Under the pieces are notes generated by a model that ran no database searches, had not been told where the DNA came from, and worked only from the letters and a program-made list of their open reading frames with translations. The position numbers were made by a program, and so were the translations under genes. A stretch of 64,000 nt of DNA from an uncultured Methanosarcinales archaeon (GTDB lineage Archaea; Nanobdellota; Nanobdellia; Woesearchaeales; DATGWN01), in assembly GCA_964557345.1 (NCBI GenBank), contig CAZKZU010000001.1, positions 555-64,554 of the forward strand, given 5' to 3'. How positions within the stretch are numbered: the stretch's first letter is position 1; each line of letters starts with the position of its first letter. This document shows, piece after piece, positions 1-64,000 of this stretch.

Positions 1-72
1 TGAGTTCTGAAATTGTAAAAAATTATATTCAGAACTCGAATAAATGGTTAGGAGGTCAACAAAGACTTAGTT

Positions 73-136
73 AAAAAAGTGGGCGGTGGATGCCCCGAAG
101 CCTTTAGCTAGGGGTAGCCCACTTTTTATTTTTCTC
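73..136 (+). terminator. GC-rich hairpin (aaaaagtgggc ... gcccacttttt) with nested CCCC/GGGG stem, followed by a T-tract; possible 3' end of an upstream + strand gene or a small RNA
   Basis: Inverted repeat read directly from the sequence, with a T-run at 123-136. GC-rich against the AT-rich background. Confidence 0.2.
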
Positions 137-300
137 ACTTATTCATTTATTTAAATAGTTATTAAGTTAGTTAATTATTTAGTTAGTTTAATTCCTGTTT
201 TTTAGGAATAGGGTTTATATACTTCCTTTTACTTTATTAATATGTGATAGTAAGAATTTGAAAATATAATTTTTATTAAATAAAATGGAGATGTTACAAA

Positions 301-783
301 ATGAGATCAGTAAATTTGATATATTGTCTAAAAGATAATTTAGTTCTATTAGGATTAAAAAAACGAGGCTTTGGTGTTAATAAACTTAATGGTTATGGCG
401 GAAAACCTGATGCAAATGAGACTATTGAACAAGCTGCTGTTAGAGAATTAAAGGAAGAAGCTGGTGTTACTTCTGATGTTTCTAATTATGAGAAAGTTGC
501 TGAAATAGATTTTATTTTTGCTGATGTTCCTGTTGAGAAGAATTGGAATCAAACAGTTCACGTATATTTTTTAAGAAAATGGGTTGGTGAGCCAGTTGAG
601 ACTGAAGAAATGAAACCTGTTTGGGCAGATATTAAACAGCTTCCTTTTGATAAAATGTGGCTTGATGATAAGTATTGGTTGTCTGATGCAATAGCTGGTA
701 AAAAAATAAAAGCTGAATTTGTATTTGGTAAATCTGGTGCTGAAATTATTGAATTTAAGATAAAATATGTAAATGGGTTTTAA
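301..783 (+). CDS. Nudix hydrolase (MutT/NTP pyrophosphohydrolase family)
   Basis: Perfect Nudix box GGKPDANETIEQAAVRELKEEAGV (Gx5Ex7REUxEExGU). Confidence 0.8.
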   Translation: MRSVNLIYCLKDNLVLLGLKKRGFGVNKLNGYGGKPDANETIEQAAVRELKEEAGVTSDVSNYEKVAEIDFIFADVPVEKNWNQTVHVYFLRKWVGEPVETEEMKPVWADIKQLPFDKMWLDDKYWLSDAIAGKKIKAEFVFGKSGAEIIEFKIKYVNGF

Positions 784-927
784 TTTTGGATTAATTTTTA
801 TTATCTATATTATTGGCATTTGTATTTTTACTATTTTTCCACAAGTTTCTTTTTTGGTTTCTACTCTAACGAAAAGCTTTTAAGGAAAGAATATAGCGTA
901 TGTGTTAAGGGGTTTGTTGGATAATAT

Positions 928-1605
928 ATGACTAAAAAAGATTTGAAAAAAAGGTTGAATGAGGATTTGAAAACAGAGTCTGTTGGAAAAGAAAATCATT
1001 CTAGTTATAGTTTAGTTATGTTTGCTCAAATTATTGGGGTTGTCTTAATATTCCTTGTAATTGTTTTATTATTGGTGTTTGTAAATAATGTTTCTGTTCC
1101 TACTTTTGCAATTGATGGAAGAACTATTGGTAATGCTGATGCACCAGTTGAAGTTATTGTCTGGAGTGATTTTCAATGTCCTTTCTGTTCACAATTTGCA
1201 ACCGATATTATGCCAAGTCTCGAGAAAGACTATGTTAGTACTGGTAAAGTTAAGATTTCATATAAATATTTTTTAGGACATACTGATTCAAAGCGAGCTG
1301 CAATGGCTGCAGAATGTGCTAATGAACAAGGAAAGTTTTGGGAATATCATGATTTAGTGTATAAGAATTCAGATATTAGTGAGAAGGCGCTTAAAAGTTA
1401 TGCAATTTCTTTAAGTTTAAATTCTTCTCAATTTAATGATTGTTATGGTAGTGAAAAATATGGTCGAGCAATTGAAAAGGAATTTATGGAAGGAATAAAT
1501 ATTGGTGTTAAAGGAACTCCTTCGGTTTTTATTAATGGAACTTTTATTGAAGGATTACAAAGTTATTCTAGTTATAAGATGGCGATTGATTTTGCATTGA
1601 AATAA
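928..1605 (+). CDS. Membrane-anchored DsbA-like thiol:disulfide oxidoreductase (thioredoxin fold)
   Basis: N-terminal TM helix, CPFC active-site motif, DsbA-like length and layout. Confidence 0.65.
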   Translation: MTKKDLKKRLNEDLKTESVGKENHSSYSLVMFAQIIGVVLIFLVIVLLLVFVNNVSVPTFAIDGRTIGNADAPVEVIVWSDFQCPFCSQFATDIMPSLEKDYVSTGKVKISYKYFLGHTDSKRAAMAAECANEQGKFWEYHDLVYKNSDISEKALKSYAISLSLNSSQFNDCYGSEKYGRAIEKEFMEGINIGVKGTPSVFINGTFIEGLQSYSSYKMAIDFALK

Positions 1606-1848
1606 TTTTTTTGTTTAAAATAGTTGAATGTATTGTTGTAGTATAATGAAATTATTGTTGCAGTTATTCTTTAGTGAATATTTTGTATCTTTTTTTGCTT
1701 ATTTTTACTCATGGTAAATATTTGGTTTATAAATTATCTTTCTTGAATGTAATTTTTGAAAACTAAAAGTTATAAAATTCACTTCAAATAATATAGTATC
1801 TAAAAGCTATAACTTTAAAAACATAAGGTTACAGTCAATTTAATCGCA

Positions 1849-1896
1849 ATACAACTTGTTGTAGTTTAACCTAACTGATAACACAACGGGTTGTGT
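1849..1896 (+). promoter_or_regulatory. Two palindromic boxes, ACAACttGTTGT (1851-1862) and ACACAACggGTTGTGT (1881-1896), with centres 32 bp apart, upstream of nrdD; NrdR-box-like operator
   Basis: Perfect palindromes read from the sequence. The 16 bp box with ACAC..GTGT ends and ~32 bp spacing resembles bacterial tandem NrdR boxes. A GGAGAGGTG Shine-Dalgarno-like motif lies at 1911-1919. Confidence 0.35.
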
Positions 1897-1924
1897 TTGT
1901 GCTTTTTTATGGAGAGGTGCTAGA

Positions 1925-4084
1925 ATGGAAGGAGTAGACGAATCATACGTTATAAGACGAGTTAAAAAAAGAGACGGATCTATTGTTCTTTTTGATGAAA
2001 AAAGAATTGCAGAAGCAATCTTTAAAGCAGCAAAAGCAGTAGGTGGCGACGATTATGATCTTTCAAAAAAATTAGCACGAAAAGTTACAAACACTCTAGA
2101 TATATTTTTCTATTCCGGTTCTATTCCTCACGTTGAAGCAATCCAAGATTTAATTGAAAAAACTTTAGTTGAAGAAGGTCATGCGAAAACTGTTAAGGCA
2201 TATATTCTTTATCGAAAACAAAGAACTGAACTTAGAGATTCTAAATCTTTTGCATTTGATGTTGAGAAAACTATGGATGGTTATTTAATGCAGTCGGACT
2301 GGAGAGTTAAAGAAAATAGTAATGTTGATTTTTCTCATTCTGGACTTTTACTTCACGTAGCAGGAACAGTTATTGCAAGATATACGCTTGATCGAATTTA
2401 TCCTCCAGAAGTTGCAAATGCGCATAAGGAAGGAGATTTTCATATTCATGATTTAAGTATGGGTATTGCAGGTTATTGTGCAGGTTGGAGTCTTAGACAA
2501 TTACTTGATGAGGGATTTAATGGTGTTCCAGGTAAAACTGATTCTGTTCCGCCAAGACATTTAGATTCTGCATGTTGGCAAATAATTAATTTTATTGGTA
2601 CTTTACAAAACGAATGGGCTGGTGCACAAGCGTTCTCGAGTTTTGATACTTATATGTCTCCTTTTGTAAAAAAAGATAATATGGAGTATAAAAAAGTAAA
2701 ACAATTAATGCAAGCATTTGTATTCAATATGAATATTCCTTCTAGATGGGGTGGACAAACTCCTTTTTCGAACATTACTTTAGATTGGATTGTTCCTGAA
2801 GATTTAAAAAATAAAAAAGCAACTGTTGGTGGTGAAAGACAAACTTTTACATACGGAGATTGTCAAAAAGAAATGGATATGATTAATAGAGCATTTATGG
2901 AAGTTATGACTGAAGGAGATGCTAAGGGCAGAATTTTTACTTTTCCAATTCCAACATATAATGTAACTAAAGATTTTAATTGGGATTCTGAGAATGCAAA
3001 ATTGTTATTCGACATGACTGCAAAATACGGTATTCCTTATTTTCAAAATTTTGTTAATTCAGAATTAAATCCTGGTGATGTAAGAAGTATGTGTTGTAGA
3101 CTTCAAATGAATTTAAATGAATTAAAGGCAAGAGGTGGAGGACTTTTTGGTTCTGCTGAAATGACTGGATCTCTTGGCGTTGTTACAATTAATCTTCCTC
3201 GAATAGGATATTTATCTAATAGTAAAGATGAGTTTTTTGCACGACTTGGAAAATTAATGGAAGTTGCAAAAGAATCTCTTGAAATTAAAAGAAAAATCGT
3301 TTCATTGAATATGGAAAGAGGTCTAATGCCTTATTCTAAAAGATATTTAGGAACTTTAAATAATCATTTCAATACCATTGGTTTAGTTGGTATGAATGAA
3401 GCTATAATGAATTTTATGGGTCCAGAATATAATATTACTACAGTTGATGGAAAAGCATTTGCTGAAGAAGTTTTAGATTTTATGAGAGTAAAATTAACTA
3501 AATTCCAAGAAGAAACTGGAAATATGTATAATTTAGAAGCAACACCTGCCGAAGGTACTAGTTATAGACTTGCAAAAATAGATAAAGAAAAATACAGCGA
3601 TATTATAACTCAAGGAATTGATGCGCCTTATTATACAAATAGTACTCAACTTCCAGTAGGATATACTGATGATGTATTTGAAGCACTTGATTTGCAAGAT
3701 TCACTTCAGATTAAATATACTGGAGGAACTGTTCTTCACGGATTTATCGGCGAGAGTCTTCAAACTGGAGATACTATTAAAAAATTAGTTAAAAGAATCG
3801 CGGAAAATTATAGATTGCCTTATTTTACAATAACTCCGACTTTTAGTATTTGTAAAGAGCATGGTTATGTTGCAGGAAAACATTTTGAATGTCCAACTTG
3901 TAAAGGCGCTTGTGAAGTTTTCAGTAGAGTTGTAGGATATTTAAGACCCGTACAAAATTGGAATAATGGTAAAAGAGAAGAGTTTAAAGAACGAGTTCCG
4001 TTTTCAGTATGTAAGTCAATTGAAAGTAAACATGGAACTCTTGGAAAACCTAAGACTCTTGCTCAACAAATAACTACTTATTGA
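1925..4084 (+). CDS. nrdD: Anaerobic ribonucleoside-triphosphate reductase (class III RNR), with N-terminal ATP-cone
   Basis: ATP-cone VIRRVKKRDGSIV..FDEKRI; C-terminal Zn-ribbon CPTCKGAC and glycyl-radical motif RVVGYLRP; 719 aa. Confidence 0.9.
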   Translation: MEGVDESYVIRRVKKRDGSIVLFDEKRIAEAIFKAAKAVGGDDYDLSKKLARKVTNTLDIFFYSGSIPHVEAIQDLIEKTLVEEGHAKTVKAYILYRKQRTELRDSKSFAFDVEKTMDGYLMQSDWRVKENSNVDFSHSGLLLHVAGTVIARYTLDRIYPPEVANAHKEGDFHIHDLSMGIAGYCAGWSLRQLLDEGFNGVPGKTDSVPPRHLDSACWQIINFIGTLQNEWAGAQAFSSFDTYMSPFVKKDNMEYKKVKQLMQAFVFNMNIPSRWGGQTPFSNITLDWIVPEDLKNKKATVGGERQTFTYGDCQKEMDMINRAFMEVMTEGDAKGRIFTFPIPTYNVTKDFNWDSENAKLLFDMTAKYGIPYFQNFVNSELNPGDVRSMCCRLQMNLNELKARGGGLFGSAEMTGSLGVVTINLPRIGYLSNSKDEFFARLGKLMEVAKESLEIKRKIVSLNMERGLMPYSKRYLGTLNNHFNTIGLVGMNEAIMNFMGPEYNITTVDGKAFAEEVLDFMRVKLTKFQEETGNMYNLEATPAEGTSYRLAKIDKEKYSDIITQGIDAPYYTNSTQLPVGYTDDVFEALDLQDSLQIKYTGGTVLHGFIGESLQTGDTIKKLVKRIAENYRLPYFTITPTFSICKEHGYVAGKHFECPTCKGACEVFSRVVGYLRPVQNWNNGKREEFKERVPFSVCKSIESKHGTLGKPKTLAQQITTY

Positions 4085-4347
4085 TTATAATAAGCACCTC
4101 TCTATTTTTTATTTTTTTATTTTTAAAAAAATTATATTTTAATTTATGATCCTCGATGATGATAAGTTTCGATTAAATAAAAAGTAGCATCTGTCAAAAC
4201 TTTTATACGTTTTGCTAAGGTTCTGCGTTCCCGGATGGAGCATCCCCTCGCAACGAACTCGCAGTGTGGAATTATGAGTTTTGACCTTTTGGGATGCAAC
4301 TTTTTATTGTACAATTAATTTATTATTTATTTAGGAAGGTATTCCCT

Positions 4348-4578
4348 ATGAAAGCATTATTGTTTACAACTCCAACTTGTATTAAATGTAAGAAAGTAAA
4401 AGATTTTCTTGCTAAGCAAAATAAATTTTCTGTTGAATTAGTTGATGCGTCTACTCCTTCTGGTCTTGAGCTTGCTAAAAAGTATGATGTGTTTGGTGTT
4501 CCCACTGTTGTTTTTTTTGATGGCGATACTTTGTTAGGTGTTGCAACTGATATTGACGAGGTAGAACAATATTTATGA
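4348..4578 (+). CDS. Small glutaredoxin/NrdH-like redoxin (CxxC)
   Basis: TPTCIKCKKVKDFL thioredoxin-fold CxxC motif, ~76 aa. AGGAAGGT Shine-Dalgarno-like motif 8 nt upstream. The ORF-track start at 4294 is probably an over-extension. Stop overlaps the nrdG start (ATGA). Confidence 0.55.
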   Translation: MKALLFTTPTCIKCKKVKDFLAKQNKFSVELVDASTPSGLELAKKYDVFGVPTVVFFDGDTLLGVATDIDEVEQYL

Positions 4579-5345
4579 TTCTGAAAAACTTTGGGTCTGC
4601 ATCATGTAATGATTCTGAAAAGTTAAATGCTTTTTCTGATACTTCAAAAATATTTCCTATAAAAGGATTTCAAGCGACATCTCTTATAGATTACCCTGGA
4701 AATATTTGTGCAGTTATTTTTTTAGCTGGATGTAATTTTAGATGTGGCTTTTGTCACAATAAAGATTTAGTTTTTAATTCTAGTAATTTACAACTTCATA
4801 ACGAGGAAGAAATATTAAGTTTGCTTTCTAAACGTTCTAAGTTGATTGATGGGGTTTGTATTACTGGAGGAGAACCAACACTCTATCCTTACTTATATGA
4901 TTTTATTGTCAAGATAAAAAAAATAGGACTGAAAGTTAAGCTTGATACTAATGGGACTAATACTTTTCTTTTATCTCAGTTGATTTCTGAAAGATTGGTG
5001 GATTATGTTGCTATGGATATTAAGCAATGTAAGCAAAAATATGATTTAATTTGTGGCACTAAAGTAGATATGTCTCAAGTAATTGGTTCTGTAGAATTAT
5101 TGAAAATAAGTTATATTGATTATGAATTTAGGACGACGTTTGTACCTGAGTTAATAAGTTGGGAAGATATAGTTGAAATTTCTAAATGGTTAAATGGTGC
5201 AAAAAGATATGTTTTGCAACAATTTGTTCCTATGTATACTCTTATTAATCCAAAATTGACCAAAACTATTTCTGAAGCTGATTTGAAAATGATTTCTGAG
5301 AGAGTAAAGCCTTGCTTTGGAACAGTTGAAGTTAGAGGACATTAA
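4575..5345 (+). CDS. nrdG: Anaerobic RNR activating enzyme (radical SAM)
   Basis: CNFRCGFCHN (Cx3Cx2C) and GGEPT motifs. Translationally coupled to the upstream redoxin gene, downstream of nrdD. Confidence 0.75.
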   Translation: MILKNFGSASCNDSEKLNAFSDTSKIFPIKGFQATSLIDYPGNICAVIFLAGCNFRCGFCHNKDLVFNSSNLQLHNEEEILSLLSKRSKLIDGVCITGGEPTLYPYLYDFIVKIKKIGLKVKLDTNGTNTFLLSQLISERLVDYVAMDIKQCKQKYDLICGTKVDMSQVIGSVELLKISYIDYEFRTTFVPELISWEDIVEISKWLNGAKRYVLQQFVPMYTLINPKLTKTISEADLKMISERVKPCFGTVEVRGH

Positions 5346-8257
5346 TATTCTTTTATGCCTAATATATCTCCTAAAGTGCCTTTAATTTTTGCCTTAGTCA
5401 ATTTTGCATATTCTAATATCTCAGAAGTATTTGCACCTTTTCCACTCATCCCATAGAAAGTATTTTCTCCTAATAAAACATATGACCAAATACAATCCAT
5501 TCTATGTTCGCTAATCAATTCATTTATTTTATCAATCCAATCGATAGTCGCCAAACGTTTCTGCTGAACATTTTTATTATTCAAATCTTTTTCTGCCTTA
5601 GTTTCAACCAAATAGATCTTATCTTTTATTCTAACTAAAAAATCAGGAAAATAGTGCGCTAATAACCCATCATCTCTAATGTAAATAATATTCGCAAAAT
5701 CATAATAGTGTTCATTAATCTTCATAAATGCTTTCACTTGGGAATCTGCGTCTATAAATTCAACAAACGCCTTTTCAAACCCGCCTTTATTTGAAGGATA
5801 TGCAATTTTAGGATATATAGTCTTGGCAACATCAAGTGCATAAGTTTCTCTAATTTTAATTTCATTTATTTCTGAAAATGCTCTTTTAATTATCTTTGCA
5901 TCAATTACTTTAAGACTATTTTGCAAATCATATATACATTGACTTACATTTTTGACAATATGATTTATTATTTTTTCTTGAGTTAAAAGTAAAACCTTCC
6001 AATTATTATTTTTAAGTGGTTCAAATTCCTGTCCAAAAAGCTTATATCTTATATATTCATCAACTAAACTTGCAACCAATGCCGAATTAATCTGCATTAT
6101 CGGATACTTTTGCTCTTTATTTTTTCCTATTTTAATTGGTATAAAAGATACTGCATTAACTATTTTTTGAATAAAAGAATTATAACTTTTTGCTGTAAAA
6201 ATATCAGAAGTTACAGTATATTCCCCATATTTAGTTTTTACCGTCAATTCTTCTCCATAAAAAGTATCGCCATCTTTCAAAACTAAAGGAGTTAAATCAT
6301 CTAGAGGGATAGGAAATTTTTCTAACTTTTCAGAAGAAAGAGATATTGACGAGAAATGTTCTTCCTTATCATGGATTATTATAGGCCAAGAAAAATCGTA
6401 ATCTACAAAGTTTTCTTTTAATGAAATGGAAATAATATCTCCGACAACATGATTTTTAGTAGGCATTTCTTTAGTAATCGCAACAGCACCACTTAATTCA
6501 TTATCATAAAACTGAATAAAAGCAGGATGTTCTATAATACTCAATATATCCATATAATTGTCTGGCTCTTCCTTTCGCACAAGTAATTTATTTCTAATTT
6601 CTTTTTTTGCATCTAAATACTGTGGTTCCCTCCACATTAATCTTAATCCTCTTCCTATAGTCTGTTCTAAAAGAATAAAAGAACTGCTAGATCTTAAAGG
6701 AACAATAACGCAAATATTGCTTACATCAAAACCTTCTCGAAGCATTAAAACAGAAATAATAATTTTAGGCTTTGAATGTTTATCTATACTAAATAATTTC
6801 TGTTTAAGAGAACTCCATTCATCATCAGAAATTTCTCCTTTTTTATTAGAATGTACTTCAATTAATTCATCCTCACTATATCCTTCTTGCTTCAAGAATG
6901 CTGACACATAAGAAACAACTTTTGTGTCTTCACACATAACTAAAAGTTTGGGGTACTTTGTGGGATCTAATGATGTAAATCCTTCTTCAAGAATTCGTAA
7001 TTTAGAAATTCCAGCTCGGAGCATAATTCTTTGACCATCAGATAATCCAAGTATGGTATTTCCTTCTCTTTCAGACTTAAAATCAAGCGGAAGTGCTGCA
7101 AGTTCTTTTCGTTTATCAATTGCAACAGTCTTGACTAATCCTAACTTAATTGCAGTAGGTAATTCAAAATTAGTAATTATATGAGGAAAAAAATGTTTTG
7201 TTCTCTGCTGACCAGAACCTGTAACTGAATACGGAGTCGCTGAAAAATCAATTTGCAAAAATTTATTCTGCTTTTTTTCTGCAATCAAATCAATTGCTTT
7301 TTGCCATTTCTTTTCAAAAGTATCGTCTGATTTTTTAAACTCACCTAAATGATGAGCTTCATCGTTAAAAACAACTAAATCAGAAAGATTTGCTAAATAT
7401 TCAATTTCTTTTCCTCTAAAATGTTGGTTATCCAATTCTTCAAGTGAATGACCTGCAGATATGCCAGGAGTAATAGGAAGCATTTGCTTCACAGTTTTTT
7501 CAGGACTATCTAAAGGAGTTTCAACATCTTCTTCCTCCTCGCTTCCAGACAATAAATGCCAATTAGTAATTGCGATTAACCCCTCTCCAGTTACTTTTTT
7601 CCCGATTTCATCTTTTGTTGAAACGCTAGACTGAATAAACCCGAACATTTCTTCTTTATATGCTTGTGGAAGAAATAAATTCTCAAACTTTTTAAAATCA
7701 GACTCTTCAAAATTTCGTGTACCATCAATGTTTTGCTTTCCCAAATATGCATCAAGCAATCTTTCATAAACAATAAGTCCTGGTGCGATTAATAAAAAGT
7801 TTTTTGAAAATCTTCCAGACATAGACTCTTCATACTTTGCATTTAAATATTGCCAAATAAGAATGGCAGATAAAACCCAAGTTTTACCAGTTCCCGTAGC
7901 CATTTTAATGCAATATTTAGATAATTCATATTTTTCTTTTTTCAAATCAATCAAATCCAATCCTGATAACAATTCGGGATAAATAGATTTGTAAATATCA
8001 GTCACAGTTTTGATTTTCAATATTTCATGAATATAAATAACATTAAGAATTGCTTGCCATTGTCCCTCATGGAAATTAGCATAACGCAAATCTCCAAATG
8101 AACCACTAGGATCCCAAAATCGCAATAAATCTCTAGTAATGGGAGACACTTTTTCCAAAAAGTCTCCTTTCTCATATTCTTTATTTACTTTTTCAGTTAT
8201 AGCTTTCGCTAACTTTAAAGGAATATCCCCAGTTCCGAGATTTTTTGCTTGGACCAT
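5342..8257 (-). CDS. res: Type III restriction enzyme Res subunit (SF2 helicase + nuclease)
   Basis: Walker A MATGTGKTW, DEAH-type FNDEAHHLG, 971 aa. Co-directional and immediately downstream of the mod gene. Confidence 0.85.
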   Translation of the reverse strand: MVQAKNLGTGDIPLKLAKAITEKVNKEYEKGDFLEKVSPITRDLLRFWDPSGSFGDLRYANFHEGQWQAILNVIYIHEILKIKTVTDIYKSIYPELLSGLDLIDLKKEKYELSKYCIKMATGTGKTWVLSAILIWQYLNAKYEESMSGRFSKNFLLIAPGLIVYERLLDAYLGKQNIDGTRNFEESDFKKFENLFLPQAYKEEMFGFIQSSVSTKDEIGKKVTGEGLIAITNWHLLSGSEEEEDVETPLDSPEKTVKQMLPITPGISAGHSLEELDNQHFRGKEIEYLANLSDLVVFNDEAHHLGEFKKSDDTFEKKWQKAIDLIAEKKQNKFLQIDFSATPYSVTGSGQQRTKHFFPHIITNFELPTAIKLGLVKTVAIDKRKELAALPLDFKSEREGNTILGLSDGQRIMLRAGISKLRILEEGFTSLDPTKYPKLLVMCEDTKVVSYVSAFLKQEGYSEDELIEVHSNKKGEISDDEWSSLKQKLFSIDKHSKPKIIISVLMLREGFDVSNICVIVPLRSSSSFILLEQTIGRGLRLMWREPQYLDAKKEIRNKLLVRKEEPDNYMDILSIIEHPAFIQFYDNELSGAVAITKEMPTKNHVVGDIISISLKENFVDYDFSWPIIIHDKEEHFSSISLSSEKLEKFPIPLDDLTPLVLKDGDTFYGEELTVKTKYGEYTVTSDIFTAKSYNSFIQKIVNAVSFIPIKIGKNKEQKYPIMQINSALVASLVDEYIRYKLFGQEFEPLKNNNWKVLLLTQEKIINHIVKNVSQCIYDLQNSLKVIDAKIIKRAFSEINEIKIRETYALDVAKTIYPKIAYPSNKGGFEKAFVEFIDADSQVKAFMKINEHYYDFANIIYIRDDGLLAHYFPDFLVRIKDKIYLVETKAEKDLNNKNVQQKRLATIDWIDKINELISEHRMDCIWSYVLLGENTFYGMSGKGANTSEILEYAKLTKAKIKGTLGDILGIKEY

Positions 8258-8277
8258 AGTAACTTGTTTAAAATTAT

Positions 8278-8772
8278 TTAGTGTTTATCATATTTTTTTG
8301 TTTTGATTAATTTTAACTTTTCAATATACTCTAAAGGCAAATTACATTCTTTAGCACCTTCAATTATAGTCGTCATGTAATTTACATAGGGTAAAAACAT
8401 ATCTTCAGTCATCAAACTAAAGTCATTGCTATAAACTCTGTAGGTTATTGCAGAATATGTTGTACCTGCCATATTTGTAACTAATATGCTCTCTCTTTTA
8501 TATTTTGGAAATTGTTCTTGACTAGTGCCCTCCCAATAATCTAATTTTAAAATATCATCATCAGTTACTTCAAATATAACACCCCACAACTTATCGTTCA
8601 TACTACTATCAAAACTAGCAACGCCACCTTTTTTTTTCAAAGAAAATTTTGGAAAAATTAATTTCATATTATTGATATAGACGATATCTAACAATTGCAA
8701 AGTCTTATTCTTAAGCCTTTCCCTTATTTGAGATAAATTCATATTTGAACCATATGCAAAATAATATTTCAT
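8278..8772 (-). CDS. Gamma-glutamyl cyclotransferase / AIG2-like fold protein embedded in the R-M operon
   Basis: N-terminal YFAYGSNM hallmark and LDYWEG motif (GGCT/GGACT/AIG2 family). Lies 40 bp after the mod stop and 20 bp before the res start, on the same strand. Confidence 0.55.
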   Translation of the reverse strand: MKYYFAYGSNMNLSQIRERLKNKTLQLLDIVYINNMKLIFPKFSLKKKGGVASFDSSMNDKLWGVIFEVTDDDILKLDYWEGTSQEQFPKYKRESILVTNMAGTTYSAITYRVYSNDFSLMTEDMFLPYVNYMTTIIEGAKECNLPLEYIEKLKLIKTKKYDKH

Positions 8773-8812
8773 TTTCCCTCAATAAAAACATAACTTTCTA
8801 TAATTAATATAA

Positions 8813-10870
8813 TCATATATCCTTCACCGTAACACTTTCAAATCCGAATACATCAACAGCTTTAATACAAATTTTTCTTCGACCTGACTTTTTTGGAACT
8901 ATTAATTTTGCTGATTTAATCACCCTAAACTCATCACCATCATTATCTGTGTTTTGACGATAATCCTGCCATTTACTTCTAAAAACTTCTCCATCATAAT
9001 CTGGATCAATACTCCAATATTCGATCAAAGATAAAGGATCTTCCTGAATTACTTTATCCAGTTTTTCTTTATTTTCTTTATCCAACGGTAATGCATCAGG
9101 AGAAAGAAGAACGTAATTTTCCAGTTCAATTTCAATTTCATCTTCGTCATCACTATATTTTTTTGTTTTAACTGGTTTAACAGTTAAATATTGTAAAGAA
9201 GAAAACTTAACCTTTTCTGATTTAATTAAGTCTTGATAACTTGTTTTTGATTTTAATTTATCAAGCAAATCAGGAGGAATTACTAAAACTTCAAGTTTAT
9301 CATCGTTTAAACTACTTAAAATTTTACCTATATTAACATCAAAATTCCATCCAAGAACAATAACTTTATCCCAACCGCCCATAAAACTAGCTCTCAATTC
9401 TTGAGCTTTTTTAAGCGTACTATATCCAGTTAATTTAGATGGAGAATCAACAATAACTAAAATCTTACTAAGTTTAATATATCCAAAATTATTTGGAATC
9501 CCTTCCTGTTGAGGAAAAGGCAAAGCGCCGAAAAGATTTATCACAACTTGAGATAAATCTCCAATAGTCTTAAACTCTGATTTCTCAAACTGTTCTTTTT
9601 GATAATCTCCTATTGATTGATATAAAAAAGGCTTCGCCTCTTGATCAATTAATCGCTTTCTCTGAATCATGCATGCAGGTTTTCCTAATTCACACATAAT
9701 CCAATTTCTTTTTAATTCTTCAGAAGCTATACCTGTTGTTCCAGAGCCTGCAAAAAAGTCTGCAACAATATCATTTTCTCTTGATGCCATTTCAATAATC
9801 CTTTTCAAAAAATTAGGAGATTTGGCAGTTAAAAAATCACTATTATAATCATAAGCAATAACATCATCCCATAGTGTATCGCAAATAGTATATTCCTTCG
9901 GAGCTAAGAAATATTCGGGCATACCGCTACTACCTAACCTAATAAATTCTAAATCAGAATGTTCTAAGGCATATTCATCCAAGGATAAATCATCACGATA
10001 TTTTTTTAAATATATATTATAATTTTCAACTGCTTTTTCAGCTCTATCTTTATTCCACATCCACTGACCTGTAGTAATTTTTACACCTAATAACTCATAT
10101 CTTAATGTAGGCCTATCTGCTGGTTGTTTGAATCCATGCCAATACCCTTTTCGAAAAAATTCTTTAGTAGGGGCATTAAATTTAACAGAAGAAGTTTTCG
10201 CGTATACATAAACTGAATCCCCAAATAAATTAAGAGAATTTAATTTGTCGAATTGTTTGGTTAGATTCTTATTAATTCTTCTGGTCACTATCTCGTTTCT
10301 AAAATTCTCTTTTCCAAATATATCATCCATAATAACTTTAACATAATGTCCAACATGCCAATCAATATGTACATAAATCGAACCTTGTTCTGATAATAAC
10401 TCTCTCATTAAAATTAATCGAGGTATCATCATTTGCAAATATGAAGCTGTTCCATCTTTCCAGGTATCAGAATAAGCGAATTGCTCTATTACTGTTGGCT
10501 TTTGTTCAATATCTGTTCCTGGAAGATGAATTTTAGTTCTATAATCCGCTTTAGAATCAAATGGTGGATCTATGTAAATCAAATTAATTTTTCCGCGCAT
10601 GGACGACATTCCTGTTTGAGGATCGCCTGCAAGTAATGCTTGCATCGCAAGTAGATTATCTCCATAAATCATTCTGTTAAGCCAATCCTTTTTTCCTAAT
10701 TCTTTAACACTCTGACCAAAGAAACCGCCTTTTGCTTTTGTTGGAAGAACTAATTCATTTGTCTGCAAAGTAACACGATTAGGTTTAGAAAGCCCATCTA
10801 AAATCTTTTGAGCTTCCTTTTTACCTTTTTCAATTATTTTTGGTAATTCTTCTATTAATGAGGCAGGCAT
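8813..10870 (-). CDS. mod: Type III R-M Mod subunit (beta-class N6-adenine DNA methyltransferase)
   Basis: Motif IV IYIDPPFDS precedes motif I DFFAGSGTTG; 685 aa; followed co-directionally by res. Confidence 0.85.
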   Translation of the reverse strand: MPASLIEELPKIIEKGKKEAQKILDGLSKPNRVTLQTNELVLPTKAKGGFFGQSVKELGKKDWLNRMIYGDNLLAMQALLAGDPQTGMSSMRGKINLIYIDPPFDSKADYRTKIHLPGTDIEQKPTVIEQFAYSDTWKDGTASYLQMMIPRLILMRELLSEQGSIYVHIDWHVGHYVKVIMDDIFGKENFRNEIVTRRINKNLTKQFDKLNSLNLFGDSVYVYAKTSSVKFNAPTKEFFRKGYWHGFKQPADRPTLRYELLGVKITTGQWMWNKDRAEKAVENYNIYLKKYRDDLSLDEYALEHSDLEFIRLGSSGMPEYFLAPKEYTICDTLWDDVIAYDYNSDFLTAKSPNFLKRIIEMASRENDIVADFFAGSGTTGIASEELKRNWIMCELGKPACMIQRKRLIDQEAKPFLYQSIGDYQKEQFEKSEFKTIGDLSQVVINLFGALPFPQQEGIPNNFGYIKLSKILVIVDSPSKLTGYSTLKKAQELRASFMGGWDKVIVLGWNFDVNIGKILSSLNDDKLEVLVIPPDLLDKLKSKTSYQDLIKSEKVKFSSLQYLTVKPVKTKKYSDDEDEIEIELENYVLLSPDALPLDKENKEKLDKVIQEDPLSLIEYWSIDPDYDGEVFRSKWQDYRQNTDNDGDEFRVIKSAKLIVPKKSGRRKICIKAVDVFGFESVTVKDI

Positions 10871-10968
10871 AGGTTTACAAAAGTTACTTATCGTTTAAAT
10901 ATGTTACGCTAATTGATACTCTATATGTTATTCTAGTTTATATGTAGATTATTACGCTATATGTATTT

Positions 10969-11223
10969 ATGAAGGAAAATCTATCTTTGTTAAGAAGTAA
11001 GCTAAAAAGGGATGTTTTGATGCTTTTAGAGGATAAAGAGCTTTCTCCAGTGATGATTGCTAAGCAATTGAAAAAACCAAGACCTAGTATAAGTAGGATA
11101 ATATTAGAATTAAAGGATAAGGATTATGTTTATTGTATTGATGAAAAGAAAGATAGGTGGCGATTCTATAAAGCAACTCCAAAGGGTAAGAAAACTTTAG
11201 ATGATATAAAAAAGTATGTTTGA
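10969..11223 (+). CDS. Small winged-HTH transcriptional regulator, divergent from mod
   Basis: 84 aa with a wHTH-like SPVMIAKQLKKPRPSISRIILELKDKDYV segment. Divergent promoter region shared with the R-M operon. Confidence 0.4.
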   Translation: MKENLSLLRSKLKRDVLMLLEDKELSPVMIAKQLKKPRPSISRIILELKDKDYVYCIDEKKDRWRFYKATPKGKKTLDDIKKYV

Positions 11224-11253
11224 ATAAATTAGAATTGTTAATATGATTTCTTG

Positions 11254-11808
11254 TTAAATAATGTCTTCAATTACTTTTACAAATGCTTTAGCTCTTTTTA
11301 GTGATGTTTTTGCTTTTTCTTTTTCTGCATTTTTTCCAAGTTCGTATGTGAATATTTTTCTTTTATTCATTTCTGCTGAGAAATCATCAATCATTTCAAA
11401 TACTCTGTTTTCTGAAATTTGCATGAGTTCTTCAGCTTCATTTATTGCTTGTTTATATTCTTCAATAAAGTGTTTTTTTAGTAATTTATTTTGATTGATA
11501 AAATAATATATTATTGCGTGATATGTGAAGCGATGGATACCGTATTCAGACTTTATTTTGTGATTATATTTTGCAAGAAGTGCTGTAGCTGCAAAGAACA
11601 TGGAGTAATAAGCACTGTTAATTACCCAAAGATACGTATTTATTTTTTCAGTTTCAGATATGTCAAAAAGCCTATTTGATACAATTATTGATTGTTTTGC
11701 TTTATCTAGAAAAAAATGATCTGTTCCTTCAATTGATTTAGTAATAATTCCTTCGGAAATGGCTCTTTTAATTATTTTATCGCTTTCGTTTAATTTATTA
11801 GTATCCAT
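11254..11808 (-). CDS. HEPN-like all-alpha protein, partner of the upstream nucleotidyltransferase
   Basis: All-helical 184 aa. Overlaps the upstream NTase gene by 11 nt. Paralog of 55755..56249. No canonical Rx4-6H motif. Confidence 0.35.
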   Translation of the reverse strand: MDTNKLNESDKIIKRAISEGIITKSIEGTDHFFLDKAKQSIIVSNRLFDISETEKINTYLWVINSAYYSMFFAATALLAKYNHKIKSEYGIHRFTYHAIIYYFINQNKLLKKHFIEEYKQAINEAEELMQISENRVFEMIDDFSAEMNKRKIFTYELGKNAEKEKAKTSLKRAKAFVKVIEDII

Positions 11809-12391
11809 TTTTTGTCTTTAATGTATTAATAAATTGCTCGTATCCTGTGATTACATAATGATTTTTTTCAATTTCGTTCCAAACGTTTATTGTTTTAGAT
11901 AGCCACATTTCTTTTAAATCCAGTTTTTTTATTATATTTATATCTGCATTATATAGTGAAAGCTGGTTTTTGATAACTCTTTCAAATTTATCTCTATTTA
12001 TGTCGTCATTAATTATAAATAGTAAATCCATATCTGAATTTTTTGTCGAGGCTCCTTTCGCATAGCTTCCGAATAAAATGCATGCAAAATTATATTCTAC
12101 GTTTAGAAGAGTTTCTTGGATGTTTTTTAAAGTTTTGTCTTTTTTTTCCGAAAATCTTTCCATTTCAACTGTTACATATTCGAGATTACATTTTTTGAAA
12201 TTAAGCTTTATAACTTTAGCAGAGCCTATTTTATTTGTGTTTATTAGCTCTTTTTTTTCTAATCCCTTTATTATTTTATGTGTTTGAGGATATTTTTGGT
12301 TTAATTTTTCGGATATTTTTTTGATAGATATATCTGTGGTGAAATCCTCGAACAATATTTTCAATATTTGGTATTCGTTTTTCTTTAACAT
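11798..12391 (-). CDS. wHTH-fused minimal nucleotidyltransferase (MNT/Pol-beta superfamily)
   Basis: GSYAKGASTKNSDMDLLFI (GS..D.D NTase motif) and an N-terminal wHTH-like segment. Paralog of 55187..55768. Confidence 0.6.
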   Translation of the reverse strand: MLKKNEYQILKILFEDFTTDISIKKISEKLNQKYPQTHKIIKGLEKKELINTNKIGSAKVIKLNFKKCNLEYVTVEMERFSEKKDKTLKNIQETLLNVEYNFACILFGSYAKGASTKNSDMDLLFIINDDINRDKFERVIKNQLSLYNADINIIKKLDLKEMWLSKTINVWNEIEKNHYVITGYEQFINTLKTKNGY

Positions 12392-12640
12392 TTTTGATAT
12401 AATTATTTTATTATATATATATAATAATATTGTTATATTTATATGTTTTATGATTTAAATTCCGCATTTAGTTGTTAAAACTCTAGTATTTAATCAAGTC
12501 GTTTTACAAATGCGCCATTTTCAAATTCTAGAAAATTTTGAATTTTTGATGTATTGACTTGTGATTCTTTTGCCGTTTTTGACAGATAGTTTTATATATT
12601 ATTAGATAATACTTTTTTATATATTGATTGGACTTGTAGT

Positions 12641-13372
12641 ATGGTTAACAAAACATTTATTTTTGATATGGATGATACTCTTGTTCACACTCATTATTTG
12701 TTTTCTAGAGCGAAATCTGATTTTGTAAAATTTGTTGCAGATACTTTAGGACCTAGAGCTCCTGATATTATGGATATTTTAAAAATGCATGAAAAGATGG
12801 ATGTTGAGCTCACTAACACATTAGGATTTAAGATAGAGAGATTTCCGACTTCATTATCTAGAACTTATCTCGATATTTCTCAAAAGTTAAATGAATCTGA
12901 TTCAGATAGAGATAATCATGCTAGTCAAGCGTATAAAATAGGTGAAGATGTTTTTGATGAGAAATTTTGGCATAAAGATTTAGTATCAAATGCAATAATG
13001 GCTCTTAATTTTTTACTTACTCAAGGAGATGAACTTTTTTTAATAACAACTGGGGATTATAAGATTCAACAAAAAAAGATTGAACATTATAATCTTAGTT
13101 TTTGGTTTAGAAATAATATTGATATAGTTTCTTGTGGGAAAAAAGAAAAAATTGATGCTATTTGTTCTTCCCGGGATAAAAGAAATACTTGGTTTGTTGG
13201 TAATTCAGTAAAGAGCGATATTGTCCCTTCTCTTGAAGCGGGAATTGGGGCTATTTATATTCCTTTTGAGACTTGGGCCTATGAGAATCATACACTTGAT
13301 AATGTGGATAAAAGTCGTTTGATTAAATTAGATGAAATAGGCCTAATTCCTGAGATTTATTTTAATTTGTAG
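12641..13372 (+). CDS. HAD-superfamily hydrolase
   Basis: N-terminal FIFDMDDTLV (DxDxT) motif; 243 aa. Confidence 0.6.
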   Translation: MVNKTFIFDMDDTLVHTHYLFSRAKSDFVKFVADTLGPRAPDIMDILKMHEKMDVELTNTLGFKIERFPTSLSRTYLDISQKLNESDSDRDNHASQAYKIGEDVFDEKFWHKDLVSNAIMALNFLLTQGDELFLITTGDYKIQQKKIEHYNLSFWFRNNIDIVSCGKKEKIDAICSSRDKRNTWFVGNSVKSDIVPSLEAGIGAIYIPFETWAYENHTLDNVDKSRLIKLDEIGLIPEIYFNL

Positions 13373-13491
13373 TTATTTTATATTAGTTTTTGTAAAAAAA
13401 TATTTTATTTTCAATTTTTTTCAATTATTATGAACGTTCTTCGAACTAATTATGCAAACTATTTTATTTTATTTGTTTTTTATATTTATTT

Positions 13492-13830
13492 ATGGAAATT
13501 TGGATAAAAGTAGATGATTTATGGGAAAAATTTAAAAATATGTGTTATATCAATGGATATAACATGAAAAAAGACATATTGCGATATCCTCGATTGGATA
13601 CAATTTTAATGGTTGAAAGTTTTATTCAGAAGAAAGATGGGATGTTTAAGAAAAGAAAACTCTGGGAAAGTCTTCCTAAGAAAATGATGTATCAGACTTT
13701 TTGTGTAATTATAGATTATTTAGTAGTTTCTCATAAAATTTCAATCGACAAAGAGGGGAAAATTGGGTGGATATATTATCCTAAAAGCAACAAAAATGTT
13801 AAGAAAGATAGTAGTTTGTTTTGGAAGTGA
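13492..13830 (+). CDS. Hypothetical protein, possible antitoxin partner of the downstream RelE-like gene
   Basis: 112 aa; overlaps the downstream gene by 10 nt; no recognisable motif. Confidence 0.2.
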   Translation: MEIWIKVDDLWEKFKNMCYINGYNMKKDILRYPRLDTILMVESFIQKKDGMFKKRKLWESLPKKMMYQTFCVIIDYLVVSHKISIDKEGKIGWIYYPKSNKNVKKDSSLFWK

Positions 13831-14165
13831 AAATGATTTTACCTTCTAAAGTAAGATTTTTAGATAAATCTTTACAAGATGCTTATTTTTCTTTACAAAG
13901 CGGATTTGATGATGAGAAAAAACTTTTTAAGAGTTTGAATAAAGCCTTTACTGAAATAGAAAAAAATGCTTTTTGTGGTATACAAGTACCAAAAAATCTA
14001 ATTCCTAAAAGATATATTAAGAATGATATTGTAAATATTTGGAAGTATAATCTTCCTAACGGTTGGAGATTATTATATTCTGTTGAAAATCAAAAGATAT
14101 GTGTTGTTTCAATAGTAATAGAATGGTTGGATCATAAGTCTTATGAGAGGAGGTTTAAATATTAG
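13821..14165 (+). CDS. RelE/ParE-family toxin-like protein
   Basis: C-terminal YNLPNGWRLLYSVENQKICVVSIVIEWLDHKSYE matches the RelE/ParE core pattern (W/YRl.Y.v......v.vl.i.H....Y). Confidence 0.4.
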   Translation: MEVKMILPSKVRFLDKSLQDAYFSLQSGFDDEKKLFKSLNKAFTEIEKNAFCGIQVPKNLIPKRYIKNDIVNIWKYNLPNGWRLLYSVENQKICVVSIVIEWLDHKSYERRFKY

Positions 14166-14611
14166 AAACGAATATGTTTTATCATATCTTCTAGATTTGT
14201 TATTATGTATTTTGGTTGTTCTAGTGCATTTTGCGGAGTTTCATTTGCAAATTTTCCAGATTTATACCAAATTGTTTTCATTCCCAGAATATTTCCCAGT
14301 CTTATTTCACTTTTGACTCTATCTCCAACAATTGCTGTTTGCGAATAGGTCGTATTCATAATTCTTGTGCATTCTTGAAGATTTGATTCTGTTTTTTCGC
14401 CTTCGACAACTTGGATGTTTAGAAAATATTTATCTAGACCTAATTGTGCGATTTGTTCTCTTCTCTCGTCTTTTGTTTTTTTACTTAATAGGCAGAGTTT
14501 GTATCCGTCTTTGATTAATGTATCTAATATTTTTAGAACTCCTGGAGTTAATTGCTGTGTATCTGGATCATACAACGTTCTATTGAAATCAAATATAATT
14601 CCTTTTATCAT
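14162..14611 (-). CDS. HAD-like hydrolase (variant DxN motif)
   Basis: N-terminal GIIFDFNRTLYDP and HAD-like C-terminal half; 149 aa. Confidence 0.45.
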   Translation of the reverse strand: MIKGIIFDFNRTLYDPDTQQLTPGVLKILDTLIKDGYKLCLLSKKTKDERREQIAQLGLDKYFLNIQVVEGEKTESNLQECTRIMNTTYSQTAIVGDRVKSEIRLGNILGMKTIWYKSGKFANETPQNALEQPKYIITNLEDMIKHIRF

Positions 14612-14766
14612 GTCGCATTATGCTTTTTATATATTTAATTGTGATATCTTTGCATTGATAAATGTATATATTATTAGGAATATAGTTTATATTTGCTGTT
14701 TAATCCGTAAATCCTTCACTTTTTGAAAAGCAAACTTTAAATACTTGAAAATCTATATACTTACTA

Positions 14767-15744
14767 ATGGAATCTGTTATTTCTGTATTAAATCTGTCAA
14801 AGGGGTTTAAGACTAAACTTAAGGAAGAAGGTCTCAAAGGTAGTTTTAAGGCTTTATTTAAGCCTGAGTATAAAGTTATTAAGGCAGTAGATAGTATTTC
14901 GTTTGATATTAAAAAAGGAGAGATTGTGGCTTTTATTGGGCCTAATGGTGCAGGGAAGTCTACTACTCTTAAAATTTTATCAGGGATACTTTATGCTGAT
15001 TCTGGAAAATGTGTTGTTGATGGATTAAATTCACAAAAAGATAGAAAGAAATTAGCTTATAAGATTGGAACTGTTTTTGGACAAAAACCTCAACTTTGGT
15101 TTCATCTTCCTGCGATTGATTCATTTAGGCTTTTTGCTAGTATTTATGATTTGAAGAAAAAAGATTATGAACCAAGAATGTATGAGCTATTTGATTTGTT
15201 TGAAATTAATGATATAATTACTCAACCTGTAAGAAAATTATCTTTAGGACAGAGAATGAGATGTGAAGTTGCTTTAGCATTGTTGCATAAACCGGAAATC
15301 CTTTTCCTTGATGAACCAACTATTGGTTTAGATGTAGTTGTAAAAAAGAATTTGCGTGAATTAATTAAGAAAATCAATAAGGAAGAAAAAGTTACAGTTA
15401 TTTTAACAAGCCACGATATGGGAGACGTTGAGGATATTTGTAAAAGAGCGATTATTATCAACAAGGGTAAAATAATTTATGATGATTTACTGGATAATAT
15501 TAAGAAGAAATATTTAGGTGTTAAATTAATTACTATAATTACCGAAGATTTTGTTAAAGAAATCAAGAAGAAAGGAGTCAAATTAATTAAGAAAAATAAA
15601 TTTAGTATGAGTATTGAAGTAGATACAAAACTTATGAGTATGAAAAATTTAATAGAAGAAATTACTGAACAAAATTCAATTAAAGATATAACTATTGAAG
15701 AGACTCCTATTGAGGAGATTATTTCGAAGATCTTTAAGGAATGA
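14767..15744 (+). CDS. ABC transporter ATP-binding protein (ABC-2 type) with a C-terminal extension
   Basis: Walker A GPNGAGKST, signature LSLGQRMR, Walker B LFLDEPT. Confidence 0.85.
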   Translation: MESVISVLNLSKGFKTKLKEEGLKGSFKALFKPEYKVIKAVDSISFDIKKGEIVAFIGPNGAGKSTTLKILSGILYADSGKCVVDGLNSQKDRKKLAYKIGTVFGQKPQLWFHLPAIDSFRLFASIYDLKKKDYEPRMYELFDLFEINDIITQPVRKLSLGQRMRCEVALALLHKPEILFLDEPTIGLDVVVKKNLRELIKKINKEEKVTVILTSHDMGDVEDICKRAIIINKGKIIYDDLLDNIKKKYLGVKLITIITEDFVKEIKKKGVKLIKKNKFSMSIEVDTKLMSMKNLIEEITEQNSIKDITIEETPIEEIISKIFKE

Positions 15745-15800
15745 TTTTTAATTTTTATCTAGTTTTGAATTAAGTTAGATTATAATTTGGTTTTTGAAAA

Positions 15801-16589
15801 ATGACAATAAATAAATATGTTCAAATTGCGAAGATTAATTTTGCAAATAGTTTTGTGTATACTTTTGATGTTTTGTCTAGAGCGGGTTTTATTGCTTTAA
15901 TTATTTATATTTTTTCTTGTATGTGGAAAGTGATTTACGCTTCTGGCAATAGTATGTATGGTTTTACTATCGCCACAGTTATTTGGTATTTGGTAATGAC
16001 TGAAGCTATTGCAACTTCTTTATCAAAAGTCGTTGAAGAAATAGGAGATGAAATAAAATCTGGAAGTATTGCAAATTATTTGAATAAGCCTTATAATTAT
16101 ATCGCGTATAAGTATTCATCCGCGATTGGAATTGCGATGTATAAGTTTATGTTTATTTTTTTATTTGGAGGAATTGTCGCATATATAACTGTTGGAGGTT
16201 TTGCATTTTCATGGACCGCACTAATTCCTGTTGCAATTTGTGCATTTTTAGCAATAACTTTAGATTTTGTAATTATGGCAACACTTGGCATATTTGCATT
16301 TTGGTTTGAAGATGCTCGTGCATTAAGTTTTTTATATCAAAAATTTTTATTTACTATTGGAGGAATGTTAATTCCGCTAGAATTTTTTCCTGATTGGTTG
16401 GCATATGTTAGTAAGTTTTTACCATTCAGTTATATCTCTTATGCACCTGCAAAATTATTTGTTAGTTATAGTTTTACCGCCTTTATTAACACTGCTTTAT
16501 TTCAAATTATGTGGATTTTTATCTTTTTAATATTAAGTTATGTGCTTTATAGATTTTGTGAGAAGAGGTTATCTGTAAATGGCGGATAA
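15801..16589 (+). CDS. ABC-2 family permease
   Basis: Six-TM hydrophobic protein immediately after the ABC ATPase; overlaps the next permease by 11 nt. Confidence 0.55.
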   Translation: MTINKYVQIAKINFANSFVYTFDVLSRAGFIALIIYIFSCMWKVIYASGNSMYGFTIATVIWYLVMTEAIATSLSKVVEEIGDEIKSGSIANYLNKPYNYIAYKYSSAIGIAMYKFMFIFLFGGIVAYITVGGFAFSWTALIPVAICAFLAITLDFVIMATLGIFAFWFEDARALSFLYQKFLFTIGGMLIPLEFFPDWLAYVSKFLPFSYISYAPAKLFVSYSFTAFINTALFQIMWIFIFLILSYVLYRFCEKRLSVNGG

Positions 16590-17409
16590 GAAAATTGAAG
16601 GGAAGGTTAATGGAACTTTTTTTGGAAATATTTTGAGCCATATTAAACTTCATTATGAGTATATGAAGGTAGCTTTTAGTACTGCTATGGAATATAAGAC
16701 TAACTTTTTTGTTCAGACAACATCTATGATTATTAATGATGTATTTTGGATTTTATTTTGGGTATTATTTTTTGATAAAATAACTAATATTAGAGGATGG
16801 GGTGCACACGAAGTAATTTTACTTATTGGTATTACTGCTTTTGCATACGGTGTTTGTGGGTTTATGTTTGGTAATTATAGTAAAATAGCTAATATTGTTG
16901 CGGAAGGAAGACTTGACTTTTATTTAGTTTTGCCTAAGAATCAATTGTATCATGTGCTTATGAGCAGGTCTAGCTTTTATGATTTAGGGGATATTATTGT
17001 GGGTTTAGCATTAATGATACTTTTACTTCCAATTGGGCTTTGGCCATTATATTTAGTTTTGTGCTTACTTAGCACTATTTTGTTTATGGCATTTGGGATA
17101 TTGGTAAATTCATTTGCATTTTGGGTTGGGAATATGGAAGAGGCAAGTCGTCAGATGCAGATGGGTTTATTGTCTGTATCAATGTATCCTTGGGGGATAT
17201 ATGAAGGTGCAGCTAAATTTATTTTAATGTTTATAATTCCAGCTGGATTTTTAGCAGGAATTCCTGTAGAGATATTGCAGAATTTTAGTTGGGAGTGGTT
17301 ATTTTATACAGCAATTTGCGCATTCGTATTTTTAGGTCTTGCTATTTTTGTATTCAATCGCGGATTGAAGAGATATGAAAGTGGAAATTGGTTGTATGTT
17401 AGAACTTAA
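16579..17409 (+). CDS. ABC-2 family permease (second subunit)
   Basis: Polytopic membrane protein, operonic with the ATPase and first permease. Confidence 0.55.
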   Translation: MADKKIEGKVNGTFFGNILSHIKLHYEYMKVAFSTAMEYKTNFFVQTTSMIINDVFWILFWVLFFDKITNIRGWGAHEVILLIGITAFAYGVCGFMFGNYSKIANIVAEGRLDFYLVLPKNQLYHVLMSRSSFYDLGDIIVGLALMILLLPIGLWPLYLVLCLLSTILFMAFGILVNSFAFWVGNMEEASRQMQMGLLSVSMYPWGIYEGAAKFILMFIIPAGFLAGIPVEILQNFSWEWLFYTAICAFVFLGLAIFVFNRGLKRYESGNWLYVRT

Positions 17410-17426
17410 GGCGCCATACTAAATTC

Positions 17427-17855
17427 TTAGATTATTTTTTTTATGTTCTTAACAGCTGTTAAATATTCTTTTCCAAATAATACTTTTCTTTTTCTTAGAT
17501 CGATATTAATTGCACCAATGATTAGCTTTGGAATTATATGGTAATGTATATGTTCAATAGATTTTCCTATTTTTTTCATATTTCCTTCTATATATAAAAT
17601 CGAAGCGTCATGATACTGTTTTTGGATTTTAGTCATAGCTAAATTAACTAGACTGTCTACACTTTCTTTTTCTTGTTTTGTTAATTCTTTTAGTGTTATG
17701 GCGTGTCTTTTTGGAACAACTAAAAGATGATCTTTAGTATAAGGTGCTTTTGCAAGAATTAATCTTGCGTGCTTATTTTCTTTTAAAATTTCATTATCTT
17801 CTAAATTACAAAAAGGACATTTTGTTATATTTTTAATAAATGTTTTGTAAAACAT
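17427..17855 (-). CDS. HIT-family (histidine triad) nucleotide hydrolase
   Basis: HIHYHIIP histidine-triad motif near the C-terminus; 142 aa. Confidence 0.75.
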   Translation of the reverse strand: MFYKTFIKNITKCPFCNLEDNEILKENKHARLILAKAPYTKDHLLVVPKRHAITLKELTKQEKESVDSLVNLAMTKIQKQYHDASILYIEGNMKKIGKSIEHIHYHIIPKLIIGAINIDLRKRKVLFGKEYLTAVKNIKKII

Positions 17856-18030
17856 GAATTATTAGATTTAATAATAGCTATAAAAATGTATCCATGGCTA
17901 TAGTCTTTAGAAAACGTACTGATACGATTGTTTTATATTTTAGGCGTGGCAGGGAGGAGGTTGTGTAAATATATGTATTGTCTGCGGAGTTATAAAATCG
18001 ATACCTTTTTAAATATATTAATGACTATTT

Positions 18031-18465
18031 ATGGATATGGGTAATCAAGAAATGTTTGATGATGAGTATTTTGGTAAGCATAGAGTAAGTAATACTAGAG
18101 CTCCAGAAAAGGATGATCAAAAAGTTTACAAGTACCTTAATGTTAAAAATATGCCTGTTAAAAAGGAAGTTGTTGTACCTGTTGAAGAAAATGCAGCAGA
18201 GGCAGATGAACTTGATCAAGAAATGGAAGATTCTAATAAATCAAGAACTTTTAATTTTAATTTAAATTTAAACACTGAAATCCTGAAACTCTTGATTTCT
18301 GGCTTTATGGGAGGATTAATTATCTTTATTTTCGGTTTGAAATATATTCTTAAATTTCCAGTGTTTAGCTTTGTTTTCTGGGCTAGTGTTATTGAAGTTT
18401 TCTTAATGGCAACAATTGTAGTAATTGTCTTAGGATTTATTTTCTCAATGTTAAAGCGGGATTAA
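18031..18465 (+). CDS. Hypothetical protein: acidic N-terminal half, two C-terminal TM helices
   Basis: Composition and hydrophobicity only. Confidence 0.25.
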   Translation: MDMGNQEMFDDEYFGKHRVSNTRAPEKDDQKVYKYLNVKNMPVKKEVVVPVEENAAEADELDQEMEDSNKSRTFNFNLNLNTEILKLLISGFMGGLIIFIFGLKYILKFPVFSFVFWASVIEVFLMATIVVIVLGFIFSMLKRD

Positions 18466-18474
18466 GTAATCACG

Positions 18475-20196
18475 ATGTTTGTTAATCAAATAGCTAAAGC
18501 AATTTCTGATGCGTCAGGTTGTAGTTTTGAAATTATTAAAGAGAAAATAGAAGTTCCTCCAGATTCTAAATTAGGTGATTTTGCATTTCCTTGCTTTATT
18601 CTTTCTAAAGAATTAAAAAAAGCGCCTCCTATGATTGCACAGGATTTAGTCAGTAAGTTGTCTTTGATGACGTCTTTGTCTGCAGCAGGAATTTTTGTAA
18701 AGGCTATTGGACCATATCTTAATTTCTATATTGATCATAGTAAAATTGTAAAGTCTATTTTGTTTGAAGTTTTAACTGAGAAAGAAAATTATGGAAAAGG
18801 AAATAAAACTGAAATAGTTTTAGTTGAATCCCCAGGACCAAATACTAATAAGCCATTGCACATGGGTCATTTGCGTAATATTTTACTTGGAGATTCTATT
18901 TATAAGATCTTACTTAAGAATGGCAAGAATGCGCATTTAGTTAATATTGTTAATGATAGAGGAGTTCATATTTGTAAATCTATGCTTGCTTACCAAATGT
19001 TTGGTAAAGGTATAACTCCTGAAAGTACTGGGATAAAATCTGATCATTTTGTTGGGAATTTTTATGTTGAATATGCGAAATACGCAAAAGAGCATCCTGA
19101 AGTAGAAGAAGAAATTCAGAAAATGCTTGTCAAATGGGAAGATGGAGACTCTGAGGTTAGGAAACTTTGGGCCATGATGAATAAATGGGCTCTTGATGGG
19201 TTTAGTCAAACTTACAAATTATTAGATTTTAATATTGAAAAAGAGTATTTTGAAAGTGACGTTTATTTGTCAGGGAAAGATATAATTTTAGATGGACTAA
19301 ATAAAGGTTTATTTGAGAAAGATGCAGAAGGAGGAGTTATTCTAGATTTAGAAAATAAAGGTTTAGGTAAAAAAGTTCTTTTGCGTTCAAATGGTACTGC
19401 TGTATATATTACTCAAGATATTGCTATGGCAAAGAAGCGATATGATGATTATAAGTTTGATGAAATGATTTATGTTGTAGGAAATGAACAAGAGCATCAT
19501 TTTAAAGTTCTATTCGAAGTTTTCAAAACATTAGGTTGGTCTTTTGGAAATAAATGTGCGCATTTTTCTTATGGAATGGTTGAACTTCCTGAAGGAAAAA
19601 TGAAATCCAGAGAAGGAAATGTTGTTGATACTGATAATTTAGTATCTGACGTAATTCTTATGGCAAAAGAGGAGATTACTAGTAGATATAGTAATTTGTC
19701 CGATGAAGAAATTCAACGAAGATCTAAAATTATTGCAATGGGTGCAATTAGATTTTTTATATTAAAGCACGATGCTAAAAAAGGATTTGTATATAATCCA
19801 AAAGAATCTCTTGCTTTTGAAGGTGAGACAGGTCCTTATGTTCAATATACTCATGCTAGAATTTGTTCAATACTTCGAAAAACAGATTTCAAATTTAACG
19901 GTACTAGTTCAATAAATTATGATTTGTTAAATACTGATTTAGATAAAGAAGTTGTTAAGTTGCTAGGCGAGTATCCTGCAATTGTTGATAAATCTGCAAG
20001 TGAGCTATCTCCGAACGTGCTTTGTAATTATTTAACAAAATTAGCCCAAAAATTTAATAATTATTACGCTGGAAATAAAATAATTCAAGAGGATGTTGCT
20101 TTGCAAGAATCACGATTATGTTTAATTTACGCAGTTAAGATTTTACTTTCTGACGGATTGAAATTACTTGGAATAGACGCTCCTGAAGAGATGTAA
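18475..20196 (+). CDS. argS: Arginine--tRNA ligase
   Basis: Class I HIGH-type motif PLHMGHLRN and typical ArgRS length and organisation (573 aa). Confidence 0.85.
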   Translation: MFVNQIAKAISDASGCSFEIIKEKIEVPPDSKLGDFAFPCFILSKELKKAPPMIAQDLVSKLSLMTSLSAAGIFVKAIGPYLNFYIDHSKIVKSILFEVLTEKENYGKGNKTEIVLVESPGPNTNKPLHMGHLRNILLGDSIYKILLKNGKNAHLVNIVNDRGVHICKSMLAYQMFGKGITPESTGIKSDHFVGNFYVEYAKYAKEHPEVEEEIQKMLVKWEDGDSEVRKLWAMMNKWALDGFSQTYKLLDFNIEKEYFESDVYLSGKDIILDGLNKGLFEKDAEGGVILDLENKGLGKKVLLRSNGTAVYITQDIAMAKKRYDDYKFDEMIYVVGNEQEHHFKVLFEVFKTLGWSFGNKCAHFSYGMVELPEGKMKSREGNVVDTDNLVSDVILMAKEEITSRYSNLSDEEIQRRSKIIAMGAIRFFILKHDAKKGFVYNPKESLAFEGETGPYVQYTHARICSILRKTDFKFNGTSSINYDLLNTDLDKEVVKLLGEYPAIVDKSASELSPNVLCNYLTKLAQKFNNYYAGNKIIQEDVALQESRLCLIYAVKILLSDGLKLLGIDAPEEM

Positions 20197-20284
20197 GTAG
20201 TATTTTTGAGATAGTTATAATTATTTTTTTATTTGGAATTTATCTTGTTGTTTTATTTTTATTTATTAATTCTTTTTTTTATTT

Positions 20285-20821
20285 CTATTTCGTATTTTTT
20301 TGCGATATATGTCTAAATCTTTCTTCAAATATTAAACTAATTGCAAAAGATATTTCTAGATAAGTTTTTTCGAATATGAAATGATCGTATGCAGCGGGGT
20401 CTTCTATATCTAGTTGTGAGAGTCCTGCAAATTCAGTTAGTGTGTATGTTTTAGGAAGTCCTGTTTTGAGATATGCTTCTTGATGTTTTCTTAAGCTATC
20501 TCTTTGCGCAACAGTCATAGTTAAAACTAAATCTGCTTCAAGTAGTTCTTGTCGGGTCATTGATTTTGGTTCGTGTTTATTACAAAAGTCTTCGTCATCA
20601 AGATGGTTGATTATTGAGAATCTAGAATAATCGGATATTTTTGAAAATATAGAATAGCACACTTTTTCATCTATAGTATTTCTTCTTGATGCAATCTGCA
20701 AATTAAGATTTCTTTTTTTGGCTTCATGTTTTGCAATAGCTTCCGCCATGGGGCTTCTGCAAGTATTACCTGTACATGTAAAATATATTATTTTGATATT
20801 ATTGTAATCTTCAGTATTCAT
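20285..20821 (-). CDS. Low-molecular-weight protein-tyrosine phosphatase / ArsC-like
   Basis: P-loop CTGNTCRS (CxGNxCRS signature) near the N-terminus. Confidence 0.75.
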   Translation of the reverse strand: MNTEDYNNIKIIYFTCTGNTCRSPMAEAIAKHEAKKRNLNLQIASRRNTIDEKVCYSIFSKISDYSRFSIINHLDDEDFCNKHEPKSMTRQELLEADLVLTMTVAQRDSLRKHQEAYLKTGLPKTYTLTEFAGLSQLDIEDPAAYDHFIFEKTYLEISFAISLIFEERFRHISQKNTK

Positions 20822-20886
20822 GTCATAAGGAGGAATTAAAATGAATATATAAATTTATTCGATTAGCTCTCTTTCTAATTTATATT

Positions 20887-21243
20887 TTAAAGAATTTTTT
20901 TAATTTTATCTAGATCCCAGACTTCTTTTATATTTATTGCAATGGTGTGGCTTGGAGTGTAAGGTTTGCTATTTTTTATTGCGTATTCGTGATGTTTACC
21001 TGAAGTTAATAGTTCGACTGTGCCTTTTAGTCTGTAGTATTCTTTTTTGTATTTCGTTACTACTACTATTTTTTTGTTTTTTAAAAGGTTGTTTAAGGTG
21101 GTTTTCATTTGACATGCGCCAATTAGTAGTTTTTTGTCGTGGATGCCCAAAGAAATAACAACTATTGCATGTGGGTCAGATTTGTTTGAACTTGTGACAA
21201 CTACTAATTCATTTCCCTTTTTAACTGAAGTTTGCCACGTCAT
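20887..21243 (-). CDS. Hypothetical protein (possibly a PNPOx-like split-barrel fold)
   Basis: 118 aa; weak resemblance only. Confidence 0.2.
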   Translation of the reverse strand: MTWQTSVKKGNELVVVTSSNKSDPHAIVVISLGIHDKKLLIGACQMKTTLNNLLKNKKIVVVTKYKKEYYRLKGTVELLTSGKHHEYAIKNSKPYTPSHTIAINIKEVWDLDKIKKIL

Positions 21244-21272
21244 TGTAGATGTTGTTTTTCAAATAAGAAAAA

Positions 21273-22049
21273 TTAAAGAGAATTATTTTCTTTTACAATT
21301 CGAATGTAGGAATATAATATTATTGCAACTTCAATCATTCTCATATTATGTTCATATGCTCTAACTATTCCTCTTTTTATTTCTTCTATTTTTGTTGTTA
21401 ATAGTTCTGATTTTTGAAGATCTTCTGCAGATAGTTTGTTTTTTATTATACTGAAATCTAATTTTTTTAATTCTTCATCTAATGATACGTGGAAAAGATA
21501 CCCTTTTTTCATGCCTTCATAAAGTCCAGTAATTGCTTGTACCTCTCCTTCGTTGACTATTTCTTCAGCATTAAAATAAAAGTCTCCATCGTGTCTTAAC
21601 ATCCTTTCAAATATATCGCTCAACTTTTTATTGTAATTTGCATTTTCTTCTTCTTTGAATTTTAAATTTTGATTAATCATATATGTGAATTCTCTAATAG
21701 TTTGACCTTTGTATCTAATCATGTTATTAGAATAAAGAATATTTTTGGTAAGTGCTTCTCTTAATTTATCTAAAATATTAATTGCTCTTTGAATATTAAC
21801 TTTACTATATGTTTCGCTTCCATTATCAAGAAGGTCTTTTAATTCATATATAACTGGATTAATTTGATCTAAAGCTTTGTCCATTAAGAATTTGTCAGTA
21901 TCTGACATAAAGTAAGTAATCAATTGAGAGTCTAGTTTTTCTTCAGTTAAAGGCAAAGGATAATTTCTTTTTAATTCTCTCATTACTTTGACAACTTCAA
22001 CTTCAGTTGATTTTGGACTTAAATCGTTTAGTGAGTGGATGTATATCAT
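21273..22049 (-). CDS. Hypothetical cytoplasmic protein
   Basis: 258 aa helical protein with no diagnostic motif. Confidence 0.25.
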   Translation of the reverse strand: MIYIHSLNDLSPKSTEVEVVKVMRELKRNYPLPLTEEKLDSQLITYFMSDTDKFLMDKALDQINPVIYELKDLLDNGSETYSKVNIQRAINILDKLREALTKNILYSNNMIRYKGQTIREFTYMINQNLKFKEEENANYNKKLSDIFERMLRHDGDFYFNAEEIVNEGEVQAITGLYEGMKKGYLFHVSLDEELKKLDFSIIKNKLSAEDLQKSELLTTKIEEIKRGIVRAYEHNMRMIEVAIILYSYIRIVKENNSL

Positions 22050-22205
22050 TGTTTTTACCTTCGTTATTATCTTTATCTCTGAAAGTTACTATGTGAAAGC
22101 TTATTTAAAAGTTTTTTTATGGTTAGGTTTTAATTTAAGCGTAACCTTAGTTTTGAATAAGGTAAGTCAATTTAGCAGGTTTACAATTGATTTAGAGAAT
22201 ACTAT

Positions 22206-22589
22206 TTAAGTTTTAATATCTACTTTTTCCCAGAATGCAGCATCATTTATGCTTCCATTTAGATACGAGTCAATTGCGTCTTTGTGAACTACTATTTTTG
22301 CAGTTGATTTGCCATCCAGAGTATTAATGATTGTTATTTTAGTATAATTAAAACTTGCAGATGTTGCCATTATAGTTGCCCAATCTGCGATTATTTGAGT
22401 GTCATATTCATTTGCTAAGGCTGCATCATAAGTAATGGTTACGCTGTTAAAAAAAGTGTCTATATCTGATACGTGTAATCCTTGTTCTTTTAATGAAAAT
22501 TCTAGAGAATCTGTAGACATTTTAGAACTGCATCCTGATAGCATAAAAGTTATTATTAATGCTAATGTTATTATTAGTATTTTTTTCAT
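22206..22589 (-). CDS. Small secreted lipoprotein
   Basis: Signal peptide plus lipobox LSGC|SS. Confidence 0.5.
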   Translation of the reverse strand: MKKILIITLALIITFMLSGCSSKMSTDSLEFSLKEQGLHVSDIDTFFNSVTITYDAALANEYDTQIIADWATIMATSASFNYTKITIINTLDGKSTAKIVVHKDAIDSYLNGSINDAAFWEKVDIKT

Positions 22590-22650
22590 TTTGTTTTCCT
22601 TTTTTTTGTTTTAAAATTATATTGCTGATTATGGTATTTTTTATGTTTAT

Positions 22651-23934
22651 TTAATATCCGCTAATTCCATCAGTATCACAATGTTCTGGGTCATCTATGC
22701 ATTTGTTTATTGCATGTGTTCTTTGTGCACGTGCGTTTGCTAATTTCATTGCTGCATCGAATGTTTCTTTTGTTACAGTTGAAATTGTACTTCCAAATAC
22801 GGGAACATAACTAGTTGCGTATTCTAATCCTTTACCTAAATAAACTCCGCCTTTAAGGACGTCTGCTTTTCCTTTATCCAATCTTCCTTCAGCAATTAAT
22901 TTATTTATTTTATCTACTTTAGTGTAAACTTCGTTTACTTCATCATAAACTTTTTTGAATTTTTCTATTTTTTCATTTATTGATTTATATTGTTCAGATG
23001 CTTTGTCGTATTTTGCTTTCATTTCTTCAAGTTGATTTAAGTTTTTCTTTAAATCATATCCTGCAGTATTTTTTGCCCATTTCCATCCTTCTTCAGCAAT
23101 TTCTCCTACTTTTTCATCTACTTCTTCTTGAGCATAATCTGTAACGCTTGTTTTCAATTGATCAACTAATGTATTTGCTTTTTCATCTAAGCTTTTTATT
23201 AATTGTTTTTCATCTTTTATTGTTTCAAGTTTAGTCATTAATGTATCTATATTTGCATTTGGATTTTGAACTTTGTATGCGATGTATGCTTTTTTTATGT
23301 CTGAGGAAACATCTTCATCATCTACATCACCAATAACGCTATTTATTCTGTCTCTTGTATATTCGCTTTTTTGTCCAGCTGGTGCAACGCCGAATAGATC
23401 ATCTTTTTTAGTTTGTAATGTTGATAATTCCGCTCTTGTTTTTGAATCAGTTGGATCGCTTGCAAGCTTATCTTTAAGGTCGCTGATTTGGGTGTCCATG
23501 TCTTTTAATGAACTTGATGTAACTCTACTTGATATCGTTGAAGTGCATTTTTGTTGTTCTGCTTGGGATAATTTTGAACATCCTTTTACGTCCATTTTAT
23601 CTGTTGCAATTCCTGAAATACATTCTTCTTTTGTATAAGATCCATATCCGCCTGCTATTTTTGAACAATCAGCATATTTTCCCGTTTCTTGAGCTACCAT
23701 TAAATAACATTTATCTTTTGGCGGATTTGAACCCATTTTTTTATATTCAGGAGGTGCAGTTACTTTTGCACATTTATCTGAATTTCCAGAGCCGACTGCT
23801 GCTTGCTGGTAGCAATGACTTGAGTCAGGATTGATATCGCAAAGTAATTCAGTTAATTCAGGAATTAGATCGCATCCGGGTAGAATTAGTAGTAATGCGA
23901 TTGCAAGGATAAAGATAGCAGATATTTTTTTCAT
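22651..23934 (-). CDS. Secreted lipoprotein with a Cys-rich N-terminal module and long coiled-coil
   Basis: Signal peptide with LPGC lipobox; about 14 Cys in the first 130 residues; K/D/E-rich heptad-like remainder. Confidence 0.45.
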   Translation of the reverse strand: MKKISAIFILAIALLLILPGCDLIPELTELLCDINPDSSHCYQQAAVGSGNSDKCAKVTAPPEYKKMGSNPPKDKCYLMVAQETGKYADCSKIAGGYGSYTKEECISGIATDKMDVKGCSKLSQAEQQKCTSTISSRVTSSSLKDMDTQISDLKDKLASDPTDSKTRAELSTLQTKKDDLFGVAPAGQKSEYTRDRINSVIGDVDDEDVSSDIKKAYIAYKVQNPNANIDTLMTKLETIKDEKQLIKSLDEKANTLVDQLKTSVTDYAQEEVDEKVGEIAEEGWKWAKNTAGYDLKKNLNQLEEMKAKYDKASEQYKSINEKIEKFKKVYDEVNEVYTKVDKINKLIAEGRLDKGKADVLKGGVYLGKGLEYATSYVPVFGSTISTVTKETFDAAMKLANARAQRTHAINKCIDDPEHCDTDGISGY

Positions 23935-24548
23935 TTTTTCACCTTATTATATGTTTTTTTTGAGATGTGTTTAATTTTATGATATGAATTAGTTGTATGT
24001 GTTGCTAATTTTTTACTTCCTTTTGCAATTGCTGGAAAAACAGTATTCATTAATAATTGCCAGTTTAAGTATATTAAAACTAATAGTAAAATTCCCAGTA
24101 TTATTTCTGTTGCATAAAGTAATGGAATTCCTGCAAATAGAATTATTCCAATTGATATAGGAGAATATCTGGATTCAATGTAAACTAGTTGTATTGCAAG
24201 CCATAATAATAATAGTGCTCCAATTAATCCAATTATTGTTGTAGTTTGTTTGTATTTATTTAATTTGAGTAATTTTGATAGTCCAAAAAGTATAGAGTAT
24301 AAAATCGATAAAAGTATTCCTAAAATAATTCCAACTGCAAATCCGTATTTTGATGCATATTTTAATGTGCCTTCAGTTGCAGTATACATATATGTTGAAA
24401 TAACTCTGGATTCTGAAGTTATTTTTTTAAATTCAGTTGTTAATTCTGATTTTTGCATAAAGAATATTGCAATAAATAACACTACAAAAGCTATAACTAT
24501 AGTCCATAAGAAAGCCTTGCTTTGTAAGTATGGTGTTTTTTCTTCCAT
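23931..24548 (-). CDS. Polytopic membrane protein
   Basis: Five or six hydrophobic helices; start overlaps the previous gene's stop. Confidence 0.35.
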   Translation of the reverse strand: MEEKTPYLQSKAFLWTIVIAFVVLFIAIFFMQKSELTTEFKKITSESRVISTYMYTATEGTLKYASKYGFAVGIILGILLSILYSILFGLSKLLKLNKYKQTTTIIGLIGALLLLWLAIQLVYIESRYSPISIGIILFAGIPLLYATEIILGILLLVLIYLNWQLLMNTVFPAIAKGSKKLATHTTNSYHKIKHISKKTYNKVKK

Positions 24549-24819
24549 TTAGCATTTACTTTTTTTAATAATTTAAAAAGGTTTTTGTTGTGATAGTTAG
24601 TGTTTTTATATCAACTGAAGTTAAATAATCACGTATTTAATCTTTTAAAGATATATAAGTAATATTTTTTGTTGTCAGTATAGTTTTGATTTTAGGTTTA
24701 ATTGGAACTTGGGTGTTTAATAGAATTGAAACTTTAAGCGGATATATTTTTTCAAATTAACTTATTAGATAAAAATTTTAGAAAATATACAAAATTGAAA
24801 ATATAAAAAAATAAAATAT

Positions 24820-25533
24820 TTATGGATATTTAATTCCACTTGGAATCATATTTGAAATATCTTGTGCTGCTGCGGGTAATTGAAATACGCTTGAGTCAAC
24901 AGTTCTTAATACCTTTGTTGCAATCATATTTGATTGAGGTGTTGCCATTTCAAGTAAAATCCCGTCATTTGTATAACAAACTTTAGATGTGGACTTATTA
25001 TAATTGACTTCGTATTTATTTCCAGTTTCTCCTGCTTGTGTACAAGTTCCAATAAGTGTTGATATTACTGAACCATCTTTGATTCCACTTTCCATTTGAG
25101 TGTTAGCAGGTTTTGGAACATCCATTTTAAAACAAGTCCAAGATCCAGCCATATTATTACATGAATTAACAGTATTTCCATCAAATATTACTTTAGCATC
25201 TCCTTGGGTAGTTTTTATGATTGTAGCTAATTTAGGAAGATCTAATGCAATTGTCATTGTTTGAACGGGATTTGATCCAGCTGTTAAACTATAATCTACA
25301 GTGTATTTTGGGACAGCAACTGAAAGAATGTCTTTTAAAGATTTTCCTTCAACTTTTGGTGTTGTTGGAGTTTCAGTTTTTGTGGGTTGTTTTTCTGTTT
25401 GTGTTTCAGGCGTTTTTGATGTAACTGAATCAGTGTTTTGTTTTTGTTTCTCTGTATTAACAGTAGAATTTTCTTGTGAGCATCCTGCTAGTATAAGCAG
25501 TAGTGCCAAACATATTATTCCTAATATTTTCAT
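24820..25533 (-). CDS. Secreted lipoprotein with a Thr/Pro-rich linker
   Basis: Signal peptide plus LAGC lipobox, then a TETPTTPK low-complexity linker and a Cys-containing domain. Confidence 0.5.
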   Translation of the reverse strand: MKILGIICLALLLILAGCSQENSTVNTEKQKQNTDSVTSKTPETQTEKQPTKTETPTTPKVEGKSLKDILSVAVPKYTVDYSLTAGSNPVQTMTIALDLPKLATIIKTTQGDAKVIFDGNTVNSCNNMAGSWTCFKMDVPKPANTQMESGIKDGSVISTLIGTCTQAGETGNKYEVNYNKSTSKVCYTNDGILLEMATPQSNMIATKVLRTVDSSVFQLPAAAQDISNMIPSGIKYP

Positions 25534-25661
25534 TATTGCACCTCTAGATTAAATAAAGAATTCTATTTTGGTTTAAATAGATTTGGATACCAGTTTGTGT
25601 TTTTTAATAAGAGTTATATCTATTCAATAATAATTTTATGTATGTAAACTGTTGTACCTTT

Positions 25662-25730
25662 GTTATTAGTATTATTATTATTATTATTACTATTATTGTT
25701 ACTAATATTACTATTAATAGTTATTATGTC
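25662..25730. repeat. Simple sequence repeat (TAT/ATT)n, ~70 bp, imperfect
   Basis: tattagtattattattattattattactattattgttactaatattactattaatag read directly. Intergenic, ~130 bp upstream of the lipoprotein gene start at 25533. Confidence 0.6.
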
Positions 25731-25787
25731 GAAAGAAGTGTGTGCTATTTTTAGCGTTGCTATATTGAAGAATATATCGTAGACGGA

Positions 25788-26411
25788 TTATTCTTTTCTA
25801 CCATAACTTCTATCTCCTGCATCTCCAAGTCCTGGAACTATAAAATATTTATCGTTTAGAATTGGATCGCTTACTGCAGTATGTATTTTAATGTCTGGTT
25901 TGTATTTTAGAATATTTTCTATTCCAGGTTTACTTGCTATCGCACTTGCTATGATTATTTCTTTAGGATTTTCTTTTTCTAATATTTTTATCGATTCAAT
26001 TATGCTTCCACCGGTTGCTAACATGGTGTCTGCCAGTATGACTATTTTTTTATAGATATTTGGTAATGCGACATAACTTATAGTTGATTTTGCTGTTTTT
26101 TCATCTCTCATTGCACCGATAAATCCTGCTTCTGAATCTGGAAATGCTCTAAGAAGACCATTCATAAAGGGAATTCCTGCTCTTAGAACTCCGATAATAA
26201 TTGGTTGTTCGGCTAAAATGTTGTGATATGCATTTTTTCCTAATTGAGTTTTTACTTCTTGTTTTGCAGTCGGTAAATCTTGTGCTATTATGTATCCTAT
26301 TTGTTCACCTACTGTTTCTAGTGTTGTTCTAAACTGACTTTTTTCTGTAAGAGGATTTCTTAGTTTAAATATTAAAGCCTCAAGTTGTGGGTTGTTTTGG
26401 TTTTGGGTCAT
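25788..26411 (-). CDS. upp: Uracil phosphoribosyltransferase
   Basis: PRPP-binding motif ILADTMLATGGS and UPRTase-like length (207 aa). Confidence 0.8.
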   Translation of the reverse strand: MTQNQNNPQLEALIFKLRNPLTEKSQFRTTLETVGEQIGYIIAQDLPTAKQEVKTQLGKNAYHNILAEQPIIIGVLRAGIPFMNGLLRAFPDSEAGFIGAMRDEKTAKSTISYVALPNIYKKIVILADTMLATGGSIIESIKILEKENPKEIIIASAIASKPGIENILKYKPDIKIHTAVSDPILNDKYFIVPGLGDAGDRSYGRKE

Positions 26412-26502
26412 GTTTATGTTAAAAATATTTTTATATTATAATTTAGTGTAGTAGATGATTCTACACTTTTTATACAATGTTTTTTAAACGTTTGACTTAT
26501 AT

Positions 26503-26706
26503 TTGGATATAATGACTGATGTACAAGAAGTAAATGGTGTTTCTATAAGGGTTAAAGAATTAGATCGTACTAAGTTAACTATAGGACAAAAAAAATGGTT
26601 AAATATGCATAGATGTGAGAATTGTAATTCTATTATGCCAAGTATTAAAAAAAATATTATCCTTATTTGTGATAAATGTTGGAGAGTTGTAATTGCCAAG
26701 AAATAA
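26503..26706 (+). CDS. Small zinc-ribbon protein
   Basis: CENCNS...CDKCW (two CxxC pairs) in 67 aa. Confidence 0.3.
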   Translation: MDIMTDVQEVNGVSIRVKELDRTKLTIGQKKWLNMHRCENCNSIMPSIKKNIILICDKCWRVVIAKK

Positions 26707-26727
26707 TTGGTTTTTTATTATGCTTCT

Positions 26728-28083
26728 TTATTCTTTTAGTTTAATTTTTCTTAGTTGATTAAGATAACTGCTCATGTCGTTTAATTTAATGATAGCATCT
26801 CCTCTCAAACAAATAATTTTTGGTCCATTCGTTGATTTTTCATATGCTTTTAATAATGCAGGAAAATCCATGTCTAATAATTCGTTGAATGTATATTTAT
26901 TTGCTCTAGCAATCTCAAAATATATGTGGTATCCTATCGAATAGCAATAATTGTATAATTTCTCTGATAAATCTTTATTTTTATTTTGTACTTTTTGCAA
27001 ATCAACAAATGTGACATCTTTAAAAACAATCATTGTCTCTAGCCATTCTTTTTCAACTTTTTCAGCATCACGTTTTGCATAAGCAAATGCTGATTTAGAT
27101 TCCATTTCAGTCATAGGTACTTGTCCAAATTTTCCTATGAATGTAGCTATTCCTTCAGACATAATTTCATCTTTAAAAATTTCAAGAGTTATTCTAAATA
27201 TTTCATACGCACTTAGTGTTGCATGTTGATTTAACGTATTAGCAGCTGTTAAAATGTTATGCATTGACTTTGCGTGTTTGTGAATTCTGTCGTTTTTTGC
27301 TAGGAAGTTCCTGTGTATTTTTCCTTGGATTTGTTCAACTATATGTGTTGCTTCATGTCGCATCACGTTTAGCATTATCGTTTTGTATGAATCATTTTCT
27401 TTGGCACGTTTTTCTTGTAGTTTGTATTCAGTAAATTTTAAAATCTGATCTATCGGAATGTTACATTGGATCATGCTTCTAACATCGTATGGGATGTCGG
27501 TTTCTATGAGAATTTTTGGCTCTTTATAATGGAAAATTAGAAGATCTAGTGCAACTTCATATTCTATAATAGTTCCTGTTGATAAATAATAGAGTCTGTC
27601 AAAAAATATATGTATTCTGAATTTATTTTGATCAATTTCTTTTGGTGTTACATATGCAATGTCGCTAGTTGTCCAATCTTTTTCAACTTTTCTAATAATG
27701 GTTTTTTGATTTTTATTAAGGTATTTTTCTGGGATCGATTTAATTAGGGATTCTCCTGCTCCTTCTTCTAGAATAATTTCTAATTCTGGGATACAGCTGA
27801 AAAATGGTTCTTGTTTTATAATTGTAGTGCATTCTTTAACAATATTTGCAATGAAATTATATACTTCCTTAACTCGGGTTTTATAGTCTCCAGTGATTTC
27901 GCAAAGTAATGCTTTTTGTAATGATTCACTTGAATCTAAACTCCCTGAGAGATTATTAAGTCGTAAGTCTACTAATTTTTTTGATAATTTACTTGTTATT
28001 TTTACAGGAATTCCTCCTGCTATACCATTAAATAAAGTATCTTGATCTAGGAGTTTGTCATTTAAAATATTAAATATACTCAT
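26728..28083 (-). CDS. Cytoplasmic HExxH protein (putative zinc-dependent hydrolase of unknown family)
   Basis: VMRHEATHIVE HExxH motif in a 451 aa protein with no signal peptide. Confidence 0.3.
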   Translation of the reverse strand: MSIFNILNDKLLDQDTLFNGIAGGIPVKITSKLSKKLVDLRLNNLSGSLDSSESLQKALLCEITGDYKTRVKEVYNFIANIVKECTTIIKQEPFFSCIPELEIILEEGAGESLIKSIPEKYLNKNQKTIIRKVEKDWTTSDIAYVTPKEIDQNKFRIHIFFDRLYYLSTGTIIEYEVALDLLIFHYKEPKILIETDIPYDVRSMIQCNIPIDQILKFTEYKLQEKRAKENDSYKTIMLNVMRHEATHIVEQIQGKIHRNFLAKNDRIHKHAKSMHNILTAANTLNQHATLSAYEIFRITLEIFKDEIMSEGIATFIGKFGQVPMTEMESKSAFAYAKRDAEKVEKEWLETMIVFKDVTFVDLQKVQNKNKDLSEKLYNYCYSIGYHIYFEIARANKYTFNELLDMDFPALLKAYEKSTNGPKIICLRGDAIIKLNDMSSYLNQLRKIKLKE

Positions 28084-28201
28084 AAGTGTCTTTTGGAAAT
28101 ACTTATTAATAAATCTTTGTTTAAATTGTGTTTTATTTATTTAGTTTTATTAATTTCGTTTATAGATGTATGATTTTGTTATTAGTTATTTATTCGCATG
28201 T

Positions 28202-29170
28202 TTATTCAAAAACTAATTTATTACAAGGAAATATTATATCTTCTCGCATTGTGGCTGTTTCTATTTTTATTACGTTTTTAGAGAATTCTTTTGTGAATTG
28301 CCCCATCGTTGAATCGTATTCTGCAAAGTTTTGTGCAAATAAGACTAGTTCTAAGTCCCATGATGCAATTTGTTTAACCATGTTGATTATTACTTTATTA
28401 TTTTTTATGTATTCATTTATTTTTTTTAGTAGATTGTCGTCTACGTCTTTTAGATAAACAAACGCTTTATAGTATTCATATCCTATTTTTTGGTAGTCTA
28501 TTATCGTGGAATATCTAATAATAATTTTGTCTTTTTTGAAGTTTTGTAGTCTTGTTCTTACTATGTCTACTGTCGTTTTTAGATTGAATGCGATTTCCGC
28601 TATATTTTTTTTGGCGTCCCAATATATTTCATTCAATACTTTTTTTCCAATAGCATCTATTTCAATTTCTTCTACTTTTTCAGTAAATGTTGTTAATGTT
28701 GTGATTTCGTCTATTAAGAAGTTTTTTTCATGCACGCTTACGCCTACTAGAGATGCCATTTTTATATCTAGAATTATATCTTTGTATTCTGAGATAAGTT
28801 CGTGTTTAATTTCAAATATTTCTTCTTTGGATTTAATAAAATAACTAACTCCTATGTTCCAGGCTCCTTCCGCAACTCCGATCCAATAAGTTCTTTTATC
28901 ATTTTTTATTTGTTTGATTAGTTGTTGTTTTTTATTTGGAAGGTTAAGTAAGTTTAAGTAAAACGTTTCTGTACTGTATCCTAATTTTGCATAGTCTATC
29001 CAGGTTTTGTATCCAGTTATTATTTTGTCTTTTTCTAGTCTTTTAATTCGGTATTTGACTGCATCTTTACTTTTTTTAGTTATTTTTGCAAGTTGAATGT
29101 CTGAAATTCGTGCATTCCTTTCTAATTCGAATAGAATTCTTTTATCTATTTTGTCGAGATTTATTTGCAT
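28202..29170 (-). CDS. Tandem (double) Lrp/AsnC-family transcriptional regulator
   Basis: Two successive wHTH + RAM-like halves (IDKRILFELERNARISDIQLAK... and LNEIYWDAKKNIAEIAFNLKTTVDIVRTRLQ...). Paralog of 57370..58314. Confidence 0.6.
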   Translation of the reverse strand: MQINLDKIDKRILFELERNARISDIQLAKITKKSKDAVKYRIKRLEKDKIITGYKTWIDYAKLGYSTETFYLNLLNLPNKKQQLIKQIKNDKRTYWIGVAEGAWNIGVSYFIKSKEEIFEIKHELISEYKDIILDIKMASLVGVSVHEKNFLIDEITTLTTFTEKVEEIEIDAIGKKVLNEIYWDAKKNIAEIAFNLKTTVDIVRTRLQNFKKDKIIIRYSTIIDYQKIGYEYYKAFVYLKDVDDNLLKKINEYIKNNKVIINMVKQIASWDLELVLFAQNFAEYDSTMGQFTKEFSKNVIKIETATMREDIIFPCNKLVFE

Positions 29171-29277
29171 AATACTATATTTATGGATTTGTATATAAAT
29201 ATTTCCATTATTTTCTTAAATTTAAGACGAAAGATTATTATATATTGGCAATGTTCTTTCTCTAAAGGAGTGAAAAA

Positions 29278-30117
29278 ATGCAATCTCAAAAAGAATTAAA
29301 CCTAATTTTTATTAAAGGATTGAAGCAGGAAGAATTTTTATTATATGGACAAAATCATATAGCAAAATTAGAACGATCTCTAGCTAAGGCAATAAAAGCT
29401 AATGGCGGAGCATGTTGGCTTGGAGATTTTCAAGAGCCATTGTATAAATATGTAAGAGAACAGTTTGATTCAAAAATATTTCTTCCAAATTCTGGTCATA
29501 ATTCTCTTGAAAAATGGGCATGGTATCACAAAGAAGAAAAGCCTACTCTCGATGAATATCTTTCTAGTCCAGAACGAGAGAAAGTTGTAAGTGAATCATT
29601 GTTTAAAAGAGTTAAAGCAGCGTTAAATAGAGTGACTGATGCTCCAAGGGAATTTAAGTCGGCGGAAGTACAAGGTTTTTTTAGAGAATATTGTTTACTT
29701 GAAAAGGAAGATTCTTTGGAATTTTTAGAGCCTTTGATAAATTTAGAAAATGTTGCAAGTCCGAACGTATTAGAGGTTTATAATAAGCTTTATTCTCGAA
29801 GAATGATTTCTAGAGAAAGGGGTAGTCCAGTATTTCCTGGTGATAGATACACCTTCGCTTTATTTGAAAAATTTTTGTCGGGAAATATAGGTGAAGAAAT
29901 ATACTCAAAAGAAAGGACAACTGATAAAAGTGATTACAGCTGGGAAATGGAACATCTGAATTATTTTTGTAAATCCTTGCAAAGACATTTTAGAGTGCTT
30001 ATTGCAAATACGCGATTTGTATATACTGATAAAGAAATGGCTAGACGCTTGATTGAAGAATATACTAATCCTGAAACAGAAACTAGGAAAAAAGTTCAGG
30101 TGTCTATGAGAATTTAA
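29278..30117 (+). CDS. Hypothetical protein
   Basis: 279 aa with no diagnostic motif. Confidence 0.25.
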   Translation: MQSQKELNLIFIKGLKQEEFLLYGQNHIAKLERSLAKAIKANGGACWLGDFQEPLYKYVREQFDSKIFLPNSGHNSLEKWAWYHKEEKPTLDEYLSSPEREKVVSESLFKRVKAALNRVTDAPREFKSAEVQGFFREYCLLEKEDSLEFLEPLINLENVASPNVLEVYNKLYSRRMISRERGSPVFPGDRYTFALFEKFLSGNIGEEIYSKERTTDKSDYSWEMEHLNYFCKSLQRHFRVLIANTRFVYTDKEMARRLIEEYTNPETETRKKVQVSMRI

Positions 30118-30186
30118 TTTGATTAATTTAAGTAAAGATTATTTTTCTTTCCATAATTTGTAAAATATTTTTTTCTTTGATAAAAA

Positions 30187-30570
30187 TTATGTTTTTTCTA
30201 TTTTTGTTTTTTCTCTTATTTCTTCTCTAATATTCATTGCTTTCATAAAGCCACAAAGCATTTTTCTTATTTCTATTATATCGATAAGTATTTCATTGCA
30301 CCAGTTTTCATTTAGTAATTTTATGTCTCTAAAATAATTGACCCAGTATTCTGCTTCAGTTATTTCTGCAAGAACTATTCTTATTTTGCATTTAGTATAT
30401 CTATCTGTTCTATACCCTTTCATTTCTGCAAGATTTGCTGGAACAGAAGTTATGCTTCTAAATAGTTGTTCTCTAAAATACAGGTTTTCTATTTTTTGTG
30501 CTTCTGTTGATACTTTAATTGCTAGATCGTATGCTTTTTTGTAAACTAATAGATTGTCGATGTTTGTCAT
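30187..30570 (-). CDS. Four-helix-bundle protein (23S rRNA intervening-sequence protein family, TIGR02436-like)
   Basis: LLVYKKAYDLAIKV....SITSVPANLAE pattern characteristic of this family; 127 aa. Confidence 0.45.
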   Translation of the reverse strand: MTNIDNLLVYKKAYDLAIKVSTEAQKIENLYFREQLFRSITSVPANLAEMKGYRTDRYTKCKIRIVLAEITEAEYWVNYFRDIKLLNENWCNEILIDIIEIRKMLCGFMKAMNIREEIREKTKIEKT

Positions 30571-30751
30571 AGTTAAATTGAGATTTTGATGATTATTATT
30601 AGTAGTGGTGAAATATTCGAAAAGTTTTTTTAATATTTGAATTAATTCGTAGAAGCTCTTGATTTTTCCGGGGTTTAAGTCCCACTCTTTGATTTTTACA
30701 GAATATGGTGAAGTTGGAGTATTAGGTGTAACGTGAAAGAAAAATATAGAG

Positions 30752-30824
30752 TGGGAACGGTGGGACTTGAACCCACGACTTCAAGAGCTTCAGTCTTGCA
30801 CTCTTCCAGCTGAGTTACGTTCCC
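30752..30824 (-). tRNA. tRNA-Phe (anticodon GAA)
   Basis: The reverse complement GGGAACGTAACTCAGCTGGAAGAGTGCAAGACTGAAGCTCTTGAAGTCGTGGGTTCAAGTCCCACCGTTCCCA folds as a cloverleaf. It has a 7 bp acceptor stem, a CAAGA/TCTTG anticodon stem with loop CTGAAGC, GTGGG/CCCAC T-arm and discriminator A. CCA is not encoded. A TATATAAA box lies ~34 nt upstream on the minus strand. Confidence 0.9.
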
Positions 30825-30986
30825 CTGACTCTGCTGTAATGGCAAAATACATGGTTTATATAGGTTTCTGTCTGATTTAGGGTCAGGGGTCTGGAAGATG
30901 TGCAATTTAGTGGGTTTTTTTGGTTTTGTTGCGATATAATGATTTCTAAGTTATATGCCTGTAGGAGTGTGAAACGCAGAATGAAG

Positions 30987-31448
30987 TTAATTTACGTTAA
31001 TTGTGCCGACGTTTTGTTTATTTAGTTTAATTGTTGTAAATCCTTTTGATTTTGGTATTATTGTGATTGATATGTTGCTATTCGGAATTAGTTTACCTTG
31101 GAATTCAGAACCGTATATTGGAATTTCTATTTCTTGCGAGTAGATGTCTTTATTTATTATCATTAGATTTGTAGTTCTGTTGAAAGTTAGGTTTAAGTTT
31201 CTGGGAATAAGTCCTTCTTTGTGAATTGTTAGAGTTTTATTTTCTTCAGGATTAACTATGTTATTATTATTTTCTTGTGAATTTATTTGATTATCTACAT
31301 TAGAGGGGATTATTGTTTTTTCTTCATTATCAAAAATAGGTGTTGTTGTTTGTATTTCTTGATTATTAGAACAGGCGCTAAGGACAAAAAGTGATACAAA
31401 AATTAATATAAAGATTAATTTAAATGAAAAAAAATTGATTGGTTTCAT
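30987..31448 (-). CDS. Small secreted lipoprotein, tandem paralog of 31453..31869
   Basis: Signal peptide plus LSAC lipobox. The C-terminal ...GTINVN matches ...GTVNVK of the neighbouring gene. Confidence 0.45.
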   Translation of the reverse strand: MKPINFFSFKLIFILIFVSLFVLSACSNNQEIQTTTPIFDNEEKTIIPSNVDNQINSQENNNNIVNPEENKTLTIHKEGLIPRNLNLTFNRTTNLMIINKDIYSQEIEIPIYGSEFQGKLIPNSNISITIIPKSKGFTTIKLNKQNVGTINVN

Positions 31449-31452
31449 TTAC

Positions 31453-31869
31453 TTATTTAACATTAACAGTTCCTAATTGAACGCCTGCTAATTCTAGAGG
31501 GTAAATTCCTTTATATTTTGGTGTTGCTGTAATAATTGCGTATCCGCCTGCAACAATGTCTTCTCTTACGTTCATTTGAGGAATTTCTACTCTTTTAGTA
31601 TCGCTTTGGGAATTGTATATAGTAATTGTATTAGCTACTCCTGCTGTCATACTTATTGTACTTGGATTAAATTGACCATCAATAATTTCAATATCCCACG
31701 ATATTGGTTTAGCTGGAGAATTAACAACAGTTGTGTCTTTTGTTTCAATAACTTTTGAAGTGTCTGCTGCTTGAGTAGTGTTGTCGTTATCAGCAGGCTG
31801 TGCTGTGCATGCAACTAATAAAAGAGCTGCAATCATCATTATTATTGTTATTATTTTCATTTTTATCAC
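31453..31869 (-). CDS. Small secreted lipoprotein, tandem paralog of 30987..31448
   Basis: Signal peptide plus LVAC lipobox; shared C-terminal beta-rich domain. Confidence 0.45.
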   Translation of the reverse strand: MIKMKIITIIMMIAALLLVACTAQPADNDNTTQAADTSKVIETKDTTVVNSPAKPISWDIEIIDGQFNPSTISMTAGVANTITIYNSQSDTKRVEIPQMNVREDIVAGGYAIITATPKYKGIYPLELAGVQLGTVNVK

Positions 31870-31999
31870 ATCAAGTGGGATGTTTATTGATATTATAAAC
31901 CTTGCTTTTTTGTAGTTAATTAGGGCTTTGTTTATTTATAAAAGATGATGTTAAATTAGAACTTAAAGGAATTACAAAAAAAAGAAAATAAAAAGCAAA

Positions 32000-32896
32000 T
32001 TAATTTGCTTTGAAATGTTTTACTAATGCAATTATTCCCCATATTATTGCAATGAATATTGCGTAAGGCAATATTGCAAAAATTAAGTATAGTAAGCTAT
32101 TCATGCTTTGTACTAAAGTTTTTACTAGGTCTGCAAATTTTACAAATGCCACGTCAATATAATTAGGTGTTTTTTCAGTCATTACTAAGTAAACTGTTGA
32201 ATATTCTACTTTATTGTCAAGATTGTTTAATGAATCTTCAAGGTATTTAATTGTTCTTTCTTCATCGAATATTCTGTCATTTAATGTAATTTTATCAGCT
32301 ATAATGTCTGCTTTGTCATACATTGCTTGATATCTTGCAAGTCTTTCTTTTTCAACCGCTATTTCAATTTTAGTATTTTTGAAGCTTGCTGTAATATCTG
32401 CTGAGTTTTCGCTAAATGATTTTACTTCTCCTAATTTTTTTAGTTCAGTTACTGTTAAATCATAGCTAGATACTGGAATTTTTATTGTGTATGATCCAGA
32501 AGAATATTTGTTTTTTCCTGATCCTTCTGAATTCACATTTTGACTTAATATTATGCTTTTTGTCGATGAGGCTAATGCCGTTACTTCGCTTTCTTTATTA
32601 TTAAATTCTCCTCTAGTAATTTCTAATCCTAGATTAACAGTTTTAGTTATTTTTCGGTCTGCAATTTCTGGTGCAAAATCACTAACTGATGGACTTGGAT
32701 AATACATATTTTTACTTAAGCTACTACTTACGCCATCATTTGCAGAATATCTGCCGGACATTGAATTAGAATACTGCGCTGAATTTGAAACATTGCTTAG
32801 TAAATTTGGCATGCTAAAAATTAATAAAATTACTAAAACGATCAAGATTATTAACCAGTTGTCTGTTATTTTTTTCCATTGTTCTTTTGCTGTCAT
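32000..32896 (-). CDS. Membrane-anchored protein with N- and C-terminal TM helices (DUF4349-like architecture)
   Basis: N-terminal TM, ~230 aa extracytoplasmic region with a coiled-coil segment, C-terminal TM; architecture only. Confidence 0.3.
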   Translation of the reverse strand: MTAKEQWKKITDNWLIILIVLVILLIFSMPNLLSNVSNSAQYSNSMSGRYSANDGVSSSLSKNMYYPSPSVSDFAPEIADRKITKTVNLGLEITRGEFNNKESEVTALASSTKSIILSQNVNSEGSGKNKYSSGSYTIKIPVSSYDLTVTELKKLGEVKSFSENSADITASFKNTKIEIAVEKERLARYQAMYDKADIIADKITLNDRIFDEERTIKYLEDSLNNLDNKVEYSTVYLVMTEKTPNYIDVAFVKFADLVKTLVQSMNSLLYLIFAILPYAIFIAIIWGIIALVKHFKAN

Positions 32897-32968
32897 TTTT
32901 CCTCTTTATATTTTAAATTTTATTTTTATCTATTCAATTTTATATTTATAAATCTATTCTTGATATGT

Positions 32969-33140
32969 GCTCTGTAGAAAATCTGTCGCTTACGCTCCTA
33001 TTTGCCAAGTTCGCTCGCAGATTTTAGTTCGCTAGCGCTCACAATTGTCGCCACGCTCGTCGTTATCACTCCTTGCTGCTCCTCATATGTCTACGTTAAA
33101 ATAGCTCACAAAAAGGCAACAATAACGATTTTCTACAGAG
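32969..33140. repeat. 172 bp element bounded by a perfect 15 bp inverted repeat (gctctgtagaaaatc); its core resembles the MITE-like family at 41254, 45655 and 62446
   Basis: Terminal inverted repeats read directly. The internal segments tttgccaagttcgc, tgtcgccacgctc and ctacgttaaaatagctcacaa resemble repeat C. GC-rich relative to the flanks. Confidence 0.5.
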
Positions 33141-33322
33141 CCCTTAATATAGGAAAAGGGTTTCATATTAGCCCTTGCTAAACTCAGAGGTTTTTACTTA
33201 GCTCTTGATTTGTGTTTGAATGATTGTTTTAGAACTAGCAGTATTAATCTAGTAAAAAGTTGTTTTAGATAAATAAGTTATAATAAGAATTAATAAAAAA
33301 AATAAAAAAAAAGAAAGCTAAT

Positions 33323-34540
33323 TTACTGGAAATAAGCTGTGTCGTTAAAGACTGGAGCTCGATTCTTATTTTCAATTACAATTGCTATATCTTTGCTTAC
33401 TGAATCTTTACCATCGCTTACAGTTACAATTGTTTTATAATTTCCTGCATCTGTATAAGTTGTTTGGTATGTTGAAGATTTCATAAAGCCGCTATATGTA
33501 ATTTTTAAGCTGTCGCCATCTTTGTCTGAAACTACAGGTTTTATTTCAATTAAATCTCCTTCTGAGACTGTAATTGTGCTTGGTACGTCAATTACTGGTA
33601 GATTGTTTAAAGCCTTAACTGTAACTTTAAATGTTTCTTTGTCTTGTAATTTCCCGTCGGATGCTGTTACATCTATTTCGTAAACTCCTGCGTCTCCTAC
33701 TTTAGTTGTCCATTTTCCATTTGTATCAAGTGGCATGCCATATACTATTGATAATGCATCTCCATCTGGATCTGTTGCGCTTGCAGAAACTTTTACAGTG
33801 TCTTTTTCAGTGACTGTTAAGTCAGAGATAGGAGATAATTTTGGAGCTCTGTTTACGTTGTTGATTGTAATTGAAATTGTTTTTGTGTTTTCAGTTTTAC
33901 CATCTTTAGCTGTTAATGTTACAGTTTTATCTCCTGCATCACTATAAGTTGTTTGGTATTCTGAAGTAGTCATAAATCCTGAATATTTTAAAGTTACTTT
34001 GTCGCCATCTTCATCAGTTACTGTTGGATTGAATGTAATTAAATCTCCTTCATTTACTGTGATGTCTTTAAAGTTTGTAATAACGGGTGCTCTATTTACA
34101 GCGTCGATAATTAATCTGATTTTTTGAGTACTTTCAAGTTGACCATCGGAAGCAGTTACAGAAATAATATATTCTCCAGCATCTCCGATTTTAGTAGTCC
34201 ATTCTCCATTTTTGTCTAACGGAAGTGAAAATGTATATGTTAATTTACTTCCATCAGGGTCATAAGCTAAATCTTTTTTAAATTTTACAACATCGCCTTC
34301 TTTGAAAGTTTTTGTTGGAAGATCTTTGATCGCTATGTTATCTTTGCTGTTATCTACGATTACAGTAGATTTATTTTCTTTTGCTGTAGTGCCTTCAGTT
34401 GTATTGCTTTTTGAATAATTCAAATCAAGCAGTACGGACTTAGTGTCATTTGTATTATTTGCACTAGTTCCGGTTGGTGTTTGGCAACCAGCTAATACTA
34501 GTAGAAATAAGCACAATATTATTGCTAGTACTTTTTTCAT
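33323..34540 (-). CDS. Surface lipoprotein with three or more cadherin-like / putative-Ig (He_PIG-type) repeats
   Basis: LAGC lipobox; repeated ~90 aa modules containing NRAPV...D.DGD.L...Y signatures. Confidence 0.55.
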   Translation of the reverse strand: MKKVLAIILCLFLLVLAGCQTPTGTSANNTNDTKSVLLDLNYSKSNTTEGTTAKENKSTVIVDNSKDNIAIKDLPTKTFKEGDVVKFKKDLAYDPDGSKLTYTFSLPLDKNGEWTTKIGDAGEYIISVTASDGQLESTQKIRLIIDAVNRAPVITNFKDITVNEGDLITFNPTVTDEDGDKVTLKYSGFMTTSEYQTTYSDAGDKTVTLTAKDGKTENTKTISITINNVNRAPKLSPISDLTVTEKDTVKVSASATDPDGDALSIVYGMPLDTNGKWTTKVGDAGVYEIDVTASDGKLQDKETFKVTVKALNNLPVIDVPSTITVSEGDLIEIKPVVSDKDGDSLKITYSGFMKSSTYQTTYTDAGNYKTIVTVSDGKDSVSKDIAIVIENKNRAPVFNDTAYFQ

Positions 34541-34723
34541 AAATTATCACCCTATATTATCTATTATTAAATGGTGACGTATTTAAATAGTTTTTGCTTG
34601 AAAGTGGTAGTTGCAGCAAATTTTGAATTTTTCGTCTAAACGGAGTGATGATTATTTTTTTGTTTTTTAATGATTATTTTTGGTTTTAGAAAAGTTATTA
34701 AGTTTAAGAAATTCTTTTGAGTT

Positions 34724-35062
34724 ATGGATCCTATTTTGATTGCATTTATTTTTGGTATATTATTAAGTGTAATAACTGTTTTTGCTGACGTTTTGATTAA
34801 ACATGCTTCGTTACAGAATGGTTTTTCAGGTTGGTTTACTTTGCTATTAGGAGCAGTTGTGTATGGAATTACTGCACTTGGTTGGTTTTTTTTGATGAGG
34901 AAAGTAAAACTTTCCACACTTGGAGTTTTGTACGCAGTTAGTTGTGTAGTTCTTTTGACTTTATTTAGCGTTTTTTATTTTAAGGAAAAAATAAATGTAT
35001 TTGAGATTGTCGGAATTGTGCTTGCTATAATTTCTTTAATATTATTGTCTAGATTTGCATAA
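34724..35062 (+). CDS. Small four-TM transporter-like protein (SMR/DMT-superfamily-like)
   Basis: 112 aa with four hydrophobic helices; topology resemblance only. Confidence 0.35.
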   Translation: MDPILIAFIFGILLSVITVFADVLIKHASLQNGFSGWFTLLLGAVVYGITALGWFFLMRKVKLSTLGVLYAVSCVVLLTLFSVFYFKEKINVFEIVGIVLAIISLILLSRFA

Positions 35063-35118
35063 AGTAAAACTTTCGTTTAAAAAGTAATCTTATTAAATAG
35101 CAGTATGTTAATATTATT

Positions 35119-36525
35119 ATGGACAGAGATTATATTTTTCATGAGTCAACAGAGAGTATTTGCCCGAAGTGTTTAGCGCGAATACCTGCCAAAATAATCT
35201 ATAAAGATAATAAGGTTTTTCTGAAAAAGTTTTGTAAAGTTCATGGTGAACAATTGGAATTGTATGAAGAAGATATTGAATATTATGAAACCAAAAAAGG
35301 ATTTGATAAGCCAGGTACAATTTCTAAAACGCAAACTAAAATTAATCGCGGATGTCCTTTTGATTGCGGGTTATGTCCTGATCATGATCAGCATACTTGT
35401 ATTGGTCTTATTGAAGTAACCAATAAGTGTAATCTTAATTGTCCAACATGTTATGCAAATAGTGGGAAAGGGAATTTTTTGTCTTTAGATAAATTATCTA
35501 AAATGATGGATTTTTTGATTGAATCAGAAGGTGGGCAGTCAGAAATTTTGCAGATTAGTGGAGGGGAGCCAACTATACATCCTGAAATAATTAAAATTAT
35601 TGAGTTAGCGAGAACTAAAAAAATAAATTACGTTATGCTTAATACTAATGGTGTGCGAATTGCTGAGGATGAGAATTTCGTAAAATCTCTTGGTAAGTTT
35701 AAAGGAAAGTTTGAAGTGTATTTGCAATTTGATGGTTTTTCTCCTAAAGCAAATATTGCACTTCGTGGAAAAGATTTGGTTAAAATTAAATTGAAGGCAA
35801 TCGAAAATTTGCGAAAATATAATATTCCCATAACTCTTGTAACAACAGTTCAAAAGGGTTTGAATGATTCTGAATTAGGGAAAATAATTAAGTTTGGAAT
35901 GGAAACTTCTTGTATTAGAGGAATAAATTTTCAACCGGTTTGTTATTCTGGAAGAGGTTCATTTAAAGACACTAAAAAGACTGAATTAATAAATGATCGA
36001 ATTACGCTTTCTGGCGTTATTAAAAAAATAGAGCAGCAATTGCCAGAAGTATTTGTGAAAGGCGATATTGTACCATTACCTTGTAATGCTGAACGTGTTG
36101 CTGTTACGTATTTGGCAAGATCTGGTGATAATAATGGTAATAATAAAAAAAATAATGATTTTATTCCAATAACAAGAAGTGTTAAAGTTAAAAGTTATCT
36201 TCCCTTAATAGATAATACTTTTGGTTTTGATGCAGATAAGATATTAAAACAAAATGTTAAAAAGGCAATTACTCCTGCGGGTTTTTGTAATTGTATGAGT
36301 TTTATTAAAGATCTTAAAGGCATTATTCCTTTGAGTTATGCATTAAAATCTGATGACGAGAAACTCACTTATTTGAATGAAAATACATTTAGGTTAAGCG
36401 TTACTTCTTTTATTGATGTGTTTAATTTTGATATTAAGTCGATGCAAAAAGAGTGTGTGCATATTATAACTCCTGATTTTAAAAAAATTCCTTTTTCAGC
36501 ATATAATATGTTTTATAGAAAATGA
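35119..36525 (+). CDS. Radical SAM enzyme with N-terminal rubredoxin/Zn-ribbon-like Cys cluster and a second Cys cluster; possible lipid-modifying enzyme (Tes/GDGT-MAS-like, tentative)
   Basis: CPKC..(x)..CKVHG; CPFDCGLCPDHDQHTC; radical SAM Cx3Cx2C in VTNKCNLNCPTCYA; GGEPT motif. Followed by lipid-related genes. Confidence 0.65.
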   Translation: MDRDYIFHESTESICPKCLARIPAKIIYKDNKVFLKKFCKVHGEQLELYEEDIEYYETKKGFDKPGTISKTQTKINRGCPFDCGLCPDHDQHTCIGLIEVTNKCNLNCPTCYANSGKGNFLSLDKLSKMMDFLIESEGGQSEILQISGGEPTIHPEIIKIIELARTKKINYVMLNTNGVRIAEDENFVKSLGKFKGKFEVYLQFDGFSPKANIALRGKDLVKIKLKAIENLRKYNIPITLVTTVQKGLNDSELGKIIKFGMETSCIRGINFQPVCYSGRGSFKDTKKTELINDRITLSGVIKKIEQQLPEVFVKGDIVPLPCNAERVAVTYLARSGDNNGNNKKNNDFIPITRSVKVKSYLPLIDNTFGFDADKILKQNVKKAITPAGFCNCMSFIKDLKGIIPLSYALKSDDEKLTYLNENTFRLSVTSFIDVFNFDIKSMQKECVHIITPDFKKIPFSAYNMFYRK

Positions 36526-36566
36526 TTGTTGTTAGAATTAATTAGGTTACAAAACAGTGGTTTTTA

Positions 36567-37151
36567 TTGACAATGGTAGATTTAATATTAGTAATTGCGG
36601 ATGTTGTAATTGGGCTGTGTCTTTTTGCGTTATTTACTTCTATACTTATTAATTTTGTAGAGTCTAAACATAAAGAAGTGAAAAAAGAAAAAAGAAGTAT
36701 AGTTGAAACGGGATCGATGACTTTATTTTTTATCTTTTTTTATTTATTAATACGATTTAAAATCGGCGCATTTGTCGTAGGGGATTTTGCTAGGGTCAGT
36801 TTGATTATAATAGGCCTAATTATGATAGTATTTGGATGTTTTGTTAACATTTTTGGTAGATTTAATTTAGGCAAAAATTGGGCTAACCAAGTTAAAATAT
36901 ATAAAAACCAAACTCTTGTGAAAGTTGGAGTTTATAGATTTGTAAGGCATCCTTTGTATGCTTCAATTATGTTGATGTTTTATGGTGCGTGTTTAGTGCA
37001 TTTGAATTATTTGGCGTTTTTTTCGAATACATTCATATTTATTCCATTTATGTATTATAGGGCGAAGCAAGAAGAATGGCTATTAAGTAAAACTTTTAAA
37101 GAATATAGTAAATATCAAAAAGAAGTAGGAATGTTTTTTCCAAAGTTGTGA
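36567..37151 (+). CDS. Isoprenylcysteine carboxyl methyltransferase (ICMT) / phospholipid methyltransferase family membrane enzyme
   Basis: VRHPLYAS motif and C-terminal EEWLL..FKEY..Y...V pattern typical of ICMT/PEMT; polytopic. Confidence 0.6.
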   Translation: MTMVDLILVIADVVIGLCLFALFTSILINFVESKHKEVKKEKRSIVETGSMTLFFIFFYLLIRFKIGAFVVGDFARVSLIIIGLIMIVFGCFVNIFGRFNLGKNWANQVKIYKNQTLVKVGVYRFVRHPLYASIMLMFYGACLVHLNYLAFFSNTFIFIPFMYYRAKQEEWLLSKTFKEYSKYQKEVGMFFPKL

Positions 37152-37708
37152 TTGTTATGAAAGCTAAATTAAATACAATGAAAAAAGTAAGTGTGGCTAA
37201 TAAAAAAGTTTTGAAAACTAATAGTTCTGTAAAATTAGAAACTTGTGATAGTTGTAAAACGTGTTCAACTGATTTAGTTGATATTAGAAAAGATGCATTT
37301 GCTTTTTGTCGATATGGAGTTATGGTTCTTGTTTGGATAGCATTTATTTTTAAAATTAAATGGTTGGTTTTATTGGTATTTGGAATTCTTGTGTTGTCGG
37401 CAATTCTTGGTGTGCAATATGCTCCAATGATTCTGTTATATAATTATACTGTTGGTTTATTTTTTAAGTTCAAAACAGAATCGCTTGGAATTAGCGGAAT
37501 GAGGTTTGCTCATACGTTAGGAAGTTTTTTATCTGGACTTGCGGTATTATTCTTATTTTTCTGGAATGTAAAAATTGGTTGGAGTATTACTTTGTTTTTA
37601 GCTATTATGAAGACGATTTCCGCTTTAGGATTATGTCCTGCATATAAATTATATAATTGTATGAAATCTGGTGGCTGTTGTTCTTTTACTAAACGATTGA
37701 GCAAGTGA
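37148..37708 (+). CDS. Membrane protein with Cys-rich termini (CDSCKTC; CPAYKLYNC..GGCC)
   Basis: Hydrophobic helices; overlaps the upstream methyltransferase stop (ATGA-type coupling). Confidence 0.3.
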   Translation: MIVMKAKLNTMKKVSVANKKVLKTNSSVKLETCDSCKTCSTDLVDIRKDAFAFCRYGVMVLVWIAFIFKIKWLVLLVFGILVLSAILGVQYAPMILLYNYTVGLFFKFKTESLGISGMRFAHTLGSFLSGLAVLFLFFWNVKIGWSITLFLAIMKTISALGLCPAYKLYNCMKSGGCCSFTKRLSK

Positions 37709-37754
37709 GTAAATGAATATTTCAGTAAAAATATTATAATAAACGGTAAACAAA

Positions 37755-38507
37755 ATGTTAGATTATCACACAGTTCCATCGGGAGTTTGGGGAATTAGAC
37801 CCGTTTTATTTAGTATTGGAAAATTTGAAGTTAACTCTTATTCTTTTTTTGTCCTTCTTGGGCTTATTGTAGGTCTTGCAGTATATTATTACTTGGCTAG
37901 AACGGAGAAAAAAGTTAATGAGAATTCTTTTTATGTTTTAATGGCGGGACTTTTGGGTGGCGTTATTGGCGCTAAGCTACCAATGTGGATTATTAATTAT
38001 CGTTTGATAATTGAAAGTTTTCCCGATATTACTCCTCTACTTTCAGGTAGAACTATTACAGGGGGACTTATTGGTGGAACTCTTGCCGTTATGTATGTTA
38101 AATACAAGTTGAAAATTAAAGATAAGAAAGGAAATTTATTTGCACCAGCTATTGCAATTGGTGTTGCTATTGGTAGAATTGGTTGTTTATTTAAAGGATG
38201 TTGTTATGGAATTGCAACAAGTTTACCTTGGGGTGTTGATTTTGGTGATGGAATACCTAGGCATCCAACTCAGATATATGAAATAATTTTTTTCCTTTTG
38301 ATGTTTGTGTTTTTGATGGTGAAGCGCGAAACTGCAAAACCAGGTCAGTTATTTTATTGGCTTATGAATAGTTATTTCATATTTAGATTTGTTGAAGAGT
38401 TTATTCGAGAAGAGCCAACTTTGTTTTTAGGTTTGACTATATTTCAATATATTTCAATTGTTGCACTAATTTTTATCAACGCAAAGTATTTAAATGAGAA
38501 GAAGTAG
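37755..38507 (+). CDS. lgt: Prolipoprotein diacylglyceryl transferase homolog
   Basis: Lgt signature GRIGCLFKGCCYG (G.R.GNF.NGE-like) and HPTQIYE. Polytopic, 250 aa. Confidence 0.65.
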   Translation: MLDYHTVPSGVWGIRPVLFSIGKFEVNSYSFFVLLGLIVGLAVYYYLARTEKKVNENSFYVLMAGLLGGVIGAKLPMWIINYRLIIESFPDITPLLSGRTITGGLIGGTLAVMYVKYKLKIKDKKGNLFAPAIAIGVAIGRIGCLFKGCCYGIATSLPWGVDFGDGIPRHPTQIYEIIFFLLMFVFLMVKRETAKPGQLFYWLMNSYFIFRFVEEFIREEPTLFLGLTIFQYISIVALIFINAKYLNEKK

Positions 38508-38516
38508 GTAAATGGT

Positions 38517-38885
38517 ATGGCGAATGTTAAAGTAACTAAGATGTCTAAAACTGAAAATAATTTTTCTAAAGTCGAAAAAGATTATTATGATACTACTAGT
38601 AAGAAAGTTGTTGATTTCTCAAAAGGCTTTTTTTTAAATATTGTAATTGGAGTTGTTGTTACAGTAATCAATTTCTATACTGGAGCGGCTATATTTGATA
38701 GTTCTCCGACGATAATAACTAGGCTAATTGGTATTGCAGTTCCTTTAACTGTAATTCCTTTGGAGATCTTTCTGATTAGACATTTTTTCAAACAGAAAAG
38801 ATTTATTGCAATTGGTATGTTGTCTTCTTTAATATTGCCATTGTTAGTTACTGGAACTTGTTCTTTTATGTTTTTAACGGCTTGA
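38517..38885 (+). CDS. Small membrane protein (tandem paralog 1)
   Basis: MANVKVTKMSK...DYYDTTSKK N-terminus followed by three TM helices. Paralog of 38936..39292. Confidence 0.35.
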   Translation: MANVKVTKMSKTENNFSKVEKDYYDTTSKKVVDFSKGFFLNIVIGVVVTVINFYTGAAIFDSSPTIITRLIGIAVPLTVIPLEIFLIRHFFKQKRFIAIGMLSSLILPLLVTGTCSFMFLTA

Positions 38886-38935
38886 TTAGTAAATTAGCTA
38901 AAAACATTTAAATTAGAGAGTAAATCATATTTACT

Positions 38936-39292
38936 ATGGCAAATGCAAAATTATCTAAAAAAGTAAAAATTGAAAAAGATTATTATCAATCAACTGCTAG
39001 TAAAGCAACTGATTTTGTAATAGGGTTTTTTGGTGTTTGGGTAGTTAATGCGTTAATTGGTTATGGGTCTTATTTAATGTTTGCTAGACTTATTAATTGG
39101 TCTGCTAATTATACTTTGATTTATTCCTTGACTACTATTTTTTATTTAGTAATACTTGGTTTAAATATTGCAGTAATAATTTTATCTTTTAAACGAAATA
39201 GGCGATATATTGGAATAGGAATTTTGTGTTCTGCGGTTTTACTTCCATTACTTGCTTTTGGAGCATGTATAGTTGCTCTTAGTGGTTTATAA
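38936..39292 (+). CDS. Small membrane protein (tandem paralog 2)
   Basis: MANAKLSKKVKIEKDYYQSTASKATDF followed by TM helices. Paralog of 38517..38885. Confidence 0.35.
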   Translation: MANAKLSKKVKIEKDYYQSTASKATDFVIGFFGVWVVNALIGYGSYLMFARLINWSANYTLIYSLTTIFYLVILGLNIAVIILSFKRNRRYIGIGILCSAVLLPLLAFGACIVALSGL

Positions 39293-39365
39293 AATAATTA
39301 TAGCTCTCATTATTTTTAGGATTATTTAAAATAATTCTTTAATTTATTAATTAAATTATAAATTT

Positions 39366-40022
39366 TTATTTTTCATTAATGTTGTGCGGGTTTTCTAGTC
39401 CTATTAATTCACAGATTCCAAAATAAATTAGTCCTAACGCAAAATATGAGATTTGCATCCATATTGGTGCATGAATACAATTAAAAAATGGAATTCCGTT
39501 GTAAATAGCAGCAGATGCATTTTGAATGTTGAATACGTGGTATGCGATAGTTTCAATTGATATGAGAAGTGGCCAGTATATAGCGATGAATAAAAGCATT
39601 TTTTTCGCGTAACTTTTTGAGTTTATTTTGTGTTCAAGGTGTGAATATAATATGTACGTTAAAAATAATCCTGTTGCCCAGGCGAAAAGAGGGTAAATAG
39701 TTATTCCGAAAATAGTGAGCATTTCTTTGTTATAACCATATTGATTGTGTGCGAAAATCATCCATATTAGTGCAACTCCTGATGATACAAAAAGGTGATA
39801 AATTAATCTTTTTCTCGATGTTAAATATAAATATGGAAATAATAGAATATATGCTCCAATCATAACTAAATCTGGGCGAAATATAGCTAATAGGAAGAAA
39901 ATTAATAGAGTGATAATTTTGTCAAAAAAAAACATTTGTTTTTTCCAATTACGAGATTTTGTTTTAGTTTTAATATTCTGTTTATGCAAGAATATACTAT
40001 TTATGTATTTTGTTAAATTCAT
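39366..40022 (-). CDS. Polytopic integral membrane protein of unknown function
   Basis: Six or seven hydrophobic helices with no catalytic motif. Checked for the prepilin-peptidase GxGD motif; not found. Confidence 0.3.
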   Translation of the reverse strand: MNLTKYINSIFLHKQNIKTKTKSRNWKKQMFFFDKIITLLIFFLLAIFRPDLVMIGAYILLFPYLYLTSRKRLIYHLFVSSGVALIWMIFAHNQYGYNKEMLTIFGITIYPLFAWATGLFLTYILYSHLEHKINSKSYAKKMLLFIAIYWPLLISIETIAYHVFNIQNASAAIYNGIPFFNCIHAPIWMQISYFALGLIYFGICELIGLENPHNINEK

Positions 40023-40171
40023 TGACGTTAGTTATTTCATATTGGTTTTTAAAACATTCTGTTATTTTACAAAATTACTCTCCTAGTTATTTTAATAAAA
40101 TATTGTTTTTGAGATATAGATTATATATTTTTATTCAAACCTGTTTATTAAATATCAGATCTTGGTTTATA

Positions 40172-41215
40172 TTAAATATCAAATCTTAATTTGGCTGCAA
40201 TTCCGCCTAGCCCATCAAGTCTTTTTACGTGATCTCCTTTTCCGGATATGATTTTAATTTTTCCGCCATTTTCTTCTATTTGTCTAAATAGAAATTCTAG
40301 TTCGCCCATGGTTTCGTTTTCTCTTTTCTTTTTGATTAAGTTGTCGGAACAGACAAGTGTTTCAATTGCAGATTGTTCGTTTGCTTTTGTGCAATCTTTT
40401 AATCCATATGCTACTTTTGAATCTTTAGAAATGCTCGTAAATATGTCCTCTACAAGTCTTGCATCTCGTACAGCTTGTTGATCTTTTAGTGCTATTTCTA
40501 TTTCCGGTCTTCTTAGAAGTTCAGCAAAACTACTTTCAGAGACTTCGTTTATGATTGCAAAGATTGTTTTCTTTTTTAAATCTCCTAGTTCATTTTCCAT
40601 ATTATTTTTCCAGAAATGACTGCTTGCGCAAATAATATGTTTTGGTTTAATTCTATTATCAAGTTCAGTTAGTTGATCTACGATTTCTTTAAAGAAATTT
40701 GTTGCTTTTGGAGTTCCTGCAACTTTTTTTTCTACATTTCCTGCAACTTTTGAAATAGTATGAAAGCTATTTTTTTCTAATTTTGCAAATATTGCTTCTT
40801 CTCGATCAAAAATACATGCAATGATTTTAGAATCTTCTTTATTTACTGCTTCATTGATTTTGTCGAGTTGATAAGTTAACCAATTTTTTCGTATTTCAAT
40901 TTCATCGTTTTCTGCTACGTTTAATGAATGATAACTTCCAAGAGGAATATCTTCTGGACCTGCAATAACAGTTCCAAGAATTTTTAGATTAGTATCTTCT
41001 AAATCGATTTTTTCCGCTTTTATTGCTAAAAAGACTGGTTTTTTGATAGCTTTTGTTTTTTCTGAGGTTTTATCTCCTAATATTATTTTTCTTATTGTAA
41101 TTCCTGAAACTGCATCCCCTTTGCTTAATATAGTACTAATACACCATAGGTCATCTATGCTTTCTGGCTTTATCTTTAAGCTTCCTTGTTTTAGGTTTTG
41201 GGATATTATTTTCAT
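40172..41215 (-). CDS. pelA: Pelota / Dom34-like mRNA surveillance factor
   Basis: Typical Pelota N-terminus MKI....G.LKIKPESIDDLWCISTIL.KGD and an eRF1-domain-3-like C-terminus; 347 aa. Confidence 0.8.
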   Translation of the reverse strand: MKIISQNLKQGSLKIKPESIDDLWCISTILSKGDAVSGITIRKIILGDKTSEKTKAIKKPVFLAIKAEKIDLEDTNLKILGTVIAGPEDIPLGSYHSLNVAENDEIEIRKNWLTYQLDKINEAVNKEDSKIIACIFDREEAIFAKLEKNSFHTISKVAGNVEKKVAGTPKATNFFKEIVDQLTELDNRIKPKHIICASSHFWKNNMENELGDLKKKTIFAIINEVSESSFAELLRRPEIEIALKDQQAVRDARLVEDIFTSISKDSKVAYGLKDCTKANEQSAIETLVCSDNLIKKKRENETMGELEFLFRQIEENGGKIKIISGKGDHVKRLDGLGGIAAKLRFDI

Positions 41216-41253
41216 TTTGGTTTATTTATTTGCTAAATAATGCATAATTCTCA

Positions 41254-41387
41254 AATTATACTGCCAATTCGCCTTTCTGGTTTTTGTCGGCATTCGCCTG
41301 AGTATAGTCGCGAACGCTCCTCACTATGCGTTCGTCGCTGCTCCATTGAGTCATACGCAATATCGGCTCATGAGCAGGCAGTATATT
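41254..41387 (+). repeat. MITE-like repeat copy A (~134 bp, terminal inverted repeats ~TATACTGCC/GGCAGTATA)
   Basis: Nearly identical to the reverse complement of 45655..45790, and colinear with 62446..62579. GC-rich and intergenic. Confidence 0.7.
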
Positions 41388-41479
41388 TTTGGATTGTTTC
41401 GGGGTAACTTTTTTTTATGGTGCGTTCCCACTATATACTATTATAGATATATTTATAAATATTAAGTGCAAATAAGTTC

Positions 41480-43168
41480 TTGATGAAGAGTAAGTTAGCG
41501 CAGACAGCTAGTGCAGCAGGAGTAGTTGGTGTTATAGCGTTAGTTTTAATTATTTATATCGTATTAATTCCTGGTATTAAAGATTCTATTAATGGAGGAA
41601 GTTCTAGTGGCGGTAGTTCTGCTGGTGGGACAACAAGCGGTTCAACCCTTGTAAATGGATCTAGACCTTTAAATTATGTTGATCAGTTTTCTTTTCCAGG
41701 TCCTGGATTAGTTGATAGTTCAACAAATGGAAGGCAAATTATTTTACCTACTCTTAATCTTAAGACAACTACAAATTCTAAAATTTTAGCAAGTGATAAT
41801 AGTTTTTATGTGTATAAAACTTTTTTTGGAAATGATAAAAGAAAATCAATTATGTTTGATATTAAAGATTCAGAGCAAATTAGTAATGCACAGATTTCCT
41901 TTTTAGTTAAGAAATCATACGGTATGATTTATATTGATTTAAACGGCGTTAGAATTTATGAAGATGAACTTAGTTCTATGAATATAAATCCAATTAAAGT
42001 AAGTTCTGCTTTATTTCAAAAAAATAATTTATTAGAAATTTATACTGACTATCCAGGAATTGTATTCTGGAGACAACATCAATATATAATTGATGACTTT
42101 AAACTTTTTGCAGACGTTACTCAAACAAGTCAACAATCAAGTTTGGTTTCTTTTGATCTTAAACCATCAGAATTTAAATCATTAAGTAGATTGAAACTTA
42201 AATTTTATCCAACTTGCACTCAATCAACTGTCGATAAATTATATGTCTCATTAAATGGGCAAACAATTTCTGAACAAGTTCCTGATTGTAATGTATTAAA
42301 TATTTATGATCTTCCTCAAATACAAACAAAAGAAGGAATGAATACTATCGAGTTTAAAACTTTAAAAGATTCGTACTTGGTTGATCAACTTTCAGTGCAG
42401 ACTGAGCTTAAAGAAAATGATGATTTAATTTATACTTTTGATTTAGATAAAAAATTATTTAATTTTAAAGAAGAAGCTAAAAACGTGTGTGGTGAATTAG
42501 ATGGCGTATGTCCTGATTCATGTACTGCTGATCAAGATAAAGATTGCTGTTTCTTAGAATATAATAAAGGATTTTGGTGTACTGCTCCAACATTAAATGA
42601 AAATGATAAATGTGTTGGTAGAGTTGATAATTATAATATTGGTTTATGTCCTTCTGGATATGAAGATAAAAGTAAAAATCCTCCAACTGATTTTGAAAAT
42701 TTATGTGGTGATGATACTGATGGTACTTGTCCATTAGGTTGTTCTAAATTTATGGATAAGGATTGTTGTTTTGAGAATACTGGATATTGGTGTTCCGACG
42801 TTGCAACTAATGGAATGGCTGGCGTTTGTGTTGATGTTGTTACAAAAGATAGTTGTTCTTTTTGTCCTAGCGGATATAAAGGAGAGGATTCAACTCCAAC
42901 TTGTGATGGTTATGAAACTAGAAATCCAATGGAAGAAGTTTCTCAATTAAAATCTACATATCAAGCTGACGTTCAACTAAGATTTGTTGATGATGGTAAT
43001 AGAAAGAAAGGTAAAATTATTGTTGATGGTAGTACTATTTCATTTACTACACTAGAAGGAACTTATACTAAAGAAATTAGTACATTAGTTCAAGATGGAA
43101 ATAATTATGTGCAGATTGTTCCTGAAAGCGATTTCAATTTAGTTAATGTTAAGGTTACTGTTAAATAG
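41480..43168 (+). CDS. Surface protein with a pilin-like (class III-type) N-terminal signal and tandem Cys-rich modules
   Basis: N-terminus MMKSKLAQTASAAGVVGVIALVLIIYIV. Repeated C..DG.CP..C....DKDCCF...G(F/Y)WC modules at ~42480-42915. Confidence 0.4.
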   Translation: MMKSKLAQTASAAGVVGVIALVLIIYIVLIPGIKDSINGGSSSGGSSAGGTTSGSTLVNGSRPLNYVDQFSFPGPGLVDSSTNGRQIILPTLNLKTTTNSKILASDNSFYVYKTFFGNDKRKSIMFDIKDSEQISNAQISFLVKKSYGMIYIDLNGVRIYEDELSSMNINPIKVSSALFQKNNLLEIYTDYPGIVFWRQHQYIIDDFKLFADVTQTSQQSSLVSFDLKPSEFKSLSRLKLKFYPTCTQSTVDKLYVSLNGQTISEQVPDCNVLNIYDLPQIQTKEGMNTIEFKTLKDSYLVDQLSVQTELKENDDLIYTFDLDKKLFNFKEEAKNVCGELDGVCPDSCTADQDKDCCFLEYNKGFWCTAPTLNENDKCVGRVDNYNIGLCPSGYEDKSKNPPTDFENLCGDDTDGTCPLGCSKFMDKDCCFENTGYWCSDVATNGMAGVCVDVVTKDSCSFCPSGYKGEDSTPTCDGYETRNPMEEVSQLKSTYQADVQLRFVDDGNRKKGKIIVDGSTISFTTLEGTYTKEISTLVQDGNNYVQIVPESDFNLVNVKVTVK

Positions 43169-43300
43169 GCTTTAACCCTAGTTATGCTTATTTAGTTGTA
43201 TTTATTTGGTTGTATTTGTTTAGTTGATTTATTTAGAATTTGATACTTTATTATAATGATGATTAAAAATTTCTTAAAAAGAGGAGAAGTATAGATTAAT

Positions 43301-45598
43301 ATGGCTAATGTTCCTGGCGCTACTGGAGGTTCTTCTACTAGTAGTCCCGTTACTCCTTCAGCTCCCATCATTCCTAAGCCGGGATTTATGGAAAGGTTTG
43401 GAAAATATATTCCTTTTGTTGTAAATAAGTCAAGAGCAGCGGCAGTAGCTGGTGTGGGAATGGCGGGTGCAGCTTGGGGATTTGGATCTAAAGTAGCTAA
43501 AAGTGTTGCTGAAAAAGCGCCTTCTATTAAATATTCAATGATGTTTATTATTGCATGTATTTTGGCAGCAGTTAATTTTGTTTATTCTTCCAATAATACT
43601 TTAAAATTAAGTCTTCTTATTGTATATTTGGTTATTTTTTATTATTCATTTCAGAATAATATTGATAATATAAATAAAGAATACGGAAAGATCATCTTTT
43701 TTTCACTGATATATATTTTTGCTCCAACACTTGGTAATTTACTTGTATCATATGTGCCTGATATTGGTATTAGAAATTTATTAGTATATTTTTTGTTTAT
43801 ATTTGGATATTTGAGTCCATTGATAATGCTTTTATCAGTTCATCATGAAGAAAATTGGTTTAGCATTACTTTAGAATTACTTTTAGTCTTTTTCTTAATA
43901 GTTTTAGTTTTAAAATTTATGGCTACAGCAGGAATTCTTCCAGAAGGAGATCAAATTAGTTCTGATCAAAAGGAGGCATTTACTTCATTATTTGTTGGGA
44001 CTTGGGACACCATTAAATCCATTCCTACTTATGTTAAAACCTCAATCAATGGAACTGCGCACGATATAAATCAATCTTGGAATCAGATTCAAGGTAATAG
44101 TTATGAGGAAGAAATTGATCAAAGTGCCCTGGTAAGTACTCTTGGTTTAAAATTAAATGATATATCTTTTTCTAATACAGATGGCGCTTATTATCAAGGA
44201 GATCCTATTGATGCATGGACCTCTATTGAAGGAAAGAGTCTTGCTCGAGTTATTAAAGTAAAAACTTCGTGTGTTGTTGATAGGAAAAGAGGTTTAACTG
44301 AAAATATAACTTGGGTTCCTAAAAAACCTGAATTTTATATCAACGATATTGGATTTGAAGATATCTCGTGTAAGTTTCCAAAAAATAAATTTACTACTGT
44401 TAGAAGTTATGAATTAGAAATGTTTGCTGATTTTGATTTTACAACTAGTTCATATTTAAGACGATATTTTATTTCTGAAGCAGATAATAATAATATGAGG
44501 AAAAATAATATAGATCCAATTGTTTATTATAATATTCCACAGACTGATGAAGAAGGTAAATATACTAACGGACCAGTTGAACTTTCAGTTGTTAAAAACA
44601 ATTTATTACAACCTTTAGCTGATCAAGGAGATACTTTTTTATTAGGAATTAAAATCGCGACAAATAGAAAACAAGGTTTTGGCGATGGTAAATTAGTTAC
44701 AATGACCAATCTTCATCTTTCTTTGCCCCCCGGATTTGAGCTTGCTAGAGATGGTTCTAGATATGACTGCGGTAATTATGAGTTCGAAGTTTATCCTGGT
44801 GCTGATTGTATTGCGGATTGTACCCGGCTTATGAAAGGAGAAAGATGTATAGCTGATTGTAATAATTATAATAATTATAGGTTAAAAGCAGCTGATTCTA
44901 ATAATATAAGTGCTGGTGTTTTACCAAAAATAAAAGAAGAAGGAAAAGAATTCGTTAAATTACCTTTGCAAATTCCATGTTATGTGAAAACTAAATCTTC
45001 GCAATCTATACTTAAAACATCCAAGTTCGTTATGGAAAATTTCAGAGCAACAGCAGATTATGATTTCGAAATTTCAGTAGCAAAACCTTTTAAGATTCAA
45101 GAAAAGCAAGGTTATGTTAATGCAGAAAAATTAGCTGATTTTTGTGGCTTTAAAACAAGTTATATCAATTCAAGTTTAATTACAAAAGATAATGTTAATA
45201 GTTTAATTTCCAGGTCTGCTGAGCTTATTAATGATAGTAAAGTTTCTTTTTCAGGTTCAACAGTTTGTTCACAATTAATCAAAGCTATTGTCGTATATAA
45301 GAATAGAAATGGTGTTGAAAATAATATGGGTTATGGAATTACTGGTATAACTGAAGAACAGCTTGATTATTCTTATCAATGGCCAACTAATTTAGCTAAT
45401 GTTGAAACACAACATCAAGATATAACTTTAACTTCAAATTATTTGAAATATGCGCTTAGTCATGAGTGTACGATTGATGGACAACAAAATTTAGATTGTG
45501 CTCTTGGTTATTATTTCTGTAATTCTGGAACTGGTAGTTGCGTTGAAACTGTAGCTCCAATTGTAATACAGATCGCTAAAGCATTAAGTACTCCTTAA
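43301..45598 (+). CDS. Large polytopic membrane protein with a Gly/Ala-rich N-terminus and a large Cys-containing extracellular domain
   Basis: 765 aa; multiple TM helices at residues ~80-215, then ~550 aa soluble domain with many Cys. Confidence 0.4.
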   Translation: MANVPGATGGSSTSSPVTPSAPIIPKPGFMERFGKYIPFVVNKSRAAAVAGVGMAGAAWGFGSKVAKSVAEKAPSIKYSMMFIIACILAAVNFVYSSNNTLKLSLLIVYLVIFYYSFQNNIDNINKEYGKIIFFSLIYIFAPTLGNLLVSYVPDIGIRNLLVYFLFIFGYLSPLIMLLSVHHEENWFSITLELLLVFFLIVLVLKFMATAGILPEGDQISSDQKEAFTSLFVGTWDTIKSIPTYVKTSINGTAHDINQSWNQIQGNSYEEEIDQSALVSTLGLKLNDISFSNTDGAYYQGDPIDAWTSIEGKSLARVIKVKTSCVVDRKRGLTENITWVPKKPEFYINDIGFEDISCKFPKNKFTTVRSYELEMFADFDFTTSSYLRRYFISEADNNNMRKNNIDPIVYYNIPQTDEEGKYTNGPVELSVVKNNLLQPLADQGDTFLLGIKIATNRKQGFGDGKLVTMTNLHLSLPPGFELARDGSRYDCGNYEFEVYPGADCIADCTRLMKGERCIADCNNYNNYRLKAADSNNISAGVLPKIKEEGKEFVKLPLQIPCYVKTKSSQSILKTSKFVMENFRATADYDFEISVAKPFKIQEKQGYVNAEKLADFCGFKTSYINSSLITKDNVNSLISRSAELINDSKVSFSGSTVCSQLIKAIVVYKNRNGVENNMGYGITGITEEQLDYSYQWPTNLANVETQHQDITLTSNYLKYALSHECTIDGQQNLDCALGYYFCNSGTGSCVETVAPIVIQIAKALSTP

Positions 45599-45654
45599 TT
45601 GTAGATTGTTATATTTCTTATTTTATTTGATTTTACATATTATTCTTTGACTGA

Positions 45655-45790
45655 AAGTATACTGCCTGACTATGAGCCAATAAAACGTACTAAATTGGTG
45701 GAGCAACGACGAACGCATAGTGAGGAGTGTTCGCGACAATAGACAGGCGAATGCCGATAAAAAAAAGAACGGCGAATTGGCAGTATACTT
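45655..45790 (-). repeat. MITE-like repeat copy B (inverted relative to copy A)
   Basis: Its reverse complement aligns with 41254..41387 over ~135 bp with few mismatches. Perfect 12 bp terminal inverted repeat aagtatactgcc/ggcagtatactt. Confidence 0.7.
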
Positions 45791-45857
45791 GATAAAATCA
45801 TAAGACTTAAGCAATTTTACCATAAATATTAAAAATAGCAGAGAATATAGCTATGTT

Positions 45858-46820
45858 ATGAGAAGAAGTATTTTAAGATTGATTTTGATTGTTGTGGTAG
45901 TATTTTCTTTATTGTTCATGTCTGGATGCGGATCTAGCGGTAATACAATTAATTACATTTCTGATAATCAATTTAGAACTGGTACTAATGGAGTTACTAT
46001 GGAATTTGTGCAAAATTCTCCTCCTGAATCGATGATTGAAGATGCTGAAGTTTCTGTTGGAGTTAAATTACATAATGATGGCGCTTATAATGTTCAAAAT
46101 GGGTATTTAGTTGTTAGTTATGATAAGGATTATTTGACTTTATTTAATACGGGACAAAAGTCCTTTAATTTAGAAGGGAAAAATAAATATAATAAAGCTG
46201 GTGAAGAAAAGAGTATTTTTTTTGATGGTAAAACTTCTGTGTTAGAAGTTGAAAGCCAAAGACATGATGTTCCAATTGTAGCATCTATATGTTATCAATA
46301 TAATGCAACTTTATTAGATTTACTTTGCTTTGATACTCCTGATTTGCCGAATAAAGAAAAGGGTAAAACTATTTGTTCCTATAAGTCCGATTATTCTTAT
46401 AGTGGCCAAGGGGCTCCAGTTTCGATTTCTAACGTTAAATTAACTTTATCCTATTCTGAGGTTACTCAAAAATTTAAACCCATTATTGACTTTGAAATAA
46501 GTCATACTGCAAGTGGTTTTAGTAGTGATAAAGGCTTGGTTGTTAATTATGATAATTATAGATCAGCATGTACTAGTTCTGGATCGTCATCTTTTGATAA
46601 TTTGAATTTAGTTAAATTTGAGGCATCAATATCTGATGAAATTTTATCTTGTAATAAAGAAGAAGGGACAGTTACTCTTAGAGATGGAAAAGCAAATGTT
46701 AGATGCACTGGAAATTATATTGAGGCAGGATATTTGCCTTATCAAGCTCCATTAAAGATAGATTTACTTTATGGTTATATGACTACTACATCTACGACAA
46801 TGCAAGTAATTCGAAGTTAA
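45858..46820 (+). CDS. Secreted lipoprotein
   Basis: Signal peptide plus lipobox MSGC|GSS; Cys-containing beta-rich protein, 320 aa. Confidence 0.45.
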   Translation: MRRSILRLILIVVVVFSLLFMSGCGSSGNTINYISDNQFRTGTNGVTMEFVQNSPPESMIEDAEVSVGVKLHNDGAYNVQNGYLVVSYDKDYLTLFNTGQKSFNLEGKNKYNKAGEEKSIFFDGKTSVLEVESQRHDVPIVASICYQYNATLLDLLCFDTPDLPNKEKGKTICSYKSDYSYSGQGAPVSISNVKLTLSYSEVTQKFKPIIDFEISHTASGFSSDKGLVVNYDNYRSACTSSGSSSFDNLNLVKFEASISDEILSCNKEEGTVTLRDGKANVRCTGNYIEAGYLPYQAPLKIDLLYGYMTTTSTTMQVIRS

Positions 46821-46895
46821 GAAATAAGTTATTATTTTTAGGTCATTAACGTTTAGATTTTTTAGCATTTAAATAAGTCTTATGATTTAATTTTA

Positions 46896-47687
46896 TTAGA
46901 TTAGTTCAAATACGTAGTTTTTAACATACAAACTATTAGTAGTTGTAGAATATGTCACTATTTGGTTTGTATCGATTTTATAGATTTCTTTATTTGTTAA
47001 TTTTACGCACGTATCTTCTGTTTTTGTTACTTTACATCTAACAAAGAAGTCTTTAGCTTGATAGATAGTTGATATGTCTGTAAAAAAATCCGATTTAGCT
47101 GTAAAGTGTGGCCAGTAATAATAGTAGCTATGATCATTATTGGTTGCCATTCTTTTTATTCTTTCGCTATGTTTTGCAATGCCGTATACATTTTCATCTT
47201 TTTCAATTAGTGTGTAATTATTAGGGGAAATAGCGTTTATTGTTTTGTCTTCTTCTTTGTTATCCATTATAATTGAGTTGTATAATTTTATTTTGTTAGG
47301 TAGTTCTAAGTTGGTTTGATTTTCCATCCACTCCAATGCATATTTAGATAAATCTAATTGATAAGTTGAATTTTGGAGAATAATTTTCCCGTCTTGTTTT
47401 GGTAGATTTTTAATGGCATAGTCTTCGAAGATTTTGCTTTTTTCATCAATTATCTTTTGTGACGCAGTTTCAATGAAGAACCTTTGTTTGTAGCTTTCTT
47501 GCTTCATTTCTGTAATTTTAGCTGCGTCTATACCAACATAAGTAGTTGAGGATATTTGTGTTGCAATTCCACTAATTGCTATGTATAAAACGAAAATAAC
47601 GAATACCATTAATAGACTTACAATTAGGACTGATGCTTTTTTTCCAGCTTTATGTATTGAACTTTTTGTATTGTTTTTTGTTGTCAT
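46896..47687 (-). CDS. Pilin-like protein (class III signal peptide)
   Basis: Signal HKAGKKA|SVLIVSLLMVFVIFVLYIAI; last gene of the minus-strand pilin-like cluster. Confidence 0.4.
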   Translation of the reverse strand: MTTKNNTKSSIHKAGKKASVLIVSLLMVFVIFVLYIAISGIATQISSTTYVGIDAAKITEMKQESYKQRFFIETASQKIIDEKSKIFEDYAIKNLPKQDGKIILQNSTYQLDLSKYALEWMENQTNLELPNKIKLYNSIIMDNKEEDKTINAISPNNYTLIEKDENVYGIAKHSERIKRMATNNDHSYYYYWPHFTAKSDFFTDISTIYQAKDFFVRCKVTKTEDTCVKLTNKEIYKIDTNQIVTYSTTTNSLYVKNYVFELI

Positions 47688-47691
47688 TTTT

Positions 47692-48189
47692 TTATTTATC
47701 GGTTTTATCTAAAAACATTAGGTATGCTCCTCTATTTTGATAGTTAACCATTAATTCAGCAGAGTATGGATTAACTATTACTATTGAAGGTATTTCTATA
47801 GCACTTTTTCTATATGGCAATATTAAATATGACTTTTTGAAAGGCATTTTATCATTAAAATTTTCATTGGTTACTATGTCCCCTTTAAACGTTACATATT
47901 CTTTTTCAGCAAAAATATTATTGCTATCATCATAATTTTTTAGTTCAATGGTGATTGGAGTATACTCATCGTAAAGAGATCTATTCATCTTTATTAGCAT
48001 TGGAATAAATGAATCTACAATGTCGTTATTGTGAGAATCTGTTATTTTTTTGTTTTTCATTTCTTCTAGTTTAGAACTTAAGAGCCAAAAACCTACTATT
48101 AGTGCTACAAGTATGATTACTCCGATTATTACATCAGTCGCAAGATCTGCTTGTGCTTTTTTTGTATTCCTTATGGTTATTGGTCTCAT
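47692..48189 (-). CDS. Pilin-like protein (class III signal peptide)
   Basis: Signal TKKA|QADLATDVIIGVIILVALIVGF. Confidence 0.4.
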   Translation of the reverse strand: MRPITIRNTKKAQADLATDVIIGVIILVALIVGFWLLSSKLEEMKNKKITDSHNNDIVDSFIPMLIKMNRSLYDEYTPITIELKNYDDSNNIFAEKEYVTFKGDIVTNENFNDKMPFKKSYLILPYRKSAIEIPSIVIVNPYSAELMVNYQNRGAYLMFLDKTDK

Positions 48190-48300
48190 GTTTTTTAGTT
48201 ATTATTTTTCTAGTTTTTTCTTTTATGTTTTTAGTTATTTTATTGTTTGTTCTAGTATTTTTTAGTGTTATTTATTGCACTCTTATTATTATTCTTATCA

Positions 48301-48792
48301 TCATATTTTCCAAAATGATATATTTATCTTTCCGGCTTTGTATCCGTTAGTATCTTTGATTAAAATAGGATAAACTTTACTAAAATCAGGCCTGTCGATA
48401 TAATTTATTGTTTTTAATGATCCATTTACCTCGTTGTTTTTATCGTAAACAGTCAGTTTTACTCCTTTATTTTCTTCCTCAGAATAAAGTCCCATGCAAT
48501 TACTAAAAGTTACGTTATTAGTTAGTTTTGATTCGTCTATTACTTTACTATATTTTATTCCTGTGAATGGATCAATGTAATTGATACAATTGAAAGCTCT
48601 TTCTTCAAAGTTAAGAACGTTTGTTCCGTATGTGTTTTTGTAATATTTGTCGTTAATGCCTGTTGCAAGGATCATTAAGAATATGAATAGAACTATAATT
48701 ATAATTATTGCAATTATATAATAACCCATTTTATTTCCTAAATCAAATGATTCAGATTGGGCCTTCTTATTTAATTTCTTGAATGGTTTCAT
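48301..48792 (-). CDS. Pilin-like protein (class III signal peptide)
   Basis: Signal NKKA|QSESFDLGNKMGYYIIAIIIIIVLFIF. Confidence 0.35.
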   Translation of the reverse strand: MKPFKKLNKKAQSESFDLGNKMGYYIIAIIIIIVLFIFLMILATGINDKYYKNTYGTNVLNFEERAFNCINYIDPFTGIKYSKVIDESKLTNNVTFSNCMGLYSEEENKGVKLTVYDKNNEVNGSLKTINYIDRPDFSKVYPILIKDTNGYKAGKINISFWKI

Positions 48793-48805
48793 TTTTTAGT
48801 TTAAT

Positions 48806-49840
48806 TTAAGGTTTATTTACGCTTGCAATTTCAGTTCCTGCGCCATTTTCTAGTATAGGGACTATTTTGATGCTATTAATAACTATATTATTGTCAGTGT
48901 ATTTTGTTTCATCTTTTACATACGGAGAATAGTATCTAACTTCGTACCATTGCTCAGGATAAAGTTCTTTTAATTGAGGCCCACTACTTGGAATCATCCT
49001 ATCGTAAAAAGAATTAATTGCATCATATCCCGCTCCTGCAACCATTATGGCTATCGCAGCCCAGCCAAATGGAGTTGATCCTAAAAAAAAGGCCACAGGT
49101 AGCATTATTAGAGGCATGTTTTTCATTGCATTTCCGATATTAGATGATTGTTCATTCCATGCAATTGTCTCATCAACTTTTTCAATAAATTCAATGTAGC
49201 CATTTCCTTCGTAGAATACATATCCTGCATATGAGAGATAGTTTTTATCTCCAGCTCCATATTTTTTAATTGATTCTTCAAAAGTTGTATCTATTTTTTT
49301 TCCTTTAGTATTATAGTTCCAAAGAGAATATTTGTTATTGACGTCTAATAATTCTGATGTTGATATTTTTGCATTTTTATCATCTAAATGTAGTTTGAAT
49401 TTATAGCACGAAAAATAGTAATTTCCGTCTTCTCTCCACCCAATCCAATTAGTAGTGCCTTGCCCGAAAGTGTTAAGTATTTTTCCTTCTCCAAATGTGC
49501 TCCAGCAACTATCGATCATATTTCCCATTTCAATTGTAACTTTTTCTTTTAATTTATCCCCGCTGTATTTTGTTAAGTTTATTTCTTTTGTTTGCGTTAT
49601 GCACATAGGGTGTTTCATAGCTCCTTTCGCTACGGCATCTAGTCCCCATATATCTTTTTGAAGTATCGATCTAGAGACTTGTAATTCTTCTTTACAGATC
49701 ATATTTTGCGTTTTTGGTTCAAGACTTAAATAGAATTTGCTGACTATTGCAATTGCAAGTATTGCGAATATGATAACTAAGAGGATTTGCATTATTGCAG
49801 TCATTTCTCCTTTTTTGTTTTTTTGGATTATTTTGGCCAT
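48806..49840 (-). CDS. Pilin-like protein with a large C-terminal domain; paralog of 52853..53803
   Basis: Signal NKKG|EMTAIMQILLVIIFAIL. The C-terminal YEVRYYSPYVKDETKY..N.IK.VP..E.GAG is shared with 52853..53803. Confidence 0.45.
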   Translation of the reverse strand: MAKIIQKNKKGEMTAIMQILLVIIFAILAIAIVSKFYLSLEPKTQNMICKEELQVSRSILQKDIWGLDAVAKGAMKHPMCITQTKEINLTKYSGDKLKEKVTIEMGNMIDSCWSTFGEGKILNTFGQGTTNWIGWREDGNYYFSCYKFKLHLDDKNAKISTSELLDVNNKYSLWNYNTKGKKIDTTFEESIKKYGAGDKNYLSYAGYVFYEGNGYIEFIEKVDETIAWNEQSSNIGNAMKNMPLIMLPVAFFLGSTPFGWAAIAIMVAGAGYDAINSFYDRMIPSSGPQLKELYPEQWYEVRYYSPYVKDETKYTDNNIVINSIKIVPILENGAGTEIASVNKP

Positions 49841-49915
49841 TTGATTTTATTATTTTGTTTTATTATTATTTTTTCTTTATAGTTTAGTTCTTAGTATTTT
49901 CATATTTTTCGTCCT

Positions 49916-50809
49916 TTAATTTAATCCTTGAACGTATTCTCCGAATTTGTTAGTTTTAGTAATAATGATTGGATTTTTCTCAAGTTGCTCTTTTGTTACT
50001 ATAATTTGAACTGATTGAAGTGCAGAGATTATTTCATCATAATTAGTGATCGGAATGCTGTTTACTTCGCCTAGTTTATTTTTTGTTGAAGTTGCCTTGA
50101 TTTGGTTGTAATAGATGTCGCCATAAGTTTTTGCTTTATCATTGTATTCTATTTCGAAAGAGTTTTCTTTTGAGTCAATTTGTATCCAAATCAGAGAACT
50201 CATATTTTCTAATGCTTTAGTGATTTGACTTTCTGTATTTATGTTTTTATTTTTTAGAAGGAAATTCATAGCACTTTTGTATTGGAGATTATTTGTGCTG
50301 TTGGTGTAGAAAAATATCTTTGTTTGTTTGAAATTATCTGTATTAGTATTAACGGCATTTCCATCATTATTTGTTATTTCTTTATCTGTTAACCTACTTT
50401 CTAAATCTTCTTTTGGTTTGTCGCTTGCATATAATTGAGTTCCTATTTTATAGAAATAAAGTTTTGAAACGTTTTGGAATTTTGCTTCTATTTGAAAGTT
50501 TTTGGGATTAGCGTATCTTGCCGCATATTTTTTATCAGTAAGTGATGGAGATTTGTCTAATTGTATAGTGTCTTTTTGAAAGTCAATATCTACACTTTTA
50601 TTGAACTGAAAAACATATTTAAAATTTCCTTCTATCGAAGGTGTTCTTTCCATAAATAAAGCTAAATTGTAGGTGTCAAAACCAATCATTTTAGCATCGC
50701 TAACTGTTACTTTGTATGCATATCCTGTGAATGTAATTATGATTAAAGCTAGAAGTACAAGTTCCATTAGGAAGAATATTTCTGCTTTTTTACTTTTGTG
50801 TTTTATCAT
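49916..50809 (-). CDS. Pilin-like protein (class III signal peptide)
   Basis: Signal SKKA|EIFFLMELVLLALIIITF (type IV pilin-like, Glu in the hydrophobic N-terminus). Confidence 0.4.
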   Translation of the reverse strand: MIKHKSKKAEIFFLMELVLLALIIITFTGYAYKVTVSDAKMIGFDTYNLALFMERTPSIEGNFKYVFQFNKSVDIDFQKDTIQLDKSPSLTDKKYAARYANPKNFQIEAKFQNVSKLYFYKIGTQLYASDKPKEDLESRLTDKEITNNDGNAVNTNTDNFKQTKIFFYTNSTNNLQYKSAMNFLLKNKNINTESQITKALENMSSLIWIQIDSKENSFEIEYNDKAKTYGDIYYNQIKATSTKNKLGEVNSIPITNYDEIISALQSVQIIVTKEQLEKNPIIITKTNKFGEYVQGLN

Positions 50810-50812
50810 TTT

Positions 50813-51409
50813 TTATGTGCACGTTTGTTGAGTTGCATTAAGGCAGAATTGGATTTTATTGTCTTCTCGTATGATGTAAACATTATCTGAGTAGATAATA
50901 CTCCTTTGACCAGGTTTTGCATTTATTTGGGTGTGTTTGTTTCCAAATACATAAAAGTCTTCTGAGTTGTAAGGAGTTTTAAATAATGAAATGGCAGATA
51001 CTCCTAATGTTTTGCAGTAAGTGAATTTATTTGATTTTGTATAAAATGCACAAATACAGGATATTTCATTGCATTTTGTGGGTTTGTATAAATTTTGCTT
51101 TGTAATGTCTGAATAGCCTAGTGTCTTATTTGATCCAATTTGAAAGATGAAGATTAAATAATTTCCATCCAAATCTTCATTAATAGGAAGAAGTTGAGTT
51201 AGATATTTTTCAGGTCTTTGATTTAGTTCTTTAATTTCATTTGCCCATTGGTCAATTACATCTTCTTCATAGTGTTTATCCATGAAGCCTGTGAATTTCA
51301 AAACGATTCCTATAAAAAATAGTATTAAGAATACAGAGCCTAAAAGTCCCATTAAAAATTTTAAAGAGATGCTTGTGCCGGCTTTTTTTGAGTGGTTGAA
51401 TTTTTGCAT
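50813..51409 (-). CDS. Pilin-like protein (class III signal peptide); start trimmed to MQKF...
   Basis: Signal SKKAG|TSISLKFLMGLLGSVFLILFFIGIVL. The ORF-track N-terminal extension to 51511 is unlikely to be real. Confidence 0.35.
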   Translation of the reverse strand: MQKFNHSKKAGTSISLKFLMGLLGSVFLILFFIGIVLKFTGFMDKHYEEDVIDQWANEIKELNQRPEKYLTQLLPINEDLDGNYLIFIFQIGSNKTLGYSDITKQNLYKPTKCNEISCICAFYTKSNKFTYCKTLGVSAISLFKTPYNSEDFYVFGNKHTQINAKPGQRSIIYSDNVYIIREDNKIQFCLNATQQTCT

Positions 51410-51702
51410 ATTTTCCTCTTTCTTTTTAGTGTGAATGGAAGTCCTAGTAAAAACATAGGTTTGAAATCTTTTGTAAGTGTGCAAGTTGCAGTTTCTTGTC
51501 CAGGGATACATTGTCCAACCCCGCCGATAGTTTGGTTTACTACATCGTTTTCTCTTCCAATGTTTTTAACGAATATGAATATTACAACGACTAATACAAG
51601 GATAAGGATAGTTGCAATTATAACAGTTGAAAGTGTTAATTCATTGGATTTTTTATTATTAATATTTACTTTTGATTTTTGGTTGTTAGTTGTTTTTGTC
51701 AT
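51361..51702 (-). CDS. Small Cys-containing pilin-like protein; paralog of 53947..54207
   Basis: Signal NKKS|NELTLSTVIIATILILVLVVVIF; short C-terminal Cys-containing domain. Confidence 0.35.
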   Translation of the reverse strand: MTKTTNNQKSKVNINNKKSNELTLSTVIIATILILVLVVVIFIFVKNIGRENDVVNQTIGGVGQCIPGQETATCTLTKDFKPMFLLGLPFTLKRKRKICKNSTTQKKPAQASL

Positions 51703-51787
51703 GGGTTATCTCCTTTTTAGCTTTGTTATTTTTACTATAGTTTTTAATTATTCTTAATTCTTATTATATTTTTAATTTTGCTTAGTA

Positions 51788-52573
51788 TTAAGGACAAATA
51801 GGTAATTTTTCAATTTCGGCAGTTTTATCTGTTTCTAAGTTTCCACCAAACCAATTATGTTCGGTGTCTATTAATATTATATTTTTGCCTGACTTAATAG
51901 TTGTTTTCCAAATGTATTTTGAACTTAACGATTTACTATCGGCGTCATAGTAATAACTTGGGTTTAATACCTGATCTGTATAAAGCGATAATGTGCTATT
52001 TGTTCCTTTTATTTCTTCAGCTACATAATTGCTTTCCATGAATTTTTTTCTGATTGTTATTATGGATAATTTACTTGGTGATTTTTGTTGCTCTGCTAGG
52101 GATAATAACTCTTGTATTGAATGTGTGTCTAGGTATCCATCTAAATCTTGGATGATGTAAACGTCGTTTATACTTACCAATTCTTTTTCAAATGAAAGAC
52201 CTTGAACTGGATCTTGATATTGGAACGATAATTTTTGATTTTCAGTTTTATTTATTTTGAAATTGTATCCTTTTTCTCCATTTCCAACTGATGGTTTTAA
52301 AGTTTGATTTATTCTGCATAAATTTGTTCCAGACGATGCAGCTCTTTCCCAAGATGCTGTCAGATTTGTAAAATATTCTTTAGATTTTAGAATAATTCCT
52401 TTTTCATCTACTTTAGTATTATTTTGATTAGTTAAATTTCCTACAGTTGAATTTACAATTGAATCAGTTAGTTTATGTGCGCCAAAAATTTGGTTTGGGC
52501 CTATCCATAGTAAAATAAATCCCACTGCAATTACTATAGTGTATCCTATTATTTTATTTAGTTCTAGTGCCAT
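51788..52573 (-). CDS. N-terminally anchored secreted protein in the pilin-like cluster
   Basis: N-terminal hydrophobic segment IIGYTIVIAVGFILLWIG, without the usual KK motif. Confidence 0.3.
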   Translation of the reverse strand: MALELNKIIGYTIVIAVGFILLWIGPNQIFGAHKLTDSIVNSTVGNLTNQNNTKVDEKGIILKSKEYFTNLTASWERAASSGTNLCRINQTLKPSVGNGEKGYNFKINKTENQKLSFQYQDPVQGLSFEKELVSINDVYIIQDLDGYLDTHSIQELLSLAEQQKSPSKLSIITIRKKFMESNYVAEEIKGTNSTLSLYTDQVLNPSYYYDADSKSLSSKYIWKTTIKSGKNIILIDTEHNWFGGNLETDKTAEIEKLPICP

Positions 52574-52586
52574 TTTTTATTGGTAT

Positions 52587-52784
52587 TTAATCGAATAATC
52601 CTGAAATTGAATCTACAATTGAATTTTCGCTTGTAAACATTGTTTTTATAAAAAATAATAGTACAATTGCTATAATAATTATTACTAGCCACATAACAAT
52701 AATTTTCATTTCCATGCCTTTTTTGCTGGTATTGAATCTAGTTAATGCGTGTTTGGATGTTGTTTGTTGTGTTTTTGTTTTCAT
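52587..52784 (-). CDS. Very small pilin-like protein (65 aa)
   Basis: Signal SKKG|MEMKIIVMWLVIIIIAIVLLFFI, with almost no mature domain. Confidence 0.3.
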   Translation of the reverse strand: MKTKTQQTTSKHALTRFNTSKKGMEMKIIVMWLVIIIIAIVLLFFIKTMFTSENSIVDSISGLFD

Positions 52785-52852
52785 TGTGTACTTCTTTTTA
52801 TTTCTCTTATATATATTGATTTTGATATGTTTATATAATAAACTTACAATGA

Positions 52853-53803
52853 TTAAACTGTGCCTGCTCCTGTAATTACATTTCCAGCGCCATCTTCTCC
52901 AACTGGAACTACTTTTATGTTGTTTAGAACATATGTGTCTTTGTATTTGTCTATATCTTTAATATAAGGGGAGTAATATCTTACTTCGTAGTATCGTTCT
53001 GCATTGATTTCAATTAGCGGAGTTCCCATGTTAGGAGTTGCTTTTTTGATAAAGTCAATTCCCCCATCTAAATGTAACCATTGGGTAAGTTTAAATGAAT
53101 CTCTTGTATCTCCCGTTCCAAATGTTAGTTTTTCTTTAGTAGTATTCATGAATTCTAAGTACCCATAACCATTATAGAATATGTAACCTGCATAGGAAAT
53201 GTAGTTTTTATCTCCTGCAATTGCCTTATTGTAGCTTTCTTCAAAACTTATTTCGATTGGTTTTTTATTTATGTTGTATTTCCAAAGTAATCCGTCATTT
53301 GGATTTGAACTATATTCTAATAGTTTAGCTGTAGTAATTTTGTAGTTTGGATCTTTAGTATGAATTTTGAATTTGTAACATGTGAAGTAATAATTATTGA
53401 AATCAGTAAATCCCCAGTTTGAGGAATCTTGAATAAAAGTATTTGGATATTTTCCTTCTCCAAATGTTTTCCAACAATTTTCTGTCATTTCTCCTATTTC
53501 AATTGCGACTTGTTTATCTAGTTCAATTCCTTCATATTTAGTTAGATCAATTCGATTAATTTTTGTTGTGCATAAAGGATCTTTTACAGAAGTTTTAGCA
53601 AATTCATCTAATGACCAGGCAATTTCTTTATTTACTGCTTTATTTGCAAGGATGATATTAGCTGAACATATTTCTTGTTGAGTTGTTGTGTCTAGTGTTT
53701 TCATTAGTTTTCCAGATACCGTCCAGACTAAAATAGCAGCAATTAAGATAAGTATGATAGACATAATTACGCTCATACTTTTTTTATTTAGTTTTTTAAC
53801 CAA
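52853..53803 (-). CDS. Pilin-like protein; paralog of 48806..49840
   Basis: Signal NKKS|MSVIMSIILILIAAILVW; shared C-terminal domain with 48806..49840. Confidence 0.45.
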   Translation of the reverse strand: MVKKLNKKSMSVIMSIILILIAAILVWTVSGKLMKTLDTTTQQEICSANIILANKAVNKEIAWSLDEFAKTSVKDPLCTTKINRIDLTKYEGIELDKQVAIEIGEMTENCWKTFGEGKYPNTFIQDSSNWGFTDFNNYYFTCYKFKIHTKDPNYKITTAKLLEYSSNPNDGLLWKYNINKKPIEISFEESYNKAIAGDKNYISYAGYIFYNGYGYLEFMNTTKEKLTFGTGDTRDSFKLTQWLHLDGGIDFIKKATPNMGTPLIEINAERYYEVRYYSPYIKDIDKYKDTYVLNNIKVVPVGEDGAGNVITGAGTV

Positions 53804-53946
53804 GAATCATCGCCGCTTTTTTTCTAATTATAAAGAAAATAATAATAAATAGAACAATAACGACTGCGATAATAATGGCAATTCCTAAAAATCCTGAATT
53901 GTCTTCTTCGCTATCGGTATCATCCATGAGTTAGTTAAGCAGCCAA

Positions 53947-54207
53947 TTAAGGAGCTAGTTTTCCGCAACAATATAGATTATTACTGCATTTCAAGTCAAG
54001 TCTATATACAGGGTATTGTTCGTTTCCAATATCTCCGCAATCTAATTTACTTGCAACACATTTTCCTTGTTGAGCTTCACAACTAGCGATATTTTTGTCT
54101 CCTGCTCCCATGTATCTTATAAAAATAAATGATAGCACTATTAATACTAAGATTACTAAAGCTGCTATTATTACTGTGTTTAATGTCATACTTTGAGATT
54201 TTTTCAT
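53947..54207 (-). CDS. Small Cys-rich pilin-like protein (first gene of cluster)
   Basis: Signal MKKS|QSMTLNTVIIAALVILVLIVL followed by a 6-Cys ~45 aa domain. Confidence 0.4.
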   Translation of the reverse strand: MKKSQSMTLNTVIIAALVILVLIVLSFIFIRYMGAGDKNIASCEAQQGKCVASKLDCGDIGNEQYPVYRLDLKCSNNLYCCGKLAP

Positions 54208-54246
54208 ATTATCACCTACATAACTTCCGGGTAAAAGTATTTATAA

Positions 54247-54789
54247 ATGTTTTCTTATACCTCAATGTTTGGAATAAGCATGGTTAAATACATTCATAAC
54301 ATTGAAATTAAGGTTTTTTATAAGCCAATTGTAAAAAGTGACGTGGTAACTGAGAATGCAGAACCTGTAGTTAGCGTTGATTTAGATGACGAAATAGCTT
54401 TAAAAAATAGGTTGAAGTTATTTGCTGGACTTAAAGATTCTTCAAGTATTATTGAAGAGAGACTTTTAGGTGTTGATGATTTAGGTAATGCAATTGGTAG
54501 TGATTTAGTTATATTTACTATTAGAATTAATAACAGGTGTGAAGAGTTTATGAGAAATATATTTTCCAAGATTTCAAACGAAGAGCGATTGCGGATTAGA
54601 GAAAGTATTGATGAGTTAGCTAATTGTTATTTAAGATTAGATTTAGATAAGTATGTAAAAGACAATCAAATAGAAAGTGTAACCCATGGTAATTGCATAC
54701 ATGTAAGAGTAAAGTTGGCAGCATATCCTGCAAAATTAGAACCTGCGATTAAAGCATATGATGGACTGATTGGAAGTATAAAGGGTTAA
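54247..54789 (+). CDS. Hypothetical protein
   Basis: 180 aa soluble protein with no motif; the real start may be at a downstream Met. Confidence 0.2.
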   Translation: MFSYTSMFGISMVKYIHNIEIKVFYKPIVKSDVVTENAEPVVSVDLDDEIALKNRLKLFAGLKDSSSIIEERLLGVDDLGNAIGSDLVIFTIRINNRCEEFMRNIFSKISNEERLRIRESIDELANCYLRLDLDKYVKDNQIESVTHGNCIHVRVKLAAYPAKLEPAIKAYDGLIGSIKG

Positions 54790-54810
54790 TTATTTTTATA
54801 TCTCTTATAT

Positions 54811-55065
54811 TTATTTTTTTGAGATAGTATTATTTATTTCATTAAGATTTATTTTTTCTTTGGATAATTTCTTTCTTATATTTCTAATTTCTTTAACTGA
54901 ATTTCCCGTATTTTTGATTGATCCTAATTGTTGTTCCAGAATTAGTTTTCTTAATGCATCCCTAACTACGTCAGATTTATTTGTGTAGATGCCTTTATTG
55001 ATCAGTTTGTCTATTTCATCAACTAGTCCTTGAGGTAATCTTACTTGTGTAACTGTCATTGTCAT
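54811..55065 (-). CDS. Ribbon-helix-helix (CopG/antitoxin-like) DNA-binding protein
   Basis: N-terminal TVTQVRLPQGLVDEIDKLINKG..SDVVRDALRKL, a typical RHH beta-strand plus two helices. Confidence 0.5.
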   Translation of the reverse strand: MTMTVTQVRLPQGLVDEIDKLINKGIYTNKSDVVRDALRKLILEQQLGSIKNTGNSVKEIRNIRKKLSKEKINLNEINNTISKK

Positions 55066-55186
55066 ACATTTGTAGTACAGGTGTACTATATAAAGTTTTG
55101 GGTATTTTTTCTGAATTATTCAATGTTTGTTAAACAAAAGCTTTATATACTAATGGTGTATACTTATACACTGGCGGTGTATATTT

Positions 55187-55768
55187 ATGTTAACTCCCAA
55201 CGAAAAAAAGGTGTTGAAATTGATTATATTTTCTTTTGATACTGATTATTCTATTAATCAAATAGCAAAAGAGTGTAAGTTATCTGCTAATGGGGCATAT
55301 AAAATTCTTTTAAAATATGAAAAAGAAGGTATTTTACAACATAAAAATATTGCTAATTTGAAATCCTATAAGATTGATTTTAAAAGCGATAAGACCGCCA
55401 GTATTCTCGAATTAGTTTTGATTCCAGAATTGGATAAAAAAATTAAATTGAGATTAGATGATTTGAAAGAAGTAAGAGAGGTTTCTTCTGCTTGTATTTT
55501 CTTCGGTTCTTATATTAATAAAAAGGATCCGAATGATTTGGATGTAATTTTTGTTATTGATAAAAATAAATATAAGAATTATTCCGAAAAAATTGCTGTT
55601 GCAAAAGAAATAATTCCGATTAAAGTACATGATGTTGTTCAAACCTTCGAAGATTTAAAGCAAAATATTTTAAGTAAAGACAAAATTGTTCTTAGTGCAC
55701 TAAAAGAAGGAGTTATACTTTGGGGCTATAATGTTGTAATTCAGGTGATTAAAGATGTCTATAACTGA
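55187..55768 (+). CDS. wHTH-fused minimal nucleotidyltransferase (paralog of 11798..12391)
   Basis: ACIFFGSYINKKDPNDLDVIFVID NTase motif; N-terminal wHTH-like segment. Confidence 0.6.
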   Translation: MLTPNEKKVLKLIIFSFDTDYSINQIAKECKLSANGAYKILLKYEKEGILQHKNIANLKSYKIDFKSDKTASILELVLIPELDKKIKLRLDDLKEVREVSSACIFFGSYINKKDPNDLDVIFVIDKNKYKNYSEKIAVAKEIIPIKVHDVVQTFEDLKQNILSKDKIVLSALKEGVILWGYNVVIQVIKDVYN

Positions 55769-56249
55769 CAAATTAAAAAAATGTTTTAAGGAAGGGGAAA
55801 CTGGGGCTCGTCATAAAGGAGTACGTAAGATTGCAAAATCTCCTGAACTTGCAAATCAACATTTACAAAAAGCGATACATAATTTTAAGGCAATGTCTGA
55901 GTTTCAAAAAATAGGTTATTCGGATTGGTCTGCGTCTGCTTCTTTTTACAGCCTTTATCATTGTCTTTTGGCAATACTTGCTAAAGAAGGATATGAATCT
56001 AGAAATCAAAGTTGTACATTTGCGTTAATTGAAAGTATGATTGATAAGTTATCTATTACAAAAGAAGAATTAAAAGAAATATTTGACAGAGATGTTACTG
56101 AAGATCTAGAGCATAGTAACAAAATTCTTGATATAAGAGAAACAATGCAATATTCAATCAAAACTTCTTTAAAGCAGGAAGAATTTTTAATGTTAAAAGA
56201 AAAAACAAAAATACTTTTTGACAAATTAAGAAGAGATATTGAGAAGTGA
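55755..56249 (+). CDS. HEPN-like alpha-helical partner protein (paralog of 11254..11808)
   Basis: Overlaps the upstream NTase gene by 14 nt; all-helical; no canonical Rx4-6H motif. Confidence 0.35.
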   Translation: MSITDKLKKCFKEGETGARHKGVRKIAKSPELANQHLQKAIHNFKAMSEFQKIGYSDWSASASFYSLYHCLLAILAKEGYESRNQSCTFALIESMIDKLSITKEELKEIFDRDVTEDLEHSNKILDIRETMQYSIKTSLKQEEFLMLKEKTKILFDKLRRDIEK

Positions 56250-56262
56250 TTGGTAAATAAAA

Positions 56263-57327
56263 ATGAAAGGTGTGGTTGTAACAAATAAAAATGCGGAAAA
56301 AGTACTTGATTTTCTTAAGACAGGGTATTTGCATCCTAGTTTTAAAGTTAAGAAAGGACAAAACTTTTTAATTTTTCCAGTTGTTGATGATTTTGACATG
56401 AAAAAAGCTAAGCCTATTTCTAAATGGATTAAATTTGTTGATGATAAGTTTCCTGCTAAGAACGTAAGTTTGGATTTTAAAATTGAGGCTGAGAAAATAT
56501 TAAGTGACGAAGAGAAGCCTCATCTTAAGACTGCTTATGATTTAGTTGGAAAGATTGCTATTCTTGAATTTGATGATTTAGTTAGACCTAAAGCCAAAAA
56601 GGTTGCGGAAATTTTACTTAAATGTAATAAAAATGTAGAAACTGTTGTTATGAAAAAAGGTAAGCATGAAGGAGAACTTCGAATACAGGATTATGAAATA
56701 ATCGCTGGAAAAAAAACAATGGTTGCAAAGCATAAAGAAAGTGGTTGCATTCTAAATGTCGAATTAAATAAAGTATATTATTCTGCAAGATCTGCAACTG
56801 AAAGAATGAGAGTTGCTAGTATGGTTAAACCTGGTGAGAAAATTTTAGTTATGTTTTCTGGTTGTGCTCCTTTTGTTTGTGTATTCGCTAAAAACACTGA
56901 TGCGCGTTCAATATTAGGAATTGAATTAAATAAAGATGGTCATAAATATGGTCTTATGAATATTGCTGAAAATAGAATTACTAATGCTGAATTGATTTGT
57001 GGGGATGTAAGAAAAGTTTGTCCAAAACTTCGTGAAGAAAAAAAAGTTTTTGATAGAATTGCAATGCCGTTACCAAAGACTGCAGAAGAATTTTTACCTG
57101 AAGCTTTTATGGTTTCTAAAAAAGGAACAATTATTCATCTATACGATTTCGTTGATGAGAAAGAATTTCCAAAGTCAACTGTAGATAAGATTGAAAATTA
57201 TGCTAATATTTATTCAAAGACAACAAAAAAGAAACTGAAATATAAAATTTTAAATGCAGTTAAATGCGGACAATTTTCCCCCAGCATATATAGGGTTTGT
57301 GTTGATTTTGAGATTGTTGATATTTGA
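56263..57327 (+). CDS. tRNA (guanine37-N1)-methyltransferase Trm5 / Taw2-like (Met-10+ family)
   Basis: Class I SAM-methyltransferase core VMFSGCAPFVCVFAK...GIELNKD...CGDVRKV...FDRIAMPLP, matching the Met-10+ pattern. Confidence 0.65.
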   Translation: MKGVVVTNKNAEKVLDFLKTGYLHPSFKVKKGQNFLIFPVVDDFDMKKAKPISKWIKFVDDKFPAKNVSLDFKIEAEKILSDEEKPHLKTAYDLVGKIAILEFDDLVRPKAKKVAEILLKCNKNVETVVMKKGKHEGELRIQDYEIIAGKKTMVAKHKESGCILNVELNKVYYSARSATERMRVASMVKPGEKILVMFSGCAPFVCVFAKNTDARSILGIELNKDGHKYGLMNIAENRITNAELICGDVRKVCPKLREEKKVFDRIAMPLPKTAEEFLPEAFMVSKKGTIIHLYDFVDEKEFPKSTVDKIENYANIYSKTTKKKLKYKILNAVKCGQFSPSIYRVCVDFEIVDI

Positions 57328-57369
57328 GAATTTATTATTTAATATTACATACTAAATATTATCTTTAAT

Positions 57370-58314
57370 TTAAAATAAATGTTTTATGTGCTGTTTTTCT
57401 ACATAATATATTGCATCATTTATTTTGTAATGAATTGCTTTTTTTAAGTCATTTATTATTTTCGAGTATTCAATTATATCTTTGCATTCTATGTTTATTA
57501 ATGCTTCGAAGTGACCAATAAATATTCCGAAGTAAGTTATGTTAGGATGTTTTTCTGCAAATCTTTCTAGATTTTTTAGTTCTTTTGTGTCTGTAAATGA
57601 AATTAAAACTTTGTGTCTTTGAAAACATAATTTATCTAAATTTATTGTAATTCCATACCCTGTTATTATGTTTTCTTTTTCTAGGTATTCAATTATTTTC
57701 TTAATTTTATGTACTGATATATTAGTTTTTTTAAATATTTCAACAAGTGATGCTCTCGGATATGCTATCAATGTGTTTAAAATTTTTTCTTGACCGTTAT
57801 TTAATTTTTTTATTTCGCAAATGTATTTTTTTCTAATTTTAGGAGGATTTGCGGGATTCAAATATTTTCTGTTGTAACTTATTTCTTGTACTGGTTGAAT
57901 TATTTCTTTTATTATTATATTTTGTCCGAATTTATCTTTTAATTTGGTTATTTCTTGAAAAATCTCTAATTTGTTTTTAGCAAAAAAAGAAACATATAGA
58001 TCAAAGACTTCTTCGCATTTAATTATCACTCTGATCTTTTCGTTTTTGTTTAAATAATCAATAATATTTTTTTCAATTTTTGGCGTGGTCTGATTGTATT
58101 TAATTAGAAGTTGGAGGGTTATGTTTCCTAAATATCCTAAATCGATTGCAGTATAAAATCTAGTGATAACTCCAGTTTCTATCAATTTATTAACTTTAGC
58201 AGATACTGCTTCTCTAGTTAGATGAACCTTTTTACCAATATCCGCATAAGACTCTCTTGAATTGTTGTCGAGCCTGTTAATTATCATTAAATCTTTTTGG
58301 TTCATTGTTTCCAT
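57370..58314 (-). CDS. Tandem (double) Lrp/AsnC-family transcriptional regulator
   Basis: Two wHTH+RAM halves (IINRLDNNSRESYADIGKKVHLTREAVSAKVNKLIETGVI... and ILNTLIAYPRASLVEIFKKTNISVHKIKKIIEYLEKENII...). Paralog of 28202..29170. Confidence 0.6.
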   Translation of the reverse strand: METMNQKDLMIINRLDNNSRESYADIGKKVHLTREAVSAKVNKLIETGVITRFYTAIDLGYLGNITLQLLIKYNQTTPKIEKNIIDYLNKNEKIRVIIKCEEVFDLYVSFFAKNKLEIFQEITKLKDKFGQNIIIKEIIQPVQEISYNRKYLNPANPPKIRKKYICEIKKLNNGQEKILNTLIAYPRASLVEIFKKTNISVHKIKKIIEYLEKENIITGYGITINLDKLCFQRHKVLISFTDTKELKNLERFAEKHPNITYFGIFIGHFEALINIECKDIIEYSKIINDLKKAIHYKINDAIYYVEKQHIKHLF

Positions 58315-58413
58315 AAGTTAAAATTAGCTTTAAATATTTTGTGTTTTGTCAGATTTTTTTTAAGAAAGCATTATATAGAGGTTATTTCCTTGTATACTTT
58401 GCGGTTTGAGATT

Positions 58414-58447
58414 AGTAAGGTAATTGCTTTCGAGCTTTTACCTTACT
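58414..58447. promoter_or_regulatory. Perfect 10 bp inverted repeat (AGTAAGGTAA-n14-TTACCTTACT) in the divergent promoter region between the Lrp gene and the pilin-adhesin gene, followed by a TTTTATATAA TATA-like box at 58451-58460
   Basis: Read directly from the sequence. Candidate regulator operator. Confidence 0.3.
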
Positions 58448-58536
58448 TTCTTTTATATAAACTGCACAGTACTAAAATTGCTAATAACAACTTTTATTAA
58501 CACAGTTAACTAGGGTTAGGGTATACATAAGTATTT

Positions 58537-61371
58537 ATGGAAACAAAACGATCTCAGACCGCAACAGAGTATTTAATAATTCTCGCAGTAGTTATTATTA
58601 TAGCATTAGTTGTAGTTAATACTCTTGGTGGATTTCCTGGGATTGGTGCGAATAATAATAAGAAGGTTTCGGATTATAAACTTCAATCTGATACTGTTGG
58701 GGTTGAAAGTTATTCTATTGGTGCTAATAGTTCTTTGTTTAAATTAAAGAATAATTATTTTGATACAATTACAGTAACTGAATTTAGAGTTAATCAACAA
58801 AGTAATTTAACTTGTAATTCTTCTAATACAAATCCTTCTTTGCCGATTGTTTTGAATGTTGGGCAGAGTATGATTGTTAATTGTAGTGTTGTAAATAGTT
58901 CATCTTATACAATTACTAATAGGCAAGTTCCTGTTGTTGGGATATTATTTACTGATTCAGTTACAAGTAATAGATTTGCTGGGAATGCGCAAAGTTACGG
59001 TGCTGTTTCTTTAAGTGGAACATCTGGACAAAGTGGTTGTGTTGTAACAGGTGGAAATATAACTATTGTAAACGGTTATAAGATTCATACTTTTTTAAGT
59101 AATGGTACATTAAATATAACTTCAGGTAGTTGTGTCGCCGAGGTTTTAGTTGTTGCTGGCGGTGGTGCTGGTGGTGGAAATGGTGCTCCAGGAGGAGGTG
59201 GAGGTGCTGGTGGTTTAATTTACAATAGTTCTTATAATCTTAATTTAAGTAATTATAGCATTGTAGTAGGAAATGGTGGTTTAGCAGGTTACAATGGAGG
59301 AAATTCTAGTTTTGGTAGTTTAGTTGCAATTGGTGGCGGACATGGTGCTATGTATTCTGGTTCAAGAACTACTGGAGGATCTGGTGCTGGAGGAGGTTAT
59401 TCTACTTCAGCAGGAGCTGCAGGAACTGCAGGACAAGGTAATAATGGAGGTAATGGTTTAGGAACTTCAGTATTACCTTTAGGAGCTGGTGGTGGAGGAG
59501 GAGCTGGGACTGTAGGACAAGCTGCAACTGCAAATCCTTCTGGAAAATCAGGAGATGGTGGAATTGGACTTAATTATTCTATATCCGGCGTTAATACTTA
59601 TTATGCTGGTGGTGGTGGTGCTGGAGTAACTGCACAAGGAAGTACTCAAGGATTTGGAGGACTTGGTGGTGGAGGAAATGGTACTAGCGTACAAAACGCA
59701 GTTGGAGGAAGCGCAATTGCAAATACTGGTGGCGGTGGAGGAGGATCTCATAACGCAGCAGGAGGATCAGGTGGTTCAGGAATTGTAATTGTAAGATATG
59801 CTTTGACTGGAGGTAGTATTCCTAATTGTGCAGATGGGCAAATTTTGTGTAATGGTACTATTTATTCAAATTGCTCGAATGGAAATTGGGTAAATAATGG
59901 AAATGTTGATGGACTATGCGGATATTCTGCTCCTGGAAATATTACTTCACTTAGAACTGGATTAGTAGGATATTGGCCATTGGATGGAAATGTATCTGAT
60001 TCAAGTGGAAGTAATAAGGGTGGCGCAAATAATGGTGCAACTTATACTATTTCAGGAAAAGTTGGTGGCGCATATAGTTTTGATGGAAGTACTACTTTAA
60101 TTAACACAAATTTAACAATGCCAACTACTAATTTTTCTATTTCTATTTGGTATAATACTTCAGATAACGGTGGATCTTATACTCATAGGCCATTTGGTTC
60201 AGGCGATAGTTGTTGTGGCTCACATGGATTAGATTATACTGTTAATAATGGTGGTGGACGAGCTACTGTAATATTTAGAAACAATGGTGCAAGTTATGAT
60301 TTTGATTGTGGTTCATCTCCTTCTATTAATATTTGGGAAAATTTAATACTTGCAGTTTCTTCTACGACAGGAACTACTTGTTATAGAAACTCCGTTTCTT
60401 CTGGAAGTAATTCTAATGCTAAATCTATATCTACTGGTGGATTGACTTTTAAAATGGGTTCTGCAGGAGATACAGGTGGTGTTTTTAGTGGAAAAATGGA
60501 TGAAGTTTCTGTTTGGAATCGGTCTTTGAATTCAACTGAAGTATTACAATTATATAATAATGGAACTGGTTTAAGTTTATCTTTATCTGGAGCTCAAACT
60601 CCTGTGTGTGCTGCTGGACAAACTAGTTGCAATGTTACTAATTATTTAACTTGCTCGAATGGAAGTTGGTTTAATAATGGAAATATTACTGGTTATTGTG
60701 GATATGCTCCTCCTGGAAATGTAACTCAACTTAGACAAAATTTAATTGAATATTATCATTTCGATGGAAATGTTACTGATTATAGTGGTTATGGCAGAAA
60801 TGCAAGTTGGTCAGGTGCTAGTTCTTATGTATCAGGAAAGATTGGACAATCTGCAAATTTAAACGGTTGGGATAGTTTTATTTGGTTACCCTCTAATTAT
60901 ATTCCGAATTCAAATGTTACTTTAAGTATGTGGATTAAACCTTACATTCTTCGAGATGCACTTATTGTTGAAAGAGGTCCTACTGCAGGGTGTGATGGAT
61001 TATTATTTATGTTAGGTGAAGGAGGAGATACTTCAAGTAGATTAAGATTTGATTATGGATGTTCAGATTATAGTTTGCATTCTAATAATTCTTTGACAAT
61101 AAATTCTTGGAATCATGTAGCAATAACTCAGGATGCTGCAGGATATTCTAAAATATATATCAATGGTCAATTTGAGGCAGGAGAATCTCAAGGAATTCAT
61201 ACTAATACGAACATTCAATCTTTAGGTGGAGGATATGGTGGCGGGACTTACGTTGGTACTTGGAACTTAAATGGTACTGTAGATGAATTCGCAGCATGGA
61301 ATAGAGTTTTGAATGATACAGAAATAGCGCAGATGTATAATGGCGGAAATGGATTAAGTTTAGTTCCATAA
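58537..61371 (+). CDS. Large pilin-signal surface protein with a Gly-rich repeat region and two concanavalin A-like (LamG) lectin domains
   Basis: N-terminus METKRS|QTATEYLIILAVVIIIALVVV (archaeal type IV pilin-like QTA.EYL). ~270 aa of GGGAGGG/NGG repeats. Two LamG-like ends: MDEVSVWNRSLNSTEVLQLYNNGTGLS and VDEFAAWNRVLNDTEIAQMYNGGNGLS. Confidence 0.55.
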   Translation: METKRSQTATEYLIILAVVIIIALVVVNTLGGFPGIGANNNKKVSDYKLQSDTVGVESYSIGANSSLFKLKNNYFDTITVTEFRVNQQSNLTCNSSNTNPSLPIVLNVGQSMIVNCSVVNSSSYTITNRQVPVVGILFTDSVTSNRFAGNAQSYGAVSLSGTSGQSGCVVTGGNITIVNGYKIHTFLSNGTLNITSGSCVAEVLVVAGGGAGGGNGAPGGGGGAGGLIYNSSYNLNLSNYSIVVGNGGLAGYNGGNSSFGSLVAIGGGHGAMYSGSRTTGGSGAGGGYSTSAGAAGTAGQGNNGGNGLGTSVLPLGAGGGGGAGTVGQAATANPSGKSGDGGIGLNYSISGVNTYYAGGGGAGVTAQGSTQGFGGLGGGGNGTSVQNAVGGSAIANTGGGGGGSHNAAGGSGGSGIVIVRYALTGGSIPNCADGQILCNGTIYSNCSNGNWVNNGNVDGLCGYSAPGNITSLRTGLVGYWPLDGNVSDSSGSNKGGANNGATYTISGKVGGAYSFDGSTTLINTNLTMPTTNFSISIWYNTSDNGGSYTHRPFGSGDSCCGSHGLDYTVNNGGGRATVIFRNNGASYDFDCGSSPSINIWENLILAVSSTTGTTCYRNSVSSGSNSNAKSISTGGLTFKMGSAGDTGGVFSGKMDEVSVWNRSLNSTEVLQLYNNGTGLSLSLSGAQTPVCAAGQTSCNVTNYLTCSNGSWFNNGNITGYCGYAPPGNVTQLRQNLIEYYHFDGNVTDYSGYGRNASWSGASSYVSGKIGQSANLNGWDSFIWLPSNYIPNSNVTLSMWIKPYILRDALIVERGPTAGCDGLLFMLGEGGDTSSRLRFDYGCSDYSLHSNNSLTINSWNHVAITQDAAGYSKIYINGQFEAGESQGIHTNTNIQSLGGGYGGGTYVGTWNLNGTVDEFAAWNRVLNDTEIAQMYNGGNGLSLVP

Positions 61372-61452
61372 ATATATTCTTGTTTTTGATTTTATTATTT
61401 GAGAAATAGATTTATTTATGTTTATTAGTATTAATTTTATTACTATTATTAT

Positions 61453-62346
61453 CTATTCAAATTCTAAATCGAAGAATTCTTCTGGTTTGATTATTCCTAT
61501 GTCGCAGATTACTGCTGTTATTAATTTAGGATCTATTTTTTCAAACATTGTGTTTTTTATTGTGATAAGTTTTGGTGTTTTATCGAATATTATTATTTTT
61601 TCATTTAATCTTTCTATTCCTTTTTTCATTTCATCTATGTTAAATTTTTTAATTTTTTTCATGCAATCTGTGCAGATGTATATTGGAATATCGTACTTGT
61701 TTGCAATCTCTGCTACAAGTTCAGAACCCATTGTGTTTATGAATTTATTTTCTGATGCAGCTTCACATCCAAGTAAAACCATATTAGAGGATTTTACTGC
61801 TAGTCTTATTGATGAGTCTGAGTAAATTGTTACAGGGATATTTAGTTTAGCAATTTCTTCTGCCATTTTTTTCCCATTACCATATGGTCGAGCTTCAGTT
61901 ATATTAACTTTGAAATTTTTGCATTTAGCGTCATTTAGAATTCTTAAAACTGTTGAAGAATATCCGTGGGTGTAAACTACAGAGTTTTCTTTTATTTTAT
62001 TTGCACCATTTCTTCCTATTTCTAAATAAACTTTTTCTAGGTGCTTTTCAATTTTGGTTATTTTTTTATTTAATTCTATTTGAATTTCTTTTAATGTTTT
62101 ATATTTTGATAATGTTTCTTTGTCAAAAATATAATTGATAATGTTAATCGTTGCAGGATCTGATGAAATTACTTCAAATATTGTTGTTTTTGCTTTATCT
62201 AGATTTTTTAGGTAAGTATTAATGAACACGCAAGTATTGTCTAAATCTGTTTTTTCTGCTTTGAATGCTTTTAGACTCCAAAGTGGAAGGTTTTCTGGTC
62301 CAGAAATAGATCCGCTCTTAATATCTGCAATTATTTGCTTAAACAT
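61453..62346 (-). CDS. eIF-2B alpha/beta/delta-family protein (ribose-1,5-bisphosphate isomerase or aIF-2B-like)
   Basis: Family-typical C-terminal core GCEAASENKFINTMGSELVAEIANKYDIPIYICTD; 297 aa. Confidence 0.65.
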   Translation of the reverse strand: MFKQIIADIKSGSISGPENLPLWSLKAFKAEKTDLDNTCVFINTYLKNLDKAKTTIFEVISSDPATINIINYIFDKETLSKYKTLKEIQIELNKKITKIEKHLEKVYLEIGRNGANKIKENSVVYTHGYSSTVLRILNDAKCKNFKVNITEARPYGNGKKMAEEIAKLNIPVTIYSDSSIRLAVKSSNMVLLGCEAASENKFINTMGSELVAEIANKYDIPIYICTDCMKKIKKFNIDEMKKGIERLNEKIIIFDKTPKLITIKNTMFEKIDPKLITAVICDIGIIKPEEFFDLEFE

Positions 62347-62445
62347 AAGATATATGCTAACAATGTGGCTTTAAAAACATTAGTCACTACTTTCTTAGAA
62401 TTTATTAATAATATGAACTATTTTTCTTATATTGTCTTTTGAAAT

Positions 62446-62579
62446 AAGTATTTTGCCAATTCGCCCTACTTCTTTTTGCCGGCATTCGCCTGTATATAGT
62501 CGCCACACTCCTCACTATTCGTTCGTCGTTGCTCCATCTAGATCAACGTAAAAATGGCTCATAACAGGGCAGTATACTT
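62446..62579 (+). repeat. MITE-like repeat copy C (same orientation as copy A)
   Basis: Shares gccaattcgcc, ggcattcgcctg, ctcctcactat.cgttcgtcgttgctcca, ggctcat and gggcagtatactt blocks with A and B. Left terminal repeat degenerate (aagtattttgcc). Confidence 0.65.
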
Positions 62580-62617
62580 ATTTCTTGATGTCTTGATCTT
62601 ACCTTAAAATATATTAT

Positions 62618-62932
62618 TTAAGCATATCTCATAATCAAATATCCTGCTATTAGAGCTAATATTAAGATTAGTGCTATAAAGAACATAATTGGTTTTTTGT
62701 CTTTTGGAGCGCTTCCTACGTTTTTAGGCATGGTATTCTGAGATAAAGTAGCATTTGTGTTAACTTTAGGTGTTTTTGATACTGGTTTAGCTGTTTTTGC
62801 CTTTGTTTTTGTTGTTTTTTTGTTTTTTACCATAGGATTTCTAGAGTTTGCTTGTATAGTTACATTTATAATTTTTCTCGTTTCTTGTATGGTTATGTGT
62901 GGAATAATTGGAGCGATTGGGGAAGATTGCAA
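62618..62932 (-). CDS. Small Lys/Thr-rich protein with a C-terminal TM anchor
   Basis: Composition only. The start may instead be at the internal Met (62833), which would avoid overlapping the asnB start. Confidence 0.25.
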   Translation of the reverse strand: MQSSPIAPIIPHITIQETRKIINVTIQANSRNPMVKNKKTTKTKAKTAKPVSKTPKVNTNATLSQNTMPKNVGSAPKDKKPIMFFIALILILALIAGYLIMRYA

Positions 62933-64000
62933 GGAAATTGTTGCAAATGGCCTTAAAGTTATGAAGAATCGAGGTAAAGATAATTCTTCTAGTTGGTTTT
63001 CTAAGGAGATTGGTGTTGCTTTAGGACATAATCTTCATTCAATTGTTTCTTATGTTGAACAACCTTTGTTTTCTTCTGACAAAGAAAAGCGATTTATTTT
63101 TGCAGCAAATTGCGAGATATATAATTGGAAGGAGCTTTCTGAAAAATATAAAATTAAAGCTGATAATGATGCAGTTCTTTTGTTTGAATTATTTTTACAA
63201 AAAGGAGTAAAATGTTTAACTGAGTTAGATGGAGTTTATGCTTTCTTTTTGTATGACTCAAAAGAAAAGAAACTAATTCTTGCAAGAGATATTCTTGGAG
63301 TTAAGCCTTTATTTTATTTACATGATAAGCGAAATAACTTTTGTTTTGCATCTGAGAAAAAGTCTTTGCCTAAAGGTTTAGTTCAGGAATTAAATCCACG
63401 ACAAGTTTTAACTTATGTTGTTGATAGCGATGAGGCATTATTTGAGGATAGAGAATTTTTTAAGATTGGAAATATTGATGTTTCAAAAAGCAAAATTGTT
63501 TATGAGCTTGAGGAGAAATTTACTTCTGCAATTATGAAAAGAATTCCTGATAAGAAGTTTGGACTTCTTTTTTCTGGGGGAGTTGACTCGACTTTAATTG
63601 CTTACATTATGAAAAAGAAAGGTTTGAAATTTACTTGCTATACGGCTGCAATTTCTGATATTGGAGAATCTGAAGATTTAGTTTATGCTAAGAAAATTGC
63701 AAAAGAATTTGATTTAGATCTTAAAATAGCGACAATAACTCTTGCTGAGCTTGAAGATTATATTAAAAAAGTAGCTCCATTAATTGAGTCAAATAACGTT
63801 GTTAAAGTTGGTGTTGCACTTCCTTTCTTTTTAGCATGTGAAGCTGCAAGAAAAGATAAATTAAAAGTTATTTTTTCGGGACTTGGTAGTGAGGAACTTT
63901 TTGCAGGTTATGAAAGACATGCAGTATCAGCAGGAGTTAGTATTCGAGGAGAAGAATATTTAGATAAAATGAATGCATATGATACTTTATCTATGGATAA
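62895..64000 (+). CDS. asnB: Asparagine synthetase (glutamine-hydrolysing), 5' part; runs off the window end
   Basis: Ntn-amidotransferase N-terminus MCGIIG and PP-loop LFSGGVDST read from my own translation. Not in the ORF track because it is truncated by the window end. Confidence 0.75.
   Translation, partial: MCGIIGAIGEDCKEIVANGLKVMKNRGKDNSSSWFSKEIGVALGHNLHSIVSYVEQPLFSSDKEKRFIFAANCEIYNWKELSEKYKIKADNDAVLLFELFLQKGVKCLTELDGVYAFFLYDSKEKKLILARDILGVKPLFYLHDKRNNFCFASEKKSLPKGLVQELNPRQVLTYVVDSDEALFEDREFFKIGNIDVSKSKIVYELEEKFTSAIMKRIPDKKFGLLFSGGVDSTLIAYIMKKKGLKFTCYTAAISDIGESEDLVYAKKIAKEFDLDLKIATITLAELEDYIKKVAPLIESNNVVKVGVALPFFLACEAARKDKLKVIFSGLGSEELFAGYERHAVSAGVSIRGEEYLDKMNAYDTLSMD

Follow-up and report, generated by a model that had tools for sequence, protein, structure and literature searches.

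A six-gene operon around a radical SAM gene

The stretch of DNA that we analysed (the window; 64,000 nucleotides from an uncultured archaeon that GTDB places in the Woesearchaeales) contains six co-directional genes encoding a radical SAM protein, an ICMT-like membrane methyltransferase, a DUF4395 protein, an Lgt-like protein and two small membrane proteins. This is the full six-gene version of the cassette described below, and its components are as follows.

35119–36525, + strand: radical SAM protein, 468 aa; Tes/GDGT-MAS superfamily, unnamed Lgt-coupled subfamily (clade A)
36567–37151, + strand: ICMT/PEMT-family membrane methyltransferase, 194 aa (Pfam ICMT 47.8 bits and PEMT 40.7 bits, both above cut-offs)
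37148–37708, + strand: DUF4395 membrane protein, 186 aa (Pfam DUF4395 40.9 bits)
37755–38507, + strand: Lgt-family protein of a divergent subfamily, 250 aa (Pfam LGT 138 bits)
38517–38885, + strand: small three-helix membrane protein, 122 aa, candidate acceptor substrate (from the translation)
38936–39292, + strand: second, paralogous small membrane protein, 118 aa (from the translation)

The ends of the operon are defined by gene orientation only. A promoter and terminator scan of positions 34500–39600, of a kind unsuited to archaeal promoters, gave no sites above those in shuffled sequence, and an Rfam scan of the window returned a single tRNA and nothing relevant to the operon. In the annotation of the window, no archaeal lipid genes lie near the radical SAM gene. 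The small-protein ORF at 38517–38885 is also called as a gene by NCBI and JGI.

The first-pass annotation had described a 468-aa ORF with rubredoxin-like, CX3CX2C..H..C and radical SAM motifs, followed by a lipid methyltransferase and then Lgt. All three motifs are present, and the Pfam matches confirm both neighbours. It had overlooked the DUF4395 gene that separates the methyltransferase from the Lgt-like gene, the two small membrane-protein genes in the same co-directional unit and four further conserved cysteines of the radical SAM protein (C322, C390, C392 and C446).

The best PDB match of the ICMT-like protein is the ICMT of M. acetivorans (4A2N; E = 1.1e-10), and its RHPxYA motif (RHPLYAS) is conserved in the alignment with that enzyme. 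Against the NCBIfam isoprenylcysteine methyltransferase model NF040696 it scores 73 bits, below the cut-off of 160; the thiol S-methyltransferase MddA and the lipid A phosphate methyltransferase LmtA are among its NCBIfam matches. The gene is present in all 11 clade-A loci and is missing from the larger clade B. Its neighbour, the DUF4395 gene, lies between the methyltransferase and the Lgt-like gene in every clade-A locus. The DUF4395 protein has an N-terminal CxxCxxC motif and a Cys-rich C-terminus (GLCP..C....GGCC), and a PDB sequence search found no relative of it; beyond its Pfam family, the Pfam and NCBIfam scans gave nothing but noise for this protein. The Lgt-like protein is likewise rich in Cys.

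The radical SAM protein forms a separate subfamily of the Tes fold

The 468-aa protein contains matches to Pfam Zn_ribbon_HMPTM (residues 7–50, 60 bits) and Radical_SAM (residues 98–259, 86.7 bits against a cut-off of 29.5), the second of which, together with a CX3CX2C motif, places it in the radical SAM superfamily. Residues 8–467 align with residues 22–497 of the tetraether synthase structure 7TOL (HMMER E = 7.6e-83, 33–34% identity), and an AF2 model (pLDDT 85.9) superposes on 7TOM with a TM score of 0.82, the next fold found by Foldseek scoring 0.38. The four-domain Tes architecture of rubredoxin domain, N-terminal cluster, radical SAM core and C-terminal cluster domain is complete. The profile match and structure prediction proposed by the first-pass annotation thus lead to GDGT-MAS and not to an unrelated radical SAM family. 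With NCBIfam, the core domain also shows a weak resemblance to SPASM maturases. The metal-site motifs and the C-terminal domain lie at the following positions.

35161–35244, + strand: rubredoxin-like site C15-X2-C18-X20-C39-X2-H42 (C15-P-K-C18...C39-K-V-H42), with the spacing of MJ0619 C9X2C12X20C33X2H36
35353–35400, + strand: N-terminal auxiliary [4Fe-4S] motif C79-X3-C83-X2-C86 with H89, H92 and C94, aligned with MJ0619 C73/C77/C80
35428–35451, + strand: radical SAM motif C104NLNC108PTC111 (CX3CX2C), invariant, aligned with MJ0619 C98/C102/C105
36073–36462, + strand: C-terminal domain with subfamily-specific C322, C390, C392 and C446, from a column comparison of clades A, B, Tes and TrsS

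The metal ligands named in the GDGT-MAS structure paper (C9/C12/C33/H36, C73/C77/C80 and CX3CX2C) align with these motifs. C15, C18 and C39 are invariant across all clades examined, and H42, C322, C446 and the CxC pair formed by C390 and C392 are invariant across 52 aligned homologues. Indeed, all metal-site motifs of the protein are invariant in these 52 sequences, and they are therefore not chance occurrences. Within the N-terminal cluster motif (C79PFDC83GLC86PDHDQH92TC94), the column comparison shows that C94 never varies in clade A, clade B or TrsS, the corresponding residue in Tes being Ile or Val.

Tetraether synthase (GDGT-MAS/Tes) is the only functionally characterised close relative of the window protein, which nevertheless scores 325 bits against the curated Tes model NF045702, for which the cut-off is 450. 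The top-scoring curated model, slightly above Tes and over the full length, is TrsS (NF045646), at 343.8 bits against a cut-off of 490. For comparison, P0210, a genuine Tes, reaches 610 bits and P0192, which represents TrsS, 595 bits; both fall in the other half of a distance tree, which is a neighbour-joining sketch without support values. According to the GDGT-MAS structure paper, the C-terminal cluster of Tes has a labile ligand, Met439, its sulfide captures the lipid radical, and the reaction passes through a carbon–sulfur bond to the cluster sulfide. C338, C455 and C470 of MJ0619 are invariant in the Tes and TrsS sets, and M439 is found in 10 of 11 Tes and 9 of 9 TrsS sequences; the assignment of the three Cys as cluster ligands comes from this conservation, as the structure paper names only Met439. 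In the window protein C338/C455/C470/M439 become R326/E445/S460/T429, and the same four positions are replaced throughout clades A and B.

The window protein is thus a member of the Tes/GDGT-MAS fold family, but belongs to a separate, unnamed subfamily and, judged by its sequence, is not a Tes orthologue. The likeness to Tes/GDGT-MAS drawn in the first-pass annotation stands for the fold, the full-length match and the N-terminal metal sites; it fails at the family cut-offs and at the C-terminal cluster positions. Most members of the clade are bacterial, aerobic Bacteroidota, Bacillota and cyanobacteria among them, with relatives at 55–63% identity in bacteria that have ester lipids and relatives at about 40% in strict aerobes. 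Given the replaced cluster positions, the bacterial clade, and the Lgt-like and Cys-motif partners described below, GDGT formation or isoprenoid C–C coupling on archaeol is an unlikely task for this protein.

The Lgt-like partner has an altered active site

The protein encoded three genes downstream is a clear member of the Lgt family that scores below the cut-off of every NCBIfam Lgt model. Its signature, defined by alignment to E. coli Lgt (5AZB), is located as follows.

38172–38210, + strand: Lgt-like signature G140-R-I-G-C144-L-F-K-G-C149-C150-Y-G152

R143, G154, Y235, R239 and E243 (E. coli numbering), whose roles in Lgt, along with that of N146, have been described (PMC4728403), are retained; the counterparts of R143 and R239 in the window protein, R141 and R211, show 100% conservation across 74 sequences. 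Other active-site residues are changed: 73 of the 74 sequences have Cys for N146, none keeps H103 (T, V, M or L instead), and E151 is replaced by Cys in clade A and by an aliphatic residue in clade B. Thus, in place of G142-RLGNFINGELW-G154 and H103-GGL the window protein has GRIGCLFKGCCYG and TGGL, and its periplasmic head domain is shorter than that of 5AZB by about 27 residues. Substituting H103 or E151 abolishes the activity of E. coli Lgt, and H103 has been proposed to bind the lipobox peptide (PMC4728403). Because both residues are missing, ordinary diacylglyceryl transfer by the Lgt-like protein is not assured.

Small membrane proteins share a lipobox-like cysteine

The two small proteins match no Pfam or NCBIfam family in profile scans. 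Their C-termini have a common layout of basic patch, helix, G-x-C element and short tail, with one lipobox-like conserved Cys in each (...KQKR-FIAIGMLSSLILPLLVTG-T-C115-SFMFLTA-stop in the 122-aa protein and ...KRNRR-YIGIGILCSAVLLPLLAFG-A-C111-IVALSGL-stop in the 118-aa protein). The motif has G at −2 and A, T or I at −1, the canonical form being [ASTVI][GAS]C. The small proteins do not have the combination of N-terminal signal peptide and lipobox ([LVI][ASTVI][GAS]C) that marks a classical lipoprotein precursor.

An ORF with this motif lies 3' of the cassette in 59 of 80 loci, in most cases beginning −7 to +20 bp from the cassette end. The motif is rare in control sets: it was found in 27 of 6655 background ORFs (0.4%), at 1 of 73 TrsS loci, in 2 of 68 cases upstream and in 1 of 82 on the opposite strand. 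The 59 loci contain 93 such ORFs in which the G-x-C element is C-terminal, with 3–15 residues after the Cys, and 25 of the 80 loci have two to four tandem copies. Among tandem paralogues the residues that follow the Cys are hypervariable. The remaining 21 loci fail the strict motif definition; most of them contain variants in which the TM-G-x-C element is N-terminal or lies between the two enzymes. The N-terminal variants have a full helix after the motif.

The cassette is shared between DPANN archaea and bacteria

An LGT-family gene is adjacent to, and co-directional with, the radical SAM gene in 74 of 82 related loci, which span DPANN, Bacteroidota, Bacillota, Actinomycetota, Cyanobacteriota, Planctomycetota, Pseudomonadota and Chloroflexota. 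Six of the eight other loci are contigs that end at the gene, and in the last two (L057 and L080) no Lgt-like gene was seen within 10 kb. Two proteins (P0137 and P0215) combine LGT, Zn-ribbon and Radical_SAM domains in a single chain, with the radical SAM part at the C-terminus of the Lgt-like part. One fusion locus is followed by a gene for a rhodanese membrane protein. Three cluster representatives (P0137, P0122 and P0192) come from contigs whose shortness left their gene context uninformative. The extended form of the cassette, with ICMT-like and DUF4395 genes, is found in anaerobes, CPR bacteria and DPANN archaea.

Loci encoding TrsS, which the literature searched mentions only as a selenoprotein family, are differently composed. 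None of 80 contains an LGT, ICMT or DUF4395 gene; they encode instead a CoA-ligase-like protein, a methyltransferase, a C_GCAxxG_C_C protein, a large FeS protein and a molybdenum oxidoreductase. This gene context is non-membrane and cofactor-like, which indicates that the fold is not restricted to lipid substrates.

Zeng et al. raised the concern of host contamination in DPANN bins. We rejected this explanation for the window, as GC content is uniform (about 0.29–0.31) around the operon, the contig carries archaeal markers (Pelota, pilin-like proteins with class III signals and a methyltransferase of the Trm5/Taw2 type), and other Woesearchaeota contigs share the cassette. Small proteins with the Cys motif likewise accompany the cassette in other DPANN loci and on a plasmid, annotated in RefSeq, from a cultured bacterium. 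The cassette is shared between DPANN archaea and many bacteria, and the DPANN host probably acquired it from bacteria. Our searches of the literature on Lgt with radical SAM and lipobox, on tetraethers, DUF4395 and TrsS, and on Lgt paralogues found no description of the system.

Possible functions of the cassette

With a confidence that stops a little short of even, we favour the reading that the radical SAM gene is a component of a conserved, membrane-associated lipid-on-protein modification system and does not encode a tetraether synthase. We infer that the most likely function is lipidation of the small-protein Cys combined with radical chemistry on lipid tails. The positive-inside rule and the domain order of the fusion proteins suggest an arrangement in which the Cys lies outside the membrane and the radical SAM domain inside. 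The conserved Cys would then be presented at the outer membrane face, where the Lgt substrate pocket opens, and the Lgt-like protein would bind a membrane glycerolipid through its two retained Arg and transfer a lipid moiety to this Cys. On the cytoplasmic side, the radical SAM domain would be anchored to the C-terminus of the Lgt-like protein, cleave SAM and take a hydrogen from the end of a lipid tail reaching through the membrane protein, and the re-wired C-terminal iron–sulfur cluster could allow a new C–C or C–S bond to form. The small protein would thereby gain a lipid anchor that is cross-linked, macrocyclic or membrane-spanning. For the extended form our guess is that the ICMT-like enzyme may methylate a group on the lipid product at the cytoplasmic face.

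In a DPANN host such a system would act on scavenged membrane lipids. The first-pass annotation had considered a lipid-related role plausible, which is reasonable given the membrane enzymes for lipid or lipoprotein chemistry encoded alongside, but had also called it unexpected in a lipid-scavenging symbiont. The second argument is weakened, because neither an Lgt-type transferase nor a tail-modifying enzyme depends on de novo lipid synthesis; both use lipids that the membrane already contains.

A bolder version of this reading, possible but on the unlikely side, is that the cassette constitutes an undescribed post-translational lipidation system that is common among bacteria and was passed to DPANN archaea. 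In it, an Lgt-derived transferase with an active-site Cys would link a membrane lipid to the Cys near the C-terminus of the dedicated small membrane proteins, and a Tes-derived radical SAM enzyme, docked on the transferase or fused to it, would then couple or functionalise the tail ends, building a protein-bound macrocyclic or membrane-spanning anchor. If so, a large proportion of the 'Tes homologues' of bacteria and DPANN archaea that serve as genomic markers of GDGT or brGDGT producers would be unrelated to tetraether synthesis.

The same enzymes might also act on lipids alone. The Lgt-like protein, lacking the proposed lipobox-binding H103, and the radical SAM protein could remodel a glycerolipid, either by tail-to-tail coupling or by insertion of sulfur at tail ends followed by S- or O-methylation by the ICMT-like enzyme, and the small proteins would be accessory, scaffolding or regulatory subunits. 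Such a pathway would be in keeping with the carbon–sulfur intermediate of Tes, the presence of MddA and LmtA in the ICMT family, the Cys-rich DUF4395 and Lgt-like proteins, and the rhodanese gene at one fusion locus. However, the only invariant feature of the small proteins is a lipobox-like Cys after a signal-peptide-like helix, as in an Lgt-type acceptor, and their tandem copies and variable tails are those of substrates and not of subunits. We regard the lipid-only pathway as unlikely.

Tandem paralogous genes with an invariant Cys and hypervariable tails of 3–15 residues are also what would be expected of RiPP-like precursors, and radical SAM enzymes commonly mature such peptides. The N-terminal membrane segment would then serve as a leader and the C-terminal Cys region as a core, on which the radical SAM protein would install, for example, a thioether, while the Lgt-like protein would process or export the product, perhaps freeing a short lipopeptide. 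The weak resemblance of the core domain to SPASM maturases points in this direction, but there is no SPASM or RRE domain, and the whole fold matches only GDGT-MAS in Foldseek. In addition, the Cys is predicted to lie outside the membrane and the radical SAM domain in the cytoplasm, and the variants with an N-terminal motif and a full helix after it clash with a leader–core layout. RiPP-like maturation thus appears quite improbable.

Zeng et al. (2022) count DPANN proteins of this kind as Tes homologues, and full-length homology, fold identity with GDGT-MAS and the conservation of three of the four metal sites would suit a genuine Tes that turns scavenged archaeol into membrane-spanning lipids beside unrelated housekeeping genes. 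We consider this very improbable in view of the sub-threshold Tes score (325 against 450 bits), the replaced C-terminal cluster positions, the close relatives in ester-lipid bacteria and more distant ones in strict aerobes, the synteny and fusion with Lgt-like proteins across phyla and the absence of archaeal lipid genes nearby in the window.

Bacteria with the cassette are expected to own a housekeeping Lgt. The idea that the Lgt-like gene is simply the general lipoprotein transferase of the DPANN cell, its adjacency to the radical SAM gene being meaningless, would suit the at least seven ORFs of the window with a classical N-terminal signal and lipobox and the predicted richness of DPANN archaea in lipoproteins (AliA/AliB paper), but it is barely credible when bacteria have the identical gene order, altered active site and dedicated small proteins, when fusion proteins exist, and when H103 and E151 substitutions inactivate canonical Lgt.

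The assignment of the radical SAM protein has consequences beyond this locus. The Tes homologues of bacteria and DPANN archaea have been put forward as brGDGT synthases, and metagenomic counts of them serve to trace the sources of paleoclimate lipid biomarkers. A large and coherent part of them has a different conserved Cys set in the C-terminal domain and ties to Lgt-like and small Cys-motif proteins, so that homology at the usual thresholds (E < 1e-50 and more than 20–30% identity) is no safe marker of tetraether synthesis. The three-gene system is present in cultured bacteria such as Pedobacter, Flavobacterium, Paenibacillus and Mangrovibacterium and on a Chondrinema plasmid, and its study there could reveal a novel lipid–protein linkage or tail chemistry. 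An inter-domain cassette that would act on membrane lipids also bears on how lipid-scavenging symbionts shape their envelopes.

Comparison with known systems

The closest parallel is with Tes/GDGT-MAS (MJ0619, MA_1486 and Maeo_0574; 7TOL/7TOM), with which the window protein shares the fold and the rubredoxin-like, N-terminal cluster and radical SAM motifs. It, too, is probably membrane-peripheral and acts on lipid tails. It differs from Tes in its score below the cut-off, in having C322/C390/C392/C446 in place of C338/C455/C470/M439, in the extra C94 and in its bacterial clade; Tes loci have not been reported with an Lgt-like partner or Cys-motif small proteins, both of which are present in the window cassette. 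TrsS, a radical SAM (seleno)protein, shares C94 with the window protein but keeps the Tes-type C338/C455/C470/M439. In bacteria such as Thermotoga and Thermoanaerobacter, lipid tails are coupled by the radical SAM enzyme Mss (membrane-spanning lipid synthase), of which Woesearchaeota are reported to have homologues. Mss was ruled out as the identity of the window protein because, according to its source paper, it is only remotely related to Tes; no link to Lgt has been reported for it, and the two are set apart by description only.

CaaX-type processing, in which a C-terminal Cys is S-lipidated, the tail removed and ICMT (4A2N) then methylates, resembles the cassette in combining a Cys a few residues from the C-terminus with an ICMT-family gene in the operon. 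In contrast, the tails encoded by the cassette comprise 3–15 hydrophobic residues and not aaX, the cassette has no CaaX protease, the predicted place of the Cys is outside the membrane while the SAM used by ICMT is cytoplasmic, and clade B has no methyltransferase.

The E. coli Lgt pathway resembles the cassette on the acceptor side, as the putative acceptors likewise have a basic patch, hydrophobic helix, small residues and Cys. The Lgt-like protein keeps the PRHP(S/T)Q(L/I)YE motif together with R143, R239, E243, Y235 and G154 of the E. coli enzyme (5AZB). Unlike in E. coli, the acceptor motif is usually C-terminal in a small polytopic protein, and a radical SAM enzyme is coupled, or even fused, to the transferase. 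In archaea, AliA and AliB of Haloferax are proposed to lipidate the lipobox Cys, and AliA shares two conserved Arg with Lgt. The similarity of AliA to Lgt is marginal (HHpred probability 29%), whereas the window protein is a clear bacterial-type member of Pfam LGT. The recent work on AliA and AliB states that no archaeal Lgt homologues are known; in contrast, the cassette described here places a clear Lgt-family protein in DPANN archaea.

A six-gene operon around the radical SAM gene

The radical SAM gene belongs to a run of genes on the forward strand of the window.

Genes of the operon in the window
35119–36525, +, radical SAM protein of 468 aa (ORF call; Pfam Zn_ribbon_HMPTM at the N terminus and Radical_SAM)
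36567–37151, +, ICMT/PEMT-family methyltransferase (Pfam)
37148–37708, +, DUF4395 membrane protein (Pfam)
37755–38507, +, LGT-family protein (Pfam LGT, 138 bits)
38517–38885 and 38936–39292, +, two small membrane protein genes (ORF call)

Successive intergenic gaps in the ORF calls are 41, −4, 46, 9 and 50 bp, and the gene after the second small-protein gene is convergent; the unit thus comprises six co-directional genes. The first-pass annotation had placed a methyltransferase and Lgt downstream of the radical SAM gene, and Pfam identifies both (ICMT/PEMT and LGT) on the same strand. The Cys motifs that it had named are all present in the protein (C15PKC18...C39KVH42, C79PFDC83GLC86PDHDQH92TC94 and C104NLNC108PTC111). 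The DUF4395 gene between the methyltransferase and the Lgt-like gene is absent from that account.

The best structural relative of the ICMT-like protein is Methanosarcina acetivorans ICMT (4A2N, E=1.1e-10). The protein keeps the RHPxYA motif, scores under the NCBIfam isoprenylcysteine methyltransferase equivalog cut-off, and has weaker NCBIfam matches to MddA (thiol S-methyltransferase) and LmtA (lipid A phosphate methyltransferase). The DUF4395 protein of the window is Cys-rich in translation; a search of the literature and of PDB sequences for a characterised DUF4395 relative found none.

A Tes-like fold with a rebuilt C-terminal site

The sole strong match to the radical SAM protein among solved structures is the tetraether lipid synthase Tes (GDGT-MAS; MJ0619, 7TOL/7TOM), with E=7.6e-83 over residues 8–467. 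An AlphaFold2 model built from 52 homologues (mean pLDDT 85.9, pTM 0.88) has a TM score of 0.82 against 7TOM, and the next fold in the structure search, at 0.38, covers the radical SAM core only. The GDGT-MAS structure paper describes a rubredoxin-type site (C9X2C12X20C33X2H36), an N-terminal [4Fe-4S] cluster on C73, C77, C80 and a His, a CX3CX2C cluster, and a C-terminal [4Fe-4S] cluster with Met439 as labile ligand, whose sulfide captures the lipid radical. The rubredoxin, N-terminal cluster and CX3CX2C sites match residue for residue between MJ0619 and the window protein, and they are invariant in all clades compared.

The C-terminal residues do not follow this pattern. C338, C455 and C470 (MJ0619 numbering) are invariant in the compared sets of Tes and of TrsS, an NCBIfam radical SAM family of uncharacterised function, and M439 is found in 10/11 Tes and 9/9 TrsS sequences; we infer from the sequences that the three Cys are the actual C-terminal cluster ligands in Tes. 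The window protein has R326, E445, S460 and T429 at C338, C455, C470 and M439, respectively, and a column comparison finds these Tes/TrsS residues replaced throughout its relatives, in which C322, C446, C94 and a CxC pair (C390/C392 in clade A, the group of relatives that includes the window) are invariant instead. Because the Tes-type residues have given way to another invariant Cys set, we conclude that the catalytic auxiliary site has been rebuilt.

The window protein scores 343.8 bits on the NCBIfam TrsS model (cut-off 490) and 325 bits on the Tes model (cut-off 450); control representatives pass, P0210 with 610 bits on Tes and P0192 with 595 bits on TrsS. A tree of 179 full-length sequences and 461 trimmed columns, a neighbour-joining distance sketch without support values, puts MJ0619 in one half with P0210 and P0192; the other half contains the window protein, its relatives and several unassigned groups. 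The earlier reading of the enzyme as Tes-like thus stands at the superfamily level, in fold and three metal sites, but fails for a tetraether synthase on scores, tree position and C-terminal Cys residues.

The radical SAM gene is coupled to an Lgt-like gene

Homologues of the window protein number in the thousands in a database protein search. Those at 54–75% identity are about 455 aa long and come, by name, from Woesearchaeota, Nanoarchaeota, Ignavibacteria, Mangrovibacterium, Clostridia, Deltaproteobacteria, Elusimicrobia and CPR bacteria. We took the best 80 of 580 relatives in a scan with one genome per species, called ORFs in their loci and searched the neighbours with HMMs derived from three loci, the window and two of bacterial origin. 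An Lgt-like gene is present in 74/82 loci (HMM search; related loci from the best 80 of 580), and 6 of the 8 loci without one are contigs cut at the gene. When all neighbours are clustered, the radical SAM and Lgt-like genes alone are conserved across the locus set.

Lgt-coupled relatives form two clades. Clade A (11 loci including the window; 50–56% identity to the window, 63% for one bacterial locus) spans Woesearchaeota, Bacteroidales, Lentimicrobium, Clostridia and an actinobacterium, with the gene order radical SAM, ICMT-like, DUF4395, Lgt-like. Three DPANN contigs (L087, L088 and L089) repeat the window gene order as far as they reach. Clade B (63 loci; 38–44% identity) spans Pedobacter, Hymenobacter, Flavobacterium, Chitinophaga, Aquimarina, Paenibacillus, Brevibacillus, Neobacillus, Nostocales, Planctomycetota, Alpha-, Beta- and Gammaproteobacteria, and Ktedonosporobacter; here the Lgt-like gene is usually directly upstream of the radical SAM gene on the same strand, without ICMT or DUF4395. 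LGT, Zn-ribbon and Radical_SAM are fused, in that order, in two database proteins, P0137 (733 aa) and P0215 (671 aa). On a Chondrinema litorale RefSeq plasmid, the genes OQ292_RS35430, OQ292_RS35425 and OQ292_RS35420 make up the three-gene clade-B form under generic annotation ('prolipoprotein diacylglyceryl transferase family protein', 'radical SAM protein' and 'hypothetical protein'), and NCBI names for the cassette proteins are likewise generic.

As a negative control, metagenomic TrsS loci (L090–L169) contained LGT, ICMT or DUF4395 genes in 0/80 cases. Conserved around TrsS instead are genes for a phenylacetate-CoA-ligase-like protein, a class I methyltransferase, a C_GCAxxG_C_C protein, a large (764-aa) FeS/CCG-type protein, a molybdopterin oxidoreductase and an XdhC-like protein; this cluster suggests a TrsS role related to cofactors or small molecules rather than to membrane lipid. 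Other fusion proteins of the Tes/TrsS superfamily (P0213, P0262, P0269, P0180, P0270, P0170 and P0247) have as partners a MobA-like NTP transferase (with or without an HD domain), a class I methyltransferase, DUF5714 or an AMP-binding domain; given such varied partners, the fold has been recruited to several very different pathways.

Two further loci have thiol- or sulfur-related neighbours. After one LGT–radical SAM fusion, the next gene (L171:4686–6065) codes for a protein of 459 aa that has a rhodanese domain at its N terminus and many transmembrane helices, a hint that some forms of the system involve sulfur transfer. On a Mycolicibacterium vanbaalenii plasmid (L173, NZ_CP126902.1), a more distant homologue (36% identity) adjoins a methyltransferase, a CcdA-type thiol-disulfide transporter and a protein disulfide oxidoreductase, another thiol-related context.

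The Lgt-like partner is a distinct Lgt-derived subfamily

Bacterial hosts of the cassette presumably also have a canonical Lgt. We aligned the Lgt-like partner with E. coli Lgt (5AZB) and assessed conservation over 74 sequences.

State of E. coli Lgt features in the Lgt-like partner
R143, G154, Y235, R239: kept in 74/74
E243: Glu or Asp in 73/74
PRHP(S/T)Q(L/I)YE motif: R, P and E kept (98–100%)
N146: Cys in 73/74
H103: replaced by V, T, M or L
E151: a Cys in the clade-A signature GRIGCxxxGCCYG, an aliphatic residue in clade-B sequences
Periplasmic head domain: shorter by about 27 residues

According to the Lgt structure paper, R143 and R239 are central for substrate binding and catalysis, substitutions of H103 or E151 inactivate the enzyme, and the active site is open to the periplasm (PMC4728403). 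With R143 and R239 retained and H103 and E151 lost, the partner constitutes a distinct Lgt-derived subfamily, which probably still binds glycerophospholipid with a changed chemistry or acceptor. LGT-family proteins occur in DPANN/Woesearchaeota in the window (37755–38507; 138 bits, Pfam) and at L008, L088 and L089; according to a 2025 study of archaeal lipoproteins, archaea have no known Lgt homologues.

Small membrane proteins with a conserved Cys follow the cassette

In both clades, the gene or genes directly 3' of the cassette encode membrane proteins of 55–130 aa whose C-terminal end consists of a basic patch, a stretch of about 17 hydrophobic residues, G-x-C and a mostly hydrophobic tail of 3–15 residues.

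C-terminal ends of small proteins, each up to the stop
Window: ...KQKRFIAIGMLSSLILPLLVTGTCSFMFLTA and ...KRNRRYIGIGILCSAVLLPLLAFGACIVALSGL
Mangrovibacterium: ...KERRYIGIGLIVGIVFPLLVVGTCSPIIFM
Pedobacter: ...LLIISIVMLVIGVGACAAILSGL
Chondrinema: ...KVLFIIAGIYFVIGAGVCGSFF

Using a fixed definition of this motif and ORFs up to 2 kb downstream of the cassette on the same strand, we found at least one motif ORF in 59/80 loci and 2–4 copies in 25 loci, mostly starting −7 to +20 bp from the cassette end.

Motif frequency in controls
All other small ORFs of the same loci: 27/6655 ORFs
Downstream of TrsS: 1/73 loci
Upstream of the cassette, same strand: 2/68 loci
Downstream of the cassette, opposite strand: 1/82 loci

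Most of the 21/80 loci that fail the definition carry variants. In the Woesearchaeota locus L008, two small genes are interleaved in the cassette and have the element at the N terminus (MEAKKVILILLTIFIVGPLVFIGTC...), several proteobacterial and planctomycete loci have similar variants, and in Ktedonosporobacter the small gene lies between the Lgt-like and radical SAM genes. Scans for a Pfam or NCBIfam family covering the small proteins found none. A C-terminal His is present in 15/77 clade-B small proteins (for example ...CAVILSNLNIGH and ...CALMLSNMGGMH), mostly from Pedobacter and Hymenobacter relatives.

The cassette resides in an archaeal genome

Zeng et al. suspected host contamination for DPANN 'Tes homologues'. 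The G+C content of the window is 29–31% throughout, and the same contig encodes the archaeal markers Pelota and a Trm5/Taw2-type enzyme; this uniformity and gene content rule out host contamination as the source of the cassette. The nearest neighbour of the window protein in the neighbour-joining sketch is a bacterial locus carrying mfd, and inter-domain transfer appears the simplest reading of the cassette's presence in DPANN. The gene content of the window is consistent with an anaerobic DPANN archaeon.

Other features of the window
Within 1925–5345 (+) and 5342–10870 (−): NrdD (anaerobic ribonucleotide reductase) with ATP-cone and radical SAM activase; beside them, a type III restriction-modification pair (ResIII helicase, N6_N4 DNA methylase)
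30987–31448 (−), 31453–31869 (−), 33323–34540 (−), 22206–22589 (−), 22651–23934 (−), 24820–25533 (−), 45858–46820 (+): ORFs with N-terminal signal and lipobox
30187–30570 (−): 127-aa ORF (...SVPANLAE...)
30752–30824 (−): sole tRNA gene of the window
46896–53803 (−) and 53947–54207 (−): many small pilin-like proteins with class III signal-type N termini (read from translations)
58537–61371 (+): 944-aa surface protein with Gly_rich_2 and Laminin_G_3 domains, near the pilin-like run

The region 46896–61371 is probably a pilus or adhesion locus. With at least seven lipobox ORFs in the window (...VLSAC, ...LLVAC, ...VLAGC, ...MLSGC, ...ILPGC, ...ILAGC and ...FMSGC), many ordinary lipoproteins are predicted in the genome; three of these ORFs lie just upstream of the operon, among them a PKD/Big_9 repeat surface protein (33323–34540). 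The 127-aa ORF, about 180 bp from the tRNA gene, is reminiscent in sequence of the 'four-helix bundle' proteins that some 23S rRNA intervening sequences encode.

A possible pathway and its alternatives

We hold with high confidence that the window protein is no tetraether synthase but a member of a distinct subfamily, coupled to Lgt and equipped with dedicated Cys-motif proteins. Functional statements about the system draw on sequence and context. The positive-inside rule would place the basic patch that precedes the last helix of the small proteins in the cytoplasm and their Cys at the outer face of the membrane, where the pocket of Lgt opens. E. coli Lgt has a seven-helix topology with a cytoplasmic C terminus, and the radical SAM domain, fused after the C terminus of Lgt, would be cytoplasmic. 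A lipid that the Lgt-like protein holds, or has just transferred, would have its tails directed at that domain. In the most economical model, the Lgt-like protein would lipidate the small-protein Cys, and the Tes-like enzyme would then take a hydrogen from the tail terminus and, through its auxiliary cluster, form a C–C or C–S bond; in clade A, the ICMT-like enzyme would contribute a methyl group on the cytoplasmic side. Observed in these loci and proteins are the three-part association, the order of the fusions, the conserved Cys, the retained Arg residues and the rebuilt C-terminal Cys set; the complete scheme of lipidation, tail modification and clade-A methylation is tentative, and we put its chances just short of even.

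A lipid-only pathway with the small proteins as accessory subunits agrees with the loss of H103 in the Lgt-like partner and with the sulfur-related hints, including the rhodanese membrane protein after one fusion, but is rather unlikely, as it leaves unexplained why a lipobox-like Cys is the sole invariant feature of the small proteins. Tandem small genes with variable tails would suit a RiPP-like peptide maturase, although the fold and predicted topology are at odds with that reading and make it improbable. We dropped identification as a true Tes, which the sub-cut-off scores, the position in the other half of the tree and the replaced C-terminal Cys and Met residues render very improbable. 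Least credible is a general DPANN Lgt beside a meaningless radical SAM neighbour, which the bacterial loci and the fusion proteins contradict.

Comparison with known systems

The full-text literature searched yielded no paper combining Lgt, radical SAM and lipobox, and within that literature the Lgt-coupled radical SAM system is undescribed. In a 2026 review of lipid-modifying radical SAM enzymes, Lgt and lipoproteins do not appear and bacterial Tes homologues count as uncharacterised; according to a proposal by Zeng et al., the bacterial homologues make brGDGTs. The element of the small proteins is like a lipoprotein signal peptide with lipobox in general make-up, but it differs in register, with G at −2 and A, T, I, G or S at −1, and it is usually C-terminal.

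Follow-up and report, generated by a model that had tools for sequence, protein, structure and literature searches.

The described system closest to the gene studied here is the bacterial prolipoprotein diacylglyceryl transferase Lgt (Pfam PF01790, NCBIfam TIGR00544, PDB entry 5azb). We take the activity of the Escherichia coli enzyme to require residues Y26, H103, R143, N146, E151, G154, H196, Y235, R239 and E243, and its active site was reportedly placed at the outer face of the membrane by Mao and coworkers in 2016. Two further enzyme types are of relevance for the gene's surroundings. Characterised relatives of isoprenylcysteine methyltransferase (ICMT) act on C-terminal cysteines that carry a lipid, methylating their carboxyl group, while Tes (tetraether lipid synthase) is an enzyme that couples lipid tails; TrsS, a radical SAM (seleno)protein, is said to have received its name from Haft and Tolstoy in 2025. 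According to recent work on archaeal lipoproteins, no archaeal homolog of Lgt is known, and DPANN genomes without an Lgt homolog are still rich in predicted lipobox proteins, with AliA being implicated in their formation (PMC12462473). Lipobox proteins thus do not by themselves call for an Lgt.

We analyzed a stretch of 64,000 nucleotides from an uncultured archaeon, referred to in the following as the window. The Pelota protein encoded in the window passes the cut-off of its NCBIfam equivalog (203 versus 177.65), and all of its named relatives belong to the Woesearchaeota or Nanobdellota, which identifies the window as archaeal; a Trm5b/Taw22-like gene is encoded as well. Six tightly spaced genes with intact open reading frames (ORFs) lie on the same strand between positions 35119 and 39292 (+), the fourth of them being the Lgt-like gene. 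We refer to these six genes as the cassette:

35119..36525, + strand: gene 1, radical SAM enzyme of the Tes/TrsS clade (Pfam Zn_ribbon_HMPTM and Radical_SAM; NCBIfam TrsS/Tes)
36567..37151, + strand: gene 2, integral-membrane methyltransferase of the ICMT/PEMT family (PF04140, PF04191, NF040696, 4a2n)
37148..37708, + strand: gene 3, DUF4395 membrane protein (PF14340, 40.9 bits)
37755..38507, + strand: gene 4, Lgt-family membrane transferase of a cassette-bound subfamily (PF01790, fold, synteny)
38517..38885, + strand: gene 5, small protein of 122 aa with three transmembrane (TM) helices, no Pfam or NCBIfam family
38936..39292, + strand: gene 6, small three-TM paralog of 118 aa, ending in RNRRYIGIG...LLPLLAFGAC plus IVALSGL

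Gene callers on identical contigs place the start of gene 2 at 36573 (192 aa) and that of gene 3 at 37157 (183 aa). The cassette and the rest of the window have the same GC content, and identical copies of the cassette were recovered from three other samples.

The first-pass annotation had described the fourth gene as a 250-aa Lgt homolog at 37755-38507 carrying Lgt signatures, and this description holds in every detail. The ORF is uninterrupted from its ATG start and codes for 250 residues, with the GRIG-type motif GRIGCLFKGCCYG spanning aa 140-152 and RHPTQIYE spanning aa 169-176. The profile search suggested alongside gave a score of 138.1 bits against PF01790 (E=3.9e-40; gathering threshold 24.9 bits), with residues 16-240 aligned to model positions 1-233 of 240. 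When the sequences of the PDB were searched with phmmer, E. coli Lgt (5azb/5azc) was the sole match. An AlphaFold2 model built with 37 relatives as input (pLDDT 89.7, pTM 0.86) likewise led to E. coli Lgt in a Foldseek search of the PDB (5azb; E=7e-9, probability 1.00, query-based TM score 0.64), the only match at E<=1e-3 with the runner-up at E=0.4. Model and structural match together display the seven-helix Lgt fold.

Alignment with the E. coli enzyme, for which the PDB chain numbering is that of UniProt plus one, equates Y26, R143, G154, R195, H196, Y235, R239 and E243 with Y29, R141, G152, R169, H170, Y207, R211 and E215, respectively. All of these residues, including the catalytic arginine pair, are invariant across 37 members of the subfamily. 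The position of H103 is taken by T102, which varies between T, V and I within the subfamily, and N146 and E151 are replaced by C144 and C149. Together with C150, these two cysteines make up the signature GRxGCxxxGCC(Y/F)G, which along with FGD..RHPTQ constitutes the invariant motifs of the subfamily. We considered the two cysteine replacements as proof that the protein is not an Lgt and dropped this notion: stand-alone proteins that pass TIGR00544 share the GC..GCC signature, so that N146C and E151C alone are no argument for a new activity.

The curated equivalog models draw a line between the protein and canonical Lgt, as it scores 86.7 bits against TIGR00544 (cut-off 118.9) and 124 against NF000778 (cut-off 334). 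By the curated test it thus lies outside the functional equivalog, even though its family and fold are those of Lgt. As judged from its sequence and neighborhood, the ORF encodes a genuine Lgt-fold enzyme of a separate, cassette-bound subfamily. Neither Pfam nor NCBIfam was found to contain a model specific for this subfamily or for the small proteins encoded downstream. Relatives carry the label "prolipoprotein diacylglyceryl transferase" in public records, and the existence of the gene is hence not new.

The partner enzymes show a similar relation to their described families. The radical SAM enzyme has an N-terminal zinc ribbon, a CX3CX2C core and the auxiliary motif CPFDCGLCPDHDQHTC. It reaches 343.8 bits against TrsS (NF045646, cut-off 490) and 325 bits against Tes (NF045702, cut-off 450); five orthologs from other cassettes score about 350-371 bits against TrsS, and the cassette enzymes overall score 299-328 bits against Tes. 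As these scores fall below both cut-offs, the cassette enzymes form a third clade of the family. The methyltransferase matches PF04140 with 47.8 bits (threshold 24) and PF04191 with 40.7 bits, and stays at 73 bits against the isoprenylcysteine O-methyltransferase model NF040696 (cut-off 160). Its closest solved relative is the Methanosarcina ICMT (4a2n, E=1e-10), a protein of equal length with which about 150 of 194 residues align. The DUF4395 protein, for which no NCBIfam model gave a match, is cysteine-rich at both ends, with CDSCKTCS at the N-terminus and GLCPAYKLYNCMKSGGCCSF at the C-terminus. No protease, be it of the CaaX type or otherwise, and no signal peptidase II is encoded among the cassette genes. 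Two polytopic proteins of the window (39366-40022 and 23931-24548; 218 and 205 aa) gave no match in Pfam or NCBIfam; as candidates for AliA- or Lgt-like proteins they were rejected, since hhalign detected no similarity to the Lgt profile.

The order of the first four genes (radical SAM enzyme, methyltransferase, DUF4395 protein, Lgt-like protein) is common to archaea and bacteria. Syntenic cassettes are present in Mangrovibacterium diazotrophicum (Bacteroidota; L001, on a 4.1-Mb contig), in Magasanikbacteria of the CPR (L002 and L003), in a Woesearchaeote (L006), in two large bacterial genomes (L007 and L090) and on contig L091. Three divergent cassettes from metagenomes (L009, L010 and L014) keep the four-gene order at 42-44% identity. 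DUF4395 occupies the equivalent position in L001, L002, L006, L007, L009, L010, L014, L090 and L091, and the cassette typically closes with one to four genes for small membrane proteins. The sequence outside of the cassette differs from locus to locus, so that the cassette moves as a block.

The degree of sequence identity points in the same direction. The Lgt-like protein shares 78% identity with its nearest relative, 70-72% with proteins of Nanoarchaeota/Woesearchaeota as well as of Patescibacteria (72% in the latter), 64% with the Mangrovibacterium protein and 55% with a protein from an Omnitrophica bacterium. For Pelota, a marker of vertical inheritance, no relative exceeds 57% identity, and its counterparts in typical Woesearchaeota reach around 40%. 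The conserved gene order, in combination with cross-domain identities of 55-78% for the Lgt-like protein versus at most 57% for Pelota, argues for horizontal movement of the cassette as a unit. As the first-pass annotation had surmised, the Lgt-like gene was thus very probably acquired horizontally, and the phylogeny agrees: in a neighbor-joining tree, a crude one, archaeal and bacterial cassette members interleave. Since the cassette matches the window in GC content, the transfer is not very recent. A tblastn search of plasmids gave no match, and viral contigs yielded only relatives of 28-29% identity, with no cassette; from genome contigs, a single-protein search retrieved no more than two relatives, both distant and from Planctomycetes.

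When 91 fetched loci were searched with HMMs, the Lgt-like proteins fell into three groups. Group A consists of the cassette members. Group B stems mostly from soil metagenomes and is characterized by the signature GRIGCFLTGLxDxTyG; its Lgt-like gene adjoins a Tes/TrsS-like radical SAM gene, and the roughly 31 loci contain no ICMT, DUF4395 or small protein. G-x-C small proteins, described below, were not found beside the group B pairs even with a relaxed pattern, and clustering of the group B neighbors yielded no third conserved gene, the high GC content giving rise only to spurious ORFs. The core pair of Lgt-like and radical SAM enzyme can therefore work without the small proteins. Group C comprises stand-alone proteins of canonical Lgt appearance with the motifs W.GGLSFHGG and GRIGCF.NGCCYG. 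The TIGR00544 scores separate the groups cleanly around the cut-off of 118.9, with 123-146 for group C, 77-92 for group A and 56-58 for group B, and the neighbor-joining tree places A and B as sisters with C outside.

The products of genes 5 and 6 form one family. They share a cytoplasmic N-terminal motif, (D/E)YYxxTxxKxxDF, and a C-terminal block made up of a K/R cluster, a hydrophobic helix, LPLLxxG-x-C and a short hydrophobic tail before the stop codon. In the gene 5 protein the N-terminal motif reads DYYxxTxxKxxDF, KQKRF precedes the last helix, the helix ends in LPLLVTGTC, and the single cysteine (C115) is followed by a hydrophobic tail of 7 residues. The glycine and cysteine of G-x-C are among just five invariant columns of the family, the cysteine usually being the only one in the protein, and 6-12 residues follow it, rarely about 30. 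From the hydropathy window and charge counts used to assign the topology, in place of a trained predictor, the positive-inside rule puts the N-terminus and the K/R loop in the cytoplasm and the G-x-C cysteine at the outer face. In comparison with the classical lipobox, the glycine is fixed at position -2 and F or Y is allowed at -1. On the strength of this sequence pattern we consider G-x-C to be a lipobox-like site near the C-terminus.

Occurrence of these proteins is tightly linked to that of the Lgt-like enzyme. G-x-C small proteins are encoded directly 3' of the Lgt-like gene in 10 of the 12 cassette loci; no such protein is present within the approximately 340 nt available downstream in L008 and L012, both of which are short contigs. 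A regular expression for the C-terminal block, applied to the 91 loci and the 64-kb window, matches only ORFs directly downstream of group A Lgt-like genes. A profile of the small proteins alone retrieved 13 proteins from a collection of 5.8 billion, and every new sequence inspected has the motif. For two of these the contigs were fetched, and both proteins lie in a cassette, one of the loci having four copies. In the divergent cassettes the C-terminal G-x-C is the only feature that is kept: the downstream proteins are one-TM proteins of 61 and 78 aa and a 90-aa protein combining a zinc ribbon with one TM helix, and they end in ..LLLTGLC.., ..LLIIGVC.. or ..LLLGAC.. plus a short tail. L002 has an additional paralog upstream (4106-4552) that does not have the terminal cysteine.

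The reading we tentatively favor, and regard as quite possible, is that of a horizontally mobile module in which the cassette-bound Lgt-fold enzyme lipidates cysteines of the cassette's own small proteins and does not belong to the housekeeping lipoprotein route. Like Lgt, the enzyme would rely on its conserved arginine pair to transfer the lipid part of a phosphoglycerol donor, through a thioether bond, onto a cysteine exposed on the outer membrane face, and it would act preferentially on the G-x-C cysteines of the small proteins encoded directly after it. As the active site of Lgt is expected at the outer leaflet, a thioether on a membrane-proximal cysteine is plausible. The small proteins suggest themselves as acceptors because their last helix mimics the arrangement of n-region, h-region and cysteine recognised by Lgt, and because a single enzyme is encoded together with one to four paralogs that resemble substrates. 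Further processing of the lipidated product, or of its lipid tails, would fall to the ICMT-like enzyme, the DUF4395 protein and the radical SAM enzyme. The ICMT-like enzyme, which among solved structures comes closest to the Methanosarcina ICMT, would act on the lipidated cysteine, and the Tes-like radical SAM enzyme would act on the tails. The module would be accessory and would have been gained through exchange between CPR bacteria and DPANN archaea.

The foundations of this proposal are those established by the results above, namely the family and fold of the enzyme, its arginine pair, the synteny, the spread across domains, the co-conserved G-x-C proteins and their outer-face topology. Several observations count against the proposed module: G-x-C is unlike a classical lipobox, a protease or signal peptidase II is missing from the cassette, group B does without small proteins, one paralog in L002 has no such cysteine, and L008 and L012 come without a G-x-C protein.

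The main rival to a dedicated module is lipid remodelling that involves no protein substrate, which we consider possible, though somewhat unlikely. The Lgt-like and Tes-like enzymes would act on membrane lipids, for example by transferring a diacyl- or dialkyl-glyceryl unit and joining the ends of chains, lipids scavenged by CPR bacteria and DPANN archaea would be adapted in this way, and the small proteins would serve as scaffolds or regulators. This fits with the finding that no linkage is conserved more widely than that of an Lgt-like with a Tes/TrsS-like radical SAM gene, present on its own in about 31 group B loci, with the coupling of lipid tails by Tes and with the modification of host-derived lipids that others have proposed for DPANN archaea. 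However, it leaves unexplained why divergent cassettes keep nothing of the small proteins but an invariant outer-face cysteine in a setting that resembles a signal peptide, and why the cassette includes an enzyme of the ICMT type, a family with characterised members that act on lipidated cysteine. The presence of the cassette in free-living bacteria with genomes of about 4 Mb likewise counts against lipid remodelling.

The first-pass annotation had proposed bacterial-type lipoprotein maturation, with an ordinary, horizontally acquired Lgt lipidating the cysteines of N-terminal lipobox proteins, and had listed at least seven such proteins in the window. The proteins are indeed there, including all tetrapeptides quoted (LSGC, LPGC, LAGC twice, LVAC, LSAC and MSGC):

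22206..22589, - strand: lipobox protein outside the cassette, ..FMLSGC followed by SS
22651..23934, - strand: lipobox protein outside the cassette, ..LILPGC followed by DL
24820..25533, - strand: lipobox protein, ..LILAGC followed by SQ
30987..31448, - strand: lipobox protein, ..FVLSAC followed by SN
31453..31860, - strand: lipobox protein, cupredoxin-like (Pfam Cupredoxin_1), ..LLLVAC followed by TA
33323..34540, - strand: lipobox protein with PKD/Big_9 domains, ..LVLAGC followed by QT
45858..46820, + strand: lipobox protein, ..LFMSGC followed by GS

The pattern used (M, K/R, hydrophobic stretch, lipobox cysteine) applies to 7 of the 67 ORFs of at least 100 aa in the window, while shuffling the N-terminal 44 residues in 500 trials produced 0.07 such ORFs on average and 2 at most. 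Seven genuine lipobox proteins encoded within 16 kb of the gene, the membership of the enzyme in the Lgt family and fold with its catalytic arginines kept, and the cysteine signature shared with TIGR00544-passing stand-alone Lgts, which implies an active site compatible with Lgt chemistry, all speak for an ordinary Lgt. Against it, the gene is always embedded in a cassette, its product fails TIGR00544 (86.7 versus 118.9) and has H103 replaced, and the cassette resides in a genome of the Bacteroidota, a phylum that possesses an essential Lgt of its own. No family match to Lsp or Lnt was detected among the approximately 55 ORFs scanned in the 64-kb window. Furthermore, DPANN archaea without an Lgt homolog are predicted to be rich in lipoproteins all the same, with AliA as the implicated factor (PMC12462473). 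The interpretation as bacterial-type maturation is for these reasons not upheld, and we regard an ordinary Lgt as unlikely; the enzyme of the proposed module may also act, as a secondary task, on the proteins with an N-terminal lipobox.

A counterpart of eukaryotic CaaX processing (prenyltransferase, Rce1/Ste24, ICMT) assembled from different parts is distinctly doubtful. The Lgt-like enzyme would S-lipidate the near-C-terminal cysteine of the small proteins, the hydrophobic tail would be removed, the ICMT-like enzyme would methyl-esterify the new end, and the Tes-like enzyme would couple or alter the lipid tails. As proteins of about 70% identity occur in CPR bacteria with ester lipids and in DPANN archaea with ether lipids, a module of this kind would either use both or be indifferent to the linkage. 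The two systems have in common an acceptor cysteine near the C-terminus and an ICMT-family gene, found here in the same operon, and the window methyltransferase is equal in length to the Methanosarcina enzyme Ma-ICMT (4a2n). In contrast to CaaX processing, the lipid transferase is a homolog of Lgt and not a soluble prenyltransferase, the cysteine is followed by 6-12 hydrophobic residues and not by aaX, the cassette contains no CaaX-type protease, and the methyltransferase ranks below the NF040696 cut-off of the ICMT equivalog. That the cassette is merely left over from a transfer, decaying or silent and functionless in this archaeon, is a notion raised by the patchy distribution with nothing specific in its favor, and it is hardly credible given six intact, tightly spaced ORFs, identical copies in three other samples, retention of all family-invariant residues and a GC content equal to that of the surrounding genome.

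We found no description of the cassette, of its spread across domains or of the G-x-C small proteins in the literature, the gene neighborhoods in the paper naming TrsS being outside this search. An unambiguous PF01790 protein in a Woesearchaeota-type genome, with relatives in other DPANN archaea, should not be taken for the missing archaeal Lgt, and the name "prolipoprotein diacylglyceryl transferase" that cassette proteins bear in public records calls for caution. The more useful result is the cassette itself, in which an Lgt-fold enzyme, a Tes-like radical SAM enzyme, an ICMT-like methyltransferase, a DUF4395 protein and proteins with an outer-face cysteine are combined and which is exchanged among CPR bacteria, DPANN archaea and free-living Bacteroidota. 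It constitutes a testable candidate for a new pathway of protein or lipid modification and offers a handle on how ultra-small symbionts of differing membrane chemistry share membrane-modifying genes. Mangrovibacterium diazotrophicum (GCA_003610535.1) is a named host of the cassette in which experiments would be feasible if a culture is available.

Set against the known systems, the cassette enzyme has the Pfam family, the fold and seven key residues in common with bacterial Lgt. It differs in ranking below the TIGR00544 cut-off, in carrying T, V or I for H103 and cysteines for N146 and E151, and in length: it is about 40 residues shorter than the E. coli protein, and the segment that joins the signature to the RHP motif has lost about 25 residues. 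Unlike the gene for bacterial Lgt, its gene is never free-standing and always accompanied by the radical SAM, ICMT and DUF4395 genes, and unlike the substrates of Lgt, the candidate acceptors are small polytopic proteins that would offer a G-x-C cysteine close to the C-terminus in place of an N-terminal lipobox. The cassette radical SAM enzyme resembles Tes and TrsS in its zinc ribbon, radical SAM core and auxiliary-cluster cysteine motif and aligns across the whole TrsS model, yet it scores below the cut-offs of both. AliA/AliB of Haloferax volcanii (arCOG02177/02178), also reported in DPANN archaea, are proposed to lipidate cysteines of membrane-anchored archaeal proteins (PMC12462473), a role akin to the one suggested here for the Lgt-like enzyme. 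AliA, however, shows only marginal similarity to PF01790 (HHpred 29%; PMC12462473), whereas the Lgt-like protein is an unambiguous member of this family, and AliA is mostly inherited vertically, while the Lgt-like gene is mobile across domains.

Variants of the G-x-C protein, the small membrane protein encoded downstream of the Lgt-like gene, whose last helix ends in G-x-C followed by a short hydrophobic tail, were found in two of the related loci:

L014 (divergent metagenome cassette) 5765-6037, + strand: G-x-C protein with a zinc ribbon
L002 (Magasanikbacteria cassette) 4106-4552, + strand: third small-protein paralog, on the 5' side of the radical SAM gene

In the L014 protein an N-terminal CxxC..CxxC zinc ribbon takes the place of both the DYY motif, the N-terminal (D/E)YYxxTxxKxxDF of the family, and the extra helices, which shows that only the C-terminal helix-G-x-C-tail block is commonly constrained in these proteins. 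The Magasanikbacteria paralog retains the N-terminal YY..K..DF motif and ends without the G-x-C.

Four genes of the window that lie near the cassette or near lipobox genes encode polytopic or large proteins:

23931-24548, - strand: protein of 205 aa, predicted to have five TM helices
39366-40022, - strand: polytopic membrane protein of 218 aa, its gene convergent with the cassette
41480-43168, + strand: large ORF, 562 aa
43301-45598, + strand: large ORF, 765 aa, with 4 predicted TM helices

The 218-aa protein and the two large ORFs have no match in Pfam or NCBIfam, and the 205-aa protein has no family match; neither the 205-aa nor the 218-aa protein shows similarity to the Lgt profile. The gene for the 218-aa protein also occurs on identical contigs from other samples. 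The stop of the 205-aa gene is overlapped by the start of a lipobox protein (22651-23934), and another lipobox protein (45858-46820) is encoded just downstream of the two large ORFs.

Further genes of the window are the following:

1925-5345, + strand: anaerobic ribonucleotide reductase NrdD and its radical SAM activase
5342-10870, - strand: likely restriction-modification pair (971 aa and 685 aa)
11254-12391, - strand: HEPN/nucleotidyltransferase pair
46896-53803, - strand: run of about eight genes, each with a K/R-rich start and one TM helix
58537-61371, + strand: protein of 944 aa that contains Gly_rich_2 and Laminin_G_3 domains

The presence of NrdD and its activase points to an anaerobic lifestyle. 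In the likely restriction-modification pair, the 971-aa protein is of the ResIII helicase type with a weak TnsA-like endonuclease match, and the 685-aa protein is an N6/N4 DNA methylase; the HEPN/nucleotidyltransferase pair is of a kind typical of toxin-antitoxin modules. The genes of the 46896-53803 run begin with what look like signal peptides of class III, the type IV pilin-like kind (for example ..NKKAQSESF.., ..TKKAQADLAT.. and ..SKKAEIFFLMEL..), and none of these genes has a match in Pfam or NCBIfam. The N-terminus of the 944-aa protein (METKRSQTATEYLIIL..) likewise looks pilin-like.

A second Lgt-like clade (L013, L017, L026, L041, L071 and about 26 further metagenome loci, mainly from soil) carries the signature GRIGCFLTGLxDxTyG, FGDG..RHPTQLYE. 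Here the Lgt-like gene is directly adjoined by a Tes/TrsS-like radical SAM gene, the only conserved neighbour at these loci. Bacterial Tes homologs are under discussion as candidate brGDGT synthases, and the pairing may therefore bear on the question of the brGDGT synthase.

Follow-up and report, generated by a model that had tools for sequence, protein, structure and literature searches.

Gene content of the bracketed segment

In the window, by which we mean the whole 64-kb stretch of DNA that was analysed, two copies of a short repeat, here called E, bracket a segment that contains exactly two ORFs, as the initial annotation had proposed. The first, p562 (41480..43168, + strand; translation probably begins with the ATG at 41483), encodes a protein of 562 aa with 20 Cys and a single N-terminal hydrophobic anchor that follows a pilin-like KLAQ motif. 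The second, p765 (43301..45598, +), encodes a polytopic membrane protein of 765 aa with five to six hydrophobic segments, 15 Cys and a large Cys-containing C-terminal domain, and its family counts 213 representatives at E<=1e-10. The earlier descriptions of both proteins hold.

To the left lies a gene for Pelota (40172..41215, -; eRF1_1 and eRF1_3 domains), which is divergent from p562. Upstream of p562, inside the bracket and to the right of the left repeat copy, a promoter-like motif, TATAGATATATTTATAAAT, is present at 41442..41460. It matches GATAGATTTATAAAG, which is conserved in the 54-58-nt spacer between Pelota and p562 in relatives, and on the basis of this conservation and its position we consider it the putative p562 promoter. 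On the right, a pilin-like gene cluster was thought to begin immediately after the bracket, but the first gene there is p320 (45858..46820, +), which encodes a lipobox protein (LFMSG-C); the archaeal pilin-type signals KKAQ, KKAE and KKGE are found in the genes that come after it (46896-53803, -).

Copies of the repeat

Copy A (41254..41388, +; 135 nt, 47% GC; nhmmer E=6.6e-42) has the termini AATTATACTGCC and GGCAGTATATTT and is located with the Pelota start (41215, - strand) on one side and the p562 promoter on the other. Copy B (45655..45790, -; 136 nt, 43% GC; nhmmer E=4.7e-38) occupies the spacer from the p765 stop (45598) to the p320 start (45858). The two are indeed inverted, with arms at 41254-41345 / 45699-45790 (92 nt, 89% complementary) and further arms at 41354-41389 / 45654-45689. 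They were also described as near-identical, which they are not: identity is 82.4-82.5% over about 137 nt, and the longest perfect match in the alignments is 21 nt.

Two other members in the window, at 62446-62579 (C) and about 32999-33124 (F), had been missed. Copy C (62446..62579, +; 134 nt; nhmmer E=1.2e-39), situated between the start of an eIF-2B-family gene (62346, -) and the stop of the ORF at 62618-62932 (-), is 78-80% identical to A and B, and its inverted repeat is lengthened by its own flanks (GAAATAAGTAT... / ...ATACTTATTTC), which form a 20-nt palindrome centred on TATA. Copy F (32969..33141, +; nhmmer match at 33042-33118, E=5.7e-9, extended by full-length alignment) is an old, diverged member of the family. 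Its core, at about 32999-33124 (TTTGCCAAGTTCGC...GGCAACAATA), is homologous to E, and the 15-nt inverted repeat that closes it has another sequence, GATTTTCTACAGAGC (32969-32983) / GCTCTGTAGAAAATC (33127-33141), as read on the - strand in both cases. The 64 kb thus hold four copies (A, B, C and the diverged F), all of them intergenic. A 28-nt core of the repeat is present twice in the window against none expected from 100 shuffles, and the terminal 9-mer TATACTGCC occurs five times against 0.28 expected, in all five cases at a repeat end and nowhere else.

Outside the window, copies were detected on the metagenome contigs L006/L016-L018 and L048. In L006, L016 and L018 there are two tandem units, X1 and X2, with 81-85% identity over the aligned stretches. 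Pattern scans of genome and metagenome collections produced a single real extra locus, so that very few copies of the family are known. The contigs L002, L007 and L008, from the same population, end within copies A and B, having entered the repeat by 33, 83 and 3 nt, which fits a multi-copy sequence.

Conservation of the gene pair and orientation of the segment

The initial annotation compared the arrangement to a composite transposon or an invertible, recombination-prone surface cassette. The order Pelota(-), p562, p765, p320 is kept in all three distant relatives (L050, L051, L052), at protein identities of about 40-54%, a distance at which the spacers can no longer be aligned. The best orthologues of Pelota, p562, p765 and p320 are 54, 52, 40 and 43% identical, respectively. 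Pelota is the left neighbour of the pair in each relative (53-54% in L050 and L051, which were compared), the p562 and p765 orthologues have the same position (46-52% and 35-40%), and p320 is the conserved right neighbour (38-43%), its orthologue overlapping that of p765 by 4 nt in two of the three. The spacer at site A measures 54-58 nt in the relatives versus 264 nt in the window, and that at site B -4, 115 and -4 nt versus 259 nt. Neither an nhmmer match to E nor TATACTGCC was found in the site A and site B spacers of these relatives. The empty sites thus come from distant lineages only; none was found in a close or near-identical strain. Since the relatives share the gene order with short, repeat-free spacers, the gene pair predates the repeats and has not moved. 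Judged from these comparisons, the p562-p765 pair is ancestral and fixed at the locus, and A and B are therefore later, independent intergenic insertions.

These observations bear first on the possibility that the two genes were brought to this place by a 4.5-kb unit with A and B as its ends. Two copies of one repeat family do surround a discrete two-gene segment, and any two MITE copies supply outward-facing terminal repeats. However, three relatives without E also have the pair between Pelota and p320, with spacers down to -4 nt, which implies that the cargo was there before the repeats arrived; in these relatives it was neither missing from the locus nor found in another context. Furthermore, A and B are just 82% identical, copies C and F flank nothing comparable, and the matches listed for the window include no transposase. 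As regards a single target duplication around the whole A-B unit, its outer flanks (CAAAT-TATA and TATA-CTTGA) are uninformative, since TATA is common to all copy ends. Transport of the genes by A and B is therefore extremely improbable.

Alternatively, recombination between the inverted copies could flip the 4.3-kb segment and thereby vary the expression of surface proteins. The inverted orientation of A and B and the surface character of the encoded proteins fit this, as does the repeat at site B, where strains have exchanged sequence in a local hot spot: over 2,177 nt of flanking sequence the strain contig L048 does not differ from the window, yet 33 differences are packed into 45683-45816, in what is probably a mosaic allele of site B carried by a co-occurring strain. 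Against it, the orientation in the window is the ancestral one, as in the three relatives, and every strain contig that spans a bracket boundary has this same orientation. There are three to four such contigs at site A (L001, 4M1qn7Rp, L002, L049) and two at site B (qHf1-Ev5, L048), from at least four samples (JGI 3300059473, JGI 3300045131, SRR12261226, SRR21424279). None of them is inverted, with the qualification that assemblies report the majority state and may hide rare inversions. The arms, 82% identical with perfect matches of at most 21 nt, and the lack of a detected recombinase gene in the window, among the matches listed, also speak against inversion. Moreover, the conserved motif that probably serves as the p562 promoter lies inside the segment, so that flipping the latter would neither activate nor silence the genes. 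We consider such a switch very unlikely. Thus, neither form of the earlier proposal is borne out by the relatives and strain contigs. A segment that is syntenic and fixed in all relatives, together with repeats absent elsewhere, had been named as the outcome that would speak against it; the first part is what the relatives display, whereas the repeat does occur elsewhere.

Anatomy of the repeat and search for a parent element

With a size of 134-136 nt, E falls in the range of 50-800 bp of prokaryotic MITEs. Its GC content is 43-47%, versus 29.6% for the window. It is non-coding, since indels break the reading frames or shift them from copy to copy, and A lacks a start codon. The terminal inverted repeat, AAGTATACTGCC / GGCAGTATACTT, is 12 nt long and is present in A, B, C and B'. 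Its arms match perfectly in the B and B' copies and with one or two mismatches in A and C; it sits at the lower limit of the MITE definition quoted in PMC11602168 (>=10-15 bp). Its centre is the palindrome GTATAC. Every copy has TA or TATA, the candidate target-site duplication, at both ends, and because this sequence is palindromic and invariant it is inseparable from the inverted repeat. The flanks beyond the 12-nt arms contain no consistent direct repeat. If TATA is a target duplication, only 5 nt (CTGCC) of inverted repeat are left, which is short for a DDE transposon.

The earlier designation of the repeat as MITE-like is supported by its small size, non-coding nature, 12-nt terminal inverted repeat and multiple dispersed copies, by its presence or absence at orthologous sites, being missing from the spacers of the relatives, and by the way it breaks short-read assemblies. 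A cognate autonomous element, on the other hand, was found neither in the window nor in the collections scanned. Pattern scans of genome, metagenome and viral collections gave no transposase-bearing relative, and no autonomous partner with matching ends was found in what was scanned. A Pfam search of the 61 ORFs of the window detected no transposase, recombinase, integrase or invertase among the matches listed, which are without nine weak families (E > 1e-8) in the 0-28 kb half. Rfam gave no match to E at gathering or permissive thresholds. E is an undescribed but ordinary MITE-like family.

The only transposase found adjoining an E copy belongs to an unrelated insertion sequence that targeted a TATA junction. 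This IS5-family element is inserted at the junction of X1 and X2 in L006, in the TATA of that junction, and its ends (GAGAACTTTGCAWAA) are unrelated to those of E. Its target duplication, 2-4 bp, is ambiguous among its relatives; if 4 bp were duplicated, the junction can be rebuilt to the full palindrome GGCAGTATACTGCC. A tblastn search of the window with its transposase gave no match, and E was never found beside the related elements L009-L015. As a candidate parent of E the element was rejected on its unrelated ends and on its relatives without adjoining E. The IS5-family matches are labelled Nanoarchaeota, and the host of E is an AT-rich archaeon of the DPANN type, probably Nanoarchaeota-like. 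DPANN/Woesearchaeal genomes have been reported among the most MITE-dense of archaea (PMC11602168).

A possible function or another possible mode of spread

Within E, the variable positions are clustered (40 runs versus 54.8 expected, p=0.002), and this, together with the unlike closing inverted repeat of F, could reflect function rather than neutral decay. E might then be a functional multi-copy element rather than selfish DNA. It could encode a small structured RNA or act in cis from a position ahead of promoters, with the terminal inverted repeat as closing helix. Besides the clustering, GC-rich blocks are kept in copies that are 71-84% identical. The closure of the F core by another 15-nt inverted repeat and the lengthening of the inverted repeat in C with copy-specific bases are what would be expected for a selected helix, and A and B, when folded as single sequences, exceed shuffled sequences in stability (z = -4.0 to -5.2). 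All four window copies have the same end directed to the start of a gene that reads away from them, at a distance of 39-100 nt, but this orientation bias is derived from three informative cases (p=0.125). The fold of copy C is no better than that of shuffles (z = -1.2 and -0.8), and C, X1 and X2 do not keep the central hairpin of A intact. With RNAalifold on five full copies the covariation term was unfavourable on both strands (+1.0 and +0.56), the conserved structure being confined to the terminal repeat and a 3-bp hairpin; no internal helix with compensatory changes emerged, although the power of five or six sequences is low. Other points against a function are that X1 is well conserved yet has no left terminal arm, that Rfam contains no match, that the adjacent genes (Pelota, a lipoprotein, an eIF-2B family protein, DUF4349) are functionally unrelated, and that mobile repeats typically have the features seen here, namely units in tandem, an IS nested where these join, and contigs that break at the repeat. 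On balance, a functional role is rather unlikely.

A further option is that E spreads by site-specific recombination instead of DDE transposition, a circle carrying the 14-nt palindrome GGCAG-TATA-CTGCC recombining with genomic sites of the AAG-TATA-CTT type to give hybrid ends. The left ends, xAAG-TATA-CTGCC, and right ends, GGCAG-TATA-CTTx, read as attL/attR hybrids would, and both the rebuilt tandem junction of L006 (with an IS duplication of 4 bp) and the palindrome formed by the flanks of C agree with such a process. However, cut-and-paste transposition with duplication of TATA or TA predicts the same sequences, the 2-4 bp ambiguity of the IS duplication makes the rebuilt junction uncertain, the complete solitary copies number just three, and no integrase or recombinase was seen in the window among the matches listed. 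This mode of spread seems quite improbable to us. Elements of both ideas may be combined in a mobile functional module, which would have a GC-rich core conserved in blocks and a replaceable closing repeat (E versus F), insert at the TATA centre of AT-rich palindromes just upstream of promoters and keep a constant end towards the gene; it could be a small RNA, a protein-binding regulator or a tiny integrative element that uses site-specific recombination at GGCAG-TATA-CTGCC. Such a module is unlikely.

Probable origin of the bracket and comparison with known systems

Most probably, E is a small non-autonomous MITE-like element, of which A and B are separate insertions around an old, vertically inherited block, and the bracketing of the two genes is coincidental. 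The transposase that mobilises E would act in trans, its gene lying at another place in the genome, and E would insert at TA or TATA inside AT-rich, partly palindromic sites. Inserted copies would then decay and occasionally recombine with one another or be overwritten, as may have happened in the mosaic at site B. The bracket may simply reflect where insertions are tolerated, that is, just outside core promoters and gene ends. The A/B bracket thus marks no mobile or invertible unit.

The segment resembles fim-type switches, invertons and shufflons in having inverted repeats around a region for surface proteins. Those systems, however, have short, near-perfect repeats with a dedicated recombinase nearby, occur in both orientations in populations and have a promoter or coding junction that is altered by inversion, none of which is seen here. 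Composite units flanked by MITEs or IS elements include integron or resistance units of Acinetobacter and Enterobacter, such as integron mobilisation units in Enterobacter and MITE-flanked integrons in Acinetobacter, the cargo of which occurs in several contexts and is absent at the locus in relatives. These also consist of two short non-autonomous repeats around genes, but the likeness is positional only, because three relatives show the p562-p765 cargo to be ancestral at its locus. Composite units of this kind are mentioned in PMC11602168. The IS5-family elements of Nanoarchaeota share with E the kind of host lineage, and one adjoins E copies on a metagenome contig, but they differ in their ends and their relatives are never adjacent to E.

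The closest likeness is to prokaryotic MITEs, for instance the Correia elements of Neisseria, which E calls to mind, and the archaeal MITEs surveyed in PMC11602168. E differs in that no autonomous IS with matching ends was found for it in the window or the collections scanned, in the blocks conserved in its interior and in the one old copy that is closed by another inverted repeat. It shares with MITEs the size, the absence of a coding sequence, terminal inverted repeats of at least 10 nt, dispersed intergenic copies near promoters, a candidate target of the TA type, nested insertions of other mobile elements and assemblies that are broken at the repeat.

The inverted repeat pair and its two genes

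The inverted repeats reported in the initial annotation are real: read directly from the sequence, copy A occupies 41254-41388 (plus strand) and copy B 45655-45790 (minus strand). A repeat search of the window gave paired arms at 41254-41345 and 45699-45790 (92 nt, 89% complementary) and further paired arms at 41354-41389 and 45654-45689, and the window has exactly two occurrences of a 28-nt core for which none is expected. To call the copies near-identical is an overstatement, however, since A and B share only 82.4-82.5% identity.

Exactly two ORFs are found between the copies, as had been proposed, and the earlier descriptions of their products agree with the sequence features. The first gene (p562; 41480-43168, plus strand, 562 aa, start probably ATG at 41483) encodes a protein with a single N-terminal hydrophobic anchor behind a KLAQ motif and 20 cysteines, mostly in a repeated CG..DG.CP..C...D.DCCF motif, and the second (p765; 43301-45598, plus strand, 765 aa) a protein with 5-6 hydrophobic segments and 15 cysteines; neither matched a Pfam family. 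The next gene after p765 encodes a lipobox protein (p320; 45858-46820). Beyond it, a run of eight pilin-like genes occupies 46896-53803 on the minus strand, the products of which carry a short basic stretch, a KKAQ, KKAE, KKGE or KKAG motif and then a hydrophobic helix, i.e. archaeal type IV pilin-like class III signals. Among the matches listed from the Pfam scan of the window there is neither a pilus ATPase nor a platform protein.

Gene order in relatives

Searched exhaustively, p765 proved to belong to a real family of 530 representatives at E ≤ 1e-3 (213 at E ≤ 1e-10), in which full-length homologues have 30-40% identity. The loci of the three closest homologues, L050 (56.8 kb), L051 (NCBI GCA_047603145.1) and L052, were compared with the window. 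The gene order Pelota (minus strand), p562-like, p765-like and p320-like (all plus strand) is present in all three, and orthology to Pelota, p562, p765 and p320 extends over essentially the full length at 54%, 52%, 40% and 43% identity, respectively. This four-gene block, conserved at 40-54% identity, covers 40172-46820 in the window (Pelota, 40172-41215, minus strand), 7193-13203 in L050, 1535-7695 in L051 and 3-5932 in L052. The start codons of Pelota and p562 are 54-58 nt apart in the relatives as compared to 264 nt in the window. Between p765 and p320 the window has a spacer of 259 nt; one relative has 115 nt there, and in the other two the genes overlap by 4 nt. A profile of the repeat had no match in the three loci, and its terminal 9-mer TATACTGCC was not found there either.

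Judged from this comparison, the bracketed genes had their present place and orientation well before any repeat was inserted, so that copies A and B are independent insertions, one in each spacer. The suggestion of a composite transposon can be removed, since both genes sit at this locus in three relatives without the repeat.

A motif conserved in the Pelota/p562 spacer of the relatives, GATAGATTTATAAAG, has its counterpart in the window in TATAGATATATTTATAAAT (41442-41460), to the right of copy A and within the bracketed segment, and is a putative shared promoter. Insertion of copy A would then have split Pelota from this ancestral promoter, so that Pelota must use another one, which must lie in the 38 nt beside the repeat or in the repeat end. 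About 50 nt between copy A and the motif (41389-41441; TGGATTGTTTCGGGGTAACTTTTTTTTATGGTGCGTTCCCAC) are unmatched in the short spacer of the relatives.

Conservation of the block, together with the 4-nt overlap of its last two genes in two relatives, suggests a functional link of the three uncharacterised surface proteins. The lipoprotein gene is present as 2-3 tandem paralogues in the relatives and as one gene in the window; downstream of their lipoprotein genes, the relatives carry other genes (GINS, L44e, eIF-2 alpha, Nop10).

Strain variation and the question of inversion

The annotation also envisaged an invertible cassette, in which recombination between A and B flips the bracketed segment. 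This possibility is weakened on five grounds: the orientation in the window is the ancestral one; the alternative orientation occurs in no contig, all those that span a boundary of the segment having the orientation of the window; no recombinase gene, and no transposase, integrase or invertase, is among the matches listed for the 61 window ORFs in the Pfam scan; the longest perfect identity between the arms is 21 nt; and the putative p562 promoter would flip together with the genes. Homologous inversion, if any, would be a rare form that assemblies alone may miss. The arrangement involves no special mechanism and is an ordinary finding.

Strain-level contigs, with identical flanking proteins, came from at least four samples. 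Three of them (L002, L007 and L008) stop 33, 83 and 3 nt into copies A or B, which is the usual behaviour of short-read assembly at multi-copy repeats, and L001 runs across copy A and agrees with the window throughout the 701 aligned nt that include the copy. Contig L048, from a co-occurring strain (JGI 3300045131), spans the p765/p320 spacer with identical flanks of 47 and 2,130 nt (2,177 nt), and its 33 differences from the window are packed in 134 nt (45683-45816; L048 1-200 aligned with 45636-45830). The patch comprises most of copy B and 26 nt past the end of the repeat, and the repeat itself is a mosaic, B-like in the first ~25 nt and A-like in the middle. A longer element, reaching past the left terminus, was hinted at by this patch but is not supported, because beyond the termini the copies have no significant flank similarity (p ≥ 0.06). 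For the same reason the patch is taken for a tract of recombination within a site that is itself fixed; its source may be gene conversion at the repeat or the import of a short tract. Adenine mutagenesis of the DGR type was dismissed as its cause on inspection, since the substitutions hit all bases.

Copies and anatomy of the repeat

The repeat search of the whole window revealed a third copy (copy C; 62446-62579, plus strand), and a profile HMM built from the copies matched a fourth, diverged one at 33042-33118 (nhmmer, E = 5.7e-9), which in a full-length alignment is an old homologue across ~32999-33124. All four copies are intergenic. The repeat measures 134-136 nt, has a GC content of 43-47% as compared to 29.6% for the window, and has a 12-nt inverted repeat at its ends, AAGTATACTGCC ... 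GGCAGTATACTT; its terminal 9-mer occurs five times in the window, against 0.28 expected, and only at repeat ends. The old homologue forms a GC-rich intergenic island: on one side a PKD/Big_9 surface-protein gene (33323-34540, minus strand) ends, and on the other a DUF4349 gene (32000-32896, minus strand) begins.

The repeat is non-coding, because indels shift the frames between copies and copy A lacks a start codon. A 66-aa ORF over copy B and a 64-aa ORF over X1, a unit on another contig, were rejected as genes on these grounds, and a six-frame translation of the repeat, used as protein query to pick up spurious ORF calls over further copies, gave no match.

That the repeat is instead a functional RNA or regulatory module is a minority reading. 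It draws on the blockwise conservation of the repeat, the variable positions of which fall in 40 runs against 54.8 expected (p = 0.002), on the different, perfect 15-nt inverted repeat GCTCTGTAGAAAATC that encloses the old homologue (32969-32983 and 33127-33141), and on the same end facing a gene start, 39-100 nt away, in four of four window copies (three informative cases, p = 0.125). Rfam searches of the copies, the 33-kb island and the whole window, at gathering and permissive thresholds, returned only tRNA-Phe and no family for the repeat. With five full copies, the covariation term of RNAalifold was unfavourable on either strand, and no internal helix was conserved. Scans for bacterial promoters and terminators were uninformative, as the sequence is archaeal. 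Such a function would, if true, be of greater interest, but no present result requires it.

Copy B is flanked by AAG-TATA-CTT and copy C by a 20-nt palindrome, GAAATAAG-TATA-CTTATTTC. Spread by site-specific recombination at a TATA-centred palindrome is a further minority explanation next to transposition.

Copies on other contigs and the IS5-family element

Scanning with the core pattern of the repeat gave a sole, chance match in the genome collection (a Scatosoma MAG), and in metagenomes one real locus, L006 (identical to contig L016), plus two chance matches. Three scans of viral collections gave chance matches only, and the repeat was unmatched in phage and plasmid collections. The minus strand of L006 reads X1, GGCAGTATA, GAGAAC, a 311-aa IS5-family transposase, GTTCTC, TATACTGCC and X2, where X1 and X2 are repeat interiors in the same orientation with 81-85% identity across the aligned stretches. 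The IS5-family element (1.2 kb; L006/L016 159-1352 in transposase-forward orientation) encodes a DUF772 + DDE_Tnp_1 transposase whose clade is very large: >1,100 homologues match at E ≤ 1e-20, and some of these are labelled Nanoarchaeota. Its independent relatives L009-L015 place the IS ends at GAGAACTTTGCAWAA, with short TA-rich duplications of 2-4 bp.

This element was considered as parent of the repeat and rejected, because its true ends start with GAGAAC and none of L009-L015 has the repeat beside it. Its own ends being different and its relatives being without the repeat, the IS is unrelated and landed in the TATA of the palindromic junction between two tandem repeat units, which reads GGCAG-TATA-CTGCC provided that the IS duplication is 4 bp. 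In L017, from another sample, the IS and right flank are as in L006 and the left flank is different, due either to a strain difference or to a chimeric join across the multi-copy IS. The 43 nt upstream of X1 (L016 1-43) are very GC-rich (CACCACGGCGGCTCAAGCTGCGAGCGCCTTGCGACCGCTCGCC) and have the motif CTGCGAGCG in common with the 33-kb island; X1 is without the usual left terminal arm, and a nested or truncated further element may be present here.

Host and genomic context

The window lies within an 89.7-kb NCBI MAG contig, and the repeats have archaeal housekeeping genes in their neighbourhood (Pelota; an eIF-2B-family gene at 61453-62346, minus strand), with NrdD, ArgRS, TYW2/TRM5, LGT and others among the matches listed from the Pfam scan; for the 0-28 kb half, the list covers all but nine weak families. 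The host is presumably, also as to its phylum, a DPANN-type archaeon, and is treated as such because homologues of the IS beside related copies are labelled Nanoarchaeota.

In L050 and L051 the PKD/Big_9 gene directly adjoins Pelota, whereas in the window ~5.6 kb of extra genes (34636-40022; LGT, PEMT/ICMT-type and DUF4395 proteins included) lie between them, so this segment was probably gained or rearranged in the lineage of the window; no repeat copy is found at its Pelota-side boundary. Two further short, GC-rich islands between genes have no relation to the repeat: a hairpin at 43-142 (AAAAAGTGGGC...GCCCACTTTTT) and a stretch at 4191-4300 behind a C-box-like motif, GATGATGA. Neither has an Rfam match, permissive thresholds included, and both may be small RNAs.

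Nature and spread of the repeat

The repeat is multi-copy and intergenic, is missing from the orthologous sites of relatives, undergoes local sequence exchange, has formed tandem units and serves as a target for another IS; its transposase, target duplication and insertion timing we infer. The best-supported reading is that of a MITE-like non-autonomous element, which would be mobilised in trans by a transposase from elsewhere and would insert at TA or TATA in AT-rich, partly palindromic intergenic sites. Against this, an autonomous partner was not found in the window or the scanned collections, the candidate target duplication and the inverted repeat, itself short, are indistinguishable, and the known copies are very few.

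The main value of the result is that a misreading is prevented: a surface-protein pair bracketed by repeats mimics a mobile or phase-variable cassette, and relatives reveal a fixed ancestral block to which two small repeats were added. The remaining gains are modest but of use: a new MITE-like family, with a recombination patch that distinguishes strains at one of its loci, and a gene block, present across distant relatives, in which Pelota is joined by genes for a Cys-rich anchored protein, a polytopic membrane protein and a lipoprotein.

As summarised in PMC11602168, prokaryotic MITEs are 50-800 bp long, lack a transposase, and have inverted repeats no shorter than 10-15 bp and duplications of 2-10 bp; DPANN/Woesearchaeal genomes are reported there to rank with the most MITE-dense among archaea. 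In the DPANN-type archaeon, the repeat constitutes a MITE-like family that had not been described before; it has defined ends and TA/TATA as candidate target. Its duplication and cognate transposase remain candidate features, and in most of the operational respects it corresponds to the prokaryotic MITEs (PMC11602168).
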